64,000 nt of DNA. Origin: Bacillota bacterium. GTDB taxonomy: Bacteria > Bacillota > Clostridia > Christensenellales > Aristaeellaceae. The translations under genes were made by a program, and so were the position numbers. Where the stretch lies: the NCBI GenBank assembly GCA_030057655.1, contig JASGUQ010000040.1:1820-65819 (forward strand). The letters run 5' to 3'. The notes beneath the pieces are model-generated. The model was not told where the DNA came from. It ran no database searches and saw nothing but the letters and a program-made list of their open reading frames with translations. Shown here piece after piece: positions 1 to 64,000 of the stretch (position 1 is its first letter; every line of letters starts with the position of its first letter).

Positions 1-954
1 GCCGATAAAGATGTCGGCAGCGCCGCTGCCCACGATATTTGGAAGCAGCGGGTTCTGGGAACGCTTGTTGAAAGCCAGCTTGGTGCGCTGGATAATGATG
101 TTGCTGTAGTGCAGGGTGGCGTCGGGATCAAGGTAGTCCGTATAGATCCCCTTGGCCGTCAGGCGCAGGTAGTAATCCTTCTCCGCATCATAGAAATAGG
201 TGGCCTCTGTGGACTCGTTTTTCTTGTGGGTAACGGTGATCTTGTACGCATCCGGGCCTTCATAGGTGGCATTCGCGTCAAACAGGAAGGGACGCGGCTG
301 GAAGGGATAATTGGGATCGGGTACCTGAGCCAGCAGCTGCTGTACCTGGCCGGACACATTGTGGGGCGCCCTGTGGTACTTGACCCTGGGGAAGAGAGCG
401 GCGTACTTGTTGCCGATGCCATCCATCTCCAAGCCTTTGGCGGGAACGCCGAATTTACGGATCACTTCGCGGAAGTTGCTGCCCTCAGCGGTCTGCTCGC
501 CGTAGTGGAGCAAAAGAGCATCCCACTCCTCACGCAGTTCCGCGTGCATGACGCGGGCTGAGCGGACAGGGCCCGCTTCCTGCGGGATGTTATCGGAGAA
601 CAGGGCTGTGAGCCTGGTCCAGCCGTTGCCGGAGATGGGCAATTCATACATGATGTCCGCATGGGTCAAACCCCACTGGGGCAGTGCGCCCAGGTTGTTG
701 TCGATCTGGCAAAGGACGACGACATAGCGCCCATCCTCCTTGGGCAAGCCTGTGGTGGGGCTGATGCCCGAGATGACAGGGTTGTTGGGGACGCTGCCAT
801 CCGCCTTCTTGCCTTTGAATTTGATGTCACGGGTCATGACCGTTGGAATAACGGTGTTGATGACGCCGTCTTCTGAAACCTCTGCTGCTTCCTCGGCCAA
901 AGCCAGAGGAGCCAGCATCACAAACAGCAGGAGGAGCGCGATAATCTTCTTCAT
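1..954 (-). CDS. DUF3048-family secreted protein (YerB-like); the C-terminus runs off the left edge
   Basis: Absent from the ORF track because it has no in-window stop. The reverse strand is open from the ATG at ~954 to base 1. It begins MKKIIALLLLFVMLAPLALAEEAAE (signal peptide) and continues ...LPQWGLTHADIMYELPISGNGWTRLTALFSDNIPQEAGPVRSARVMH..., which I recognise as the DUF3048 core. An AAAGGAA RBS lies ~7 nt upstream. Confidence 0.7.
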   Translation of the reverse strand, partial: MKKIIALLLLFVMLAPLALAEEAAEVSEDGVINTVIPTVMTRDIKFKGKKADGSVPNNPVISGISPTTGLPKEDGRYVVVLCQIDNNLGALPQWGLTHADIMYELPISGNGWTRLTALFSDNIPQEAGPVRSARVMHAELREEWDALLLHYGEQTAEGSNFREVIRKFGVPAKGLEMDGIGNKYAALFPRVKYHRAPHNVSGQVQQLLAQVPDPNYPFQPRPFLFDANATYEGPDAYKITVTHKKNESTEATYFYDAEKDYYLRLTAKGIYTDYLDPDATLHYSNIIIQRTKLAFNKRSQNPLLPNIVGSGAADIFIG

Positions 955-1014
955 AACTAAATTCCTTTCACCGGAATGGACTTATTTTATCAGATGGCAG
1001 GAGAACAATGCAAA

Positions 1015-2097
1015 TCAGAAGGATTCCTCAACTTCCCCTTCGCTGACGACCACGAGGGAGGGCGCGTTTTTGTCATAGATGAGGTGCAGGAAGGTGTCGT
1101 TGTTGGACCAGGTCATATCGCCGTTCTTCATGACCATGACCGGATCGGCATAGCGGTTGTACAGGGAAATGAAAGCGGCATAGAAGGACAGCTCATTGTT
1201 AAAGACATACTCGACTCTGTTAAGCCCATCCTCAAATTGGAAGGTGATCTTCGCCGGGATGCGGAAGACGGTGCCGTCTTTGATGACAACCTGCCCGTTT
1301 TCTTCCTCAGCGCCCTCAATGCCCAAAGCATTTTCCAAGCTGTCGCCCCACACAAGGTCCATCAGCGCGTCATGGTTGTTGTCATAGGCTGTCTCAAGCG
1401 AATAGCCTGTCAGGCCATGCACATAGGCTTCGCGTTCAGCGGTAACGTCCGCATATTCCTTGGTCAAACGCAGCAGCCGCCAAACACCGTCAACCTCGAT
1501 AAAGTTGTAGCGCTCAAAATAATACTCGTGGAAATCCTTCTCCTCCACATAAAACTGCATGACGCGGTAGTTGTACAGTTCCTCGCCGATGCGGACGGTA
1601 AACTCCACATAGTTGTCAGAAAACTCGCTGAAATCCTCTTCCTCAAACCCAGGAATAGAGGCCAACTCCGCGTAACCCTCCGCTCCGCCAAAGCCGTTGA
1701 GCAGTTTGAGGGCCTTGACCTTGTCCTCGCGGGAGAGTTCCTCCAAATACGCCTGATAGGACTCCAGCGCGCCGGTCGTGACAAAAACCAGGGGAGGAAC
1801 CCCGCCGTCCTTGCCTTCCGCGCTGTCCAGCATCGCGTTGATGGCTGTATCCAGATCGGGCATTTTAGCGAAGTCCGGTTCAGCAGGGTTGGTGAGAAGG
1901 CCCCTGTACGGCGTCTGCGGATCTACGATCTGATAGTAGGTGAAGCCATAGATCTTAAAGAAAGGCATGTCGTTGACATAGCCGATGGTCATCGGCTCGC
2001 CAACCTCAGGGTGGGTGAAGGTCATCCCCAGCGCCAGAGCGGACAGGGAAGCCAGCGCCAAGACCAGCGCCAGCGCCAGAGCAAGCAGTTTTTTCAT
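1015..2097 (-). CDS. secreted hypothetical protein (signal peptide, no recognised domain)
   Basis: 360-aa ORF with the N-terminus MKKLLALALALVLALASLSALALG and an acidic mature part. It is co-directional with the LCP gene and starts 27 nt downstream of it. Confidence 0.7.
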   Translation of the reverse strand: MKKLLALALALVLALASLSALALGMTFTHPEVGEPMTIGYVNDMPFFKIYGFTYYQIVDPQTPYRGLLTNPAEPDFAKMPDLDTAINAMLDSAEGKDGGVPPLVFVTTGALESYQAYLEELSREDKVKALKLLNGFGGAEGYAELASIPGFEEEDFSEFSDNYVEFTVRIGEELYNYRVMQFYVEEKDFHEYYFERYNFIEVDGVWRLLRLTKEYADVTAEREAYVHGLTGYSLETAYDNNHDALMDLVWGDSLENALGIEGAEEENGQVVIKDGTVFRIPAKITFQFEDGLNRVEYVFNNELSFYAAFISLYNRYADPVMVMKNGDMTWSNNDTFLHLIYDKNAPSLVVVSEGEVEESF

Positions 2098-2124
2098 TTC
2101 AGTTTCTCCTTGTTGTTTTATTCA

Positions 2125-3018
2125 TTAGTCCGGATACAGCAGAAAATCACGGACTGCCTTTTTCTCTTTTTCCATGTCCGAGACCTGGACCACCAGGTGC
2201 ATGTTGACGCGCTTGGTCTTAAAGGGGGTGGAGGGGGAGCGCTGGTAGACAATCTCCATATCAAGGCCGCCCTGCAGCACCGCCTGGGCAAACATGAGCA
2301 GGTCATACACCGGCATGTTGGTCGATATCATCGGCAGGATGTCGCTGGCAACAGCAACCGCTTCATTTAAGCCCATCTGCGGCAGGCGCTTTAGGATGGC
2401 GGAGATGACCCGCATCTGCCGCTCATTGCGCTGGGCGTTTGACTCGATGGGATTAATCTCCATGTCCCTGACGCGCATGAAAGCCTGGGCCTGCTTGCCG
2501 TCAAAATGGTGCATGCCAGGTTTGGCCTTGGGAACGATCAGGGGAGAAGCGTTGACCACCTTCAGCTCGTCCTCAAAAATCTCAACATCAATACCGCCCA
2601 GGCTGTCGATGATGCCGATGGCGCTTGGGATATCCACCTGCATGTAGTAGGCAAGATCGGTATTAAACAAGCCGTTGATGGTATCCATCGCCATCTTCGA
2701 ACCGCCAAAATAGGTGGCGGTGGACAGCTTGTTGATGCCGTGATCGCCTGGCAGGGTAACCTGATAGTCGCGTTCCACGCTCAATACACGCACCTTCCCG
2801 GAACCGGGCAGGATGGTCAGGATCAAGATCGCGTCCGCACGGCTTAAGGTTTCATCTTCCGACACGGTGCGATATCCCAGTTTGTCCGTACCCAGCAAGA
2901 GGATGCGCATGGGTTTTAAAGCCTCAGCGCAACTTGAAAACGGCGCAGCAAGCAAGGCTGCGATCAGGGCGATAAAGACCAGGCTTGATAATCTTTTTTT
3001 AGTGAAAAAAGATCGCAT
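2125..3018 (-). CDS. LytR-CpsA-Psr (LCP) family glycopolymer-cell wall ligase
   Basis: N-terminal TM helix, then RILLLGTD...SRADAILILTI...GGSKMAMDTINGLF...IGIIDSLGGIDVEI, which are typical LCP core motifs. Confidence 0.9.
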   Translation of the reverse strand: MRSFFTKKRLSSLVFIALIAALLAAPFSSCAEALKPMRILLLGTDKLGYRTVSEDETLSRADAILILTILPGSGKVRVLSVERDYQVTLPGDHGINKLSTATYFGGSKMAMDTINGLFNTDLAYYMQVDIPSAIGIIDSLGGIDVEIFEDELKVVNASPLIVPKAKPGMHHFDGKQAQAFMRVRDMEINPIESNAQRNERQMRVISAILKRLPQMGLNEAVAVASDILPMISTNMPVYDLLMFAQAVLQGGLDMEIVYQRSPSTPFKTKRVNMHLVVQVSDMEKEKKAVRDFLLYPD

Positions 3019-3025
3019 AGGCTTC

Positions 3026-4411
3026 TCAATACAGCATGTAGCCGAGCAGGCGTTTGTTCATCAGTGCCAATCTTTCTTTGTCAGACAGCACGCGCCTGAG
3101 CTTTGAAACATTCAACCGCTCAAGCAGCACCGCACCGTCCACATTGGAGAGGTCCCGCACGGTCTGCGCGCTGCAGCCCAAGTGGCCGCCGGGGACAACC
3201 GTGATGTTTTTGTCCTTGAGTTCCGCGTTCAGCTTTTTAGCCACTTCTTCAATGATCTTCAGATCCATGGCGCCGGTCAGCAGCACGGAGCTGCCCGGCT
3301 CCAGCAAGCCTTCCAGGTTGGCCGCGACCACAGAAATCGCCTCTTTTTCGTTTTGCAGCAGGTTGTCCCCCGCCAGACGGTTCTTCAGGGCAGTCAGCAG
3401 GTATCCCTTTTTCGGTTTGACGCCTCCCAGGAAGGGAATGCTGAGCTGTTCCTGCACCTGAAGGGCATACTGCAGGGGAAATTTTGCCAGATAGGAGAAA
3501 GCGGCGACAACAAGGCCAATGATAAAGCCCAAAACAAAGGCAAATACCGCGTTTTTAAACGCATGTTTGAACAGAGAGGGCTTATCAGCGCTCAATTTGT
3601 CATATTCTTTTTTTAGACCGCTGATCTGAGACATCGTGGTGGTGTACAGGCTGCGCTTTTCCGCCTGTTTTGCGGCCAGATCACTGTCCGCCACCTGAAG
3701 GAGGCTGTCGTCCAGCACGGTCAAAGTATGGGGAGCAATGAGCCCCTCCAGGAGGGACTGCTGGCTCTTTAAAAAATCAAACACTTTTTTGGCTGCCAGT
3801 TGGGGGTCCAGGTCCTTGGTGCCAATGACGCTGATGGTGATCAGCCCTTCATCGCCTTCCAGCCTCTCCTGCTGGGCATAACGCTTGGCGCTGACCATTT
3901 CACGCAAATAAGCGTCTTCTATTTTGTTTGGCAGCAGATCGCTGAACAACTCGCCCAAGTCGGCGCTTTCAAACAGGATCAGATAACGGCTGACCAACTG
4001 CGTAATCTGGGAACGGCCCACATCAACAACGCCCAGGGTGCGCTGATTTCTAAGTTCCAGATTGAAGTAATCAGGCTTGACGGATACAGAAAAGGTAAGG
4101 GTGGCAACCTGTTTGTTGCTGGGGTCCACTGTCATTAACAGGCTGTTGCTGTTGTATTTCTCAGCAGCATCCGCGATCGCGGTCTTCGCCTCAATCTCCG
4201 ACTGCTTAGCAGCAAGATCGGCATTGTGGGAAGCCAATTCCGAATTGTAGTTGCCCGTCAATTTGCTGATTGCGCCGGACTGGCTGAAGTAGCTGAAGCC
4301 GCCAATCAACAGCGCCAGCACAAGGCCAAGAGCAACCATCATCTTCCAACGGTTCAAAAGCGCGATCAGCAATTCCTTGGGGGTGAGTTCAATCTGACGC
4401 ATGTCAGGCAT
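3026..4411 (-). CDS. Wzz/CpsC-type chain-length determinant fused to a degenerate (P-loop-less) BY-kinase-like C-terminal domain
   Basis: Two TM helices (ALGLVLALLIGGFSYF and VFAFVLGFIIGLVVAAFSYL) flank a long coiled periplasmic-type region. The C-terminal ~130 aa align by eye to the CpsD/CapB end (…DGAVLLERLN…LLGYMLY), but no GxxxxGK[ST] is present. Confidence 0.8.
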   Translation of the reverse strand: MPDMRQIELTPKELLIALLNRWKMMVALGLVLALLIGGFSYFSQSGAISKLTGNYNSELASHNADLAAKQSEIEAKTAIADAAEKYNSNSLLMTVDPSNKQVATLTFSVSVKPDYFNLELRNQRTLGVVDVGRSQITQLVSRYLILFESADLGELFSDLLPNKIEDAYLREMVSAKRYAQQERLEGDEGLITISVIGTKDLDPQLAAKKVFDFLKSQQSLLEGLIAPHTLTVLDDSLLQVADSDLAAKQAEKRSLYTTTMSQISGLKKEYDKLSADKPSLFKHAFKNAVFAFVLGFIIGLVVAAFSYLAKFPLQYALQVQEQLSIPFLGGVKPKKGYLLTALKNRLAGDNLLQNEKEAISVVAANLEGLLEPGSSVLLTGAMDLKIIEEVAKKLNAELKDKNITVVPGGHLGCSAQTVRDLSNVDGAVLLERLNVSKLRRVLSDKERLALMNKRLLGYMLY

Positions 4412-6419
4412 CCTCCTTTAAAGCCTCTTTGGGCTGTGTCTTTTCTTCTTCCTGTCTGATGGCCTCTTTGTTGACCTCTTCAGCGTCATGGTAGGTGGGC
4501 ACCGCCTTTTTGACCGCCTCTACAAGGGCATCTTTGGCCTTGCTTGAAAGAGCATCCTTTAAAAGATTCAGTTTTTCCTGAACTTCCTCGCGGGAAAGCC
4601 CGGACTCCCGCTCAATAAAGATGCGCTGGTCATCAGTCTGCAGCTGGCTGGTCTTGTCCACCAGGATCTCCTCATAGAGCTTTTCGCCCGGCCTCAGGCC
4701 GATCTCCTGGATGTCGATCTCCTTATAGGGGATATAACCGCTCAGACGGATCAGATTCTCCGCCAGATCAAGGATCTTGACCTGGGAACCCATGTTCAGC
4801 ACATAGATGTCCCCTTTTTCAGCGCGGCAGCCGGTCTGCAGCACCAGTTGGGCTGCTTCTGAAATCATCATGAAATAGCGGACGATGCGCTTGTCCGTGA
4901 CCGTGACAGGGCCGCCAGCCTTGATCTGATTGAGGAAGAGCGGGATAACTGAGCCGTTTGAGTTGAGCACGTTGCCAAAGCGCACCGCTACAAAGGCGGT
5001 CTGGCTGTCCTTGCGGCTTTGGACGATCATCTCGCACAGGCGCTTGGACGCGCCCATGATGTTTGTGGGGTTGACCGCCTTGTCGGTCGAAATCAGAATA
5101 AAGCGCTTGACGCCGTGCTCCTCCGCGGAAGTAACCAGGTTGTAGGTGCCAAAAACGTTGTTTTTGATGGCTTCCTCGGGGTTGTGCTCCATCAGGGGCA
5201 CATGCTTGTGCGCAGCCGCGTGGAACACGAAAGAGGGCTTGTAGCGATCCATGACCTCATCGATCTTGTTCTTGTCCCTGACAGAAGCGATCTCGACCCG
5301 CACCTTGACGGATGATTTCCTTGCATTCAGCTCATTTTGAAGATCATAGACGCTGTTTTCATAGATGTCCAGGAGCACAAGGGTGTCCGGTTCCATAACC
5401 AAAAGCTGGCGGCACAGCTCGCTCCCGATGGAGCCGCCGGCGCCTGTAACCAGGATGGTCTGCCCCTTGTAATACTCGCCCTTGTTATGACCCAGGTTGG
5501 AAATCTTTTTACGGGGCAAAAGATCCTCAATGTTGATTTCACGGATGGTCTTGGACTGGCCGTCATCCAGCAGGCGATCTGCCGGAAAATCATAGATGAG
5601 CACGTTGCGGCCGAACTGCTTATAAAAAACAAATAATTTTTGAAGAAACTCCGCGTCCTTGTCCGGAATGGTGATCACAAAGGTGTCCACGTTCATTTTT
5701 TGCGCAGTGAGGGCGATGGATTCGTCCTCCGGGTAAACCCTGAGATTCAGGATGAAATTGCCAATTTTCCCCGGGTGATTGTCCAGGAAGCAGACCGGCA
5801 GGTACTTGGCGTTTTTGTCACTCAAGAGCTCCCTGGCCAGCTGGATGCCCATTTCGCTTGCGCCAACGATGGCAATGCGGGTCTGCAAGGGTCCGTCGAT
5901 CAGCTTGCTGTTTTTGTCCTTCAGTTTGCTGATCTTAAAGGGACTGCGGTCAACAGCGCGTCGCCACTGATACAGGAACCTTAAGGTCAGGGTAAAAATA
6001 AGCGACATCGCCACCACGGCGAGGGTATGGATGGCGGAGATCTTCCAAACCATAAAAGTATTGCTGATCAGGAAATACAAGCCGCCGCCAAGGGTGTCTG
6101 CAAATATAAAAAGCAGGTAGGCCGACTCATTGGCATACCGCCAGGACTGGGAATATACACGAAAAAGAAGGCGCATCAAAAAAATGCAGCCCATCAGGAT
6201 AGCCCCATGAATAACCTTTGTCTGGGTGGTCAAACGCATGGCCGAACTGGGATAAATGCCGAATACCAGCGCGATGGCGACGACCAGGCTGACCAGATCA
6301 ATCAGGATCAGAACCGCGTGCCTGGCGCGTCTGCCGGAGGGAAAACGAAGCTTCACAAAACAATCTCCTTCGCCCAAGGGTGCGTATAGTGTACCACTTG
6401 CGGCAAAGAATTGCCACAA
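4404..6419 (-). CDS. membrane-bound CapD/PglF/WbpM-type UDP-GlcNAc 4,6-dehydratase
   Basis: Four N-terminal TM helices. Two Rossmann segments (IAIVGASEMG and ILVTGAGGSIGSEL). CapD-type core …HAAAHKHVPLME…FILISTDKAVNPTNIMGASKR. Confidence 0.9.
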   Translation of the reverse strand: MWQFFAASGTLYAPLGEGDCFVKLRFPSGRRARHAVLILIDLVSLVVAIALVFGIYPSSAMRLTTQTKVIHGAILMGCIFLMRLLFRVYSQSWRYANESAYLLFIFADTLGGGLYFLISNTFMVWKISAIHTLAVVAMSLIFTLTLRFLYQWRRAVDRSPFKISKLKDKNSKLIDGPLQTRIAIVGASEMGIQLARELLSDKNAKYLPVCFLDNHPGKIGNFILNLRVYPEDESIALTAQKMNVDTFVITIPDKDAEFLQKLFVFYKQFGRNVLIYDFPADRLLDDGQSKTIREINIEDLLPRKKISNLGHNKGEYYKGQTILVTGAGGSIGSELCRQLLVMEPDTLVLLDIYENSVYDLQNELNARKSSVKVRVEIASVRDKNKIDEVMDRYKPSFVFHAAAHKHVPLMEHNPEEAIKNNVFGTYNLVTSAEEHGVKRFILISTDKAVNPTNIMGASKRLCEMIVQSRKDSQTAFVAVRFGNVLNSNGSVIPLFLNQIKAGGPVTVTDKRIVRYFMMISEAAQLVLQTGCRAEKGDIYVLNMGSQVKILDLAENLIRLSGYIPYKEIDIQEIGLRPGEKLYEEILVDKTSQLQTDDQRIFIERESGLSREEVQEKLNLLKDALSSKAKDALVEAVKKAVPTYHDAEEVNKEAIRQEEEKTQPKEALKEDA

Positions 6420-6429
6420 GCAGCAGGCC

Positions 6430-7557
6430 TTACAGGATGCTTCTGATCCCGGAAATGACCTTGTTGATGTCTTCCCCGCTCAGATAAGGGTGCATGGGAA
6501 GGCTGAGAACACGCCCTGTCAGGGAAGTTGTCACAGGGAAACGATCATCCCCAAGCCCCATATCCGCGTAAGCAGTCTGCTGATGCAGGCCGCGCGGATA
6601 ATAGACCATGGTCGGTATTTTTAATTCCACCAGTTTGGCCTTGAGCATGTCGCGCTGCGCCCTGTCTTTGAGCAGGATGGTGTATTGCGCCCAGCTTGAG
6701 TAGTAGCCTTCCGGGATCAGGGGCGTTATGACCAGATCCTGTAAGCCCTCGGTGTACTTGCGCGCGGCTTCATTGACTGCGTCCAGTTCATAGGAAACAA
6801 AGGCTTCAAATTTTGGCAGGAGAATGGCCGCCTGCAGGGTGTCCAGCCTGGAGTTCATGCCGATTAACTGGTTGTCGTATTTGTCCTCCGGGGACCTGCC
6901 CTGCGCCCTGAGGGAGCGCAGATGGACATCCATTTGATCGTCATTTGTGAAGATGGCACCGCCATCCCCGTAGCATCCCAGGGGCTTGGCCGGGAAAAAG
7001 GAGGTGGTGGCCGCGTCGCCAAAGGAGCAGACCCTTTGCCCCCTGATTGCGCCGCCAAAGCCCTGCGCGCCGTCTTCCATCACCAGAAGGCCATACTTGT
7101 CCGCGATCTTTTGAATGCGGTCATAATCCGCGGGCAGGCCAAACAGATCCACAGGCACGATGACCTTCGGAGTGAGTTTGCCTTCCTTTAAGACTTCCTC
7201 AATGGCCTTTTCAAGGCTGTCCGGGCAGATGTTGAAGGTGCGCTCATCCACATCCACCAGGATGGCCGTGGCGCCCAGGATGGAAGCGCTGCCGGCGGAA
7301 GCGAAAAAGGTGAAGTCAGAGGTAAAGACAGCGTCCCCCTCCCCCACGCCCCAGGCCATCAGCAGCAACTGCAAGGCGTCGGTTCCATTGGCGCAGGACA
7401 CGCAGTGCTTAACGCCCACAAAGTCCGCCAGCTTGTCCTCCAGCTCCTTGACTTCCGGGCCAAAGATAAACTTGCTGCCGGCCATGACCTCCTGCACCCT
7501 GCGGTCGATCTCCGGCTTCAGGCGCTGATACTGGGCGCCCAGATCACGGAATTGCAT
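6430..7557 (-). CDS. DegT/DnrJ/EryC1 PLP aminotransferase, WbpE/WlbC-like (3-amino sugar uronate)
   Basis: CANGTDALQLLL, then the SFFPAKPLGCYGDGGAIFT PLP-lysine motif. It sits directly next to the WbpD- and WbpB-like genes. Confidence 0.85.
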   Translation of the reverse strand: MQFRDLGAQYQRLKPEIDRRVQEVMAGSKFIFGPEVKELEDKLADFVGVKHCVSCANGTDALQLLLMAWGVGEGDAVFTSDFTFFASAGSASILGATAILVDVDERTFNICPDSLEKAIEEVLKEGKLTPKVIVPVDLFGLPADYDRIQKIADKYGLLVMEDGAQGFGGAIRGQRVCSFGDAATTSFFPAKPLGCYGDGGAIFTNDDQMDVHLRSLRAQGRSPEDKYDNQLIGMNSRLDTLQAAILLPKFEAFVSYELDAVNEAARKYTEGLQDLVITPLIPEGYYSSWAQYTILLKDRAQRDMLKAKLVELKIPTMVYYPRGLHQQTAYADMGLGDDRFPVTTSLTGRVLSLPMHPYLSGEDINKVISGIRSIL

Positions 7558-7559
7558 GC

Positions 7560-8126
7560 TTATACCTCCAATAACTGTCCGTTGTTCAGTTCATAGCTTC
7601 GTCCGCATTTGGCGCAGGTGAAACCGTTTTTCAGCGGCTGTCCGCATTCGCAGACCCAGCCGATCTGTTTTGCCGGGACGCCGGCCATGAGCGCGTGCGC
7701 AGGCACATCCTTGGTAACGACTGCGCCGGAGGCGATCAGCGCCCATTCGCCGATGGTGTTGCCGCAAACGATGGTGGCGTTGCCGCCGATGGACGCGCCG
7801 CGCTTGATGAGCGTCTTCACAAAGCCCTGAGGCCCCTTGGGATACTTGGCGCGCGGCGTCAAGTCGTTGGTAAAAACGCAGGAGGGGCCGCAAAAAACAT
7901 AGTCCTCCAATTCGACCCCTTCATACACCGCCACATTGTTCTGGATCCTGCAGCTGTTCCCGATTTTGACGTTGTTGCTGATGTTGACATTTTGCCCCAG
8001 GGAACAGTTTTCGCCGATCACGGCGCCTTTTTGGACATGGCAAAAATGCCAGATCTTGGTGCCGGCGCCAATGGACACCGGCTCGTCGATATAACTGCTC
8101 TCGTGCACAAAATATGGCTTATCCAT
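7560..8126 (-). CDS. left-handed beta-helix N-acetyltransferase, WbpD/WlbB-like
   Basis: Hexapeptide repeats throughout (IGENCSLGQNVNISNNVKIGNSCRIQNNV…). C-terminal Cys-rich tail CECGQPLKNGFTCAKCG. Confidence 0.8.
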   Translation of the reverse strand: MDKPYFVHESSYIDEPVSIGAGTKIWHFCHVQKGAVIGENCSLGQNVNISNNVKIGNSCRIQNNVAVYEGVELEDYVFCGPSCVFTNDLTPRAKYPKGPQGFVKTLIKRGASIGGNATIVCGNTIGEWALIASGAVVTKDVPAHALMAGVPAKQIGWVCECGQPLKNGFTCAKCGRSYELNNGQLLEV

Positions 8127-8128
8127 CT

Positions 8129-9226
8129 TTAGTTCCCTGCCTTGTCAAAGCGCCCGGCAAAATCAAGGGAGGAGCAGGAATCAAGGGGCAATTTTACCGG
8201 CTTGCCGGTGGCGGCTGACTGGTAGATGGCCAGCACCAGTTCCAGCGCGCGCTTGCCCGCGTGCGCGTCCACATAAGGCGCGCGGTCGTTGAGAATCGCG
8301 TCCGCGACATCGGCGTACAGGGGGGTGTGGCCAAAGCCATAGACATTCGGCGGGTTCTCATGGTGTTCGCGTTTGATGGTCTCTGGGTCATCCAGGGCGT
8401 CTGAGAAGTTCCACTCGTCGATCACGTTGACCGACTGGCCGCCGGCCTTGACGGTGCCCTTCTCGCCGAAGATGTACAGGGTTTCCTCCAGGTTCTTCGG
8501 ATAGATGTTGGTGGTACCCTCGACCAGGCCATAGGCGCCGTTTTTAAAGCGGATGAGCGCCAGGCCCAGATCCTCCGCCTGAATGTAGGGATGGTTCAAT
8601 TTATCGGTGTAGGCGAACACCTCATCGATCTCGTCCCCCATCATCCACCGCAGCAGGTCGATGTTGTGGATGCACTGGTTCATCAGCGCGCCGCCGTCCT
8701 GCTCCCAGGTGCCGCGCCACTTGGCCCTGGCGTAATACTCCCAGCCGCGGTTCCAGCGGATGTGGGCCGCGCCGTGAAACAGCCGACCAAAGCGTTTCTT
8801 TTCGATCGCGTCCCTGATGACGCGGATGGACTTGTTGAAACGGTTCTGGTGGCAGGCGGAGACCTTGACCCCTTTTTCTTCTGCCAGAGCAATGATCTTG
8901 TCGGCATCCTCAATGGACAGCGCGATGGGCTTTTCAATGATCAGGTTGCAGCCCGCTTCAATGCAGTCAAAAGCGATGGGCGCGTGCTTGCCCGATTCCG
9001 TGCAGATGGCGACCAGATCCAGCTTCTCATTTTTAAGCATGTCCCGGTAATCCGTGTATTGTTTGACTGTCTTGGGCAACTCAAACTTGAGTATCTTGTC
9101 CGTCATGTTTTCCGGCGCGATATCGCAGATGGCCACGATGTCAAAGCCGTTTTCCTTGGCAGCGGCGATGTGGTTGGGTGAAATCCGGCCGCAGCCGATC
9201 AGGGCGTAGGCGATTCTCTTGCTCAT
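8129..9226 (-). CDS. Gfo/Idh/MocA oxidoreductase, WbpB/WlbA-like
   Basis: The Rossmann N-terminus MSKRIAYALIGCGRIS follows a GGGAAAGGAA RBS. The track ORF begins 21 nt further upstream at 9247 but has no RBS there. Confidence 0.85.
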   Translation of the reverse strand: MSKRIAYALIGCGRISPNHIAAAKENGFDIVAICDIAPENMTDKILKFELPKTVKQYTDYRDMLKNEKLDLVAICTESGKHAPIAFDCIEAGCNLIIEKPIALSIEDADKIIALAEEKGVKVSACHQNRFNKSIRVIRDAIEKKRFGRLFHGAAHIRWNRGWEYYARAKWRGTWEQDGGALMNQCIHNIDLLRWMMGDEIDEVFAYTDKLNHPYIQAEDLGLALIRFKNGAYGLVEGTTNIYPKNLEETLYIFGEKGTVKAGGQSVNVIDEWNFSDALDDPETIKREHHENPPNVYGFGHTPLYADVADAILNDRAPYVDAHAGKRALELVLAIYQSAATGKPVKLPLDSCSSLDFAGRFDKAGN

Positions 9227-9250
9227 TTTCACACATTCCTTTCCCATTGT

Positions 9251-10315
9251 TTATCGAAGAAGCGAAGTGATCTTTTCACACGCGCGCCCGTCTCCAAAAG
9301 GCTGATAGGCAGGATCGATGCGCATTTCTTTGGACAAGGCGGCGATGATCCGGTCTTTGTCCGGGGCGGATAATTGGTTGCGATTGTCCACCATGGTTTC
9401 AGGCCAGCAGACGAAATCCAGCACGGACACGCACTGAACCCCGGCAAAAAAGGCCTCGCGCTGCACGCCGCCGGAATCGGTCACGACCTGTTTGGCGTGG
9501 CTGACCATGTAAATGGAGGAAAGATAACCCACCGGCTGGACAAACAGGATCTGTTTGTAGCCCTTCTCCCCCATCAGTTTGATGACATCGCCCCGGTTTC
9601 TGGGGTGCACAGGATAGACTGTGGGCGCGTCCAGGCTGTCCATGGCCTGCAGGATCTGATCCAGCTTGTTCAGGTCGTCCGTGTTCTCCTGGCGATGGCA
9701 GGTCATGTAATAGAAATCACGCGGCAGGGTCAGCGCATTCCCGTCCAGGTCAAACAGATCGTTGAGGGGGCGGTTCTCGCTGACGTCCTTGTAATAAAGG
9801 TAGGCGTCAAACATCGGGTCGCCGACCAGGTGAGCGCCGTTTTGAAGGTTTTCCTTTTTCAGTTCCTCCATCGCACTCTGGACGCAGGCAAAGCGCCAGG
9901 TGGAAACATGGTCGGTCAGGATGCGGTTGACTTCCTCCGGGTTTTTGAGCGTACCCACACGGTTGCCGGCCTCCACATGCGCCAGGGGGATCTGCAGCTT
10001 CACCGCGGCCAGGGCCGCCGCCAGGGTGGAGTTGGTGTCCCCATAGACCAAAACCTTGTCCGGCTTTTCCTTCTGCATGACCTCTTCAAGCGCGACCAGC
10101 ATCCTGGCCGTCATTACCGCGTGGCTGCCGCCCGCGATACCCAGGTTGTAATCCGGGCGCGGGATATCCAGCTCGGTAAAAAACACCTCGGACATGTTGG
10201 CGTCATAATGCTGTCCTGTATGAACAAGGACCTCCTTCTGCTCCTTCCTCAGTACCCGGGAAAGCGCGGCGGCCTTGATGAACTGCGGGCGGGCGCCCAC
10301 GACTGTCAAAATCAA
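9251..10315 (-). CDS. non-hydrolysing UDP-N-acetylglucosamine-type 2-epimerase (WecB/WbpI family)
   Basis: MILTVVGARPQFIKAAAL…HTGQHYD…DSGGVQREA, all hallmarks of the WecB family. Confidence 0.9.
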   Translation of the reverse strand: MILTVVGARPQFIKAAALSRVLRKEQKEVLVHTGQHYDANMSEVFFTELDIPRPDYNLGIAGGSHAVMTARMLVALEEVMQKEKPDKVLVYGDTNSTLAAALAAVKLQIPLAHVEAGNRVGTLKNPEEVNRILTDHVSTWRFACVQSAMEELKKENLQNGAHLVGDPMFDAYLYYKDVSENRPLNDLFDLDGNALTLPRDFYYMTCHRQENTDDLNKLDQILQAMDSLDAPTVYPVHPRNRGDVIKLMGEKGYKQILFVQPVGYLSSIYMVSHAKQVVTDSGGVQREAFFAGVQCVSVLDFVCWPETMVDNRNQLSAPDKDRIIAALSKEMRIDPAYQPFGDGRACEKITSLLR

Positions 10316-11604
10316 ACTGTTCCTCCTTCAGACGGGATCGCGCGGGTCTTGCGCGAATACCACCATAACATAAAAAAGTAGATCAGATAAACCAGGGACT
10401 TGAAAATGGATACAGCCCAGAGAAAGGACTCGATGGGATAGGACTGCCATTTGGCCAGAAGAAAAGCGGAAACAGATGCCGCAAGGAGAAGCCCTTGAAG
10501 GAGCGCGTCAGTGCGTTGCTTGCCACAGATCATGTACCCGGGAGAAACGGCAGTCGCGATGAAGCGGACGAGGAACATTGGCGTTAAAATCTTGATGTAT
10601 TCGCCGGCCACTTCCCAGCCGGGGCCAAAGGCCCAGCGGCTCAAAGGCGGGGCAAAAAAGAACATCACGATGCCCATGGGCAGGGCCACAGCCGACAAGA
10701 ACAGGGACATGCGGGTGAAGGTTCTTTTGAAGGTGCCTGTCTTGTTGTACTCGCTGGAGGCGTCCGCCATGAAGATCCTGCCCACATTGGCGCTGATCAG
10801 GGCCAGGGGCAGGCCCAAAATGCGCATGGACATGGAGTAATAGGCCAGGAGGCGGAACTCAAACAGGGCTTCAATAAAGAAAGTGATGGAAGAAAAACTG
10901 AGGCTGTTGACAAAATAGGAAGGCGCGGTGAACAGCGGATAGCGGTAGTTCTCCTTCGCGACCGCATTGACCTCCGAGGCCGGGATCGCCTTGATCTCCG
11001 GGATCTCCGGCTTGATCTCTTTTGCTTGGCGCCTGATGCCCGCTGCGTTTCCGGCCACAAAGCTGAACAGCAGCCCGGGAGCGCCCAAGCCCAGAAGGCC
11101 TGAGAGCACATTGCCCAGATTCTGGAAAACAGAGCGGTACACGCCCACAGCCGCGATGGTTTTGTAATCCTTGCGGCGGTTGTTGTATGCAGTCAGGGTC
11201 TGGATGAGGGCAACGCTCAACAGGGTCAAAAACACAAAGACCGCGATCAACAGGGCCGGGTAATTGTCCTTGGAGAAAAAGACGATGTACAGGTAGCTGC
11301 CGATGCCGATCAGAACGCTCAAGGCAATGCCCACGATCAGGGACAGTTTGATGAGGGCGCGCACCTTGCGCTCGTTTTCTTCCACCACGATGCCGTTGTT
11401 GTAAGCACCGTTGATGCCGGCCTGAAAGGTGTTGACAATGGACAGGGCAAAAGCGAAAAGCGCCAGCTCATACTCGCTCAACAGGCGGGTCAAAATCGGA
11501 GAAACCAGAACCGCCAGCAGCTGCGCGATGATGGTGCCGGTTGAAAGCATCATCAGGGAGCGGAAAAACCGGTTATTTTTCAGTTTGCGCAGAATGGCGC
11601 TCAA
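10312..11604 (-). CDS. wzx: Wzx-type oligosaccharide-unit flippase (MOP superfamily)
   Basis: Polytopic protein with about 12 or more TM helices and the N-terminal LRKLKNNRFFRSLMMLSTGTIIAQ typical of Wzx. I place the start at the TTG at 11604, which forms a TTGA overlap with the upstream stop. The track ORF extends to 11670. Confidence 0.8.
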   Translation of the reverse strand: MSAILRKLKNNRFFRSLMMLSTGTIIAQLLAVLVSPILTRLLSEYELALFAFALSIVNTFQAGINGAYNNGIVVEENERKVRALIKLSLIVGIALSVLIGIGSYLYIVFFSKDNYPALLIAVFVFLTLLSVALIQTLTAYNNRRKDYKTIAAVGVYRSVFQNLGNVLSGLLGLGAPGLLFSFVAGNAAGIRRQAKEIKPEIPEIKAIPASEVNAVAKENYRYPLFTAPSYFVNSLSFSSITFFIEALFEFRLLAYYSMSMRILGLPLALISANVGRIFMADASSEYNKTGTFKRTFTRMSLFLSAVALPMGIVMFFFAPPLSRWAFGPGWEVAGEYIKILTPMFLVRFIATAVSPGYMICGKQRTDALLQGLLLAASVSAFLLAKWQSYPIESFLWAVSIFKSLVYLIYFFMLWWYSRKTRAIPSEGGTV

Positions 11605-12155
11605 GCCTGCTCCTCCTCTTTGGGCATCAGGGTTTTTAAAAGCCTGGCTGGATTGCCCGCGATGACGCAATGCCCCGCTTGAAAACTTTTGGTCACCACA
11701 GCGCCCGCGCCGACCACCGTCCCCTCCCCCAGGGTCACGCCGGGAAGGATGACGCAGTTCATGCCGATCCAGCAGCGGTCTGAGATCACAATGTCGCTGC
11801 CGGGCAATTTAACGTCCAGATCAGCGGGATCATGGTTTTCAGTGATGAGGCCGACATTGTTGGCGATGTAGACATCTTTCCCGATATGGATGTCCGCGTT
11901 GGGATTTTGAAAGTAGCAGCCCCTGCCCATCAAGCAGTTGAGGCTGGACGGGTCAATGTGCAGCCTTTTGTGGTTCTGGATGATGTTGTATTTGGAAGAG
12001 GGCCAGGGCTGTCCGGTAAACAGCTTGCGCGGCAGGGATTTGAGCGCCCAGAGGTAGCCCGCCCGGTACTTGGTGAACCACTTGCCGGACAGCCATTTGT
12101 CCTGATAAAACAGGCGCAGGAAAACGCGAAGGGCACGCAAAAGCAGGGTTTTCAT
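11601..12155 (-). CDS. hexapeptide-repeat O-acetyltransferase (WcaF/maltose acetyltransferase-like)
   Basis: The C-terminal half, IGKDVYIANNVGLITENHD…ISDRCWIGMNCVILPGVTLGEGTVVGAGAVVTKSF, is a classic LbH acetyltransferase core. Confidence 0.8.
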   Translation of the reverse strand: MKTLLLRALRVFLRLFYQDKWLSGKWFTKYRAGYLWALKSLPRKLFTGQPWPSSKYNIIQNHKRLHIDPSSLNCLMGRGCYFQNPNADIHIGKDVYIANNVGLITENHDPADLDVKLPGSDIVISDRCWIGMNCVILPGVTLGEGTVVGAGAVVTKSFQAGHCVIAGNPARLLKTLMPKEEEQA

Positions 12156-13474
12156 GGCTTCTCACCCCCGGCGGTGCGCAGCATCTTTTCGGCGATCCGT
12201 TCATAGGAATACTGCTGCTTTTCCTCTTCGATCAAGGTGCTTTTGACATGGCCTGAAGATTGTTTTTCAAGGTAACGCTCATGAAGCCAGCCGTACAGCG
12301 CGGGGAAATCCGCATCATGGTCCGCTTCCTCGTACACAAAGCCCGCTTTCACGGTCTCCATCATGCGGCCAAGCTCGCTCCCGCTCAAATCCCCGTTGAT
12401 GAGGGTAAGGACAGGCCGGGAGAGCATCAGGGTCTCAAAGGCCTTTCCGGTTAAAATGCCCTGGTCCTGCTTGGTGTTGTGGGAGCAGATGACCAGGATG
12501 TCTGAAGACTGTTGCATAAAAAGCGCGGTCTGGCGATCCACCCGGCCGAGGCTGACAATGATGTCTTCCAGGCCGAACGGCCGGGCAAACCCCCTTAAAA
12601 TTTCAAGGTCGCTGCCCGCGAAGCGGAAGACCAGATCCTCTTTTTTGAAGACGCCTTTCTGGATCAGCGCGCCCAGGGCGGAAAACAGCGCGCTCAGGTC
12701 GCGCTTGCCGCCGTACAGCCCGCCGGCATAGGCGAAGATCAGCTGATCCTTTTCGCCCGCAAAAGAAAGGCTTGTCTTTGGTTTATCATCAAGCGCGGAC
12801 AGGTCCGAGGGATCAAAGCCGTTTGAAACCCAGTGCAGAACGCCCCTTTCATCAGCAAGCGGGAACTTCTGCATGATATCCCCTGCCACAACCGTGACAG
12901 CATCGGCCCTCTTTTCTACCCGGCGCTGCAAAAACCGGTTGATCAAGCGCTGAAATCCCGGCTGCCATTCATAGACCATAGGGTCACGGAAGTCCGCGAC
13001 CCACCTTTTCGCCAAGCCATTTTTGCGGGCATAGGCAGCGACCCAGTGGGTGGCCACATTGGGATAACTGGAAATGACGGCGTCAAACCCGTCTTTTTTA
13101 AACCGCTGTTTTAAAACAGACTTTGCCCTGTTTGCCCAGAGCATGTCGGACAAGGTGGTGTAGGCGAAGCGCAGAAAGAGTTTAAATCCCTTTCCCTGCG
13201 GAGTTTGCATAGCCGGAACAGCCGCCTTGCTGTCCTTATAGCGCTGCCTGATCTTGCCATAAGCGCTGCCATAGGAGACCAGAACCCGGTCCACCTGATC
13301 CATCTCGCCGCCTTTTAACAGAGGGTCCTGCGGCTCATTTTCAGGAACAGGCGGCATCAGGACGGTGACCTGATGGCCTTGGCGGATCAGGTACTTGGCT
13401 ATTTTGGAAGGGCGGATGCTTCCAATGACGTTTTTGGGCGCGAAGGCCGTGACGACAAACAAGATCTTACTCAT
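12152..13474 (-). CDS. GT-B fold glycosyltransferase (GT4-like)
   Basis: The N-terminus MSKILFVVTAFAPKNVIGSIRPSKIAKYL and a C-terminal nucleotide-sugar-binding half (…ILVICSHNTKQDQGILTGKAFETLMLSRPVL). Confidence 0.75.
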   Translation of the reverse strand: MSKILFVVTAFAPKNVIGSIRPSKIAKYLIRQGHQVTVLMPPVPENEPQDPLLKGGEMDQVDRVLVSYGSAYGKIRQRYKDSKAAVPAMQTPQGKGFKLFLRFAYTTLSDMLWANRAKSVLKQRFKKDGFDAVISSYPNVATHWVAAYARKNGLAKRWVADFRDPMVYEWQPGFQRLINRFLQRRVEKRADAVTVVAGDIMQKFPLADERGVLHWVSNGFDPSDLSALDDKPKTSLSFAGEKDQLIFAYAGGLYGGKRDLSALFSALGALIQKGVFKKEDLVFRFAGSDLEILRGFARPFGLEDIIVSLGRVDRQTALFMQQSSDILVICSHNTKQDQGILTGKAFETLMLSRPVLTLINGDLSGSELGRMMETVKAGFVYEEADHDADFPALYGWLHERYLEKQSSGHVKSTLIEEEKQQYSYERIAEKMLRTAGGEKP

Positions 13475-14708
13475 ACAGCAAGCCCTCCGGCGACCAGGCC
13501 CTTGAAAGCCGGCGTTCCTTGAACCGGAGTCCTTCCTGGATCGGTATTTTTTCCGCCATTGCCATCATTATGACCGACAAGACCCAATAAGGCAAACGCC
13601 TCATGCCAAAGCCGGCAAAACCATAGACATAGTAAGCAAAGGGCAAAATCAGCAGGAAGGGATCATGCCAGAGTTTTTTGATCATGCGATAGGTGAACAA
13701 AACGAAAATAATCACACCGATCAGGCCGGACATGCCGATGATCTCCAGATAGGTGTTGTGAAACTCGGATATGCCGTCATTGGAATGGGTCCCGTCCCCC
13801 AGGCCGAAAAGAAAGTTTTTGCGCAGAGGATCCAGAACATAGGCGAACAGCTGGAAGCGGTGCAGACCGTTGGGGTCCTTGGCAACCCAGTTATAGAATT
13901 TCTGATAAAGCTGCGTGAAAGCCACCATCACCACCAGCAGGGAAAAACCGGCGAGCAGGATCACAGTGATCTGACGGTTCCTGACGCTCCGCTTCAACAG
14001 CAGGAAAAGGAGCACAGCGCCCACCGCGTAAGCCGCTGCCATCGCCATCCAAGCGGTGGTTGAGCGGGTCAGGAAGAGATAATACAGGTGAGCAAGCATG
14101 CAGGCGGCGTGCAGCAGTTTTTTGGGCAGGCTTAATTTGACGCGGCAGAGGAAATAAAAGGAAACAAACATCATTCCCAGAGATAAGATCGCCATCTGAT
14201 GGGGATTGCGGCCGCCGCCGGTGTAGCGCACACGGGCGTACCACAGCCTGGCCCCGAAAAAGTAAGGTGACACCACACGGCTGTATACCAGAAGAAACAG
14301 ATACCAGACCGCGGAAAGAACCACCACGGTTTCAAGGATGCTGAGGATGCCCCTTAAAGAATGCTTTTTCATGCCGGCGTAGACGCCCAGGGAAATATAC
14401 AGCATGAAAAACCAGGTGAACAGGCCGTCAACCCCAGAGGACTCCCTTGGATAAAAAATGAGGCAATACAGCATGCCCGCGGTGACGGTCAGATAAAACA
14501 GGAGCCAGAAACGGATGAGGTAGTTCTTGAGCCCGCCTTCAAAAAAGCCGCGGATGTACTTGGTGCTCCAGAGCATGCACAGAAGTTCGCTGGGGCCGAT
14601 TTTCCAAACGCGCAGCTCGGTCATGGGCGCCAAAACAAGGCCCAGAATGAGAAGATAGTCAAACAGAGCGATGCCGTTTCGGCGGACAACTTTAAAACTC
14701 GACATCAT
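13467..14708 (-). CDS. wzy: Wzy-type polymerase / O-antigen-ligase-domain membrane protein
   Basis: About 10 or more TM helices, with the loop motif GLGDGTHSNDGISEFHNTYLEIIGMSGLIG (Wzy_C-like). Confidence 0.8.
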   Translation of the reverse strand: MMSSFKVVRRNGIALFDYLLILGLVLAPMTELRVWKIGPSELLCMLWSTKYIRGFFEGGLKNYLIRFWLLFYLTVTAGMLYCLIFYPRESSGVDGLFTWFFMLYISLGVYAGMKKHSLRGILSILETVVVLSAVWYLFLLVYSRVVSPYFFGARLWYARVRYTGGGRNPHQMAILSLGMMFVSFYFLCRVKLSLPKKLLHAACMLAHLYYLFLTRSTTAWMAMAAAYAVGAVLLFLLLKRSVRNRQITVILLAGFSLLVVMVAFTQLYQKFYNWVAKDPNGLHRFQLFAYVLDPLRKNFLFGLGDGTHSNDGISEFHNTYLEIIGMSGLIGVIIFVLFTYRMIKKLWHDPFLLILPFAYYVYGFAGFGMRRLPYWVLSVIMMAMAEKIPIQEGLRFKERRLSRAWSPEGLLYE

Positions 14709-16056
14709 TTTTAATCATCCTGAATTTACCGCTTCCTTCCCGTGGGATCTCATCGACATGCCGGATTTCGACCTTGAGATCCGGGCCGAACTTGTGCAAA
14801 AACTCACTCCTGAGCAGGTCGTCATAGGTTTCGTTGTACAGCGCTTTGTCAACCTCTAAAAGCACCGTGACCTTGTCCATGACGCTCTGCTGAAACTGAG
14901 CCCTGATGACGGAATTCGGCATGTTCTTGAGCAAGTTTGAAACATTGCCGGCATTGACTTTGGCGCCTTCGGGCGTGTACAGAAAGTCCAGCCGGCGTCC
15001 CCTGATCTCTTCCACCATGGGCGCCTGCATGCCGCAGGGGCAGGCCTGCCCTTCCGGAGAAAAGACCATGCTGTCCCCGATGCGGTAGCGGATCAGGGGC
15101 GTGGCGTAAGTAGTGAAGCTGGTGACCAGCACCTCATCCCCTTCGCCAAAATGCTCAAAAACGCCGCTGGCCAGGTCCATGTGAAGGCGCTGGTGCGGGC
15201 AATCCGTCACAAAAGGCGCGCCTTCGCTTGAAGCGTACTGATCATAGACCTTGCAGGAGAAAATCTCCTCAAGCAGCGCGCGCCCGGAAGGGGTGAGGGT
15301 CTCCGAAGTCGGGAAAATGGCCTTCAACTGAAAGCCCGGCTGGATGCCTTTGCGCTTCATGTAGTTGGCCAGATCCAGCATGCAGGTGAAGAAGCCATCC
15401 AGGGCGTCCGGCTTGAAGCGGTTGAGGCTGTCCAGATAATAAGGAATGTTCTCCTCCGTTAAAAAGAAGGAGGAGTAGATCATCTGCTTGCAGGCGCGGT
15501 TGTAGCGCCAGAAGACCTTGCTTTTTTGCCCGGGGGGCACAATGTGCTTGCCATTAAAGGTCGCGCGCTTCATCTGGAGGTGCTCAAACCCCACGCGGGA
15601 CTTGAAGTGATCCAGGGTCGCCATGCGGCGCATGCTGTCCTCAATCCGGTGGCGGACGACCAGGGACTTGCCGGTGGTGCCGCCGGTATGCTCCTCTACG
15701 GTGTTTGCCTTGTCCGTAATGACATCCTCGATGTTCTTGCGGAGCATCTCTTTATCCACAATTGGCAGTTTCTTTAAATCCTCTACGGTTTTAAAGGACG
15801 CTAAGTCAACGCCGGCATAGAGCTCGCGATAAAACCTGCTGTTTTTAACCGCGTAATTAAGCAGTTTCATCAGTTCGCTGAACTGGTAATCCTGCTGCTT
15901 TTGAAGCGGCCAGGTGTCAAAATCCTTCAAAAAGGCGCGGTAATCATGATAAACCTGGCCGTAGCGGGTGCTGTTTTTCTGATAGCCCGCGACAGAGGTC
16001 ATGAGATTCTGCCAGAAGATCGGCGAATGCTCATACACCTTCTCCAAAAAACTCAT
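14692..16056 (-). CDS. CapK-like adenylate-forming enzyme (phenylacetate-CoA ligase / F390 synthetase family)
   Basis: AMP-binding P-loop HTGGTTGKSLVV, a core of PaaK-like size, and a C-terminal …REGSGKFRMIKN lysine motif. Confidence 0.8.
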   Translation of the reverse strand: MSFLEKVYEHSPIFWQNLMTSVAGYQKNSTRYGQVYHDYRAFLKDFDTWPLQKQQDYQFSELMKLLNYAVKNSRFYRELYAGVDLASFKTVEDLKKLPIVDKEMLRKNIEDVITDKANTVEEHTGGTTGKSLVVRHRIEDSMRRMATLDHFKSRVGFEHLQMKRATFNGKHIVPPGQKSKVFWRYNRACKQMIYSSFFLTEENIPYYLDSLNRFKPDALDGFFTCMLDLANYMKRKGIQPGFQLKAIFPTSETLTPSGRALLEEIFSCKVYDQYASSEGAPFVTDCPHQRLHMDLASGVFEHFGEGDEVLVTSFTTYATPLIRYRIGDSMVFSPEGQACPCGMQAPMVEEIRGRRLDFLYTPEGAKVNAGNVSNLLKNMPNSVIRAQFQQSVMDKVTVLLEVDKALYNETYDDLLRSEFLHKFGPDLKVEIRHVDEIPREGSGKFRMIKNDVEF

Positions 16057-17033
16057 TTCATCAGCCCCTTGTAATAACTGATCGCGGCGATGAGGCCGCG
16101 CTCAAAATCCCACTCCGGTTCATAGCCCAAAAGCGTCCTGGCCTTGGTGATATCCGCGTTGCTGTGCTTGATGTCGCCCTTGCGGTCAGGGCCGTAATGG
16201 GGCTTGATGTGTTCCTTGCCCAGCAGCTTCGCGATCTTATGATAGATGTCTTCCAGCTTTTCACGCCCGCCGTAGGCAATGTTGAAAGCCTGGCCGGAAG
16301 CCTCTTCAGGAGCCAGGCAGGCCTTGAAATTGGCCTCCAGAACGTTGTCGATGTAGGTAAAGTCCCGGCTCTGCTCGCCGTCGCCGTTGATGGTGGGCGC
16401 CTGATCTTTGAGAAGAAGGCTGACAAACTTGGGGATGACCGCGGCATAAGCGCCGTTTGGGTCCTGCCTTCTGCCAAAGACATTGAAGTACCTGAGCCCA
16501 ATGGTCGGAAGGCCGTAAAGCTTGGTGTACAGCGCGGCATACTGCTCGTTGACATGTTTGGTCAGCGCGTAAGGGGACAGCAGGCGCCCTTCCCGGCCCT
16601 CGGTTTTGGGCAGGGTGGGTTCATCCCCGTAGACAGAGGAACTGGAGGCGTAGACAAATTTTTTGACCTTGTTTTGCCTGGCGGCTTCCAGCATGTTCAG
16701 GGTGCCCTTGATGTTGACCTCTTCATAGAACAAGGGCATCTCGATGCTGCGCGGCACGCTGCCCCAGGCGGCCTGGTGCAGCACATAATCCACGCCCTCG
16801 CAGGCTTTCATGCATTCTTCCAGGTTTCTGATGTCGTATTTCAGCAGGGTGAACAGCGGGTTTGACAGAAAAGGCGCGATGTTGTCGCGGCTGCCGGTGG
16901 AGAAATTGTCCAGGCAGCGCACTTGAAAGCCGCGCTCAAGCAGCGCCTCAACCAGGTTTGAGCCGATGAAGCCCGCGCCCCCCGTGACCAGAAAGGTGCT
17001 GCCCTTTTCAAAGGGCACATCCTGATAACCCAT
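16053..17033 (-). CDS. SDR-family NAD-dependent nucleotide-sugar epimerase, TviC/WbpP-like
   Basis: FLVTGGAGFIGSNL plus the SPYALTK YxxxK catalytic motif. Its start overlaps the stop of the dehydrogenase gene. Confidence 0.85.
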   Translation of the reverse strand: MGYQDVPFEKGSTFLVTGGAGFIGSNLVEALLERGFQVRCLDNFSTGSRDNIAPFLSNPLFTLLKYDIRNLEECMKACEGVDYVLHQAAWGSVPRSIEMPLFYEEVNIKGTLNMLEAARQNKVKKFVYASSSSVYGDEPTLPKTEGREGRLLSPYALTKHVNEQYAALYTKLYGLPTIGLRYFNVFGRRQDPNGAYAAVIPKFVSLLLKDQAPTINGDGEQSRDFTYIDNVLEANFKACLAPEEASGQAFNIAYGGREKLEDIYHKIAKLLGKEHIKPHYGPDRKGDIKHSNADITKARTLLGYEPEWDFERGLIAAISYYKGLMK

Positions 17034-18346
17034 TACAGCCTCCAGTAGAGATAACCGGCCTGCTCAAAGGCGTCCCTGTCCAGCAGGCCTTTCAGGTCCA
17101 GCAGCACTTTGTTGCCGGAATTGTAGAAACGGTTCATCCGCTCAAGCGTTAAGGACTTGAACTCATCATGGGCGACCGCCAGAACAATGGCGTCCATGCC
17201 GGAGATCTGATCCATGTCCACAAACTCGATCCCATACTCGCGCATGGCTTCCTCGCTGTCCGCCTGGGGGTCCGCGATCAGGGCGGTGATGCCGTATTCC
17301 TTGAGCTCGTTGTAGACATCAATAATGCGGGTGTTGCGGGTGTCGGGGCAGTTTTCCTTGAAGGTAAAGCCCAGAATGGCCACCTTGGCGCCCTTGACAT
17401 GGCGGTCGGAACGGATGAGGCACTTGACCAGGTTTTCAGCGACATACTTGCCCATGTCGTCATTGATGCGGCGGCCTGACAGGATGATCTGGCTGTGGTA
17501 GCCCACCTGTTCCGCCTTGTAGGTCAGGTAATAGGGGTCAACGCCGATGCAGTGCCCGCCGACCAGGCCCGGGTAGAACTTGAGGAAGTTCCACTTGGTG
17601 CCGGCTGCTTCCAAGACGGACTTGGTGTCAATGCCCAGCTTGTTAAAGATGATGGACAGTTCGTTCATAAAGGCGATGTTGATGTCCCGCTGGCTGTTCT
17701 CAATGACCTTGGCCGCTTCCGCGACCTTGATGGACTTGGCGCGGTACACGCCCGCGTCCACAACCAGTTCATATACCCTGGCAACTATATCCAAGGTTTC
17801 CTCGTCCATGCCGGACACGACCTTGATGATGGTCTCCAGGCGGTGCACCTTGTCGCCGGGGTTGATGCGCTCAGGCGAGTAGCCGATTTTAAAATCCACG
17901 CCGCATTTGAGGCCCGATTCCTCCTCAAGAATGGGAATGCAGATGTCTTCCGTCACACCGGGATAGACCGTGGACTCGTAGACCACAACGGAGCCCGGGG
18001 TCAACTGCTGCCCCAGCGTGCGGCTGGCGCTGATGACCGGGGACAGATCCGGGGTATGGTCATCGCGGACAGGGGTGGGCACAGCCACGATATGAAACTT
18101 GGCCTTACGAAGATCCGCCGCGTCAGAGGTAAAATGAACGGTGGTGTTTTTGATCACCTCATCCCCCACCTCGCGGGTCGGGTCAACGCCGCTTTTGTAC
18201 AGATCGATCTTGTGCGGGCTGATGACAAAGCCAATGACGTCGACCTTTTTGGCAAAAGCGACCGCTATGGGCATGCCGACATAACCCAGACCCACGAGGG
18301 ACAGTTTTTCTTCCCTGGCGACCAGTTTTTCGTAAAGTTTCTTCAT
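17033..18346 (-). CDS. UDP-N-acetyl-hexosamine 6-dehydrogenase (TviB/WbpA/WbpO family)
   Basis: [16 protein letters not shown] Rossmann segment, catalytic-Cys motif [11 protein letters not shown], and a C-terminal UDP-binding domain. Confidence 0.9.
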
Positions 18347-19437
18347 GGTGTGTTTGTTTCCTCCTGTATCGTTGCGATTTCCTCAAGGTAGGCTTTGATA
18401 ATGATGTTCCTGTCAAAGGAACGCTCCACTTTTTCCCGGCCGTTTTTGCCCATTTGCGCTCTCTCGCGGTTGGTGAGCAGGGTGAAACGCTTCATAGCGG
18501 AAAGCAGGCTGCCCGCGTCCATGGGTTCGCAGCCAAAGCCGCTGACGCCTTCGTCAAAGGTTTCCGCGCAGCCGGGAATCCGGCTGGCAATGACCGGGCG
18601 GCCTGTGGAAGCGGCTTCCAGAAGCACATTGGCCATGCCTTCGTGATAGGAAGGCAGAACCAGGCAGTGGCAGGCCTTGATCTGCTCATGGATGTCGCTT
18701 CTGAACCCAAGAAAAGTGATTCCATCGGCGTCCTGCAAGCGGCCTGCGTAATCCTCCTCCGCCTCGCCAATCAGCGTGAGGGAAGCGTTGACCCCGCTCC
18801 CCCTGAGCGCTTTCATCGCGTCAAGCAGTTCCCCAACACCCTTGTTTTTGGTGATCCTGCCGATAAAGAGAAAGCGAAGGCCGTTTTCCTCAGCCGGATA
18901 AGGCTCAAAAGGATGATCCTCCAGGTTGACGCCGGAGCCAGGAATCAGCCGGGTCTTGCCCTGGATGACCTGGGTGGAGGTCAAAGCGTTCAGGTTGTGC
19001 TCATTCTGGAAAAACACACAGCGTGCTTTCTTCAGGCCGATCCTGTGCAGGGTGAGCACGATGTTTTTAAGCAGGCCTCCCTTTTCCACCGCCGTGCCAA
19101 GCCCGGTGATGTTGGCGATCTGCGGGACGCGCCGCAGGCGGCAGGCCAGCCCGCCATACACATTGGGCTTGACAGTATATGTTAGCACAACCTGGGGCTT
19201 AAAGTCAGCCAGGTGCCTGAAATAATGCAAAAAAAGCAAAAAATCGCTGAAAGGGTTCATGCCGCGGCGTTCAAGCGGGATGTCAGCGACCTGACAGCCC
19301 AAAGAAACAAAGTGTTCCGAATACCTTCCTTCGGGCATCACGATCAGAACTTGATGGACGGCAGCCAGTTTTTGAACCAACTCCCTCCGGAAGCGGTAAA
19401 GGCCGACATCGTTGTTGGCAAAAATCGCGATCCTCAT
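18343..19437 (-). CDS. GT4 glycosyltransferase
   Basis: [36 protein letters not shown], an EX7E-type motif. Confidence 0.85.
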
Positions 19438-20051
19438 CTGTCAGCCGCCTTGAAGGAGACCGGAACGCCCACATAGGTTCCTGGCTTGTCCAGGTTTTTA
19501 ATGACAACGCCGCCAGCGCCGATGACGCACCAGGGGCAAATTGTGACATCGTTGATAACAGCTCCGCCGATCCCTATCCAGGTGCCCTTGCCCAAAGTGA
19601 CATTGCCCGCCAGGCGCGCGCCCGGGGACACGTGGACAAAATCCGAAAGCGCGCAGTCGTGATCCACGGAGGCGGAGGTGTTGATGACGCAGTGGCTGCC
19701 GATCACAGCGCCTACATTGACGACAGCGCCGGCCATCACCGCGCTGCCCTCCCCGAGAACGGCGCCGGGGGCGATCACAGCGCTTTTGTGAACAGCCGTC
19801 GCAAAGCGCAAAACTCCTTTAAAGCGCTCAGCGATCTCCATTCTGGTTTTGTTGTCGCCAATGCCGATGATGAATTCTGCGCTGTCCTTAAACCGCGGGG
19901 CGTCCTCAACCTTGCCCAGCACATTTGTATCAGGCCCGCAGGTGGCATGGTCATCCAGAAAGCCCGGCACCTCGCGCCCCGAGCTTCTTAAAATGTCCGC
20001 AATCACGCGGCCATGGCCGCCAGCGCCGATGATGATTACTTTTTCAGGCAT
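19434..20051 (-). CDS. NeuD/PglD-family sugar N-acetyltransferase
   Basis: VIIIGAGGHGRVIADIL N-terminal domain followed by hexapeptide repeats. Confidence 0.85.
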   Translation of the reverse strand: MPEKVIIIGAGGHGRVIADILRSSGREVPGFLDDHATCGPDTNVLGKVEDAPRFKDSAEFIIGIGDNKTRMEIAERFKGVLRFATAVHKSAVIAPGAVLGEGSAVMAGAVVNVGAVIGSHCVINTSASVDHDCALSDFVHVSPGARLAGNVTLGKGTWIGIGGAVINDVTICPWCVIGAGGVVIKNLDKPGTYVGVPVSFKAADR

Positions 20052-20682
20052 CTTTCACCTTTTGGCCGGTAAAGGGCTGCATGGTCTGACCTTCAGACTG
20101 GTTGATTCCCTCCCTGGCAAGGACGTTTTTGACAGTCATCCAGATGATCTTAAGGTCCAAAGAAAAGCTGAGATGATCCACATAGAAAACATCCAGCTTG
20201 AACTTTTCCTCCCAAGAGAGCGCGTTGCGGCCGTTGACCTGGGCCCAGCCGGAAATGCCCGGCCTGACCTCGTGCCGCCTTGACTGCTCCAAACTGTACA
20301 GCGGCAGGTAGGACATCAAAAGCGGACGCGGGCCGATGAAGGACATGTCACCCTTTAAGATGTTGAACAACTGGGGCAGCTCGTCAATGGACAGGGAACG
20401 CAGGATCCTGCCCAGGCGGGTCAAACGCTCCATGTCGCTCTTCTGCGGCTGTTCCGGCGGATTCTGCGGCAGCATGGAACGCAGTTTATACAGCATAAAT
20501 GGTTTGCCGTTTTTTCCAGGGCGTTTTTGGACGAAAAAAACAGAGCCGCCGGACTCCAATTTGATCAGCAGCATCGCAGGCAGCAGAACCAGGGCGGACG
20601 GGATCAGCAAAACAAGCGCGAAGAGGATGTCCAAAAGGCGCTTCACAAAGACCGCGTAGAAAGTTCTCTTTTTTACAGGCAT
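20044..20682 (-). CDS. small monotopic phosphoglycosyl transferase (PglC/WbaP-C-terminal type), the initiating enzyme
   Basis: RLLDILFALVLL re-entrant helix, KRPGKNGKPFMLYKLRSM, and DELPQLFNILKGDMSFIGPRP. Confidence 0.9.
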   Translation of the reverse strand: MPVKKRTFYAVFVKRLLDILFALVLLIPSALVLLPAMLLIKLESGGSVFFVQKRPGKNGKPFMLYKLRSMLPQNPPEQPQKSDMERLTRLGRILRSLSIDELPQLFNILKGDMSFIGPRPLLMSYLPLYSLEQSRRHEVRPGISGWAQVNGRNALSWEEKFKLDVFYVDHLSFSLDLKIIWMTVKNVLAREGINQSEGQTMQPFTGQKVKDA

Positions 20683-20716
20683 TTTTAACGCAGATTCCTA
20701 TTCAATATCGCTCAGA

Positions 20717-21853
20717 CTAAAAGCAGGACCGGATGATTTCAATAACGCGCTCCTGGGTTTCAGGCGTCATCTTGATGTCAGAAGGCAGGCAGAAACCGCG
20801 GCTGAACAGATCCGCGCCCACATCCTCTTCATTGGCTGTGAAGAAAGCGTTTTTCGCGTAATACGGCTGCAGGTGCATGGGCTTCCAGAGGGGGCGCCCC
20901 TCGATGTTGTGCTCGTTTAAGCGGTTTAAGACATCCATTGGGGTGACCTTGCAGCCCTGATTGATCAAAGCGCAGGACAGCCAGAAGTTGGGTTCGCTCT
21001 CCTTAAGATAGGGGTTCATGGACAGGGGCAAGCCCTGTAAACCAGAGAGATAGCGCAGATAGATCTCTTTCTTTAAGCGTTTGTGCTCATCCAGCCACAT
21101 CAATTGGCCCCGGCCGATGCCGGCGACCACATTGCTCATGCGGTAGTTGTAGCCAAGCTCGCTGTGCTGGTACCAAGGGGCAGGGTCGCGCGCCTGGGTG
21201 GACCAGAAGCGGGCTTTCCTGACAGCCTCTTCATCAGAGGACAGGAGCATGCCGCCGCCGGAAGTGGTGATGATCTTGTTGCCGTTAAAGCTGATGGCGG
21301 CGTGCACGCCAAAGCCGCCGGTCTGCTTGCCTTTATAGGTGGCGCCCAGGCTTTCGGCGGCGTCCTCCATGAGAGGAACATCATATTTTTCACACAGCGC
21401 GATGATCTCATCCAGTTTGGCTGGAGAACCGTATAAATGCGCCAGCATGACCGCCTTGGGCTTGCGCCTTTCATAGGAGTTTCCATCATAATATTTCAGC
21501 GCTTTTTCAAGGGCCAGGGGATCCATGTTCCAGCTGTCGCGCTCCGAATCAATGAACACCTGCGTGCCGTTTTCATAAGAGACGGGGTTGACGGTGGCCG
21601 CAAAGGTCAGGTCCGAGCAAAGCACGATGTCGTCCCTTGAAACCCCCGCCAGCCTTACGATCAAATGCAAGGCCGCCGTACCGGACACCAAAGCAAGGGA
21701 CGCCCTGACATCCAGATATTCGGCGACTTCCTTTTCAAATTGATCCACATTCGGGCCAAGCGGGGCGACCCAGTTGGTGTCAAACGCTTCCTGAATAAAA
21801 CGCATCTCATCCTGATGCATGGTCGGAGAGGAGAGGTAGACTCTTTCTTCCAC
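20717..21853 (-). CDS. DegT-family PLP aminotransferase, PglE-like (4-amino sugar)
   Basis: …RVYLSSPTMHQDEMRFIQEAFDTNWVAPLG… and SFNGNKIITTSGGGMLL. I prefer the GTG at 21853, which is preceded by GGAGG at 9 nt. The track ORF starts at a TTG at 21886. Confidence 0.85.
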   Translation of the reverse strand: MEERVYLSSPTMHQDEMRFIQEAFDTNWVAPLGPNVDQFEKEVAEYLDVRASLALVSGTAALHLIVRLAGVSRDDIVLCSDLTFAATVNPVSYENGTQVFIDSERDSWNMDPLALEKALKYYDGNSYERRKPKAVMLAHLYGSPAKLDEIIALCEKYDVPLMEDAAESLGATYKGKQTGGFGVHAAISFNGNKIITTSGGGMLLSSDEEAVRKARFWSTQARDPAPWYQHSELGYNYRMSNVVAGIGRGQLMWLDEHKRLKKEIYLRYLSGLQGLPLSMNPYLKESEPNFWLSCALINQGCKVTPMDVLNRLNEHNIEGRPLWKPMHLQPYYAKNAFFTANEEDVGADLFSRGFCLPSDIKMTPETQERVIEIIRSCF

Positions 21854-21941
21854 AGTGTTTGGCCTCCGGAACAGTGCTGCGGTCAATCACGGAGCAAAAT
21901 CGACCGGTCAAAAAACATGCAAACATCTTTTTGACCCTGTT

Positions 21942-21970
21942 ATTATAGCACGGCAGTTCGGATTTAACCA
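21942..21970 (-). promoter_or_regulatory. candidate extended -10 promoter for the polysaccharide operon
   Basis: The minus strand reads TGGTTA-N17-TATAAT, with TGc immediately 5' of the -10. It lies ~55 nt upstream of the first gene. Confidence 0.3.
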
Positions 21971-22048
21971 CCTTGATGGCAGCGGATGAAACACGGGAAA
22001 GATCCACGGGCAAAATTATACGATGACAAAATTATGCGGTGTTTCCAC

Positions 22049-22077
22049 TTGAATCCTTTTCCTATCTTTGCTATACT
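22049..22077 (+). promoter_or_regulatory. sigma-A type promoter (TTGAAT-N17-TATACT)
   Basis: The hexamers and the 17-nt spacer were read directly. It lies ~50 nt upstream of the ATG at 22126. Confidence 0.45.
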
Positions 22078-22125
22078 CCAACCACACAGGTATACTTTCC
22101 GGATTGTATGTATAGGAGGTACCAC

Positions 22126-23055
22126 ATGAAAAAAAGAATTTTATCCGTCCTGCTCGCCAGCCTGATGCTGGTTGGATTGCTCCCAATAATCAGCGTGCTG
22201 GCTGGCCCCCCCACCAATGTGGGCTGCACCACTTTGCAGCAGACCGTGTTTGTCGGCGATACCATCACCTGGACTGTCAGCGCGGACGTAACGCCTAAAG
22301 ACAATTACCAGACGCGCATTGATGTTGTGGTCAACGGCGTCACCGAGTTCAACGAACCCTTTAACGGCAAAAAAGGCCCAGCTCAGCATAGTCATGTGGC
22401 GATGATAGCAGGCAAAACTCAGGCCAAGGGCTATGCCCAGGATCTTGGCGACAACACCATAGCCAGTGTGCTGTCAGCTTCTGTTGATGTTAAACTGAAG
22501 CCCGGCCCCGTCGTTACCAGCGTGTCCTCCATCAACCATACCGCACTGACGGTCAAGTGGGCAGCCATTACGGGCGCTGCCGGTTACAAGATTTTTACCT
22601 CGGCCAATCCCGCCGGTCCCTACACCCTGAAGCGTTATGCCACCGGCACCAGCGCACCCATCAGTTTCTTAACGCCCGGTCAGCGTGTGTTCATCAAGGT
22701 ATCCGCTTACATCGAGTCCAACGGAACCAAGTATGACCTGACTGAGCAAGGCCCCTACAAAATCGGTGTTCCTGTCGGCACTGCTTCTATCACAAAGATT
22801 GAGAACTATGCTGCTGGTCGTGTTCGTCTGACTTGGAAGGTAGCTCCTGGAGCAACAGGTTATGAAGTATGGCGCAGCACCAGCCCGACAACCGGTTTCG
22901 TCCGTATCAGAAACGCGAACATCACATCGCATATTGATACCAACCTGGTTCGTGGCCGCTCCTATTACTATAAGATCATGCCTTATGCCCGTATATTTGC
23001 TGTTAACTATTATGGACAATGGAGTATGTTGAGAAGCATCAGGCTCACTAAATAA
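22126..23055 (+). CDS. secreted protein with fibronectin-type-III-like repeats
   Basis: AGGAGG RBS, signal peptide MKKRILSVLLASLMLVGLLPIISVLA, and two repeats of the type …LTVKWAAITGAAGYKIF… / …LTWKVAPGATGYEVWRS…YYYKI. The track ORF start at 22039 has no RBS. Confidence 0.75.
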   Translation: MKKRILSVLLASLMLVGLLPIISVLAGPPTNVGCTTLQQTVFVGDTITWTVSADVTPKDNYQTRIDVVVNGVTEFNEPFNGKKGPAQHSHVAMIAGKTQAKGYAQDLGDNTIASVLSASVDVKLKPGPVVTSVSSINHTALTVKWAAITGAAGYKIFTSANPAGPYTLKRYATGTSAPISFLTPGQRVFIKVSAYIESNGTKYDLTEQGPYKIGVPVGTASITKIENYAAGRVRLTWKVAPGATGYEVWRSTSPTTGFVRIRNANITSHIDTNLVRGRSYYYKIMPYARIFAVNYYGQWSMLRSIRLTK

Positions 23056-23079
23056 AAATCAAACGATCACACACAACAT

Positions 23080-23110
23080 CCCCCGGTAATAACCCGGGGG
23101 GTGTTTTTTT
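23080..23110 (+). terminator. rho-independent terminator
   Basis: CCCCCGG-loop-CCGGGGG followed by GTGTTTTTTT. Confidence 0.7.
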
Positions 23111-23123
23111 CATCAAAAACATT

Positions 23124-23308
23124 CCTGGCGGGTTTTTAGTGTAATCTGTATGGGTGATGAACCATATTGAGCAAAGAGATCAAAAACCGCCAGGCAGCGG
23201 AGATCCTAAAAGGGGCAGGAAATGTCTGAAAATAGCAGATTCTCTTTACTCATGGCCTGCTCATTTTGTTATAATCAGGTTGCGTCCTAAACCGCAGCCT
23301 GGTTTTTT
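23124..23308 (+). promoter_or_regulatory. structured corA leader: a long-range helix plus a terminator-like hairpin
   Basis: CCTGGCGGGTTTTT (23124-23137) pairs with AAAAACCGCCAGG (23182-23194). The hairpin CAGGTTGCG-N8-CGCAGCCTG followed by GTTTTTT (23276-23308) ends ~17 nt (hand count) before the corA RBS. A TGtTATAAT element sits at 23267-23275. Confidence 0.3.
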
Positions 23309-23337
23309 GTGCGAAGTATCATGCCGGAGGTCAGTCT

Positions 23338-24285
23338 ATGCAGGAGCCTTTGTTTTATCATCTGAACAACGCCCACCTTGAAGAGGTGGCGGACGAGCAC
23401 GTTCATTCTGGGGATAACATCATCTGTTACCTGGATCAGGAGCAGCTGAAGACCTGGCAGGCTGCGCTTGGCATTGATGAGAATGTGCTGCTGGATCTGT
23501 CAAATGAAAAAGTGGTTTTTCGCTCAAGTCTGGACGTCTACGCGGACACCAGCGTCGGCTACATCAACATCATTAACGTGGATGACCTGGAAAGCGAGAT
23601 GGACCGCATCATGTTCATCATCAAGAGAAATTTGCTTTGCATGGTCAGCATTGAGGACAGGGACAACAGCGAGCGGCTGATGTTTCAAAAAATCATCGAA
23701 CAGGAAAAGCAGAAAACCAACCTGGCCAAGATTTTCTACCGCTATTTGGAGCGTTTGCTCAAGGGCGGCAACAGCAAGCTGGAAGTCATTGAGGACAAGC
23801 TGCTCTCGTTGGAGGACGAGGTGGTCCATGGCCGGGCGGACGAAGGGCTCAACAAGGTCATTTACAGATACCGCAGACAGTTGTCGCTTATCCGCAATTA
23901 TTACGAACAATTGGTGGACATCGCGGGCGAACTGGAGGAAAACGAAAACAATGTCTATGACAAAAAGGGAAGGGCCTATTTTCGCGTGCTCTGCGACAAG
24001 GGCGACCGGCTGGTGAGCGGCGTCCGTGCGCTTGATGAAAGCCTGACCAGCATCCGGGAAATGTTGGACGCCAGCCTGAACTACAACCTGAACAGCATCA
24101 TGAAAACATTTACCCTGATCACGGCGGTTTTCCTGCCCCTGACCCTCATCGTGGGGTGGTTTGGCATGAACTTCAAGCATATGCCAGAGTTGGAATGGCG
24201 CTATGCCTATCCCCTGCTGATCGTGGTCTGCGTTTTGATCGTTCTGGGTATTCTAATCTATTTTAAAAAAAGAAAATGGATGTAA
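23338..24285 (+). CDS. corA: CorA-family Mg2+/Co2+ transporter
   Basis: Two C-terminal TM helices with the signature WFGMNF, and a GGAGG RBS 7 nt upstream. Confidence 0.9.
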   Translation: MQEPLFYHLNNAHLEEVADEHVHSGDNIICYLDQEQLKTWQAALGIDENVLLDLSNEKVVFRSSLDVYADTSVGYINIINVDDLESEMDRIMFIIKRNLLCMVSIEDRDNSERLMFQKIIEQEKQKTNLAKIFYRYLERLLKGGNSKLEVIEDKLLSLEDEVVHGRADEGLNKVIYRYRRQLSLIRNYYEQLVDIAGELEENENNVYDKKGRAYFRVLCDKGDRLVSGVRALDESLTSIREMLDASLNYNLNSIMKTFTLITAVFLPLTLIVGWFGMNFKHMPELEWRYAYPLLIVVCVLIVLGILIYFKKRKWM

Positions 24286-24291
24286 ACTTTA

Positions 24292-27200
24292 TTAGTTTTC
24301 CAGCGCTTCCTGGGACTCCATCAACTGCAGGAGTCCCTCTATTTTTTTGATGCCTGCTGCAAGCGCTTCTTTCTCGTCTGATTTTGGCAGGTGAATCAAC
24401 AGGCTGGTCCGTTTTCCTGCTTGCAGGCTCATCCCGCGCCCGATCTTGCTTAAAGCCAGGTACAGTTTCACAGGATCCACAGCGTACTGGGGATGGAAGC
24501 GCAGCACCAGGGCATCCCTGTTAAACCTGACCTGGTCAACGCCCAGGGAGTTGGCCAGGGCGCGCAGACGCGCGATATGGATCAGGTTAATGACCGGCTC
24601 CTCCGGATCGCCGAAGCGGTCGATCAGGTCGCTAATCAGTTCCGCTTCATCCCCTGCGTTTCTGAGCATCGCGATGCGCTTGTAGATCTCAATCCGCTGC
24701 GTTTCGCCCGGCACATAGGTTTCAGGCAGAAAGGCGTTCACATTCAGGTCCACCCGGGTCTCAAGTTCGCTCTGTCTGATGCCGGACAAGTCGCCCTGGG
24801 CTTCCCGGATCGCTTCCTCGATCATTTTGACATACATGTCATAGCCGACAGCGGCGACCTGACCGGATTGCTCCGGGCCAAAGATGTTGCCCGCGCCCCT
24901 GATCTCAAGGTCACGCATCGCGATCCTGAATCCCGCGCCAAAGGCGGTGAATTCCTTGATGGCGGACAGGCGTTTTTCCGCGGTCTCGCTGATCGCCTTG
25001 TCCGCTTTGACGGTGAAAAAGGCGTAGGCCACCCGGCTGCTGCGCCCCACCCGCCCGCGCAACTGGTACAATTGCGACAGGCCGAAACGGTCCGCGTCAT
25101 ACACGATCAGCGTGTTCGCGTTCTGGATGTCAAGCCCGTTTTCAATGATGGTGCTGCACAGGAGGACATCGTGCTTGGCCTCATAAAACTCATGCATCAC
25201 GTCTTCCAGCAGCCGCTCCGGCATTTGACCGTGGGCGACCGCGATCTTCGCTTCCGGGATCAGCTGGCGCAGGTGGGCGGCCATGCGCTCAATGTCAGAA
25301 ACCCGGTTGTACAGGAAATACATCTGTCCGCCGCGGTTCATTTCCCGTGTCACCGCGTCCCGGATCAGGCCGTCCCGGTAATCCACCACGAAGGTGGACA
25401 CCGGAAAGCGCTCCTCCGGCGGCGTTTCCAGAATGCTCATGTCCCTTACGCCCACCATGCTCATGTGCAGCGTCCGGGGGATCGGGGTGGCGCTTAAGGT
25501 CAGGACATCCACGATGGTCTTGATGTTTTTGATCTGCTCCTTGTGCCGGACGCCAAAGCGCTGTTCCTCATCAATGATCAAAAGCCCCAGGTTTTTAAAA
25601 GCCACATCCTTGGAGAGCAAACGGTGGGTGCCCACCAGAATGTCCACCTTGCCTTCGCGGGCTTTCGCGATGGTTTGCCTGTTTTCCCCGGCGCTTCTGA
25701 AGCGGCTCACAAAATCGATGTTCACCGGAAACCCTGAGAAGCGTTTGGTCAGGGTGCGCACATGCTGTTGCACCAGGATGGTGGTGGGCGCGAGGAAGGC
25801 CACCTGCTTGCCGTTCATCACCGCGCGGAAGGCCGCGCGCATCGCGACCTCTGTCTTGCCGTAGCCCACATCCCCGCACAGCAGGCGATCCATGTTGTAG
25901 GGCCTTTCCATGTCTTCCAGCACTTCTTTGACCGCCTGATCCTGATCGGGTGTCAGCTCATGCTCAAACTGGTCATAAAACTGGCCCTCAAAGGGCTCAG
26001 AAGGCTCAAAGGCATAGCCCGGGGTGGACTGCCTTGCCGCGTACAGCTTCACCAGATCAAAAGCAAGCTGCTTGAGGCCTGACTTGACTTTGCTTTTTTG
26101 TCTGGACCAGGCATTGCTGCTCAGGTCGTTAAGCGCGGGCGCGGTGTCCGGGTTTCCGATGTATTTCTGCACCCGGTCAAACTGGTCCGCGGGCACGTAC
26201 AATTTGTCGCTGCCCCTGTACTGGATAAACAGGTAATCCCGCCAGACGCCCTCTGACTGCAGCCTGACCGTGCCCTGGTATATGCCGATGCCATGGTGGT
26301 CATGCACCACGTAATCGCCGATGGAAAGATCGGTAAACGCCTCGATCCGCTGGCCCGCGGTCTGGGTCTTTCTGGTTTTGGTGCGCGCAGCGCCAAACAG
26401 GTCATTGGGCGAAAGAACGACCAGGCCAGCCTCCTCGCAGATAAAGCCTTCTGAAAAACCGATGTCATACAGCCGCGCCTGTGCCTGGCGGGCGGTTTCC
26501 TCCCTGGTCGCGGCGCTGATGCCCTGAGATGCCAGCGCCGCTGCAAGGCGGTCGCTTCTGGATTCGCCGCCGGTCAGCATCAGGATCTGGTAGTTCTTCT
26601 CCTGCCAGTCCCTGATGTCCTCCGCCAGCGCCTGGACGCGCCCCCTGTAGCTCTCCGGCCGTTTCCCGGTCAGCTGCAGGGCCTTTTCAGGGGCCAATCC
26701 GCCCATGCCAAGCAGCAGCTCCATCACGGTCAGAAGCTTGCCTTGTTTTAGCTTTTTCTCAACTTCCTCCCTGGTAAAAAGGAGAGAAGCCTGCTTCGCG
26801 TGCGCCATGCCGTTTTCAAGCGCGCTCCTGTACAGCTCCAAAAAGCCCTGCACATGATCGTCCATCCGCTGCATCGCACGTTCCGACGTGTCCACAAGCA
26901 GAACCGCTTCCGGCAGCCAGTCCAGCAGCGAGGCATCTTCCGGAAACAGCAAATGGGACCACAGCTCCGCGTCCTCCACCGTGCCTGATTCCAAAAGATC
27001 CTCTTCCCGCGGCAGTATGGGCCCGTCCAGCCAGGTATCTTTGAAACCTTCATCGGCGTCCGTCTGAAGCGCCTCTCTTAATCTAAAGGCGGCTTCCTGA
27101 CGGTGGTTTTCCGGCACCAGGAATTCGTTGGCGGCGGGGATGAGCACGCTGTCCATTTTATTCTGGCTGCGCTGGGTCAGGGGGTCAAAGCTGCGGATGC

Positions 27201-27795
27201 TGTCGATCTCCACATCAAAGAACTCCACCCGCGCAGGGGCGTCCAGCGTGGGCGGATAGATGTCCAGTATGTCGCCGCGCAGCGCAAACTGCCCCCTGCC
27301 CTCCACCAGATCCACACGCTCATATCCGATTGAAACAAGGGACTTGGCCACCTCGCCCGGCTCGTTATGATCACCCGGGCTTAATTTTATCAGCGTCTCG
27401 TTATACCAGGTTTTTGGCATCAGGCGCTGCTGCAGCGCCTCAACAGAGCAGATGATCAACCGGGCTTCACCCGAAGCGATGCTGTGAAGCGTGGTGATGC
27501 GCTGCCAGTCCGTCTCCCGGCTGCGCACCGCTGACAGGAAGCGCAGTTCGCTGGCCTGCAAAAAAACAGCCTGTCCGGGCATCAGGACAGCCGCGTCATC
27601 CATCGCGACCCTCGCGGCGCGCTCATTGGGCAGGATGTAGATCACCTGCCGGGTTTCAGACAGGGCAGCAGCGAACATCAGGCGCTGGCCGGGCGTCATG
27701 TCATATAGCGCGCCAACCCGCTTTTGTTCAAGCAGGTTCAGCGCTTCGGCCGCGGCCTTTGTTTCAAGAAGCCGCCCTGTCGGGCCTTTATTCAT
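24292..27795 (-). CDS. mfd: transcription-repair coupling factor
   Basis: 1167 aa. Contains a CarD/TRCF domain (…DYVVHDHHGIGIY…), an SF2 helicase domain (GDVGYGKTEVAMRAAF, DEEQRFGV), and a TRG/D7 region. Confidence 0.97.
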   Translation of the reverse strand: MNKGPTGRLLETKAAAEALNLLEQKRVGALYDMTPGQRLMFAAALSETRQVIYILPNERAARVAMDDAAVLMPGQAVFLQASELRFLSAVRSRETDWQRITTLHSIASGEARLIICSVEALQQRLMPKTWYNETLIKLSPGDHNEPGEVAKSLVSIGYERVDLVEGRGQFALRGDILDIYPPTLDAPARVEFFDVEIDSIRSFDPLTQRSQNKMDSVLIPAANEFLVPENHRQEAAFRLREALQTDADEGFKDTWLDGPILPREEDLLESGTVEDAELWSHLLFPEDASLLDWLPEAVLLVDTSERAMQRMDDHVQGFLELYRSALENGMAHAKQASLLFTREEVEKKLKQGKLLTVMELLLGMGGLAPEKALQLTGKRPESYRGRVQALAEDIRDWQEKNYQILMLTGGESRSDRLAAALASQGISAATREETARQAQARLYDIGFSEGFICEEAGLVVLSPNDLFGAARTKTRKTQTAGQRIEAFTDLSIGDYVVHDHHGIGIYQGTVRLQSEGVWRDYLFIQYRGSDKLYVPADQFDRVQKYIGNPDTAPALNDLSSNAWSRQKSKVKSGLKQLAFDLVKLYAARQSTPGYAFEPSEPFEGQFYDQFEHELTPDQDQAVKEVLEDMERPYNMDRLLCGDVGYGKTEVAMRAAFRAVMNGKQVAFLAPTTILVQQHVRTLTKRFSGFPVNIDFVSRFRSAGENRQTIAKAREGKVDILVGTHRLLSKDVAFKNLGLLIIDEEQRFGVRHKEQIKNIKTIVDVLTLSATPIPRTLHMSMVGVRDMSILETPPEERFPVSTFVVDYRDGLIRDAVTREMNRGGQMYFLYNRVSDIERMAAHLRQLIPEAKIAVAHGQMPERLLEDVMHEFYEAKHDVLLCSTIIENGLDIQNANTLIVYDADRFGLSQLYQLRGRVGRSSRVAYAFFTVKADKAISETAEKRLSAIKEFTAFGAGFRIAMRDLEIRGAGNIFGPEQSGQVAAVGYDMYVKMIEEAIREAQGDLSGIRQSELETRVDLNVNAFLPETYVPGETQRIEIYKRIAMLRNAGDEAELISDLIDRFGDPEEPVINLIHIARLRALANSLGVDQVRFNRDALVLRFHPQYAVDPVKLYLALSKIGRGMSLQAGKRTSLLIHLPKSDEKEALAAGIKKIEGLLQLMESQEALEN
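24312..24348 (+). terminator. likely corA terminator embedded in the 3' end of the convergent mfd gene
   Basis: GGGACTCC-N10-GGAGTCCC followed by TCTATTTTTTT. The corA and mfd stops are only ~6 nt apart. Confidence 0.5.
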
Positions 27796-28402
27796 CCTTT
27801 TCCTCAGGCAAGGCCGCGGAAGTCTTTTCCCGGCTTTTGGTGTTGTACAGGTTCATGGTTTTCTCAATGCCGTTTTCAAGGAAGCAGACCCCGGCTTTGG
27901 CTGCCAGAGTGATCGCCTCCCGGATCTTATCTTTTTCCTCGCCTTTGTCCCAGCGGGACAGCACCCAGTCCTTTAGATCCCACGACGCCGGGGGAGCGCC
28001 AACGCCGATGCGCGCCCGGGGAAAGTTCTGGCTCGCGGCCATTTGGATGATGCTGCGCCAGCCGTTGTGCGTTCCAGCGCCCCCATGCATCCGGACACGC
28101 ATCGCGCCGGGCGGCAAGTCAATGTCGTCTGAAAACACCAGGATATCCTCCGGCTCCAGCTTGTACCAGTGCATCAGTTCAACCATGGCTTCCCCGGACA
28201 GGTTCATATAGGTGGCGGGCTTAAACAGCACCACGCGCTCGCCCTTGTACCGCCCTTCCGTCACCAGGCCTTTGAACTGCCGTTTGAAACCTGCCAAGCC
28301 CAGGAGTCTCGCGGCTTCGTCCAGCGCTAAAAACCCGACGTTGTGCCGGGTCAATTCATATTCAGGGCCTGGGTTTCCCAGGCCGACCAGGGCTTTCATC
28401 AC
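27788..28402 (-). CDS. pth: peptidyl-tRNA hydrolase
   Basis: LVGLGNPGPEYELTRHNVGF…GTHNG. It has a short acidic C-terminal extension and overlaps the mfd start by 8 nt. Confidence 0.95.
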   Translation of the reverse strand: MMKALVGLGNPGPEYELTRHNVGFLALDEAARLLGLAGFKRQFKGLVTEGRYKGERVVLFKPATYMNLSGEAMVELMHWYKLEPEDILVFSDDIDLPPGAMRVRMHGGAGTHNGWRSIIQMAASQNFPRARIGVGAPPASWDLKDWVLSRWDKGEEKDKIREAITLAAKAGVCFLENGIEKTMNLYNTKSREKTSAALPEEKDE

Positions 28403-29226
28403 TTATCTCCTTGCTCAAAAATCCATTTGGCGGGCTTTAACTTCATGGGTTCCTTCACGCCGTCGCCGGTGAAGGTGATCAGGGGCCATTCCGGCAGGTC
28501 TGAGAGCGGATTTTCCCGTTCCTTTGCCAGTACGAAGGAGAGGCCGACTACCTTGGTTTTAAACTCCTTCATCAGCTCGATCATGCCCAGGGCAGTTCCG
28601 CCGTTCCTGATAAAATCATCCACGATCAGCGCCCGCTGGCCTTCTGCGATCGCCCGGCGGCCAAGGGACATGGTCTCAATCCCGCCCTTGCCGTCGGGGA
28701 AGCTGATGTTGACCGCGCTGCCCTCATATACCCGGCTGGATCTTCTGGCGATCACCAGGGGGACGTTCAGGGCTTCCGCCGTCATCATGGCAACCGGGAT
28801 ACCTTTTGTTTCCATGGTCAAAACAAAGTCCACGCCCAGTTCATAGCAGGGCCTCGCGATGATGCAGGCCATTTTCCTGGTGATCTCCGGGTTGCTCAGC
28901 AGATCAGAGGAATACAGGAACCCGCCCGGCAGCGCCCGGTCCGGATCGTTTAATTTGTCCGCCAGCATGGAAAGCAGCTCCTGCGCTTCCTTCCAGGAGA
29001 TTAAGGGGCGGAAACGCACGCCGCCGGCAGCGCCGGTCACGGTGGTCACCTGACCCAAATCATATGTCGACAGCGCGTTTTGGATCAGCGCGATGTCCTC
29101 TGACACCGTGGACTTTGCAGCTTTAAACCGGTCACAAAAAACCTGGTAGGAAAGCACCTTGTTGGGATTGTCCACCAGCATTCTGGTCATCGCCGCCAGG
29201 CGTTCACTCCGCTTCACCTTGTCCAT
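28399..29226 (-). CDS. purR: pur operon repressor (PurR, winged-helix plus PRT domain)
   Basis: MDKVKRSERLAAMTRML… and the PRPP loop ALIVDDFIRNGGT. A GAGGTG RBS precedes the ATG at 29226. Confidence 0.9.
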   Translation of the reverse strand: MDKVKRSERLAAMTRMLVDNPNKVLSYQVFCDRFKAAKSTVSEDIALIQNALSTYDLGQVTTVTGAAGGVRFRPLISWKEAQELLSMLADKLNDPDRALPGGFLYSSDLLSNPEITRKMACIIARPCYELGVDFVLTMETKGIPVAMMTAEALNVPLVIARRSSRVYEGSAVNISFPDGKGGIETMSLGRRAIAEGQRALIVDDFIRNGGTALGMIELMKEFKTKVVGLSFVLAKERENPLSDLPEWPLITFTGDGVKEPMKLKPAKWIFEQGDK

Positions 29227-29349
29227 AAAACACACCTCGATCTTGTTCACCACAGTTTACCACAAGATGGGAACAATTTCAGTCGTTAATTAAAAATTGT
29301 TCGTCTTTTGAAGCGTTGCCGCAGAAACAAACAACCTTAAAATTTGCGC

Positions 29350-29378
29350 TTGAATTCCTTTCCGGCTGATGATATACT
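29350..29378 (+). promoter_or_regulatory. sigma-A promoter for tRNA-Ala (TTGAAT-N17-TATACT with a TGn extension)
   Basis: Read directly. The -10 ends ~24 nt before the first base of the tRNA. Confidence 0.55.
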
Positions 29379-29401
29379 AATCGGGCGTTTAAAACGCACG
29401 C

Positions 29402-29477
29402 GGGGCATTAGCACAGTTGGTAGCGCGCGACATTCGCATTGTCGAGGTCAGGAGTTCGAATCTCCTATGCTCCACCA
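29402..29477 (+). tRNA. tRNA-Ala, anticodon CGC, with encoded CCA
   Basis: Hand-folded 76-nt cloverleaf. Acceptor GGGGCAT/ATGCTCC with the G3:U70 alanine identity pair. Anticodon arm CGACA-TTCGCAT-TGTCG. T-arm AGGAG-TTCGAAT-CTCCT. Discriminator A followed by CCA. Confidence 0.9.
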
Positions 29478-29480
29478 AAA

Positions 29481-29510
29481 CCTCTTGAGAAATCGAGGGG
29501 TTTTATTTTA
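29481..29510 (+). terminator. rho-independent terminator after the tRNA
   Basis: CCTCTTGA-GAAA-TCGAGGGG (includes G-U pairs) followed by TTTTATTTT. Confidence 0.6.
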
Positions 29511-29671
29511 CCAGCATTCAGAATGCAACCTCCCCAACAAAAGAAAAACCCGCAGGAGTTTTCAAAGATAAAACAGAATGCTATAATCTCGGAGTTCACG
29601 TTGTTGATGTGAGCAAGAGGAACCTGCATCGCAGCAGATTATTCCGGAATAATAAGGAGCGTAGAAACAGA

Positions 29672-30790
29672 ATGATTATTGGAACCGTGAGAGAAAGAAA
29701 GCAGCATGAGTACCGCGTCGGCCTGACACCTGACAACGTCGCCGCTTATGTGAAAAATGGCCATCAGGTTATTGTTGAAACCGGCGCGGGAGAGGGCGCG
29801 GGGTTTCCCGATGCAGAATACACGGAATCAGGAGCGACAATCGTCAATACGATGGAAGAGGTCTACAATTCCGTTGACATGCTGGTGAAAGTAAAAGAAC
29901 CGCTGCCCAATGAATATCCGCTCCTGCGCCCCGGGTTGATTCTTTTTGCGTATCTCCATCTGGCCGCTGACAGGCAGCAGGCGGAGGCGATCAAAACAAA
30001 GCGCGTAAAAGCCGTCGCGTATGAGACGATTGAGGAGCACGGCACTTTGCCCTGTCTGCGCCCGATGTCTGAGATCGCGGGAAGGCTTTCCATCCAGGAA
30101 GGGGCAAAGTATATCGAAAGCGCCTATGGCGGGCGCGGCATCCTGCTTGGCGGCATTCCCGGCGTGGAACGCGGAAATGTGGTCATTATCGGCGGCGGCA
30201 CGGTCGGCACCTATGCGGCAAAAGCCGCCGTCGGCATGGGCGCGCACGTCACCGTGCTTGACATTAATCTGAATCGCCTGGTTTATCTGGAGGACATCTT
30301 TGGCACCGGGATCTCCACGCTGTACGCGTCCGAAAAGAACATCAAAAAAGCGATTTCGGAAGCAGACCTTGCGGTGGGTACGGTCCTGGTTCCCGGCAGC
30401 GCCACCCCCAAACTGGTGCGCCGCGAACACTTAAAACTCATGAAGCGCGGCGCAGTGATCGTCGATGTCGCGATTGACCAGGGCGGATGCTTTGAAACTT
30501 CGCATGTGACCTATCATGATGACCCCGTGTTTATCGAGGAGGGCGTTGTGCATTACTGTGTGGGCAATATGCCCGGCGCCGTTCCAAGGACTTCAACGAT
30601 CGCGCTGACCAACGCTACGCTGCGTTACGGACTGCAGATCGCTGACCTGGGGCTGGAAGAAGCCGCGAGAAGAAGCCTTCCCATTGCCAAGGGCGTCAAC
30701 TACTACGACGGAAAATGCACGAACGCAGGTGTGGCGAAGGCATTGGGTGAAGACTACCACGACCTGGCCAGCTTCATAGAGTCAGTGTAA
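29672..30790 (+). CDS. ald: alanine dehydrogenase
   Basis: MIIGTVRERKQHEYRVGLTP…VVIIGGGTVGTYAAKAA…VDVAIDQGGC. An AAGGAG RBS is present. The upstream extension in the track ORF is basic junk. Confidence 0.93.
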   Translation: MIIGTVRERKQHEYRVGLTPDNVAAYVKNGHQVIVETGAGEGAGFPDAEYTESGATIVNTMEEVYNSVDMLVKVKEPLPNEYPLLRPGLILFAYLHLAADRQQAEAIKTKRVKAVAYETIEEHGTLPCLRPMSEIAGRLSIQEGAKYIESAYGGRGILLGGIPGVERGNVVIIGGGTVGTYAAKAAVGMGAHVTVLDINLNRLVYLEDIFGTGISTLYASEKNIKKAISEADLAVGTVLVPGSATPKLVRREHLKLMKRGAVIVDVAIDQGGCFETSHVTYHDDPVFIEEGVVHYCVGNMPGAVPRTSTIALTNATLRYGLQIADLGLEEAARRSLPIAKGVNYYDGKCTNAGVAKALGEDYHDLASFIESV

Positions 30791-31106
30791 CAAGTCCTTT
30801 TTTGCCCATCTGGCTCTCAAACAACCGCTTGAATCTATGCTTTGTGAAGGGTTTGGGCGGTTTTTTATATGGCGCGGTGGTGTTTCTGTGACGCCAGGCG
30901 GCATCAATCAGTGTTTTTCTGAACAAAGCATCATGGCGTTGACTGCAACAGCCAATCAAATCTGCTTGCACATCTGGCTTAACAGGCTTATTTTCTCAAA
31001 CCGGTCAGGATGAAAATCTGGAAAGTTTTTTTTGATTTAAGGATGCACTTATTGAGCCATTCATGTTACAATGCATAAAAACAAATACAAAGGAGGAGAA
31101 ACCCAT

Positions 31107-32975
31107 ATGAAAAAACGCATCATTTCCCTGATCCTGTCCCTGGTCATGCTGTTGTCGCTTGCTGTTGGCGTCACGGCAGAGACCTTTGAAGGCGAAAGCA
31201 AGGGCTACGGCGGCGTTCTGAAGGTGGCAGTGACCATCGAAGAAGGCAAGCTGACCAATATTGAAGTGCTGGAGTCACATGAGACGGCCGGCATTTCAGA
31301 TCCCGCTTTCGCGAAAGTTCCTGAAGCCATTATCGAACATCAGACCGTAGCGGTGGACACCGTTACCGGCTGCACCCTCTCCAGCAAAGCCCTGATCGAA
31401 GCGGTTACAGCCGCATGGCTTGCTTCCGGCGCTGCCCTGGAAGACATTTCCAAGGAAGTGGTTGTCGAAGCGGGAGAAAAAGAACTTGAAACCAAGACAG
31501 CCGACGTCGTCATCATCGGCGCAGGCGGATCGGGCATGACGGCAGCGGTTGAAGTGCTGCGCGCAGGAGGCAGCGTGCTGCTGGTTGACAAGATGCCCTC
31601 CATTGGAGGCAACACCATCGCTGCTGGCTCTGCCCTCAACGCCGCGGGCAGCGACATTCAAAAGACCGGCACCATGGCCGCTTCCAGCATTGAAGTGATC
31701 GAAGACCTGCTAGCGCTTGAACCCAAGGATGACAACATGAAGCGCTGGCAGGAGAATATCCGCAAGGAACTGGACGCCTACATCGCTTCCGGCGCTACCT
31801 ACGTGTTTGATACAGTGGATCTTCACAAACTGCAAACCTATGTGGGCGGTGACTATGTGGCTAACACGGCCCTGCTGGATGTTTTCGGCGACGGGGCGCC
31901 CGGCGCTCTTGAATACCTGAAAGAACTTGGTATGGAATGGCAGCCAAGAATCACAGCGGCCGTCGGCGCAACCTGGCAGCGCTCCCACCAGCCCGCCCGT
32001 ACCTTTGGCGGCGCTGGCAGCGACTTTGTCCTTCCCCAGTACGAGTTTGTGAAGGCCAATGGCGGCGAAATCGTACTTGAACACAAGGCTGAAGAACTGA
32101 TCATGGAAGACGGCCGTGTTGTGGGCGTCAAGGGCACTGCCAATGACGGAACCCCCTTTGAATACCGCGCCAACAAGAGCGTCATCCTCGCGACAGGCGG
32201 CTTTGGCGCCAATGTCGAGATGCGCCAGAAATACAACAAGTTCTGGGCCACCCTGGACGAGAATGTTCCCACCACCAACCAGCCCTGCGCAACCGGCGAC
32301 GGCATCGGCATGGCGCTGGCTGTCGGCGCCAACCTGGTGGGTATGGAATGGATCCAGATAATCCCCGCCGGCGATGCCAGCCTGTCCGCTTCAGTGGCCA
32401 ATGAAATGTACATCAACGCCGAAGGCAACCGCTTTATCGCTGAAGACGAGCGCCGTGACGTTCTTTCAGGCGCCATCCTTAAACAGACCGATACCTTCTG
32501 CTGGAAGGTGTCCAGCGGCTATTCCGTGGATGATATTCAAGGCGGCATTGACTACAAGGGCAACAAGATCGTTGACCTGGTAACAGCCGGCAAGGGTTAT
32601 CTGGGCGATACGATTGAAGATCTGGCCAATCAGATTGGCGTGGACGCAGCCAACCTGCAGGCCGCAGCCGACGCTTTCAACAAGGCCTTTAAAGGCGAAG
32701 CAGAAGATCCCTTTGGCCGCAAGCTCTTTGAGTATCCCATGGACAAGGGGCCGTACTACGCGACCCGGAGTTATGCCAAGGTTCACCATACCATGGGCGG
32801 CGTTGAAATCAACACCAACTGTGAAGTGCTGGACACCAACGGCAAGCCCATTCCCGGCCTCTTTGCCTGCGGCGAAGTGACCGGCGGCATCCACGGCGGC
32901 AACCGCCTGGGCGGCAACGCGATCGCGGACATCATCGTGTTTGGCCAGATTGCCGGGCAGAATGCTGTGAAATAA
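31107..32975 (+). CDS. secreted FMN-binding-domain / FAD flavoprotein reductase (fumarate/urocanate reductase-like flavocytochrome family)
   Basis: AGGAGG RBS and a signal peptide. FMN_bind domain (GYGGVLKVAVTIEEGKLTNIEVLESHET…VDTVTGCTLSS). FAD fold DVVIIGAGGSGMTAAVE. …HHTMGGVEIN…GLFACGEVTGGIHGGNRLGGNA. Confidence 0.88.
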   Translation: MKKRIISLILSLVMLLSLAVGVTAETFEGESKGYGGVLKVAVTIEEGKLTNIEVLESHETAGISDPAFAKVPEAIIEHQTVAVDTVTGCTLSSKALIEAVTAAWLASGAALEDISKEVVVEAGEKELETKTADVVIIGAGGSGMTAAVEVLRAGGSVLLVDKMPSIGGNTIAAGSALNAAGSDIQKTGTMAASSIEVIEDLLALEPKDDNMKRWQENIRKELDAYIASGATYVFDTVDLHKLQTYVGGDYVANTALLDVFGDGAPGALEYLKELGMEWQPRITAAVGATWQRSHQPARTFGGAGSDFVLPQYEFVKANGGEIVLEHKAEELIMEDGRVVGVKGTANDGTPFEYRANKSVILATGGFGANVEMRQKYNKFWATLDENVPTTNQPCATGDGIGMALAVGANLVGMEWIQIIPAGDASLSASVANEMYINAEGNRFIAEDERRDVLSGAILKQTDTFCWKVSSGYSVDDIQGGIDYKGNKIVDLVTAGKGYLGDTIEDLANQIGVDAANLQAAADAFNKAFKGEAEDPFGRKLFEYPMDKGPYYATRSYAKVHHTMGGVEINTNCEVLDTNGKPIPGLFACGEVTGGIHGGNRLGGNAIADIIVFGQIAGQNAVK

Positions 32976-33033
32976 GGTTTCATTCAGTTTATAACAACAG
33001 AACCAGGCATTCGGTTCGCCCAACCTGTTGGCA

Positions 33034-33071
33034 AATCCCCGGCTGGTCATTCAGCCGGGGATTTGTTGTTT
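33034..33071 (+). terminator. rho-independent terminator
   Basis: AAATCCCCGGCTG-loop-CAGCCGGGGATTT followed by GTTGTTT. Confidence 0.65.
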
Positions 33072-33334
33072 CGTCCTACATAGACTAATACAAAGAACAA
33101 AATAAGAACAGCAAAAAACCAGCATCAGCTTCAAATCAAGAAAAACCATCATGAAGCAATGAGGGCCTCATTCTTAAAGAACGCTTCAAAGCCGTCTCTA
33201 TTCATTATTTATGCTGATTATGTCGTAAAAACGCATCAACGGCAATGAAGAGACTGGAATTTAGAGTTATGCGCGCTCCCCGGCCGGGGCAATTTGCCTC
33301 CGGCAAATCTCTTGAATGCTCCTGCGTCAATCAC

Positions 33335-33363
33335 TTGACAAGCCCCCTTTCCTTTGCGATAAT
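33335..33363 (+). promoter_or_regulatory. sigma-A promoter TTGACA-N17-GATAAT
   Basis: Read directly. It lies ~160 nt upstream of the SBP start codon. Confidence 0.5.
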
Positions 33364-33371
33364 GGCATCAG

Positions 33372-33390
33372 TTGGTATGAAATTTACCAA
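33372..33390 (+). promoter_or_regulatory. operator-like inverted repeat TTGGTA-N7-TACCAA
   Basis: Perfect 6-bp arms, centred ~15-20 nt downstream of the -10 hexamer. Confidence 0.3.
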
Positions 33391-33525
33391 ATAGAATGTT
33401 TTTAATGCGCAAGCGCTGTTTGTAGTATATTAGTTTGACACAGGATGTTTCATCCGAGACCCGTATATCGTTCATTGCCCGGGGTGTCCGGGTAAAAATA
33501 TTCAATTTAGAAAGGGAGGAATCAA

Positions 33526-34941
33526 ATGAAAAGGCTTATTACTGTTCTGATCGCCATGGCAATGCTGCTGGGACTCATGTCCGCGGCGGTTGCCGAGGAA
33601 CCCGCCTTTGACCTGAAAGGAAACACCGTCAAAGTGCGTCTGTGGGACAGCCCCAACCCGTATGACGAGGCAACCGATGAGGTGCAAAAGGCTGAATGGC
33701 TGCCCCGTTATGAGGCAATTAAACAAAAATACAACGTCAACTTTGAGTTCTACACCTCTCCCAGCGAGTATGACGACATGCCTGCCGAGTGGATCCAGTC
33801 TGTAACAGCCGGCGCCCCGGTCTGGCACATTACCAACAACCTTTCTGTCATGTGGCTGCCCAACCTGGTGCGCAACAACGCGCTCAGCGACATCTCAGCC
33901 CCCCTGGCGGACATCGTCATGCCTGAGGTCTTTAAGGACATTGGCAAGTTTGGCGATGGCGGCTACGGCTACATCACCGGTTTCCCGGGCCCTGAGCCCC
34001 TGGTTTTCAACCGCAAGATGATCCTGGATGCCGGCATGGCGAAGGATCCTGCCGAAATGTTCATGGAAGGCAAATGGAGCTATGACGACGCCTATGCCTA
34101 CCTGACCGAGCTTCAGTCCAAACTGCCCGAAGGCGACTACGCCTTCTTCATCGATCCCATGTACTGGGGCCTGTACGCGCCGCCGGCCAACGGCGGAGCC
34201 CTGGCCATCCGTCAGGATTATTCCGTGGGCGTTGCGGACGACACCTTTATTGAGTCCATCGAGTTCTTAAAGAAACTGGTGGACGCGGGTGTTGTGCGCC
34301 CTGCCAACGTAACTGAAGACGGCAAGAAAGACTACTGGGGAACGCCGGCCGCTACCTTTGACGTAGGCGTTGAGGTGGCCATGACCCACCGCGCCCTTTG
34401 GCAGATGGGCACCCTGAACTCCAACAACCTGGATTGGGGCATCGTACCCTATCCCTGGGGCTCCGGCGTCAGCTTTGGCACCCCCGGCGATATTGAGACC
34501 ATCGAGGGCTACCATTCCATGTACTATGACGCGGGCATCACCGGATCCGTCCTGGCCGGCGTTGAAGCCGATTTCCCGGGCCTGGAGAAGGATTATGTCA
34601 TCGCGGCGCTCACCAACCTGACCTATGACCTGTTCTTCACAGAGGAAGCCCAGGCTGATATCGCGGCCATGGCTGCCCCCGATTACGAGCCGGAGATGCA
34701 GCTGGATCCCTTCCCCAGCATGGAAGACGCAGAATGCTATCAGTGGATGCGCGAGCGCATCATCTTCAACCCCATCGCGACCATGCAAAACGCCGGCCTG
34801 GGCAAGTCCTACGGCGGTGAAACAACCCTGTACGGCCTGCTGCGCAAGCCCTTTGAGGACAACCTCCCTGTCCGCTCCACCATGGAAGCGGCAGCCCCTG
34901 AGATAGAGTCCAGCCTTCGGGACGCGGGCATCCTGAAATAA
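33526..34941 (+). CDS. extracellular solute-binding protein (family 1, sugar-type)
   Basis: GGGAGG RBS and the signal peptide MKRLITVLIAMAMLLGLMSAAVA. Size and composition are typical of CUT1 SBPs. Confidence 0.85.
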   Translation: MKRLITVLIAMAMLLGLMSAAVAEEPAFDLKGNTVKVRLWDSPNPYDEATDEVQKAEWLPRYEAIKQKYNVNFEFYTSPSEYDDMPAEWIQSVTAGAPVWHITNNLSVMWLPNLVRNNALSDISAPLADIVMPEVFKDIGKFGDGGYGYITGFPGPEPLVFNRKMILDAGMAKDPAEMFMEGKWSYDDAYAYLTELQSKLPEGDYAFFIDPMYWGLYAPPANGGALAIRQDYSVGVADDTFIESIEFLKKLVDAGVVRPANVTEDGKKDYWGTPAATFDVGVEVAMTHRALWQMGTLNSNNLDWGIVPYPWGSGVSFGTPGDIETIEGYHSMYYDAGITGSVLAGVEADFPGLEKDYVIAALTNLTYDLFFTEEAQADIAAMAAPDYEPEMQLDPFPSMEDAECYQWMRERIIFNPIATMQNAGLGKSYGGETTLYGLLRKPFEDNLPVRSTMEAAAPEIESSLRDAGILK

Positions 34942-34949
34942 GCCCCTTT

Positions 34950-34981
34950 CCCGGCACGGGTTCCCCCGTGCCGGGTTTTTC
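34950..34981 (+). terminator. rho-independent terminator or attenuator between the two SBP genes
   Basis: CCCGGCACGG-loop-CCGTGCCGGG followed by TTTTTCT. Confidence 0.75.
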
Positions 34982-35083
34982 TATACCATTTTTGCGTAAA
35001 AACACATCGGAGGAATCTCTCCGTTGTCCAATTTGACGGAAACCCTATTATTTTCAGGTACTTGATAAGGTGGTGAGTTGTTC

Positions 35084-37960
35084 ATGAAAAAATTGCTGCT
35101 GGCCCTTTCGCTGCTGATCTGCCTGTGCCTGTGCATATCGGCCCTGGGGCAAGAGCAAGTATCATACGCAACCTGGCGATTGGGAGTGAGCGAAACCCCG
35201 CCGGGGGTGACGCCCCTTTCCGTTCCCCTGGATGCAGCAGTCGCCCAGGACATGCCCGGCTTTGAACTGCTGCCTGACGGCAGTTTATCCACAGGCGGGC
35301 AGGGTTCCGTCCTGTTTGAAGTGGATGTGCCGGAAGAAGCGCTGTATGAAATACAGGTGGAGTATATGCCGGGATCAGGCGGAGGCAGCGACATCCAGCG
35401 CAGCGTGCTGATCAACGGCTGCCTGCCCTTTATGGAAGCCGAAGGCCTTGTGTTTCATCGTCTGTGGAATGACGCAAACCGGGATTATCAAACCGTGGAA
35501 GGCAACCAGCCCTTCCCTTCCCAGGTTGAAGTTCCGGCATTCCGCACCGTTCGCCTGAGCGATCCCCTGGGATATGTGGTTCGCCCGTTTCTGTTCCAGT
35601 TCAAACAGGGCGTCAACAGCATCGTTTTCCAGTCCATTCAGGACGGGATGATCATCAAAAGCCTTCAGTTGATGCCGCCAGAAAAATTGCCGGAATATCA
35701 GGATTATTTGCAAACAGCTTTGCAGGCAGGCCTGAATTATTCGCAAACCGCGCCGGTTCAAATCGAGGCTGAGGAAGCTGCCGTTAAATCCAGCCCCAGC
35801 CTTTACCCGCTGAACGACCGCACCTCACCCAAAACCACGCCGTACCACCCCAGCTACATCGTGCTCAACAGCATTGGCGGCAGCGCCTGGAACACCCCGG
35901 GAGATTTTATCGCCTGGGATATTGAGGCACCGGAAGAGGGCCTTTACCGCCTTGGGCTCAGGTTTAAGCAAAGCACCCTCAGGGGCATGTATGCCGCCAG
36001 AAGCCTGCGCATCAACGGACAGGTTCCTTTTTCAGAGGCAGAGGAGCTGCGTTTCTACCATGGCAACGGGTTCCAGTTTGGCGTGCTGGGGGATGATAAA
36101 ACCACAGAAGGCGGCTACTGGTTCCACCTGCAAAAAGGCGTCAACCGCATTGAGCTGGCAGTGGCGCTGGGCGACCTGGGCGATGTGCTCAGCCAGATTG
36201 ATGACGCCACCGCGGACTTGAACAGCCTGTACCGGGACATCATCGCCATCACTGGCACCGCCCCTGACGTTAACCGCAACTATCAGCTCTTCCTGCGCGT
36301 GCCTGGGTTGCAGGACAACCTGATCCAGATGAAGGAGCGCCTGACCCAGATCCATGAGGCCTTAAGCGCCCTGATCGGCGAAGGCAACGAGCGGGCCGCG
36401 GGCCTGACGCGCCTGCTCTCCCTGATGGACGACCTGATCGAAGGGGAAGAACAGGTGGTCAAAAACCTGTCCTCCTTTAAAGAAAGCATCACCAGCATGG
36501 GCAAGTCCGTGCTTGACCTGAAGGATTCACCAATGGTGCTGGACTGGCTGATGCTGCTGGGCAAGGATACCCCGGAGATTGATGTCAGCGGAAGCTTTGG
36601 GGACAAAGTGAACCACAGCATCGGGGCTTTCCTGGGCTCTTTCACCAATGATTACAACGTGTCCGATCAGAAGCAAACAGACAGCGACCAGCCGGTCATT
36701 GATGTCTGGGTCTCTTCCGGCCGGGATCAGTTTCAGGTGATCCGCCGGCTGATCAACGAAAGCTTTACCCCGCTGACCGGCATCCGGGTCAATTTGCGCC
36801 TGATCGGAACGGACGTGCTTTTGCCTGCCACCTTCACCGGCACAGGGCCGGAGGTTGCGCTGCAAATCGGCAACACCGCGCCGGTTAATTTCGCCTTCCG
36901 TGGAGCTGCCTTGGATTTAATGGAGTTTTCTGATATCGATACGGTGCTGGAGCACTTTTTGCCGGCTTCCCTTGGCAGCTACCGCTATGAAGGAGGCCTG
37001 TACGCCCTGCCTGATCAGATGAGTTTCCCTGTTCTGTACTACCGGAAGGACATTTTAAATCAGCTGGGCATTGATGTGCCTGAAACCTGGACAGATCTGA
37101 TTGAACTGATTCCTGAACTGCAAAAAGGCAACATGGAGATCTACCTGGACACCAACCCGCCCCAGACCCTGGGCGCGGCTGTGAGCATGGGCAATGCCCG
37201 TCCGGTCAACACCGTGTTCCTGTCCCGCCTGCTGCAAACCGGCGGCCAGATATACAGCCCCGGCGGGGAGCGCTGCCTGTTTGATTCGGAAGAAGCCAAC
37301 CTTGCCTTCCGCTGGTGGACACAGTTTTACACCCAGCACGGGTTCCCCCGGGACATCGACTTTATCACCCGTTTCCGCCTGGGCGAGGTGCCGCTTGGCA
37401 TTGTGGATCTGTCCGCCTACAACGCCCTGGCCGTGTCCGCGCCTGAAATCCGCAACCAGTGGTCCATCGCCAAAGTGCCCGGCACAGAGCTGGAGGACGG
37501 CACCATCAGCCACGCGGTCCCCTGCGTCACAGGCGCCTCCATGATCATCAAAAACATCGCTGAAGCCAGAGGCACCAAAGAAGCCTCCTGGGAATTCTTA
37601 AAATGGTGGACCAGCCAGGACACCCAAAGCAAATACGCCCGGGAAATGGAAGCCATCCTTGGCCCTGCGGGGCGTTACCTGGTCTCCAACCTGGAAAGCT
37701 ACAAGGCCGCCAGCTGGCCGCTTGACATCAAGCAAACCCTGATGGAGGTGCTGGATGACCTGCACGGCGTGCCCGAGGTCCCCGGCGGCTACATCACCGG
37801 CCGTTACCTGAACAACGCTTTCCTGTCGGTGATCACCGCATATGAAAACCCCTCTGATGTGCTGTTTGAAAATGTGGTGCAGATCAACGATGAAATTGCA
37901 GCCAAGCGCGCAGAATTTGGTTTAACGACCGATCAAGCAGAAGGGGGGGAAGCGCAGTGA
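35084..37960 (+). CDS. 958-aa secreted fusion: two tandem beta-sandwich (CBM-like) modules, a helical linker and a C-terminal solute-binding domain
   Basis: Signal peptide MKKLLLALSLLICLCLCISALG. Internal duplication with an exact 200-aa offset. The C-terminal ~450 aa are SBP-like (VIDVWVSSGRDQFQVIRRLINESF…). Confidence 0.8.
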   Translation: MKKLLLALSLLICLCLCISALGQEQVSYATWRLGVSETPPGVTPLSVPLDAAVAQDMPGFELLPDGSLSTGGQGSVLFEVDVPEEALYEIQVEYMPGSGGGSDIQRSVLINGCLPFMEAEGLVFHRLWNDANRDYQTVEGNQPFPSQVEVPAFRTVRLSDPLGYVVRPFLFQFKQGVNSIVFQSIQDGMIIKSLQLMPPEKLPEYQDYLQTALQAGLNYSQTAPVQIEAEEAAVKSSPSLYPLNDRTSPKTTPYHPSYIVLNSIGGSAWNTPGDFIAWDIEAPEEGLYRLGLRFKQSTLRGMYAARSLRINGQVPFSEAEELRFYHGNGFQFGVLGDDKTTEGGYWFHLQKGVNRIELAVALGDLGDVLSQIDDATADLNSLYRDIIAITGTAPDVNRNYQLFLRVPGLQDNLIQMKERLTQIHEALSALIGEGNERAAGLTRLLSLMDDLIEGEEQVVKNLSSFKESITSMGKSVLDLKDSPMVLDWLMLLGKDTPEIDVSGSFGDKVNHSIGAFLGSFTNDYNVSDQKQTDSDQPVIDVWVSSGRDQFQVIRRLINESFTPLTGIRVNLRLIGTDVLLPATFTGTGPEVALQIGNTAPVNFAFRGAALDLMEFSDIDTVLEHFLPASLGSYRYEGGLYALPDQMSFPVLYYRKDILNQLGIDVPETWTDLIELIPELQKGNMEIYLDTNPPQTLGAAVSMGNARPVNTVFLSRLLQTGGQIYSPGGERCLFDSEEANLAFRWWTQFYTQHGFPRDIDFITRFRLGEVPLGIVDLSAYNALAVSAPEIRNQWSIAKVPGTELEDGTISHAVPCVTGASMIIKNIAEARGTKEASWEFLKWWTSQDTQSKYAREMEAILGPAGRYLVSNLESYKAASWPLDIKQTLMEVLDDLHGVPEVPGGYITGRYLNNAFLSVITAYENPSDVLFENVVQINDEIAAKRAEFGLTTDQAEGGEAQ

Positions 37961-38892
37961 GCAAACCAATGAAATCAACAGTAGGCAAGATGAGCGCCTG
38001 GGATTTCCGCCGTCAGGAAATAATCAGAAGCAGACAGCTCTATGCCATGATTGCGCCGTATTTCCTGCTGTTTACCGCCTTCACGGTGATTCCCGTGCTG
38101 GTGTCCATCGTGTACAGCTTTACGCAATTCAATGTGCTGCAGCCTGCGAAATTCATCGGCCTTGAAAACTACACCAGGCTGTTTCTGGACGATCCTGTTT
38201 TCCTGAAAGCCATTCAAAACACCCTGATCATGGCCATCATCATCGGCCCCATCGGTTACATGATGTCCTTTATCATGGCCTGGCTGTTAAATGAATTGCC
38301 CGCCAAACTCCGCACCCTGCTGACGGTAATCTTTTACGCGCCCAGCATTTCAGGCAACGCCTATGTCGTGTTTCGCCAGCTTTTCTCGGGGGACTCCTAC
38401 GGCTTCGTCAACGCCCAGCTGCTTAAGATGGGCCTGATCTACAAGCCCATCCTCTGGCTGGCCGATGAAAAATACATGATGGCGATCGTGATCTTTGTTT
38501 CCCTCTGGATGAGCCTTGGCGTCGGCTTCCTGTCCTTCATCGCCGGCTTGCAGGGAGTGGACAAATCACAATACGAAGCCGCCGAGGTGGACGGGGTCAA
38601 AAACCGCTGGCAGGAACTGTGGTTCATCACCCTTCCCAACATGCGGCCTCAGCTGATGTTCGGCGCGGTCATGTCTGTGACCAACGCGCTGGCCGTGGCC
38701 GATGTCACCGTGGCTTTGACCGGTTTCCCCTCGCCCAATTACGCGACCCACACCATCATCAACCACTTGAACGACTACGGCATCATCCGCATGGAGATGG
38801 GCTACGCGAGCGCCATTGCGGTCTTGCTCTTCTTCTCCATGCTCTTCATCAACCGTTTTGTGCAAAAGGTGCTCAGAAAGGTAGGAACCTGA
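37957..38892 (+). CDS. ABC sugar permease (MalF/LplB-like)
   Basis: Six TM helices and the EAA loop YEAAEVDGVKNRWQELWFITLPNMRP. It overlaps the upstream stop by 4 nt. Confidence 0.9.
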   Translation: MSKPMKSTVGKMSAWDFRRQEIIRSRQLYAMIAPYFLLFTAFTVIPVLVSIVYSFTQFNVLQPAKFIGLENYTRLFLDDPVFLKAIQNTLIMAIIIGPIGYMMSFIMAWLLNELPAKLRTLLTVIFYAPSISGNAYVVFRQLFSGDSYGFVNAQLLKMGLIYKPILWLADEKYMMAIVIFVSLWMSLGVGFLSFIAGLQGVDKSQYEAAEVDGVKNRWQELWFITLPNMRPQLMFGAVMSVTNALAVADVTVALTGFPSPNYATHTIINHLNDYGIIRMEMGYASAIAVLLFFSMLFINRFVQKVLRKVGT

Positions 38893-39848
38893 TGAACAGC
38901 ACTCATTTGACAAAAAAGCAGCAAAAGCAGCTGGACAAAGCCCGGCGCAAATCCATGAAGGGCGTCAAGATCAAGCACAAATCCAAGTTCGCAAAAGCCC
39001 TCACCAAGGGCCGCAGCAACCGTAGCGTTAAAGGCAGCCTGACGCTGCTGGCCTGTCTGTTCGTGTTTTCCCTGATCATGCTCTTCCCGGTTGTTTTCCT
39101 GGTCAGCAACGCCTTTAAGCCGATCAACGAGCTGTTTATTTTCCCGCCCAAGCTCTTTGTGATCCAGCCCACGCTGGACAACTTCGCTGATCTGTTTGAC
39201 CTGTTGAGCGATTCGCTGATCCCCTTCTCCCGCTACCTGTTTAACACCCTGTTCATTGTGCTGGCAGGTTCGGTGGGGCATATCCTGATTTCCTCCATGG
39301 CAGCCTTCCCCTTGGCGAAATTCCGTTTTCCGGGGTCCAAGCTGCTGTCCAACATCGTCACCCTGTCCCTGATGTTCACCGCGGCGGTCACCGCCGTGCC
39401 CAACTACATCATCATGAGCAAGCTGGGCTTTGTGGACACCTACTGGTCCATCATCCTGCCCGCCTTTTCCATGTCCCTGGGCTTGTTCCTGATGAAAAAC
39501 TTCATGGAGCAGGTGCCGGACGCGCTGATCGACGCTGCCCAGATTGACGGGTCAACGTATTTCACCATGCTCTGGCGCATTGTGATGCCGGCGGTCAAGC
39601 CTGCCTGGATTACCTTGTTCATCGTGTCTTTCCAGACGCTTTGGGGCAACACGGCAGGCAACTTCATTTACACTGAGAACATGAAGCCGCTGCCGGCCAT
39701 GCTCACCCAGATCGCCAGTTCAGGCGTGGCCAGGGCAGGGGTGGTATCGGCCACTTCGCTGATCATGTTCATCGTACCGGTTGTTGTGTTCATCATTTCA
39801 CAATCCAACGTGCTGGAGACCATGTCCACCTCCGGCATCAAAGAGTAA
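38892..39848 (+). CDS. ABC sugar permease (MalG/LplC-like) with a basic N-terminal tail
   Basis: The ATG overlaps the upstream TGA (ATGA-type junction). EAA loop DAAQIDGSTYFTMLWRIVMPAVKP. The track ORF start at 38619 lies in another gene's frame region and encodes His/Arg-rich junk. Confidence 0.9.
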   Translation: MNSTHLTKKQQKQLDKARRKSMKGVKIKHKSKFAKALTKGRSNRSVKGSLTLLACLFVFSLIMLFPVVFLVSNAFKPINELFIFPPKLFVIQPTLDNFADLFDLLSDSLIPFSRYLFNTLFIVLAGSVGHILISSMAAFPLAKFRFPGSKLLSNIVTLSLMFTAAVTAVPNYIIMSKLGFVDTYWSIILPAFSMSLGLFLMKNFMEQVPDALIDAAQIDGSTYFTMLWRIVMPAVKPAWITLFIVSFQTLWGNTAGNFIYTENMKPLPAMLTQIASSGVARAGVVSATSLIMFIVPVVVFIISQSNVLETMSTSGIKE

Positions 39849-39862
39849 GGAGGGGTGTTGAC

Positions 39863-41311
39863 ATGAAACATTTGCGTCGCCTCCTGCCCCTTTTCCTGGT
39901 GTTCCTGCTCATCATGCCGGCCAGCGCCGATGTTGCGCTCGCCCCCGGCAGCTACCTCTATTCACCCTATCAGGATGCGGTAGCATCAGTCCCCGCGTAT
40001 GAACACCATCGTTCCATCTACTTAAAAGACCTGCGCGGGGCCGAGTCCCTGGCCAACCTGAAGGATGCCTGGGTGGCGGATGACCGGATCTTCGTCCTGC
40101 GGGACGGCGAGCTTCTGATCCTGGACTTGAATTTTAATTTGGTCCGGTCGATCAGAACATACCTGGACAAGGAAGGCAAGGAACACCGCCTGAGCGGCGG
40201 CAACGGCATCGCCGTGTGCAAGGACGGGGATTATTACATCGCCCGCAGCATACAGGGCGACATCCTGCATTTCTCATCAGACCACAAACTGGTCCGGGTA
40301 ATCGGGCGTCCCCGCATCCCCGGCTTTGAAAATGTGGCCTACAAGCCCATTAAGCTGGCCGTAGACGAGGCAAAGCGCATCTACGTGGTGGCTCAGGGCA
40401 TGTATGAAGGCATTGTCGAACTGAGCCCGGACGGGGAATTCTCCAGGTTTTACGGCGTCAACCGCGTCAAGTTCTCCTTTGCGCAGTTCTTCTGGCGCAT
40501 TTTCGCAACCAGAGAACAGCTGCAGCGGCAGCAGCTTTGGCTGCCCACCGACTTTACGAACCTGTGCATCGACAGCAGGGGGTTCATCTTCGCCACCATC
40601 CAGGACAGCCAGGGTGAGATCATCAAGCGCCTGAACGCCAAGGGTGAAAACATCCTGCGCCCGATTGAAGGCAACTACCCTGAAGGAGACGTGCTGTTTA
40701 ACCCGTCCGGCGTCGGAATCCCAACCGGCCCATCCGCGTTCATCGCGGTGGACAGCAACCCATACGGCGTGTTCATCGCGCTGGATCAAAAACGAAACCG
40801 CATTTTCGCCTACAACGAGGATGGCAGGCCGCTGTACATCATCGGCGGTCCGGGACAGCATGAAGGCCTGTTCCGAAACCCTGTGGACCTGGACTTTGTG
40901 GGCGAATACATCATGGTGCTGGATGCCCTTTCCCAATCCATCGACATCTACGCGCCAACGGCCTACGGCCAAGCCATTCATAACGCGGTGCGTCAGCAAT
41001 ATGTCTTTAATTATGAGGAAGCTGCCAAGCATTGGCGGCGTACCCTGGACTTTAACCACAACTTTACCCTGGCCTATTCCGGAATTGGCAGGAGCCTGCT
41101 TCGTGCCGGCCAGTATGATCAGGCCATGGAGTATTTGCGCATGGGTTCCGACCGCGAATACTACTCAAAGGCATTTGAGAAAGTACGGGACCGGGAATTG
41201 AAAATCTGGCTGATGCCGGTGCTGCTGGGCTTGATCGTCCTCTCGGCCTTGGTAAAGATCTTCAAGTGGCAACGTAAAAAGAGAAGTGGAAAGGGGGAAG
41301 CGCACACATGA
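39863..41311 (+). CDS. signal-peptide protein with NHL-like beta-propeller repeats, a TPR-like helical region and a C-terminal TM anchor
   Basis: MKHLRRLLPLFLVFLLIMPASA. Repeats such as …RIYVVAQGMYEGIVELSPDG… and …RIFAYNEDGRPLYIIGGPGQHEGLFRNPVDLDFVGEYIMVLDALSQSIDIY. Then …AYSGIGRSLLRAGQYDQAMEYL…, and finally IWLMPVLLGLIVLSALVKIF followed by a KKRSGK tail. Confidence 0.7.
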   Translation: MKHLRRLLPLFLVFLLIMPASADVALAPGSYLYSPYQDAVASVPAYEHHRSIYLKDLRGAESLANLKDAWVADDRIFVLRDGELLILDLNFNLVRSIRTYLDKEGKEHRLSGGNGIAVCKDGDYYIARSIQGDILHFSSDHKLVRVIGRPRIPGFENVAYKPIKLAVDEAKRIYVVAQGMYEGIVELSPDGEFSRFYGVNRVKFSFAQFFWRIFATREQLQRQQLWLPTDFTNLCIDSRGFIFATIQDSQGEIIKRLNAKGENILRPIEGNYPEGDVLFNPSGVGIPTGPSAFIAVDSNPYGVFIALDQKRNRIFAYNEDGRPLYIIGGPGQHEGLFRNPVDLDFVGEYIMVLDALSQSIDIYAPTAYGQAIHNAVRQQYVFNYEEAAKHWRRTLDFNHNFTLAYSGIGRSLLRAGQYDQAMEYLRMGSDREYYSKAFEKVRDRELKIWLMPVLLGLIVLSALVKIFKWQRKKRSGKGEAHT

Positions 41312-41997
41312 GTGAGGTGCATACCAACAATAAAACCCGGGCAGATTCAGCCTTAATGAATTTGCTTGGACGCTTCAAAAACGATTTTTGGTCCTTCCCG
41401 CTTTATATCCTGGGCCGGCCTTTTAAGGGCTTTGACGAAATGAAGTACGAAGGACGGGGCAGCCTGGGGTTTGCCATTGTCATCTTTTTCCTCAGCGCCC
41501 TGATGAACATCGTGGAGTTCGTCTACTGCGGTTTCCTGGTCAACTACAACAATCCTTACCAGATCAACAGCTTGTTTTTGGCCCTGGTCACCATCTTCCC
41601 CGTGCTCCTTTTCATGGTAGCCAACTGGTCTGTCACCACCCTGCTGGAAGGCAAGGGACGAATGAAGGATATTTTCATGGTGATGATGTACGCCATGTTC
41701 CCCTTCCTGCTGCTGCGCCTGATCAGCCTGGTGCTCACCAATGTGCTCACCCTGGATGAAATGATGATTTCCAGCACGCTGACGGGGATTGGCTCTGTGC
41801 TTTTCTTCGTCTACACCTTCATCGGGCTGGTGGTGGTGCACGAGTACGGGCTTGGCGCCGGCGTTGGTTCCATCCTGCTGACCCTAATAGCGATGATGAT
41901 CATTGTGTTCATCCTGATGCTCTTCTTTACCCTGGTGGCTGACCTGGTTGATTTTGTCACCGTGTTCGGCCGCGAACTGATGCTGAAATACTTTTAG
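41308..41997 (+). CDS. Yip1-domain polytopic membrane protein
   Basis: 229 aa with five predicted TM helices after a short cytosolic N-terminus. Architecture and size match bacterial YIP1-family annotations. It has an ATGA overlap with the upstream gene. Confidence 0.65.
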   Translation: MSEVHTNNKTRADSALMNLLGRFKNDFWSFPLYILGRPFKGFDEMKYEGRGSLGFAIVIFFLSALMNIVEFVYCGFLVNYNNPYQINSLFLALVTIFPVLLFMVANWSVTTLLEGKGRMKDIFMVMMYAMFPFLLLRLISLVLTNVLTLDEMMISSTLTGIGSVLFFVYTFIGLVVVHEYGLGAGVGSILLTLIAMMIIVFILMLFFTLVADLVDFVTVFGRELMLKYF

Positions 41998-42015
41998 AAA
42001 GGAGAGGAGAAACAG

Positions 42016-44475
42016 ATGAAACGAAGCTTATTCGCCCTCTCCTGTCTCATGATACTGCTCATGCTGGTAAGCCCGGCGCTGGCCAGCGATGCAGTGCTTC
42101 AGATAGAGAAAGACGGCGCAAAACTGCAGCTGGATCCCAGCAACATGCTGATCAGCTTCACGCCCCCGGGCAGCGACACAGCGTATGAAGCCTGGGTCAA
42201 GCAATCTGATTCCGGCAGCCGCGCCATGCAAAACCTTCAAAAATCCCTCCTGTCCGTGCAATACATTACAAACGCCCGCACAGGCACCAGCTTGTCCATG
42301 GACAGCTATTCCATGTGCGTGGACCTGGGAGAGGCCAAGTACGAAGAGCTGGAAAACGGTTTCCGCATCCGCCTGTCCATTGGCCCAAACGAGCTGGTCA
42401 TTGACGACCTGCCCAAAGCCATCCCGGTCAGCACCTATAACGAACGCCTGCGGCCTCACTGGAGCGAGCGCAACGACAAGCTGTTTAAAAGCAACTACCG
42501 CGTTGTGCCGCGCGAGGAAGGCGAGAGCATGTTTGTCCGGGTCAAGGACGACCTGGGCCGCTTGGCCATCTCTCAACTGTACAAATTGTTCTTTGAAACG
42601 GGCGAATACACCCTGGAAGACCGGGACAAGGACAACGAGGCCTATGGCTATGTGGTGGAATACGTCAACCCCAAGATCATCCTTGCGATGGACTTCCAAA
42701 TCGACCAGGGGGATCTGCTGGTTTCAGTGCCCCTGTCTGAATTGTCCAACACAAAAGACAATGACGTCGTATCTTTGGACCTGCTGCCCTATTTCCTGAG
42801 TGAAACTCAAGGGAAAAAAGGCTATCTCTTTGTGCCCGACGGCTCCGGCGCGCTGATCAATTTTGACAACCAGCGTTTGGGCATCGCGGCTTATTCTGCC
42901 CCGGTCTATGGTGAAGACCTCCTGATTCGGGCAGATGAGTACCGCCCATCCTCCTCATCATCGATTTCTTTGCCTGTCTACGGGATCAAAACCGAAGAGG
43001 GGGCTGCGATGTGCATCATCGAAGAGGGGGCGGAGCTTGCCAACATCACAGCGGCTGTTTCCGGCCACAGCGACGAGTTTAACCGGATCTACTCCACCTT
43101 TACTTTGCGCGACATCGAGCGGGTGGCCATGGGCGGCAACAAAACAGTCACCACCCCCCGGTACGCGGAGGATGTCTACCAAGGCACGCTGAAGCTTCGC
43201 TATAAGTTTATGCCGGGCGCAGACAAGGGCTATGCCGACATGGCCTTTGCTTACAAGAACTACCTGAAAGATCAGGGCGTTTTGAAAGCGCAGGAGAACT
43301 GGGCCGAACACGCGCCCCTTCAAATTGAGCTGATCGGCGCTGTCCAAAAGCAGAAGTTCTTCCTGGGCATCCCCTATCAATCCACTGTGACAGCCACAAG
43401 CATTGAACAGGCAAACAGCATCTACGACAAGATCAAGCAATCTGGCGCCCAAAACGTCCAGCTGCTGTACTCCGGTTTGTTCCGCCAGGGCGTCAAGCAC
43501 GCGAACCTGAACCCGGCCAGGCTGGAAAATGGCATCGGCAGCGCTACGCAGCTTAAGGAGCTGTCCCAGAAAATGAAAGCGGCGGGAGACAGCCTGTACC
43601 CTGTTGCGTATCTGGGACGGGTCTACAGCGTCCGTGGTTTTTCCACATTCAGCAATGCGGCCAGGCTGCACGACGGCAGCGTTGCCAGGGTGTTTGAGCC
43701 ATTTGAACCCCAGCTTCGGGGAGTCAGCGTAAAGAACAGCGCTTACATCTCGCCGGCCTACCTGCCTGAATACGCGCAGGGCGTACAAAACAGCCTGTCT
43801 GAATACGGCGCATCCGGGCTTGCGGTTCATGACCTGGGGAACACCCTGGTGGGCACTTACAAGCGGCGGGGCCACATCTCCCCCATCCATTCCGTCCCTT
43901 ATTATCAACAAAGCCTGGATACCCTGGCGAAAAACCCGCTGATGCTGGACACCCCAAACGCCTACGCATTGCCCTACGCGAGCAGCGTCAGCAACCTGCC
44001 CACACAATCCAGCGACTACAAACTGTTTAATTTCTCGGTGCCCTTCCTGCAGTTGGTGTATGACGGCATGTTACCCTATGCGGGCACATCCTGGAACCTG
44101 AGGCCGCAGCAGCTCCCCCAGCTGCTTCTGCTGGAAGCCATTGAAAGCAGAACGGCGCCAAGGTTTACCCTGACCTATGAGGAACCCACCATCTTCCATG
44201 ATACCGGGGACCTGGACTTTACAGGCTATTTTGCCACCTGGTATCAGGACAGCCTGCCCCATGTCCTTGAAGCCTGGAAGGCCTATGATGATTTCTATCA
44301 GCAAGTCAAGGGCGCCAGGATCACGGGGCATGAGATCCTGGGGGATACGGTTCGCGCGACCCATTATGACAATGGCAAGACCGTGCTGGTGAACTATGGC
44401 GAAAGAAGGAAAAGCGCCCTGGGCGCTTCGATACCCGGCTTCAGCTATGTCATCCAAGGAGGTGAAAACCCATGA
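42016..44475 (+). CDS. secreted DUF5696-like protein (819 aa, function unknown)
   Basis: Signal peptide MKRSLFALSCLMILLMLVSPALA. I assign it to DUF5696 from memory of this gene context and from segments such as KGYLFVPDGSGALINFD. I recognised no catalytic motif. Confidence 0.6.
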   Translation: MKRSLFALSCLMILLMLVSPALASDAVLQIEKDGAKLQLDPSNMLISFTPPGSDTAYEAWVKQSDSGSRAMQNLQKSLLSVQYITNARTGTSLSMDSYSMCVDLGEAKYEELENGFRIRLSIGPNELVIDDLPKAIPVSTYNERLRPHWSERNDKLFKSNYRVVPREEGESMFVRVKDDLGRLAISQLYKLFFETGEYTLEDRDKDNEAYGYVVEYVNPKIILAMDFQIDQGDLLVSVPLSELSNTKDNDVVSLDLLPYFLSETQGKKGYLFVPDGSGALINFDNQRLGIAAYSAPVYGEDLLIRADEYRPSSSSSISLPVYGIKTEEGAAMCIIEEGAELANITAAVSGHSDEFNRIYSTFTLRDIERVAMGGNKTVTTPRYAEDVYQGTLKLRYKFMPGADKGYADMAFAYKNYLKDQGVLKAQENWAEHAPLQIELIGAVQKQKFFLGIPYQSTVTATSIEQANSIYDKIKQSGAQNVQLLYSGLFRQGVKHANLNPARLENGIGSATQLKELSQKMKAAGDSLYPVAYLGRVYSVRGFSTFSNAARLHDGSVARVFEPFEPQLRGVSVKNSAYISPAYLPEYAQGVQNSLSEYGASGLAVHDLGNTLVGTYKRRGHISPIHSVPYYQQSLDTLAKNPLMLDTPNAYALPYASSVSNLPTQSSDYKLFNFSVPFLQLVYDGMLPYAGTSWNLRPQQLPQLLLLEAIESRTAPRFTLTYEEPTIFHDTGDLDFTGYFATWYQDSLPHVLEAWKAYDDFYQQVKGARITGHEILGDTVRATHYDNGKTVLVNYGERRKSALGASIPGFSYVIQGGENP

Positions 44476-45374
44476 AAACCGCCAGAAGAGGCTGGTATTA
44501 CCGGCTAAGTTTTCCTAAAAAAACTGCGCTGTGGGGCTTCATTTTCCTGTTGCCCTGGCTGCTGGGGTTTCTGCTGCTCTTTTTGGTGCCCATGGTACAG
44601 ACTTTTCAGTTCAGCTTTAACAACCTGGAGATCATCCCCACCGGCGGCATCAAATTGACGCCAGTCGGGCTTGAGAATTACCGCCACGCCCTGCTGGTGG
44701 ACCCCAACTTTAACCCCGCCCTGGTCAATACCCTGATTGAGGTTTTCCTCTATACCCCGCTGATCATCATTTTCTCCTTGCTGTGCGCTATTTTGCTCAA
44801 CGGCAAGTTCCGGGGCCGGGCAGTGGCGCGCGCCATCTTCTTCATTCCCATCATCATGGCCACAGGCCTGATGATGCAGCGGGTCACCAACCTGTCCGGT
44901 CAAATGCAGGGCGCGGCCGAAAGCAGCAATGTGTACGGCGCCGGTTTCATTGCCGAATTGCTGTTCAACCTCGGCATCGGCAAACAGCTGGTGCAGTACC
45001 TGCTGGATATGGTCAACCGCATCTTTGAGATCGTCTCCCTTTCCGGTATACAAATTCTTATCTTCCTGTCCGCCTTGCAGGCCATTTCCCCTTCCCTGTA
45101 CGAGGTGGCAAAGATTGAAGGCGCCACTGCTTATGAAACCTTCTGGAAGGTTACGGTGGTCATGGTGTCACCCATGATCCTCACCTGTACCATCTACACC
45201 ATGAGCGATCTCTTTGCCCGAAGCGACATCATGACCCTGGTCTACAACCTGGCCTTCCGTCAGTCACGCTTTGGCCTGAGCACCGCCATGAGCAGCATTT
45301 ACCTGCTGCTGTCCGTCCTCAGCATTGGCTTGATGGCCCTGCTGATTAGAAAGGTGGTGTTCTATTATGACTAA
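44472..45374 (+). CDS. ABC sugar permease (second pair, MalF-like)
   Basis: Six TM helices and the EAA loop YEVAKIEGATAYETFWKVTVVMVSP. It has an ATGA overlap with the DUF5696 gene. Confidence 0.9.
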   Translation: MKTARRGWYYRLSFPKKTALWGFIFLLPWLLGFLLLFLVPMVQTFQFSFNNLEIIPTGGIKLTPVGLENYRHALLVDPNFNPALVNTLIEVFLYTPLIIIFSLLCAILLNGKFRGRAVARAIFFIPIIMATGLMMQRVTNLSGQMQGAAESSNVYGAGFIAELLFNLGIGKQLVQYLLDMVNRIFEIVSLSGIQILIFLSALQAISPSLYEVAKIEGATAYETFWKVTVVMVSPMILTCTIYTMSDLFARSDIMTLVYNLAFRQSRFGLSTAMSSIYLLLSVLSIGLMALLIRKVVFYYD

Positions 45375-46395
45375 TCGGGCTTTGACGCAAAAAACTCCTC
45401 TGGACAAGATACGCCTCAGAGAAAGGCGCAAGATCAAAGCGAAAAACAAAGCACGTTCTTTTGTGGTGAACCTTTTTCGCTACGCCCTCATTGTCTGCCT
45501 GAGCTACCTGATCCTGGCCCCCATCCTGATCAACATTTCCACAGCCTTTACCTATCCCCAGGACCTGGGATTGTCCTCCTCCGTTTGGATTCCCAACCGC
45601 TTTTCTCTGGAGAATTGGCATGTGGCGATGCTGACCATTAACTACAAGGAAGCGCTGCCCTATACCATTGTGCAAACAGCGATCATCACCCTGCTGCAGA
45701 CCCTTTGCGCGATGCTGGCAGCCTATTCCTTCGCACGGCTCAAATTCCCCGGCCGCGGCCTGCTCTTTGCCCTGGTGGTCTTTACCATCATCGTGCCGCC
45801 CCAAACATTTATGCTTCCCCAGTATGTCTATTTCCGGAACTTTGATTTTCTGGGCATTTTTACAGCCCTGACCGGAAAACCGCTCAACCTTCTGGGCAAT
45901 CCCGCTTCCCTGGTGCTGATCAATGTGCTGGGGCAGGGTTTAAAAGGCGGTTTGTTCGTCTACATCTTCAGGCAGACTTACAGAGGCCTGCCCAAGGCGC
46001 TTGAAGAAGCGGCCTATGTGGATGGCGCCGGTTTCATGCGCACCTTCTGGGGCATTGTGGTGCCCTCCTCCTCCTCCGGTCTGCTGACCGTGCTGGTTCT
46101 GTCCTTTGTGTGGAACTGGAACGACGCCTATTACATCCGCCTCTTTGACGCCAACAACACCCGGAACCTGATGCTCGCCTATACAAGGGCCGTCGGCTCG
46201 GTGGACGAAGCCATCTCAAGAATCAGCACACAGGTGCCCGCCCACTACGCTTTCCTGCAAAAGAACCCCATTTATGAAGCTGCCATCGGTAAAACCGCGG
46301 CCTTGCTGGTCTTCCTGCCCCTGGTCATCATGTACTTGTTTGTCCAGCGCCGGTTTGTGCAGGGCGTGGAGCGCAGCGGTATCGCAGGAGACTGA
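45367..46395 (+). CDS. ABC sugar permease (second pair, MalG-like)
   Basis: EAA loop EEAAYVDGAGFMRTFWGIVVPSS. It overlaps the upstream gene by 8 nt. Confidence 0.9.
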   Translation: MTNRALTQKTPLDKIRLRERRKIKAKNKARSFVVNLFRYALIVCLSYLILAPILINISTAFTYPQDLGLSSSVWIPNRFSLENWHVAMLTINYKEALPYTIVQTAIITLLQTLCAMLAAYSFARLKFPGRGLLFALVVFTIIVPPQTFMLPQYVYFRNFDFLGIFTALTGKPLNLLGNPASLVLINVLGQGLKGGLFVYIFRQTYRGLPKALEEAAYVDGAGFMRTFWGIVVPSSSSGLLTVLVLSFVWNWNDAYYIRLFDANNTRNLMLAYTRAVGSVDEAISRISTQVPAHYAFLQKNPIYEAAIGKTAALLVFLPLVIMYLFVQRRFVQGVERSGIAGD

Positions 46396-46519
46396 TTTTT
46401 GCCAAGCCCGCATGATTGCCGGCAGTGCAATCATGAACAAAACAACCTATGAATACCAGAAAATTGCCTTCGACAACGGAGGCAATTTTCTTATGGGCTG
46501 GGTATTAACTAAAAGTTAA

Positions 46520-46546
46520 AAGTCCCGGCTGGTTAGCCAGGACTTA
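46520..46546. terminator. imperfect hairpin between the convergent ABC locus and dnaJ
   Basis: AAGTCC..TGG-TTAG-CCA-GGACTT. No clean U-tract on either strand. Confidence 0.35.
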
Positions 46547-46569
46547 AACGGTTATTATACTGTAGTTTC

Positions 46570-47694
46570 TTATGCCTGGAGCAGTTCCTTGACCTTGTCC
46601 AGAAAGCCTTTGCGGCTTTCATATTCCTTGCCGCTGCTAATCTTGTCAAACTCGCGGAGCAGCTCCTTTTGCTTTTCGTTGAGTTTTTTGGGAATTTCAA
46701 CCTTGACCCTGACGACCAGGTCACCCCTCGCTGTGCCGTGCAGCTGCTGGACGCCCTCACCCCTGATCCTGAAAAGCGCGCCATCCTGGGTGCCTTCCGG
46801 AATCTTGTGGGAAACCTTGCCCTTTAAGGTTGGAATATCAACCGTGGCGCCAAGGGCCGCCTGGGTGAATGAGATGGGCATCTCCAGATAAAGCGTGGTG
46901 CCTTCGCGCCTGAACAGCTTGTGGGGCTTGACGGAAATGGCGATCAGGAGGTCGCCGTTGGGGCCGTTGTTAAGGCCGGGTTCGCCCTGGCCGGACATGA
47001 CAAAAACCTGGCCATCATCCGCGCCCGGGGGGATGGTGAAGTTGGCGGTGCGCTTCCTGCGCACGCGGCCCGATCCCTTGCAGGTGTCGCAGGGGTTTTT
47101 GATGGTCTGGCCCGTGCCGCCGCAGGCGGTGCAGGTGCGCAGGGTGACCATGAAGCCGGAGCCGGAGCGGATCTGTCCAGTGCCCTTACAGACGGAGCAG
47201 GTCTCCGGCGCGCTGCCGTCCTTCCCCCCTGTCCCCTTGCAGGTGTCGCAGTTTTCCGCGCGCATAAAATCAATGGACTTTGACGTGCCAAAGACGGCCT
47301 CCTCAAACTCGATCCTGAGGTTGACCTGGATGTCGCGTCCGCGCATGGGCGCGTTGCGCCGCTGTCCGCGCGTCGCTCCGCCGCCAAACAACTGGTCAAA
47401 GATGGAATCAAAGCCGCCGAAGCTGCCGGCGTCAAAACCGCCGAAACCTCCAAAGCCGCCCATTTGCGGCGGGCCGTCCATGCCAAACTGGTCATAAGTG
47501 GCGCGCTTCTGCGGATCCGAGAGGACCTCATTGGCCTCGTTGATCTCCCGGAAGCGTGCTTCTGCTGTTTTATCGTTAGGGTGCAAATCGGGATGGGATT
47601 CCTTGGCCAGTTTGCGGTAGGCGCGTTTGATCTCCTCCGCTGTGGCCTTTTTATCTACCCCAAGCACCTCGTAATAGTCTCTTTTTTTTGCCAT
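46570..47694 (-). CDS. dnaJ: molecular chaperone DnaJ
   Basis: MAKKRDYYEVLGV…HPD, a G/F-rich region, and four CxxCxGxG zinc motifs (CDTCKGTG, CSVCKGTG, CTACGGTG, CDTCKGSG). Confidence 0.95.
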   Translation of the reverse strand: MAKKRDYYEVLGVDKKATAEEIKRAYRKLAKESHPDLHPNDKTAEARFREINEANEVLSDPQKRATYDQFGMDGPPQMGGFGGFGGFDAGSFGGFDSIFDQLFGGGATRGQRRNAPMRGRDIQVNLRIEFEEAVFGTSKSIDFMRAENCDTCKGTGGKDGSAPETCSVCKGTGQIRSGSGFMVTLRTCTACGGTGQTIKNPCDTCKGSGRVRRKRTANFTIPPGADDGQVFVMSGQGEPGLNNGPNGDLLIAISVKPHKLFRREGTTLYLEMPISFTQAALGATVDIPTLKGKVSHKIPEGTQDGALFRIRGEGVQQLHGTARGDLVVRVKVEIPKKLNEKQKELLREFDKISSGKEYESRKGFLDKVKELLQA

Positions 47695-47763
47695 AGTCTC
47701 CTCTTGCGGCAAAATGCCGGTCTTTATTTTCTCTGACGGCTTTTGCAGCTATATAAACAGGCT

Positions 47764-47788
47764 CAAGCCGGTCGCTTGGACCGGCTTG
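47764..47788 (-). terminator. dnaK-dnaJ intergenic hairpin (partial terminator or processing site)
   Basis: On the minus strand, CAAGCCGGTC-N5-GACCGGCTTG lies directly after the dnaK stop. The U-tract is weak. Confidence 0.4.
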
Positions 47789-47799
47789 AACCCGGGAAC

Positions 47800-49620
47800 T
47801 TAGTGTACGTCGCCTTCGACGTCTACGCTGCCGTCCGGATTGGTCTGCGGTCCTTCCTGTGTATAGTCGCCGGGGTTGGGCTGGCCTTCCTGGCTCTGGT
47901 AGAGCTTGCCGAACACCTCATAGATCTTCTGGGTGGCCTGATCCATGGCTGTCTTGATGGCCGCGGCGTCGCCGCCTTCGCGCACCTTTTTGAAAGCGTC
48001 AAGCTCTGCCTGAACGGTCGCCTTGTCTTCCTCAGACAGCTTGTCGCCGTTCTCACGCAGCTGCTTTTCGATCTCGTACTGGAAGGAGTCGGCGCGGTTC
48101 AAGGTCTCGACCTCTTCCTTGCGGCGCTTGTCTTCCTCGGCGAACTGCTCCGCTTCCTTGACGCGCTGGTTGATCTCGTCCTCAGTCAGGTTGGTGGAAG
48201 CGGTGATGGTGACGTTCTGGGTGTTGCCGGTGCCCAGATCCTTAGCGGTGACGGAAACAATGCCGTTCTTGTCGATGTTGAACTTGACCTCGATCTGCGG
48301 CACGCCGCGGGGAGCGGCGGGGATGCCGGTCAGCTGGAAGCGGCCAAGGGTCTTGTTGTCATACGCCATGGGGCGCTCGCCCTGCAGGACGTGGATCTCA
48401 ACAGTGGTCTGCCCGTCAGCGGCGGTGGAGAACACCTGTGATTTCTCCGTGGGGATGGTGGTGTTGCGCTCGATGAGGCGGGTAAAGATGTGGCCTTCCG
48501 TCTCAATGCCCAGGCTCAGGGGCGTGACATCCAGAAGGAGGACGTCTTTAACCTCGCCGCCCAGGACGCCTGCTTGGATGGCGGCGCCGATGGCAACGCA
48601 CTCGTCCGGGTTGATGCCCTTGAAAGGCTCTTTGCCGGTGATGTTCTTCACCGCTTCCTGAACCGCGGGGATGCGGGTGGAGCCGCCGACCAGGATGACT
48701 TTCTCAACCTGGGACGCGGTGAGGCCGGCATCCTTCAAAGCGGTCTGCATGGGCCCGATGGTGCGCTCGACCAGGTCATGGGTCAGCTCGTTAAACTTGG
48801 CGCGGGTCAGGGTGATGTCCAGGTGCTTGGGGCCATTGGCGTCCGCGGTGATAAAGGGCAGGTTGATGTTGGCGGCCATGACGCCGGACAGGTCGATCTT
48901 CGCCTTTTCTGCGGCTTCCTTTAAGCGCTGCAGGGCCATGCGGTCCTTCTTAAGGTCGATGCCGTTTTCCTGCTTGAAGACTTCTGCGATGTAGTCGACC
49001 AGCCTGTCGTCAAAGTCGTCGCCGCCCAGCTTGGTGTCGCCGTTGGTGGCCAGCACCTCAAACACGCCGTCGCCGATCTCCAGAATGGAGACGTCAAAGG
49101 TGCCGCCGCCCAGGTCATAGACCAGAATCTTGTGGGAATCGTCCTTGTCCAGGCCATAGGCCAGGGAAGCCGCAGTGGGCTCGTTGATGATGCGCAGAAC
49201 GTCCAAACCCGCGATGCGGCCTGCGTCCTTGGTGGCCTGACGCTGGGAGTCGGAGAAGTAAGCGGGCACGGTGATGACAGCCTGGGTGACGGTTTCGCCC
49301 AGATAGCTCTCAGCGTCCTTCTTCAGTTTCTGCAGCACCATGGCGGAGATCTCCTGGGGGGTGTAATCCTTGCCGTCAATGCTGACTTTAAAGTTGGTGC
49401 CCATCTGGCGCTTGACGGAAGAGATGGTGCGCTCGGGGTTGGTGATGGCCTGACGCTTCGCGATCTGGCCGACAAGGCGCTCGCCTTCCTTGGTGAAAGC
49501 GACCACAGACGGGGTGGTCCTGGCGCCTTCGGAGCTGGGGATGACGACCGGTTCGCCGCCTTCCATCACAGCGACGACAGAGTTGGTGGTTCCAAGGTCA
49601 ATACCGATGATTTTAGCCAT
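47800..49620 (-). CDS. dnaK: molecular chaperone DnaK (Hsp70)
   Basis: [18 protein letters not shown]…[10 protein letters not shown]…, full-length Hsp70. Confidence 0.98.
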
Positions 49621-49670
49621 AATAGTTTTCCTCCAATAATATCTTAAATGTTGATTGATGGTTGATTGAG

Positions 49671-50219
49671 TCAGCCCGCGACCACGCGCACCATGGCATG
49701 CCGCAGGACCGTTTCGCCCATGATGTAGCCTTTGAGTACCACATCGCAGACTGTTCCGGGTTCGCCTTCTTCCGGGCCGGCCTGGGCGATCGCCTCTTCC
49801 AGCTTGGGATCAAAGGGCTCGCCCAAACGGTTGATGGTGGTGACACCCCGCTGTTCCAGAACGGTCATGAGCTGACGATGGACCAGGGAGACACCCTGAT
49901 AAAGAGGGTCTTCCGTGCGCGGCTCTTGCAGGGCGCGCTCCAGGTTGTCACAGACCGGGAGAAGCGTCTTAATGAAGGCGCGGGCGCCGTCATCAAAGCT
50001 TTCCGCGGAGACCTGGCGGTTGCGGCGGCGGAAGTTGTCAAAATCCGCCTGGACGCGCTGCGCCATTTGAAGGTACTCGTCCCTCTGTTTGATCACCTGG
50101 GCCAAGTCCTCGGCTTCCGGCACGTCCTGATCGGTTTGCGTTTCGGACGATTCAGCCGATTCGGGCGTAAGGGGCGTTTCCGTCCCAAGTTCCTGGTCTT
50201 GTTGTTTCTTCTTAGACAT
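49671..50219 (-). CDS. grpE: nucleotide exchange factor GrpE
   Basis: Acidic N-terminus, a coiled coil, and the C-terminal …[12 protein letters not shown]…[19 protein letters not shown]. Confidence 0.95.
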
Positions 50220-50245
50220 TGATGTCCTCCGTGATTGATTTCAGC

Positions 50246-51262
50246 CTAACGGGCCTGAAGCACGTCGCTCATGACCCGGCTGATAAGCCTGAGGGTGCTG
50301 ATCATGCGGCCGTAAGGCATGCGCGTGGGCCCGATGAGGCCAATGGCGCCTTTTTGACCGCGGCTCAGCTTGTACTGGGAAATCAGAACGCTGCAATCCT
50401 CCATCTCCTTGATGCCGTTCTCCGGCCCGATGTGGACAGAAATGCTCTCATTGCTGCCCTGGCGGATCAATTCCAGAAGGCGTTCCTTGTTTTCCAGTGA
50501 GGAAAGAAACTGCCTGGCCTTGCCCGCGTCCTGGTACTCCGGAAAGCCCAGGATGTTGTGGGTGCCGGAGATGGTGAGGTTGTCCTCCGTGTTCTGCTTC
50601 GCTATCTGCTCCGCCAGATCCAGAATGCCTTTTAGCACCTGAGGGTCCCCAGGGGCGTTGTCGGCAAACGCTGTCAGCGCGGTCTGCACCTCCTGAAGGG
50701 TTCGGCCTGCAAACTGCTCAGTCAGCATGCGGCTGATGGCATAGAGGGCGTCCGCGTCCAGGGAGCTGGATACCCGCACCATGCTGTCCCTGATAATGCC
50801 GCCGTCCGTCACAATGACCAGAAGGGCCAGGGCGGTGGACACAGGCACCAGCTGCAACGAGGTGATGCGCAGGTCTGCCTGGCGGGGGAGCATGACCAGG
50901 GATGTGTAGCCGGTTAATTCTGTCAGCGCCTGAGCGGTTGAACGAACCACATCCTCAAGGTGGCTCATTTGAGCCAGGTACTTGCTGCGGATCTCCTCTT
51001 CCTCAAGAACAGGTTCCGGCTCATGGGAGAGCAGATGATCCACATACAGCCGGTAGGCGCTCACTTTCGGCACGCGGCCGGCTGAAATGTGCGGCTGGCT
51101 TAGGTACCCCAATTCCTCAAGGTCGCTCATCTCGTTACGGATGGTGGCGCTGGAGAGGTTTGACAGGTACTTGCGCGCGATCGTGCGCGAACCGACCGGC
51201 TCGGCAGTCTGGACGTAGTCGTCAATAATGGCTTTCAGGATGCGTCTTTTGCGCTCTTCCAC
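50246..51262 (-). CDS. hrcA: heat-inducible transcription repressor HrcA
   Basis: VEERKRRILKAIIDDYVQTAEPVGSRTIA… I prefer the GTG at 51262, with GGAGG 9-10 nt upstream. The track start at 51298 would lie inside CIRCE. Confidence 0.93.
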   Translation of the reverse strand: MEERKRRILKAIIDDYVQTAEPVGSRTIARKYLSNLSSATIRNEMSDLEELGYLSQPHISAGRVPKVSAYRLYVDHLLSHEPEPVLEEEEIRSKYLAQMSHLEDVVRSTAQALTELTGYTSLVMLPRQADLRITSLQLVPVSTALALLVIVTDGGIIRDSMVRVSSSLDADALYAISRMLTEQFAGRTLQEVQTALTAFADNAPGDPQVLKGILDLAEQIAKQNTEDNLTISGTHNILGFPEYQDAGKARQFLSSLENKERLLELIRQGSNESISVHIGPENGIKEMEDCSVLISQYKLSRGQKGAIGLIGPTRMPYGRMISTLRLISRVMSDVLQAR

Positions 51263-51291
51263 TTGACAACTACCTCCTTTTCTTCCGGTTG

Positions 51292-51318
51292 TTAGCACTC
51301 GGATGCGTTGAGTGCTAA
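51292..51318 (-). promoter_or_regulatory. CIRCE operator (HrcA binding site)
   Basis: TTAGCACTC-N9-GAGTGCTAA, a perfect match to the CIRCE consensus, ~30 nt upstream of the hrcA start. Confidence 0.9.
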
Positions 51319-51327
51319 CTCAAGACA

Positions 51328-51356
51328 AAGATACCATGCAATCCGCGCTTTGTCAA
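51328..51356 (-). promoter_or_regulatory. sigma-A promoter of the hrcA operon
   Basis: The minus strand reads TTGACA-N17-TATCTT, immediately upstream of CIRCE. Confidence 0.55.
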
Positions 51357-51610
51357 CATTTTAAGCGATAATGGAAAAACATTTTTGGAACCGATCGGAA
51401 AACAGTGAAAAACAGCCTCATACTGAACGAATGAGTAAACGCACCGATAGGCTTAGCGGAGACGAAAAAGATCCGGCCTATCAAAGCGTTTATGATTGAG
51501 TTCAGTATCAAAACGGCTTGAGCGCTCTTGTGATAACCGAAGAATCTTGATAGGATTGTGTTAAAGAAGGATGTGCTTCATGAAACAATATATAGAAAGG
51601 AGACTATATA

Positions 51611-51952
51611 ATGAACGAATTTGACCAGACACTGGTTTTTGATGAACAAGAACTGGAAGAAGGGTTAAAACTGATGGAGTCCGTGATCGGCGGGCGATGG
51701 AATCCGCTGATCCTTTTTGAGCTGGAGCAGGGCGCCAGGACCTATACCGACATCAAAAACAACATCGATTATATCAGCGATACCGAACTGCAGAGAAAGT
51801 TAAGCGCGCTGATCGACAGCAAACTGGTAATAAAAGAAAACGCGGCGGAAACCAGAAAAAGCGAGTACGCCCTTACCCCCTATGGCGCTGATATCACGCA
51901 CACCCTGCACCACATCATGGACATCTCCATCAAGCACAGGGCGATGGCATAA
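51611..51952 (+). CDS. HxlR-type winged-helix transcriptional regulator
   Basis: …VIGGRWNPLILFELEQGARTYTDIKNNIDYISDTELQRKLSALIDSKLV…EYALTPYG, following the HxlR pattern. AAGGAG RBS. Confidence 0.8.
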   Translation: MNEFDQTLVFDEQELEEGLKLMESVIGGRWNPLILFELEQGARTYTDIKNNIDYISDTELQRKLSALIDSKLVIKENAAETRKSEYALTPYGADITHTLHHIMDISIKHRAMA

Positions 51953-52137
51953 ACACGCGGGCAGATCCTGTCCCAGTAAATTCTGTGAAAGATTTAGTAT
52001 GAACAAAGTGTAAAACCTTTGATTTTACTTGAGTTTTCCTTTGATTTTGGTGCTCCGGCATCGAATGAGGCTGATATTTTTGGCGTTTTGCGTGGTATAA
52101 TAAGTATGCTTAACAATCCAACTAAAAGGAGGACTTT

Positions 52138-53682
52138 ATGACAAACACCGGAAAAAAACTGACAGCCCTGCTGGTTGCCTTGATGATGCTGCTCAGCATT
52201 GTCCCGGCATTGGCGGAAGCGCCTGCTGGCGAAACCCCATTTGACAGAATTCTCAAATCCGGAAAGAACCTGAAATCTGAGGTGACCATCCAGTTGAATC
52301 CTCAGGCCGGCGCCCTGATCTCCAGCATGAGCGGAAGCCAGCCCGACGAGGAAAGCATGAAGGTTTTCCAAGCCATCTCCGATGCGATCAGCAAGTTAAA
52401 GGCCACCTTCATTGCCTCCGCGAGCGGCGTTTCCGGCGTGGTCGGAACCGACAAGGGTGATTTGATTGACATGCAGATGTCTTATAATCAGGACGGCAGC
52501 GACCTGAAGATGACCAGCAGCATGCTGCCCGGCGTCTATATGACGGTCGATCCTGAGATGATGGCGAAGTTTGCCAGCCAGGCAAACATCCAGGCAAGCC
52601 TCCAAGCCATTGACCAGGAAAAAGTCATGGAGAAGGCCCAGGCTTATCTGGACGTCGTGACGAATGAAGTCGGCAAGATCCAGCAGGCTTCCGGCAGCGA
52701 AGAAGGAAGTTTTGACACGCCTTACGGCACTTTTAAGAAGTGCACCAAGGTGACCATCACCAGCCAGATGGTGGCCGGGCTGATGACCAAACTGGGCGAA
52801 GTGTACGCGAAGGACGAGGACCTGCAGGCCAAGGTCAAAGAGATGGTCCTTGCCAGTGAAGCCATGAACAGCGGCATGCAGCATCCCCAGGGCGGCGAAA
52901 CCGCTGAGCCCAAGGAATACAAAGACCCGATCCTTGATATGCTAGAATCTTCCAAGAGCGCCTTTGACAGCGAAGATCAGCCCCTGTTTGACCTGGTTGT
53001 TTATGAAAACGAAAACTCCGTCTATGTTGACCTTGCAAACCTGCCGGATAACCCCCAGCCCTTCAACGTGCAGGTTCATGTCGTAACGGAAGAAACCACG
53101 GCCAATGTGAACGTGAAGTATATGCTGGCCGGCTTCAATTACACGGCTGAAGGCGAAACGCCCGAACCCACCGACTGGGTTGCGCTTGAGCAGAACATTC
53201 TGTCCGGCGCGGATTCAAGCGCTATGCTGGTGGAAGTCAAAGTGAACGCTGTCAGCGAAACCGAAACCAAAAACAAGACCGCTATGACAATCACCCTTGC
53301 GAGCGCCGGGATGTCCGCAAGCATCAGCATCAATTCCGCCGTCAACATTGAAACCATGGAAAGCAGCAGCGAGCTTGCCTTGTCCATGATGATGCCCGAT
53401 CCGCTTTTGAAGATCACCATGAACTCAGCGCCCACGGATGAGCAGCCGGTCGCTCCTGTTGTTGAAGGCATGAAGGAAGTTGTCCTCAAAGAAGAGATGT
53501 CGGAAGAAGACCAGAAACTTCTGATGGAAGCCTCAGCCAACATGGCTCCTGCTCTGCTTGAAAAACTGCAAACGGCACTGCCTGATGAAGCCCCCAGCAT
53601 CCTTCAGTTGATCCAGAACAGCATGGGCGGTTCACAGGAATCCGAAATGCCCGAACCCAGCGTTGAATCCGAAAGCAAGTAA
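52138..53682 (+). CDS. secreted hypothetical protein (acidic, Ser/Met-rich)
   Basis: AAGGAGG RBS and the signal peptide MTNTGKKLTALLVALMMLLSIVPALA. No recognised domain. Confidence 0.7.
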   Translation: MTNTGKKLTALLVALMMLLSIVPALAEAPAGETPFDRILKSGKNLKSEVTIQLNPQAGALISSMSGSQPDEESMKVFQAISDAISKLKATFIASASGVSGVVGTDKGDLIDMQMSYNQDGSDLKMTSSMLPGVYMTVDPEMMAKFASQANIQASLQAIDQEKVMEKAQAYLDVVTNEVGKIQQASGSEEGSFDTPYGTFKKCTKVTITSQMVAGLMTKLGEVYAKDEDLQAKVKEMVLASEAMNSGMQHPQGGETAEPKEYKDPILDMLESSKSAFDSEDQPLFDLVVYENENSVYVDLANLPDNPQPFNVQVHVVTEETTANVNVKYMLAGFNYTAEGETPEPTDWVALEQNILSGADSSAMLVEVKVNAVSETETKNKTAMTITLASAGMSASISINSAVNIETMESSSELALSMMMPDPLLKITMNSAPTDEQPVAPVVEGMKEVVLKEEMSEEDQKLLMEASANMAPALLEKLQTALPDEAPSILQLIQNSMGGSQESEMPEPSVESESK

Positions 53683-53709
53683 AGCACAGTAAAACCTCAC
53701 TTCCTGATT

Positions 53710-53742
53710 GAAACGGAGCCGAAAGGTTCCGTTTCTTGTTTT
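53710..53742 (+). terminator. rho-independent terminator
   Basis: GAAACGGA-N10-TCCGTTTC followed by TTGTTTT. Confidence 0.65.
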
Positions 53743-53801
53743 CAGCGCTTGCGAAGCGTGGCTGAAAATAGGTATACTCTTCTATGCAAGGAGTGAATGA
53801 C

Positions 53802-54422
53802 ATGAATGAAAAAGATTTAAAAGAGACCTTTTTGTCTTCTAAAACGGAGTTCGTGGGCAAGATCATCACAGTGGAACAGTGGCGCGTGTCCCTGCCCAAC
53901 GGACAGGAAGCAGGGCGCGAAATCGTTAAACACAATGGCGCCGCTGCAGTGGTGCCGGTCGACAGCAGGGGCATCGTAACCCTGGTGAAGCAGCACAGGG
54001 TGGCCATAGACAGGATCACGCTTGAAGTGCCGGCCGGGAAACTGGACGCGCCGGATGAAGATCCCTTTCTGTGCGCCAAGCGCGAACTGGAGGAGGAAAC
54101 AGGGCTGGTCGCTGGAAAATGGCAGAAAATGGCCCATGTGGTGACGACGCCTGGTTTTTGTACGGAGCGCATCGCCCTGTACCTGGCAACCGATCTGACC
54201 CAGGGCAGGCAGCACATGGATCCGGATGAATTTTTAAACCTGGTGAAGATGCCCTTGAACGATGCGGTCATGATGGTGGAAGCGGGACAAATCGAAGACG
54301 CGAAGACCTGCCTTGCTCTTTTGATGGCGCATCGGATCCTGAATCAGCCCAGTTACCTGTGGCAGGAGGGCGCGCACAGCAAAGCCTCTTTCAAGGATGC
54401 TTACCCGCAGGCCAAGGGTTAA
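53802..54422 (+). CDS. NUDIX hydrolase (ADP-ribose pyrophosphatase-like)
   Basis: Nudix box GKLDAPDEDPFLCAKRELEEETG. An AAGGAG RBS precedes the ATG at 53802. Confidence 0.88.
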   Translation: MNEKDLKETFLSSKTEFVGKIITVEQWRVSLPNGQEAGREIVKHNGAAAVVPVDSRGIVTLVKQHRVAIDRITLEVPAGKLDAPDEDPFLCAKRELEEETGLVAGKWQKMAHVVTTPGFCTERIALYLATDLTQGRQHMDPDEFLNLVKMPLNDAVMMVEAGQIEDAKTCLALLMAHRILNQPSYLWQEGAHSKASFKDAYPQAKG

Positions 54423-54435
54423 GAAGCTTGTGAGC

Positions 54436-55047
54436 ATGTATCAAAAAACGCCCTGGTTTTTAAAGCAACTGAAGTTTACAGGCGCCGGGGCAGACGCAAA
54501 CGAGATCAGGACAGAGAGGCTGCTGCTGCGCCCGCTCAGGTACAGGGACGCAAAAGACTTTTATGAGTATGCCAAGGATGAGCAGGTGGCCAGATATGTG
54601 CTGTGGGACGCGCACACCAGCTTAAACCAGACCAAAGCCATCCTGCGCAGCCAGATGATGCAGTGCCGCCAGGAAGGCTTGTTGACCATGGCCATCACCA
54701 TGAAAGAAACCAGGCGCATGGTGGGCACCATCGGCCTGGTGAACAGGGACTGGGACAACCACACGGCGGAGGTCGGCTTTTCCCTGGCGCGAGCCGTTTG
54801 GGGACAGGGCCTGATGACAGAAGCGCTCACAGCCTACCTGCGGTTTATTTTTGACCAAAACATCATCCACCGGATCGAAGCGCTGCATGATGTGGACAAC
54901 CCCGCTTCGGGTAAGGTGATGAAAAAGGCCGGGATGAAGGAAGAAGGCCTGCTGAAGGAGCGCATTTATTATAAAATGCGCTATGCTTCAGTCCGGCTGT
55001 ACGCAGCCATTCGGGATGAGTGGCTGAGGGAGAACGCAGCGCGGTAA
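54436..55047 (+). CDS. GNAT N-acetyltransferase (RimJ/RimL-like)
   Basis: IRTERLLLRPLRYRDAKDFYEY…, …IGLVNRDWDNHTAEVGFSL…WGQGLMTEAL…, and NPASGKVMKKAGM. The start codon is uncertain (ATG at 54436 or GTG at 54430). Confidence 0.85.
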   Translation: MYQKTPWFLKQLKFTGAGADANEIRTERLLLRPLRYRDAKDFYEYAKDEQVARYVLWDAHTSLNQTKAILRSQMMQCRQEGLLTMAITMKETRRMVGTIGLVNRDWDNHTAEVGFSLARAVWGQGLMTEALTAYLRFIFDQNIIHRIEALHDVDNPASGKVMKKAGMKEEGLLKERIYYKMRYASVRLYAAIRDEWLRENAAR

Positions 55048-55130
55048 ATATCACGATGCAAATTCACCGGTATCAATCAGACACCACCAGAAGGGTGGAG
55101 GAATAAGTTCAGAAGGGGGATGGTTGTTAG

Positions 55131-55289
55131 ATGATCGTTGAATACATCGGGGACACCTACAAGGTGTCGCTAAAAAAAGGCAAACATTATGAAACCGACG
55201 GCCTTGACCATGGAATGTATTTGATTGTTGACGAAACCGGGGAAGCTTTTGGATTTCCTGCCTCTGAATTTAAGGTCATCCAAGAGTAA
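55131..55289 (+). CDS. possible 52-aa small protein (MIVEYIGDTYKVSLKKGKHYETDGLDHGMYLIVDETGEAFGFPASEFKVIQE)
   Basis: Too short for the track. A purine-rich GAAGGGGGA lies ~11 nt upstream and a terminator hairpin follows directly. No homology recognised. Confidence 0.35.
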   Translation: MIVEYIGDTYKVSLKKGKHYETDGLDHGMYLIVDETGEAFGFPASEFKVIQE

Positions 55290-55298
55290 AGAGTTCTG

Positions 55299-55320
55299 AA
55301 CAGCATTGCTGCTGTTTTTG
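55299..55320 (+). terminator. rho-independent terminator
   Basis: AACAGCA-TTGC-TGCTGTT followed by TTTG. Confidence 0.5.
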
Positions 55321-55358
55321 TTCAATCAGCATCGTTTTTGACAGGAGGCCGATTCCCG

Positions 55359-56165
55359 TCAGCCAACCTTGTTCAGCGCATTCTTTAAGCCAGTCAAAAT
55401 CTCAAGCGGGGCGGCGTGAAAAACCTCAAAATTATAGGTGCCCGCATAAGAAAGCGCGATGAGACGCTCAAAAATAGCGAGCCACCTGAGGCTTCCAGTC
55501 CCCGGCACCCAGTGGCATTCATCCTGTCCAATCAGGTAATCGGACAGGTGGGTGTTGATGACCCATCTGCCGCAGCGCTCCAGAAAGTCTTCCGGAGCCT
55601 CATAGAAAAGGTGGGTGGTGTCCATGCAAATATCGCAAAGCACACCATCCCGGGTGAGCAGCGCCATTTCCTGCGAGGTTCGTCCAAGGCAGGTTCGCGG
55701 CAAATTTTCAAGGGCCAGGCGCTTGCCGCAGCTTTTGGCCATCGCGCTCAGATCTTTCAAACTTTCCTGGCAGGCGCTGATGTGTTCTGACCTTTCATTT
55801 TCAGGAATAGGTTCAAAGCTGGGGTGAACAACAAGGTTGGTGCCGTCCAGCGGTTCCAGCATCTGAAACAAGGCCAGGTGGGCCTCGATCGCCGGGAGAC
55901 GGATGCTCTGATCCGGAGAAGAGATGTCCCAATAGCGGCCAAAAGGGATGTGCCAGGAAGCGATCCTGAGGCCCGAATTCCTGATCGCGTCATATGCCGT
56001 TTTGATGTAAGGCTTCAGGATGCCTAAATCAATGGGGTCATGATAATAGGTGGGCAGACAGCACTCCGCAGCCGTGAACCCGGCTTTTTTATACTGCTCC
56101 GCTTTGTTTAAGTGAGCCTGATCCAGGCTGATACTCAGGTCAAGTTCCAGTCCAAGCAGATTCAA
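55359..56165 (-). CDS. xylose-isomerase-like TIM-barrel protein (sugar phosphate isomerase/epimerase family)
   Basis: 268 aa with …LVVHPSF…, …LALENLP… and …DTTHLF… His/Glu/Asp metal-site patterns typical of AP-endonuclease-2/TIM-barrel isomerases. Confidence 0.75.
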   Translation of the reverse strand: MNLLGLELDLSISLDQAHLNKAEQYKKAGFTAAECCLPTYYHDPIDLGILKPYIKTAYDAIRNSGLRIASWHIPFGRYWDISSPDQSIRLPAIEAHLALFQMLEPLDGTNLVVHPSFEPIPENERSEHISACQESLKDLSAMAKSCGKRLALENLPRTCLGRTSQEMALLTRDGVLCDICMDTTHLFYEAPEDFLERCGRWVINTHLSDYLIGQDECHWVPGTGSLRWLAIFERLIALSYAGTYNFEVFHAAPLEILTGLKNALNKVG

Positions 56166-56189
56166 TGCAAAAAATCTCCCAAAAGGTAC

Positions 56190-56217
56190 GGGAGCCCGCC
56201 GACAAGGGCGGGCTCCC
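56190..56217 (-). terminator. strong intergenic hairpin between the SBP and TIM-barrel genes (attenuator or mRNA stabiliser)
   Basis: 11-bp GC-rich stem GGGAGCCCGCC/GGCGGGCTCCC. On the minus strand it is followed by GTACCTTTTGGG, so the U-tract is imperfect. Confidence 0.4.
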
Positions 56218-56233
56218 CCATGAAACTTAGAAC

Positions 56234-57856
56234 TTATTGAACGGCGTCCTTGGCGTCCTGATAGATCTTGACGACCTCTTCAATGCCCAGGGACTTCAGC
56301 TGTTCGATGAAGGCGGGGTACTCGGCCTCGATGTCTCCCTGACCGGTCAGCCAGGCGACCTCCTGCTCAACCATGGCGTTGCGAAGTGGCGTCATCAGAA
56401 CCGCGATGCGCTCGTTGGCCTCAGAAGAAAGGACGACGCTGGGATAGAACTCCTTCACGGCAAACGGCGCGTAAATGGAGGACAGGCGGTATTTCAGGTC
56501 GGTCCTCTTGGAGCCAGTGTTGCCATTCGGGTAGATGGTGTCAAACTTTTCAACCATCTGATCGGTCAAGAGCCCCGGCAGGCCGCGGGTGGTGGTCTGC
56601 AGCAGCCACTCATCGCCGTTGACGCCCTCGGGCGGCGCGATGCGAGTCCAGCTGCCATCCTCATTCTTTCTGGTGTGGGTGCCAAACTGACCCCAGATCT
56701 CCTGGATGCTGTTGTCCGGCGTATACAGGTAGTCCGCCCACTTCAGAAGCAGTTCGGGATTTTCCACGGTGGAAGCGATGCACAGGCGGTTGGTGTTGAT
56801 GCCGGCGGCCTGGTTCTCCCAGAGCACGGTGCCATCCGGCCCCTTGAGCGGGGGCAGCGGCACATACTCCTCATCCCCTGTGCCCAGCTCGTTGTCTTCA
56901 CCCAGGATGCGGGCATTGCCCACAGTGGAGCTGCCGGTCCAGTCGATGAACACGCCGTAGACAGGGGTCTCTTCAAGGCCCTTGGCGTAGTAGCGCTTGG
57001 CGTCCTGGGTGTAGGCTTCAGGGTCGATCAGGCCGGCGTCCCACAAGCCGCGGATGTACTTGGCAGCCTGGATGTAGCGCTCATCCTGGATGGCGTAGAA
57101 GGCCTTGCCTTCCTGGACGTTGAGCTGGCTGGCCATGCCGATGATGCCAAAGGGAGCGTACAGAAGGGCGGAGGGCGTCTCAGCCCAGCCTTTGTAGACA
57201 AAGGACAGCGGGATCTCGTCCGCCTGGCCGTTGCCGTTAGGATCCTTTTCTTTAAAGGCGGTCAAAACGGCCTGCAGCTCTTCCGTGGTGGTGGGCATCT
57301 CAAGGCCCAGCTTGTCCAGCCAGGTCTTGTTGATGAAGGCTGTGGTCTTCACATACACGCCGTTGCCGGGCCAGACTGAATACATGTTGACCTGCGGGAG
57401 GCCATAGATCTTGCCGTCCGGCATGGTGACTGCCGTTTTGACAGCGGGCATGGCTTCCAGGATGGCGGAGAAATTGGGCATATGCTCCAGGTAATCGGAT
57501 ACGGGGAGCAGCGCGCCTGCCATACCGTAGGTCAGCACCTGGGAGTTGTCCAGGGTGTTGACAAAGACATCAGGCAGATCGCCGGAAGCAAAAGTGGTCG
57601 CGATGCGCTCCGCCTTGGAGGTGGAGGGCACAACAGTCCAATCAAACTTGACGTTGGTTTCCTTTTCGCGCTCAAGGTAGAGCGACTTGGTGCTGGCGTC
57701 GCCGGTATCCAGGGCATGCTGGACCACCATGGCCGTATAGGTGACCGGGGTCTCGGTTAGGGGCAGCTGGGGCTCTGTGATCACCGGTTCCGCGGCTGCG
57801 CTGAGAGCGGACAGCAGCAACAGAGCGCAAAGCAACAGGGATGTCAGTCTTTTCAT
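56234..57856 (-). CDS. large extracellular solute-binding protein (LplA-like)
   Basis: 540 aa, signal peptide MKRLTSLLLCALLLLSALSAAA. Size and sequence style match LplA-type SBPs, and it is adjacent to LplB/C-type permeases. Confidence 0.88.
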   Translation of the reverse strand: MKRLTSLLLCALLLLSALSAAAEPVITEPQLPLTETPVTYTAMVVQHALDTGDASTKSLYLEREKETNVKFDWTVVPSTSKAERIATTFASGDLPDVFVNTLDNSQVLTYGMAGALLPVSDYLEHMPNFSAILEAMPAVKTAVTMPDGKIYGLPQVNMYSVWPGNGVYVKTTAFINKTWLDKLGLEMPTTTEELQAVLTAFKEKDPNGNGQADEIPLSFVYKGWAETPSALLYAPFGIIGMASQLNVQEGKAFYAIQDERYIQAAKYIRGLWDAGLIDPEAYTQDAKRYYAKGLEETPVYGVFIDWTGSSTVGNARILGEDNELGTGDEEYVPLPPLKGPDGTVLWENQAAGINTNRLCIASTVENPELLLKWADYLYTPDNSIQEIWGQFGTHTRKNEDGSWTRIAPPEGVNGDEWLLQTTTRGLPGLLTDQMVEKFDTIYPNGNTGSKRTDLKYRLSSIYAPFAVKEFYPSVVLSSEANERIAVLMTPLRNAMVEQEVAWLTGQGDIEAEYPAFIEQLKSLGIEEVVKIYQDAKDAVQ

Positions 57857-57883
57857 TTGTTTACCTCCATGATTTATTCACAA

Positions 57884-58816
57884 TCAGCCCTTTACAGAGC
57901 CAATCATTACGCCTTTGACAAAATGCTTTTCAACAAAGGGGAAGATGATGAGCAAGGGCAAGGTGCCCGCGACGACAACAATGTATTTAACGGATTCCGA
58001 AATGCGGAGCAATTCCACCACAGCGGTCGCGTTCTCGATGTTTTCGCCGGTCCTCGCGCTTTGCATGGCCACCTCAGCCTTCAAAAGGATATCGCGAAGT
58101 ACCAGCTGCAAAGGGTACATCTCTTCTTTGGTAATATAGAGCATGGCGTTCCAGTAGGACAGCCAGTGTCCCACCGCGTAGAACAGGCCGATGACCGCGA
58201 TGATGGCTGTGGAATTGGGCAGGACGATCCTGATGAAAAAGCCGATGTTGTTGCAGCCGTCGATATGGGCGGCATCCTGCAGTTCATCCGGAATGGATGT
58301 GGTGAGGAAGGTGCGGGTGATGATCAGGTTCCAGGTGGAGATGGCGCCGGGCAGCACCAAAGCGCCGATGGTGTTGAGCAGCTTCAGATCTTTAACAAGC
58401 AGGTAGGTGGGGATCATGCCGCCGCCGAAGAACATGGTCACCAGCACCATCCAGTTGAGAGGTTTTCTGAGCGCAAACGTCTTGCGGGAGAGGACAAAAG
58501 CGCCAGTCATTGTGAGGACAAGATTGATAAGGGTGCCAATGGTCGTGTAGACAGCCGTGTTGGCGTATCCGCGCCAGAGGGCTTCATTCTCCATGACACG
58601 CTTGAACCCCTCGTAGTTGGAACCTGTCGGCAAAAGCAGCACGCGCCCGGCGAAGACCTCGGAAGGCGAGGAGATGGCCGAGATAAAGACCAGGTACATC
58701 GGGTAAAAGAAGATCAGCGTCAAAACCAGCAAAATCAGCCCATTGATCAGGTCAAAACGCCAGTCGCCCTGAATTTTCGACTGCTTGATCCAGGATTTCT
58801 TCTTCATCTTGTCCAT
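57884..58816 (-). CDS. ABC sugar permease (LplC-like)
   Basis: EAA loop QDAAHIDGCNNIGFFIRIVLPNS; six TM helices. Confidence 0.9.
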   Translation of the reverse strand: MDKMKKKSWIKQSKIQGDWRFDLINGLILLVLTLIFFYPMYLVFISAISSPSEVFAGRVLLLPTGSNYEGFKRVMENEALWRGYANTAVYTTIGTLINLVLTMTGAFVLSRKTFALRKPLNWMVLVTMFFGGGMIPTYLLVKDLKLLNTIGALVLPGAISTWNLIITRTFLTTSIPDELQDAAHIDGCNNIGFFIRIVLPNSTAIIAVIGLFYAVGHWLSYWNAMLYITKEEMYPLQLVLRDILLKAEVAMQSARTGENIENATAVVELLRISESVKYIVVVAGTLPLLIIFPFVEKHFVKGVMIGSVKG

Positions 58817-58829
58817 CAGCCCGCCTCCC

Positions 58830-59741
58830 TTACAGGATGCCGCTGCCGGAAACGCGCCTGGAAAGCGTGTTGGCGAACAGCAGCAAAATGAAGTTGACCA
58901 CGGAATTGAACATGCCGATGGCTGAGGAATAGGAATACTGACCGGAAATCAGGCCGGCTTTGTATGAATAGGTGGACACGATCTCCGTCACAGAGATGTT
59001 GGTGGCGCTTTGCATCAGGTAGACCTTCTCATGCCCCACGCTCATCAGCCCGCCGATGGCCAATATCAGGGTGATGGACATGGTTGGCAGGATGGACGGG
59101 ATATCAATGTGCCAAACGCGCTGAAACTTGCTTGCGCCGTCCACTGTGGCTGCCTCATACAGCTCCGGATTGACGCTGGTGAGGGCGCCGGTGTAGATGA
59201 TGGTGCTCCAGCCCGCGCCCTGCCAGATGCCGGAGATCAGGTAGGTGGGCAAAAAGGAGGACGCTTTGTTGAAGTCGATCGCCTCGCCGCCAAGGGCCCT
59301 GATAATCTGGTTGATGGCGCCAACCTGGTTGTTGGTGAACAGGGCCAGCATGCCCACAACAACGACCGTGGACACAAAGTGCGGCATGTAAAAGACAGTC
59401 TGCACGGTCTTTCTGATGCGCTGAGACGGCATGGCGTTGAACATGAGCGCCAGAATGATGGGAAGAGGATAACTGAAGATCAGAGATGAAATGGAGATAC
59501 GCAGGGTGTTTCCGATGTACTGAAAGCTGGACGGCAGGCTCAGAAAATTGATGAAATGTTTAAATCCGACAAACTTGCTCCCTGCCATGCCGCGCCAGGG
59601 GTTGTAATCCATAAAGGCAATCTGCAGGCCGTACATGGGGCCATAGCAGAAGATGATGTAATACACCACCATGGGCACCGCCATGAGGTAGAGATCCCAG
59701 TTGCGGACCGCATCCCGCTTTAAGTAGCGCCAATAACGCAA
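58830..59741 (-). CDS. ABC sugar permease (LplB-like)
   Basis: EAA loop YEAATVDGASKFQRVWHIDIPSILP; six TM helices. The start codon is a TTG. Confidence 0.9.
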   Translation of the reverse strand: MRYWRYLKRDAVRNWDLYLMAVPMVVYYIIFCYGPMYGLQIAFMDYNPWRGMAGSKFVGFKHFINFLSLPSSFQYIGNTLRISISSLIFSYPLPIILALMFNAMPSQRIRKTVQTVFYMPHFVSTVVVVGMLALFTNNQVGAINQIIRALGGEAIDFNKASSFLPTYLISGIWQGAGWSTIIYTGALTSVNPELYEAATVDGASKFQRVWHIDIPSILPTMSITLILAIGGLMSVGHEKVYLMQSATNISVTEIVSTYSYKAGLISGQYSYSSAIGMFNSVVNFILLLFANTLSRRVSGSGIL

Positions 59742-59958
59742 AATCTTTCGTCTCCTCCCTTTATGTTGCCCATGTTGTCAGATTAACACAGTTTTAGATT
59801 TAATTCCATGCACAAATGTTCAGAATTGTAAATTCCCGATATATTTCATGAAAAAGGCTTGAAAAGCGACCATTTAAGCGTGTTTTTGACAAACACCCCG
59901 TTTCTGAACAAATCAGTAAGAAGAAATTGCGGCCTTGCCCCCATAAACAGCGGCGCGG

Positions 59959-59987
59959 TTGAAGCAAACCCGCAATTGTGGTAGGAT
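59959..59987 (+). promoter_or_regulatory. candidate promoter TTGAAG-N17-TAGGAT with a TGn extension
   Basis: Read directly, ~30 nt upstream of the ATG at 60017. Confidence 0.3.
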
Positions 59988-60016
59988 AAAGTGAGTCTGA
60001 TTGCAGGAGGTCGCCA

Positions 60017-61555
60017 ATGCAAAAAAAGTTGCTTTTGCTGATGCTCTCAGCCATTTTTCTGTTCACGCTGTTTCCAGCAGTACATGCCGAAACCAACAAC
60101 TATACCTTCAGCGATGTTCACGCTGCCCTCACCCTGCCCGAAGGCGTCTATCAGACTGTGCTGACGCCCGAAAACCTGGCACAGAACGAGGACTTTATCC
60201 AGTCCCAGGGCGGCAGCGTCGCCACCTGGGAGGCGGATTTTAAGGCGCGCGGCATTCTCCTTCAGGCTTATGACACCGCAAACGACCGCATCCTTCTGGT
60301 CACAGCCCTCAAGGATGTGGACGGGCAGAACCTGTTTGACATCAACGAACATCCAACCGATGTGCGCGCCCGCTACCGCATCTCGCACGGCGCTTCAGGC
60401 TCGTACAACATCTTGGGCTACCGCTATGACTCTGTTTCCTGGAAAAGCTATAAGGACATCGGTCGCTTCCTCCAACTGCGCTATCAGTACCGCTTGAACG
60501 GGAGCGTAGCCCACCGGGGCTATCAGCGCCGCACCATCCGCAACGGCCACACCATCACGGTGGACATGCAGGTTTATGGCCGCCAGCTGAACGCCCAGGA
60601 CAATGCCGCGCTCAACAAGGTCTTCAACACCTTCACTTTTTCCCAGATTTTGCCCATGCCCGTTCTACCGATCTCACTGGACGAAACGCAGACTGCCCCT
60701 GCTGAAACAGGCAACGCCACCTTTACCATGAAGGGCAAGACCAAGCCCGAGGCCACCCTTCACGCTGTCCTGATTTCCTTTTCCAACAACACCACCAAGG
60801 TCTTTGACGCAAAAGCCAATAAAGCCGGTAAATATTCACTGAAAATCACGCTGCCGGGCGAGGACGTCTATGTGATGACCCTGACAGTGCGCAAGGAAGG
60901 GCTTGAAGACTTCAGCAAATCCTACAATATTCTCTATAAAGAAGGGATCCTGCCTGTACAGATTATTTCAGCGCCGCCTGAAACCTATTCCGGCAACCAG
61001 CTGACGCTCTCCGGCATCACCTCAGAAGCCGGGGTCACAGCTGCCCTCACGGTCAACGGCGTTTCTACAAGCAAAAAAGTGGCCCGGAACAAGGAATTTG
61101 CTTTTGACATTGATACCACAAAGGAAGGGACCTATGACATCCGCCTGGTGCTTTCCAAACGCAACTTTGAAGACCGCGTGTTCACCTACACCACCCAGAA
61201 GACCGTGAGCCAGGAAGCAAAGCAGGAGGCTGAAAGGTCGCAGGCGCTGCGTCCCGCATACGCTGATCTGATTGCCAACCCCAACAACTATGACGGCAAG
61301 CTGCTCCGTTTTGAAGGAACTTTGATTGAAAAGCAGAATGAAACGGATTCCTGGGTCCTGCGCTTTGCCATCAGGAAGACCAACGCCGGGTTTGAGGACA
61401 TCCTGCTGATCACCACCGACACGGAACCCGACCTGCCGCTTAACACGGCGGCAGCGGTCTATGGCGTTATGACCGGCATGAACATTTCAACAGACGCGGA
61501 CGGCAAGGAATATTCTTTGCCCAAGTTGACTTTGAACCACTTGAGCGCGCTTTGA
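60017..61555 (+). CDS. secreted hypothetical multi-domain protein
   Basis: GGAGG RBS and the signal peptide MQKKLLLLMLSAIFLFTLFPAVHA. The middle part has Ig-like beta-rich segments (…KAGKYSLKITLPGEDVYVMTLTV…). No recognised family. Confidence 0.7.
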   Translation: MQKKLLLLMLSAIFLFTLFPAVHAETNNYTFSDVHAALTLPEGVYQTVLTPENLAQNEDFIQSQGGSVATWEADFKARGILLQAYDTANDRILLVTALKDVDGQNLFDINEHPTDVRARYRISHGASGSYNILGYRYDSVSWKSYKDIGRFLQLRYQYRLNGSVAHRGYQRRTIRNGHTITVDMQVYGRQLNAQDNAALNKVFNTFTFSQILPMPVLPISLDETQTAPAETGNATFTMKGKTKPEATLHAVLISFSNNTTKVFDAKANKAGKYSLKITLPGEDVYVMTLTVRKEGLEDFSKSYNILYKEGILPVQIISAPPETYSGNQLTLSGITSEAGVTAALTVNGVSTSKKVARNKEFAFDIDTTKEGTYDIRLVLSKRNFEDRVFTYTTQKTVSQEAKQEAERSQALRPAYADLIANPNNYDGKLLRFEGTLIEKQNETDSWVLRFAIRKTNAGFEDILLITTDTEPDLPLNTAAAVYGVMTGMNISTDADGKEYSLPKLTLNHLSAL

Positions 61556-61601
61556 TCGCAAACCAATCAGAACAATAAAACAAAGGTGGGGGGAAACAGA
61601 C

Positions 61602-62813
61602 ATGGATAATTTTTTGTCGGATTGGGACGAGAATCTGAACAGCATGCCCTATGGTCCTCTTGGCATCATTGCCATGCGGGGTATGGATACCCTTGGCGCC
61701 AATGTCAATGAGTATCTTCTGAAATGGCATGAGCTTCAGAATCTGCAGGATGAGGAATTCTATACCTCGCCCGGACTTGGGAGGGATGATTTTCTTGTTG
61801 AAGCGGTCTGCCCTCGTTTTGGTACAGGAGAAGGAAAGGGTGTTATCCGTGAGAGTGTCCGCGGATTGGACATTTATATTCTGATCGACGTCTGCGCTTA
61901 CAACATCAGGTATCGGATGTATGACCTTGAGGTGCCCATGTCCCCTGATGATCACTTCCAGGACCTCAAGCGCATCATCGCGGCCATCGCCGGCAAGGCG
62001 AAGCGCGTCAATGTCATCATGCCCATGCTTTACGAATCCCGCCAGCACCGCCGCAACACGCGCGAAAGCCTGGACTGCGCCATGGCGCTGCAGGAGCTGG
62101 AGCATATGGGCGTCGCCAACATCATCACCTTTGACGCCCATGATCCCCGTGTGATGAACGCGGTTCCCCTTTGCGGTTTTGAAAATGTTCAGCCCACCTA
62201 CCAGATGCTCAAGGCCCTTTTGCGCTCGGTCAAGGACCTGCGCATTGATAAGGAACACATGATGATCGTCAGCCCTGATGAAGGCGCTGTAAACCGCAAC
62301 ATCTATTATTCTTCCGTGATGGCCCTTGAACTGGGCATGTTCTATAAGCGGCGTGACTACACAACGATCGTTTCCGGGCGCAACCCGATTGTCGCCCATG
62401 AGTACCTGGGCGAGTCGGTTGAAGGCAAAGACATCATCGTGGCCGATGACATCCTTTCCTCCGGCGACTCCTTGCTGGATCTGGCGAGAGAGCTTAAAAA
62501 GCGCAAGGCAAACCGTATTTTCTGCATTGTGACCTTTGCCTTCTTCACAAACGGCATTCAGGACTTTGAAAAGGCTTACCAGCAGGGTATCATCTCCAAG
62601 GTTATTACCACCAACCTGTCCTATATCAAGCCTGAGCTTAAAGAGACCAAATGGTTTGTGGAAGCGGATCTGAGCAAATACATTTCTTACCTCATCGCGA
62701 CCCTGAACCATGACCGCAGCCTCTCCGCGCTGCTGAACCCCTACAACCGCATCAAATCTCTGATGTCCCGCTACCGCGCGGAACAGGCAGCCAGCGGAAT
62801 CCGCCTGATTTAG
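61602..62813 (+). CDS. divergent long-form ribose-phosphate pyrophosphokinase homologue
   Basis: Prs-like blocks …VRGLDIYILIDV…, …VNVIMPMLYESRQHRR…, …ITFDAHDP… and the PRPP loop DIIVADDILSSGDS. At 403 aa it is ~90 aa longer than canonical Prs because of insertions. Confidence 0.8.
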   Translation: MDNFLSDWDENLNSMPYGPLGIIAMRGMDTLGANVNEYLLKWHELQNLQDEEFYTSPGLGRDDFLVEAVCPRFGTGEGKGVIRESVRGLDIYILIDVCAYNIRYRMYDLEVPMSPDDHFQDLKRIIAAIAGKAKRVNVIMPMLYESRQHRRNTRESLDCAMALQELEHMGVANIITFDAHDPRVMNAVPLCGFENVQPTYQMLKALLRSVKDLRIDKEHMMIVSPDEGAVNRNIYYSSVMALELGMFYKRRDYTTIVSGRNPIVAHEYLGESVEGKDIIVADDILSSGDSLLDLARELKKRKANRIFCIVTFAFFTNGIQDFEKAYQQGIISKVITTNLSYIKPELKETKWFVEADLSKYISYLIATLNHDRSLSALLNPYNRIKSLMSRYRAEQAASGIRLI

Positions 62814-62829
62814 ATTTTTGGGAGAGCTC

Positions 62830-63264
62830 ATGCAGCCGGATGAAAACAACTTGCCCGTAAATGAGGAGCAGCCGCGCAAGAAACAGGGCATCCTTGAAAA
62901 ATCAAAAGGCTTCCTTCAGTCAGCCGTTGACTCCATCTCCGGCAAGGATCTGCCAAAGCTGGTTGAGGAATTTACCCGGGACATGGTCGTCATAGCAGAA
63001 GGCTTGTCAGAGGATCAGGCGGCGCTACGCGGCGCGCTCACACTTCAAGGTGAGGAGCAGGATGAACTCTCTGAGCGCTTGCGCGAACAGGAAAAGAAGC
63101 TGAACGAGCTTCAAAAGAAAGTTGACGCCTTAACCTTAAGGAATGAAAAGCGGAAAAAAGGCGAGACCGGCCTGGTCTATGTCCTGCGCCAGGCCACCTG
63201 GCTGGCGGCCGTCATCGGCGGTTTCTGGCTGGCGGTCACCCTTGTCCGCGCATTGGTAAAATAA
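62830..63264 (+). CDS. tail-anchored coiled-coil protein, unknown function
   Basis: GGGAGAG RBS before the ATG at 62830. Heptad-rich centre (…LSERLREQEKKLNELQKKVDALTLRNEKRKK…) and a single C-terminal TM helix WLAAVIGGFWLAVTLV. Confidence 0.55.
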   Translation: MQPDENNLPVNEEQPRKKQGILEKSKGFLQSAVDSISGKDLPKLVEEFTRDMVVIAEGLSEDQAALRGALTLQGEEQDELSERLREQEKKLNELQKKVDALTLRNEKRKKGETGLVYVLRQATWLAAVIGGFWLAVTLVRALVK

Positions 63265-63265
63265 G

Positions 63266-63748
63266 ATGAATTATCAGGAAATGCTCAAAACCTATCAGGA
63301 TCGAAACCGCAGCACGCTGACTGACGGCATCACCACCGCCCTCTCCTACGCGGATGAGGTTTCTGTCAGTTTGGGTCTTCTGGAGGACACCGGGCTGTTA
63401 AGCGAGGTCCTGGACACGATCTCTTTCAGCCTGCCCTTCGCCGTCATTGCCATTACCGAACAGGGCGCTGTGGTTCTTGGCAAAAAGACGCAGAAGGCCG
63501 CCCTGCAGGACGGCTCCTACCGCATGCTGAAGACAGGAGCCGGCATGGCAGCCGGCGCCGCTGCCATCGCGGCCGGCCTTGGCGCGCTGCCTGCCGTGCC
63601 CATCGCCGTTGGAACCCGCCTGATGGTGGATAAGTACCGCAACCAGGCGCTGACCGCATATCGCGTGAAGCAGCGTACCCAGCGCCTGAAGGCGCTTGTG
63701 AAGCAACGGGGCTGGGACAGGGACGAAGCCGAAGAAATGAAAAATTAA
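63266..63748 (+). CDS. small membrane protein, unknown function
   Basis: Its start lies 1 nt after the upstream stop (TAAgATG). Two hydrophobic segments (ISFSLPFAVIAI and GAGMAAGAAAIAAGLGALPAVPIAV) and a basic/acidic tail. Confidence 0.6.
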   Translation: MNYQEMLKTYQDRNRSTLTDGITTALSYADEVSVSLGLLEDTGLLSEVLDTISFSLPFAVIAITEQGAVVLGKKTQKAALQDGSYRMLKTGAGMAAGAAAIAAGLGALPAVPIAVGTRLMVDKYRNQALTAYRVKQRTQRLKALVKQRGWDRDEAEEMKN

Positions 63749-63770
63749 CATGGATTAAAAACAACTGTTT

Positions 63771-63930
63771 ATACTGATGTAAAGCTTTATTGCATCCAAA
63801 GCGGCGTGAGATTATGTCGCCCTGCAAGGAAGAAAACCGAAGGCGTAGCCTGAGCTACGTTGAGGTTGACTGACACAGCAGGGCGGCATAAGATCCGGCG
63901 CGACGATGCAATAAAGATTGGAATCAGTAT
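63771..63930 (+). ncRNA. candidate ~160-nt rod-like structured RNA (or DNA inverted repeat); identity unknown
   Basis: Nested complementarity read directly. ATACTGAT (63771-78) pairs with ATCAGTAT (63923-30). CTTTATTGCATC (63785-96) pairs with GATGCAATAAAG (63905-16). TTATGTCGCCCTGC (63812-25) pairs with GCAGGGCGGCATAA (63878-91). A symmetric 16x16-nt bubble flanks an apical hairpin GGCGTAGC-CTGA-GCTACGTT (63842-61). Confidence 0.35.
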
Positions 63931-63935
63931 TATTT

Positions 63936-63974
63936 AAAAGAGAGCCGCCATTTCTGGCAGCTCTCTTTTAAAAT
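63936..63974. terminator. A/T-flanked (bidirectional-type) intrinsic terminator
   Basis: AAAAGAGAGCCGCC-ATTTCT-GGCAGCTCTCTTTT with one mismatch, flanked by A4 and T4. Confidence 0.6.
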
Positions 63975-64000
63975 CGTTTGCTGTATCAGTTCCGCAGTTA

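Follow-up and report, generated by a model that had tools for sequence, protein, structure and literature searches.

The locus described here spans positions 33526-46395 of a 64-kb stretch of DNA (the window) and comprises nine co-directional genes on the + strand, in the order SBP1, SBP2L, PermA1, PermB1, NHL/TPR, Yip1, DUF5696, PermA2, and PermB2; we refer to this block as the cassette. Family assignments of the nine proteins come from Pfam and NCBIfam searches. The junctions overlap or nearly abut. Five start/stop overlaps can be read in the DNA, GTGA at 37957/37960, TGATG at 38892, ATGA at both 41308/41311 and 44472/44475, and ATGACTAA at 45367/45374, and the remaining two junctions have gaps of 14 nt and 18 nt. 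By hydropathy, SBP1, SBP2L, NHL/TPR, and DUF5696 carry N-terminal signals, and every extracytoplasmic part has a membrane anchor or a signal peptide. A preliminary description of the region, made from the sequence alone, had listed nine co-directional genes in this order with these overlaps and this signal/TM topology; the ORFs, coordinates, and five overlaps match on checking in the window, and the topology is upheld by hydropathy.

Two potential regulatory signals lie at the upstream end, both on the + strand. A promoter-like site at 33335..33363 (TTGACA, 17 nt, GATAAT, with TG upstream) has 11 of 12 matches, but such sites are not enriched in the region (7 observed vs 7.6 expected) and it is a consensus match only. 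Immediately 3′ of SBP1, a terminator-like hairpin and T-run occupy 34950..34983; the hairpin proper (34950-34975) has an 11-bp stem with 10 G-C pairs, and TTTTT lies downstream. A comparable hairpin follows SBP1 in 10 of 70 related loci, and we therefore rejected it as a conserved feature.

SBP1 (33526..34941) encodes a divergent CUT1-type solute-binding protein (SBP) of 471 aa with an N-terminal signal, recognized through profile and homologue matches. The window protein has no Pfam match; its profile finds sugar SBPs in the PDB weakly (E=2e-4), and the homologue in one related locus (L081) matches SBP_bac_1. In Bacilli SBP1 is a lipoprotein. It is the fastest-evolving part of the cassette, with 31-33% identity between same-genome paralogues, and is likely the specificity determinant.

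The second gene, SBP2L (35084..37960), encodes a membrane-tethered SBP fusion, assigned by Pfam, AF2, and Foldseek. Its ORF opens at a TTG at 35078, and the ATG at 35084 is the likely start, giving 958 aa. Two CBM35-like beta-sandwiches (about aa 47-199 and 227-362) precede a helical bundle (aa 366-482) that forms a stalk, and this is followed by a MalE/UgpB-like SBP domain (aa 540-946), on which the Pfam SBP_bac_1/8 match is restricted to aa 567-856. An AF2 model built with an alignment of database homologues (pLDDT 87) was matched by Foldseek to sugar SBPs with a TM-score of about 0.8 normalised to the target, which gives a MalE/UgpB fold. Foldseek returned matches to the SBP domain only and none to the N-terminal domains, so the latter were judged by weak profile searches: CBM_35 is matched in 16 of the 34 members of the N-terminal alignment, and that alignment finds a CBM35 region in the PDB at E=2.3e-5. 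With a best E of about 1e-7 in profile searches, the CBM35-like assignment is weak and should be read as a possibility. SBP2L, including this CBM35-like part, is highly conserved whatever the neighbouring hydrolases. If a CUT1 SBP is expected to be extracytoplasmic and to match SBP_bac_1/8, SBP2L qualifies by Pfam and fold, and SBP1 qualifies weakly.

The four permeases make up two complete pairs, with BPD_transp_1 scores above or near the Pfam cut-off and NCBIfam matches of UgpA/UgpE/MalG type. The first pair consists of the UgpA/MalF-type PermA1 (37957..38892, EAA loop EAAEVDG) and the UgpE/MalG-type PermB1 (38892..39848, loop DAAQIDG); the second consists of the UgpA-type PermA2 (44472..45374, loop EVAKIEG) and the MalG/UgpE-type PermB2 (45367..46395, loop EAAYVDG). 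The EAA coupling loops, read in the translations, are intact in all four. PermA1 is the most conserved part of the cassette (69-77% identity between same-genome paralogues). The two pairs are 19-25% identical, no closer to each other than to another CUT1 locus in the window, and at this identity a recent internal duplication as their origin is rejected. Firmicutes uptake systems are commonly treated as one SBP plus two permeases; the cassette does not have the canonical CUT1 layout, in which a single SBP accompanies a single permease pair, as the preliminary description had stated.

That description had also found no ATPase, and this holds for the 64-kb window, in which no ORF combines an LSGGQ with a Walker A motif. 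Nor do the flanks of related loci have a conserved ATPase (5 scattered matches among 751 ORFs). Since Firmicute CUT1 importers share MsmX-type ATPases (PMC7658222, PMC5730181), absence of an ATPase at the locus is ordinary, and by analogy we presume that an MsmX-type ATPase encoded elsewhere may be supplied in trans.

Between the permease pairs lie three further genes. The first (39863..41311) encodes an extracytoplasmic NHL beta-propeller plus TPR protein with a C-terminal TM helix at aa 448-466, identified by profile search and hydropathy. Its profile matches PknD-derived “Pizza” propellers in the PDB (E=4.5e-40), TRIM NHL domains, and consensus TPR proteins; the propeller matches are six-bladed, with 4-6 matched stretches, so that multiple blades are indicated by profile. 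As a single sequence the protein gives sub-threshold Pfam TPR matches only. The next gene (41308..41997) encodes a five-helix Yip1-family membrane protein, whose membership (PF04893, 40.8 bits vs a cut-off of 28.6) and polytopic topology (by hydropathy) are both established. The two are fused as one ORF in 25 of 77 related loci, and the fusion also occurs in one abundant gut member of the Lachnospiraceae. A Yip1 protein, YknW, is an accessory/assembly factor of a bacterial ABC transporter (PMC4887032), so the earlier statement that none of the three intervening proteins has an assigned bacterial function held only in part. The literature we searched contained no mention of DUF5696 or PF18952 and nothing relevant on Yip1/NHL/ABC/Paenibacillus combinations.

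The third of these genes, DUF5696 (42016..44475), encodes a protein of three domains, secreted or tethered, whose (beta/alpha)8 fold resembles GH129/GH101. It matches PF18952 at E=2.9e-156 (522 bits vs a cut-off of 25.6) over model positions 2-612 of 612, and a lipobox-like motif is present in 45 of 80 relatives. Foldseek searches with its AF2 model (pLDDT 89.8) found the GH129 structures 5opq (E=1.1e-29) and 5wzp (E=1.6e-24), with a target-normalised TM-score of about 0.7, and the three-domain fold also matches GH101 and GH31. At the sequence level, similarity to GH129 is detected by hmmsearch (1.8e-7) and by hhalign against NagBb (98% probability), at about 12-19% identity; the GH129 sequences came from a scan of metagenome contigs in which a 143-aa NagBb fragment taken from an alignment was the query, and a protein-database search with a 53-aa ZgGH129 fragment gave no match. 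DUF5696 thus has the GH129 architecture (three domains, a central (beta/alpha)8 barrel, and homology). It is a remote GH129 homologue that does not belong to a characterised CAZy family, and membership in such a family, which the preliminary description had named as a refutation of its proposal, is not borne out.

Could DUF5696 nonetheless be an active surface glycosidase of a new GH129-related family, trimming captured glycans at the transporter mouth? The fold matches and NagBb homology above speak for this, as do conserved polar residues after the barrel strands (D672 in 129 of 139 representative clusters, N694 in 138, D614 in 123, and E710 in all 139) and the protein’s fast evolution and covariation with substrate type. 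Against it, the GH129 catalytic pair is not conserved. NagBb D435, which we take to be the catalytic nucleophile, aligns four residues from D606 in a low-confidence stretch, and D606, the nearest Asp to that position, is kept in 101 of 119 close relatives but in only 73 of 139 clusters. The NagBb segment TSSEEVSD containing E478, which we take to be the acid/base, falls in a DUF5696 gap next to the conserved Asn648 (122 of 139 clusters), so the acid/base is not accounted for. The window protein itself lacks D614 and D672, having T and N instead, and the occurrence of one fold at xylan, mannan, N-glycan, and pectin loci speaks against specificity for a single linkage. What is invariant in DUF5696 is a set peculiar to it: PDGSG, P676, N694, E710, and N793. 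We consider GH129-type hydrolysis doubtful because the catalytic pair is not conserved, and the active-glycosidase reading unlikely, although catalysis is untested and the residues were not placed in 3D. Binding/docking or non-canonical catalysis is tentatively favoured over a GH129-type hydrolase; either role is inferred.

The DUF5696 motif occurs in at least 596 GTDB species genomes; the family forms 6,783 clusters at 50% identity, and one of its gut Lachnospiraceae proteins lies on 914 contigs. A census of the 80 loci most similar to the query found the same order as eight or nine genes in 72. Seven of the other eight end at a contig edge, and the eighth, from Treponema, retains only DUF5696-PermA2-PermB2. 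The partners are in order in nearly every case: SBP2L in 71/72, PermA1 in 72/73, PermB1 in 77/78, NHL/TPR in 77/78, Yip1 in 78/79, PermA2 in 77/77, and PermB2 in 74/74. Upstream, 50-57 loci have a gene of SBP1 type. The order extends from Clostridia to Bacilli (Paenibacillus), and in genomes with two cassettes all nine genes are duplicated. The arrangement is far beyond chance. The preliminary description had proposed, as a check, that DUF5696, Yip1, NHL/TPR, and two permease pairs should be syntenic; this is passed in the 80 loci, from Clostridia to Paenibacillus, and is reinforced by whole-cassette paralogues and NHL/TPR-Yip1 fusions. Synteny, co-duplication, and gene fusion are demonstrated, as are the gene content and folds described above.

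These data largely refute a first alternative, that two unrelated ordinary CUT1 importers are adjacent by chance with passenger envelope genes between them. In its favour, the low identity of the permease pairs, no greater than to another CUT1 locus in the window, would be expected, and the hairpin and an intergenic gap part SBP1 from the other genes. Against it stand the order kept from Clostridia to Bacilli, the co-duplication of nine genes, the junction overlaps, the NHL/TPR-Yip1 fusions, and the position of DUF5696 directly before PermA2 in 77 of 77 loci; moreover, a terminator-like hairpin is found in 0-1 of 72-79 loci at the four other junctions tested. Chance adjacency is thus very unlikely.

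Distant relatives show reduced layouts, and these suggest that the cassette has two parts. SBP1 lies downstream of PermB2 in three loci (L084, L089, and L090), and another (L085) has SBP1-NHL-Yip1-DUF5696-PermA2-PermB2 without SBP2L and PermA1/PermB1. From such reduced variants, including the Treponema locus, it is likely that SBP1, NHL/TPR-Yip1, DUF5696, and PermA2/PermB2 form an ancestral core (module I), and that SBP2L with PermA1/PermB1 is an add-on present in most loci (module II). Residual-identity correlations lend some support to this split, at 0.53-0.62 among SBP2L, PermA1, and PermB1 and 0.35-0.60 among SBP1, DUF5696, and NHL, but they are confounded by rate classes and non-independent pairs. 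Module II is highly conserved across loci with different substrates, an awkward finding if it were simply a second importer with a substrate of its own.

In most relatives, catabolic hydrolases begin 0-150 nt after the cassette and a LacI or AraC regulator precedes it. DUF5696 clades track these regulators and the glycoside hydrolase sets (xylan, mannan, N-glycan-like, and pectin): an AraC-type regulator with GH10/GH43, LacI with GH26 and a GH2 beta-mannosidase, GH38/GH130/GH35/GH29/GH20, and GH28/GH36. The flanking exo-acting hydrolases lack an N-terminal hydrophobic segment (0 of 55, vs 62 of 67 SBP controls); a signal-peptide check of flanking GH10/GH26 flagged 12 of 28, with ORF starts uncertain. 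The association with catabolic hydrolases and regulators is demonstrated, and a role in glycan uptake is supported because relatives carry flanking LacI/AraC regulators and cytoplasmic glycoside hydrolases. Next to the window copy we found no hydrolase or regulator, its neighbours being the housekeeping genes ald, a flavoprotein gene, and the dnaK operon; its substrate is inferred. Nor are catabolic hydrolases conserved in the flanks of its closest relatives, two of which (L001 and L003) do have a LacI-type regulator upstream.

This last point bears on a second alternative, that the cassette remodels, recycles, or exports the cell’s own envelope glycopolymer rather than importing nutrients. 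The missing hydrolases at the window copy and its closest relatives are consistent with this; SBP2L, conserved regardless of hydrolases, might have a ligand that is always the same, for instance a wall polymer, and NHL and TPR modules are frequent in envelope proteins. However, permeases with EAA loops together with SBPs are importers, and most relatives have the closely spaced cytoplasmic catabolic hydrolases and upstream LacI/AraC regulators. We regard this alternative as very unlikely. The preliminary description had suggested glycan capture, processing, and uptake, with export or remodelling also possible: uptake is supported by the relatives’ flanks, “processing” by DUF5696 is doubtful, and export or remodelling is very improbable.

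A third alternative is that SBP2L with PermA1/PermB1, or NHL/TPR-Yip1, is a sensor that reports polymer to adjacent regulators. Strong conservation of module II irrespective of substrate, resemblance of the NHL propeller to the PknD sensor domain, and AraC-type response regulators upstream in 26 loci would fit. But none of the nine proteins has a signalling domain, the PermA1/PermB1 coupling loops are intact, and no regulator lies near the window copy, and we think this reading also very unlikely.

On balance, by a modest margin and without experimental or transcript evidence, we favour the view that the block represents one instance of a conserved glycan-import platform widespread in Firmicutes. 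We lean to the same limited degree toward regarding that platform as a form of CUT1 glycan import that is widespread but has not been described, and whose mechanism is inferred. It would bring together the membrane modules of two type I (CUT1) ABC importers, both presumably energised by an MsmX-type ATPase that is shared and encoded elsewhere, with a membrane-tethered set of extracytoplasmic accessory proteins. SBP1 and DUF5696, both fast-evolving and substrate-specific in this view, would capture polymer-released oligosaccharides at the membrane surface; NHL/TPR-Yip1 would hold them beside the permeases; sugars would enter through both translocators; and exo-glycosidases in the cytoplasm, whose genes are adjacent in most relatives, would degrade them. 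Physical assembly and the pairing of SBPs with permeases are inferred. A bolder and more tentative reading is that DUF5696 and NHL/TPR-Yip1 form an extracytoplasmic adaptor docking directly on the PermA2/PermB2 importer. A receptor of glycosidase origin, for the most part non-catalytic, would then pass long glycan chains on to the translocator, either together with the classical binding protein or, in the manner of the Treponema variant, in its place. Taken with the CBM-bearing second importer, this might do for Gram-positive bacteria what the SusC/D “utilisome” does for Bacteroidota, as a reusable capture-and-import core around which polysaccharide utilisation loci (PULs) are assembled.

Lachnospiraceae, Clostridia, and Paenibacillus are major plant and host glycan degraders in gut and soil. 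The cassette is a fixed nine-gene core, reused and duplicated for different glycans, that holds three families without an assigned import role. If its parts form one complex, it would represent a new ABC importer architecture, assign DUF5696 and the bacterial Yip1/NHL proteins a function, and supply a genomic marker predicting Gram-positive glycan-utilisation loci. These ideas are open to direct test, because xylan-type and mannan-type paralogues of the cassette occur in Paenibacillus that can be cultured; P. prosopidis and P. pabuli are examples with two cassettes.

Comparison with known systems shows partial likenesses. CUT1 importers with a shared MsmX/MsmK-type ATPase, such as B. subtilis AraNPQ and the pectin-related systems (PMC7658222, PMC5730181), also have SBP_bac_1-type SBPs, MalF/MalG-like pairs, EAA loops, and no operon ATPase. 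The cassette differs from them in that a single conserved block holds two SBPs together with two permease pairs, in that SBP2L carries a helical stalk and two CBM35-like domains, and in that NHL/TPR, Yip1, and DUF5696 are embedded between the permease pairs. In Gram-positive PULs (gpPULs), as in the relatives’ cassettes, which lie between a LacI/AraC regulator and hydrolases for one glycan class, transport and catabolism are encoded together. However, gpPULs are loosely defined (any transporter, hydrolase, and regulator), whereas the cassette is a fixed core; most relatives satisfy that definition, and the window copy, with neither hydrolase nor regulator adjacent, does not. With GH129 (the NagBb alpha-N-acetylgalactosaminidase and the Zobellia 3,6-anhydro-D-galactosidase) and GH101, DUF5696 shares an N-terminal beta-sandwich, a (beta/alpha)8 barrel, and a C-terminal beta-sandwich, but the GH129 catalytic Asp/Glu positions are not conserved in it, and its gene invariably comes just ahead of an ABC permease pair.

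Bacillus YknWXYZ likewise encodes a Yip1-family protein with an ABC transporter, whose assembly YknW modulates (PMC4887032). YknYZ, however, is a MacB-type exporter with a membrane-fusion protein, whereas the cassette’s partners are type I importers and an extracellular NHL/TPR domain is linked to its Yip1 protein or fused with it. Bacteroidota Sus-like systems combine SusC/D with surface glycan-binding proteins and surface enzymes, and the Sphingomonas A1 alginate importer has two binding proteins. There is no homology, the cassette belonging to a Gram-positive single membrane with ABC energisation rather than TonB. The likeness to these two is one of function alone, in that a reusable multi-protein core for surface capture and import is copied for each substrate and has substrate-specific enzymes and regulators around it.

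The cassette comprises nine genes, encoding in order a 471-aa solute-binding protein (SBP1), a 958-aa SBP fusion (SBP2L), a permease pair (PermA1, PermB1), an NHL/TPR protein, a Yip1 protein, a DUF5696 protein and a second permease pair (PermA2, PermB2). One genome per GTDB species was scanned with the motif [LMI]F[VI]PDGSG[AS]L; at least 596 of the stretches recovered proved to be relatives of DUF5696, and the 80 best served as census loci. They span Clostridia, Oscillospiraceae, Lachnospiraceae, Paenibacillus, Cohnella, Amphibacillus, Lederbergia, Gracilibacillus and Saccharibacillus, with one Treponema. By tblastn with the nine window proteins, 57 of the 80 have the identical nine-gene order and 15 keep the order but have no detected SBP1; seven of the remaining eight are cut off at a contig end, and the eighth is the Treponema locus. 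Counted at the expected position, and only where the flank is long enough, SBP2L is present in 71/72 evaluable loci, PermA1 in 72/73, PermB1 in 77/78, NHL/TPR in 77/78, Yip1 in 78/79, PermA2 in 77/77 and PermB2 in 74/74. When the flanking ORFs are clustered, 50 loci have a divergent lipoprotein of the SBP1 type upstream of SBP2L (median distance 387 nt). The DUF5696 family is large: among 1.84 billion representative proteins its profile detects 6,783 clusters at E≤1e-3, of which 4,012 reach E≤1e-30.

The nine same-strand ORFs of the preliminary description, and their coordinates, match what we find in the window. Pfam/NCBIfam searches identify all four permeases as BPD_transp_1 proteins, PermA1 and PermA2 being UgpA-like and PermB1 and PermB2 UgpE/MalG-like; the two pairs are just 19–25% identical to each other, which rules out recent duplication as their origin. 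SBP2L matches SBP_bac_1/8 over aa 567–856 only, the 229-aa Yip1 protein scores 40.8 bits against a cut-off of 28.6, and the 819-aa product of 42016–44475 is a full-length DUF5696 match (E=2.9e-156). The window SBP1 has no Pfam match; its profile weakly matches sugar SBPs (2e-4), and an orthologue from a gut Lachnospiraceae matches SBP_bac_1. As a single sequence the 482-aa NHL/TPR protein gives only sub-threshold TPR matches, but a profile of 39 orthologues finds six-bladed NHL propellers (PknD-derived "Pizza" proteins, 4.5e-40, and TRIM NHL domains) and TPR proteins. Hydropathy indicates N-terminal signals on all four extracytoplasmic cassette proteins, a C-terminal anchor on NHL/TPR and five helices in Yip1. 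A site resembling a promoter is present at 33335–33363, and a G+C-rich 11-bp hairpin followed by a T-run lies directly after SBP1 (34950–34983). Junctions read in the sequence are the overlaps GTGA, TGATG, ATGA, ATGA and ATGACTAA and two gaps of 14 and 18 nt.

The genes around the window cassette are housekeeping in nature (mfd, purR, alanine dehydrogenase, a secreted flavoprotein and dnaJ/dnaK/hrcA). The flavoprotein, directly upstream at 31071–32975, has a signal peptide and FMN_bind and FAD_binding_2 domains, and is of the extracellular flavin reductase/fumarate-reductase type; it does not recur beside the cassette in the 80 related loci. A terminator-like hairpin at 46520–46545, scored on the minus strand after dnaJ, lies within the 175 nt that separate the convergent genes PermB2 and dnaJ and might end both transcripts. 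No ORF in the whole 64-kb window combines LSGGQ and Walker A as an ABC ATPase would. A second CUT1-type locus on the minus strand (56234–59741) encodes a 540-aa SBP (SBP_bac_1/8), a 303-aa BPD_transp_1 permease and a 310-aa ORF related to PermB1 by blastp; it too has no ATPase gene, which fits a shared ATPase encoded elsewhere in the genome.

Several features support the view that the nine genes form one unit. Two cassettes occur together in each of three genomes (L019/L058, L029/L054 and L053/L074), with all nine genes duplicated and paralogue identities from 31–33% (SBP1) and 37–42% (DUF5696) up to 65–77% (PermB1, PermA1). NHL/TPR and Yip1 form one continuous ORF (~710 aa) in 25/77 loci, one of which (L001) is a close relative of the window, and they are fused as well in L084 and in a gut Lachnospiraceae protein cluster of 706 members (L081–L083; 7851–9983 in L081); the scatter of this fusion over clades suggests repeated fusion or fission. 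Terminator-like hairpins were not found after SBP2L, PermB1 or DUF5696 (0 of 72–79 loci each) and follow Yip1 in 1/79 loci, SBP1 in 10/70 and PermB2 in 8/77. In Bacilli DUF5696 is a lipoprotein (lipobox-like motif in 45/80 loci), as is SBP1, and SBP2L is anchored to the membrane at its N-terminus; all external parts are thus tethered there. The preliminary description took its three unknown proteins (NHL/TPR, Yip1 and DUF5696) to be parts of one machine with the permeases. Comparative genomics supports this: in the synteny census the triad and both permease pairs are indeed conserved together, so that the three belong integrally to a conserved cassette for transport, with their physical assembly inferred.

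Layout variants suggest two modules. Anaerotaenia torta and two further distant loci have their SBP1-type gene behind PermB2 rather than at the head of the block (97% probability by hhalign between the SBP1 profile and the Anaerotaenia protein). A Saccharofermentanales locus (L085, 4450–14488) lacks SBP2L-PermA1-PermB1 altogether and runs SBP1-like (95.6% probability), NHL, Yip1, DUF5696, PermA2, PermB2. The Treponema locus (L086, 10001–14429) has DUF5696-PermA2-PermB2 only, with no SBP near this spirochaete locus. Residual correlations of pairwise identities group SBP2L/PermA1/PermB1 (0.53–0.62) apart from SBP1/DUF5696/NHL (0.35–0.60), a grouping that is merely suggestive, being confounded by rate classes and shared ancestry. 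From these variants, the correlations and the permease divergence, the cassette is therefore probably a core (SBP1, NHL/TPR-Yip1, DUF5696 and PermA2/PermB2) plus a second importer (SBP2L and PermA1/PermB1), a reading and an SBP-permease pairing inferred from sequence alone. The DUF5696 gene sits where an SBP gene normally would. We also note that L085 has an LPXTG/Big_2 surface protein ahead of its SBP1-like gene and is flanked by GH28 and GH36.

The SBP2L model (pLDDT 87) has two beta-sandwiches, a four-helix bundle and an SBP domain that matches MalE/UgpB-type sugar SBPs. The sandwiches give weak but repeated CBM35 matches (Pfam CBM_35 in 16/34 orthologues, best E 2.8e-7; 2.3e-5 against the CBM35 region of 5x7g). 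Mean column identity is 55%, high even between loci for different glycans, so the SBP2L ligand may be generic.

DUF5696 clades, grouped at 50% identity or more, match sets of flanking genes. The 27 Bacilli loci mostly have an AraC-type response regulator upstream and GH10 and GH43 downstream; 11 Paenibacillus loci have LacI, with GH26 and GH2 beta-mannosidase in most; four others in Paenibacillus have LacI with GH20, GH38 or GH29; and 18 Lachnospiraceae loci carry GH38, GH130, GH35, GH29 and GH2 in various combinations. An abundant gut Lachnospiraceae locus runs GH3, cassette, GH38, GH130, GH35, GH20, and more distant loci have GH43 with CBM6/35, GH28 with GH36, or GHL10 genes. The first downstream hydrolase is often 0–150 nt from PermB2 on the same strand. 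None of 55 flanking exo-acting hydrolases (GH43, GH2, GH130, GH35, GH29, GH38, GH20) has an N-terminal hydrophobic segment, as against 62/67 SBP controls; they therefore look cytoplasmic, a likely but sequence-based inference that points to oligosaccharide import. Conserved flanking hydrolases are lacking in the DUF5696 clade of the window copy, and any substrate named for that copy would be an inference.

Other neighbors were seen as well. A metagenomic relative (L088, 14492–18710) has an enzyme set that differs from these and is uncharacterised: a NAGPA-family phosphodiester glycosidase comes before the cassette, and two GHL10/DUF4015 proteins and one DUF4127 protein come after it. In five Paenibacillus/Saccharibacillus loci (L040, L043, L044, L054, L076) the first gene downstream of PermB2 codes for a protein of 566 aa that ends in ricin-B lectin domains and has no Pfam match in its N-terminal part; in four of the five a large AraC-type regulator and then a further SBP-permease set follow.

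Foldseek comparison of the DUF5696 AlphaFold model (pLDDT 89.8, pTM 0.88) with the PDB ranks GH129 first (the Zobellia 3,6-anhydro-D-galactosidase ZgGH129, 1e-29; the alpha-N-acetylgalactosaminidase NagBb, 1.6e-24), then GH101, GH31 and GH36, and the family profile finds GH129 chains at the sequence level (1.8e-7). The full NagBb gene, recovered from gut metagenome contigs (L099:1844–3748), has W398, the stacking platform (PMC8106489), D435 and E478 at their published numbers, and hhalign aligns it to DUF5696 with 98% probability. D435 and E478, which we take to be the catalytic pair, are probably not conserved: D435 aligns, in a low-confidence stretch, four residues off D606, which is kept in 101/119 close relatives but in just 73/139 representative clusters, and the segment with E478 has no counterpart in DUF5696, where Asn648 adjoins the gap. 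Across the 139 clusters, G278 (in PDGSG), P676 and E710 are conserved in all, N694 and N793 in 138, D672 in 129 and D614 in 123. Thus, with remote homology and invariants of its own but probably without the GH129 pair, DUF5696 is a GH129 relative and not a GH129 member. The window protein has Thr614 and Asn672 where most of the family has Asp; if these Asp residues are functional, its activity may not be that of most family members. DUF5696 is common to loci for chemically unrelated glycans and diverges quickly with substrate type, which a role in binding or docking would explain no less well than hydrolysis; either role is an inference.

Neither "DUF5696" nor "PF18952" is mentioned in the literature searched, and related keyword combinations gave nothing relevant; within that literature, the cassette is likely a conserved transport system not described before. 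CUT1 importers of Firmicutes that rely on a common MsmX-type ATPase normally have no ATPase gene (PMC7658222, PMC5730181), and the window cassette resembles them in having none of its own. YknW, a Yip1-family protein, is an assembly modulator of the YknXYZ ABC exporter (PMC4887032), and so is a precedent for the cassette's Yip1 as an ABC accessory, although the transporter type differs. ABC-mediated glycan import in PUL-like loci is already known and the cassette very probably still belongs there; what appears to be new is its two-importer architecture with a putative accessory complex.
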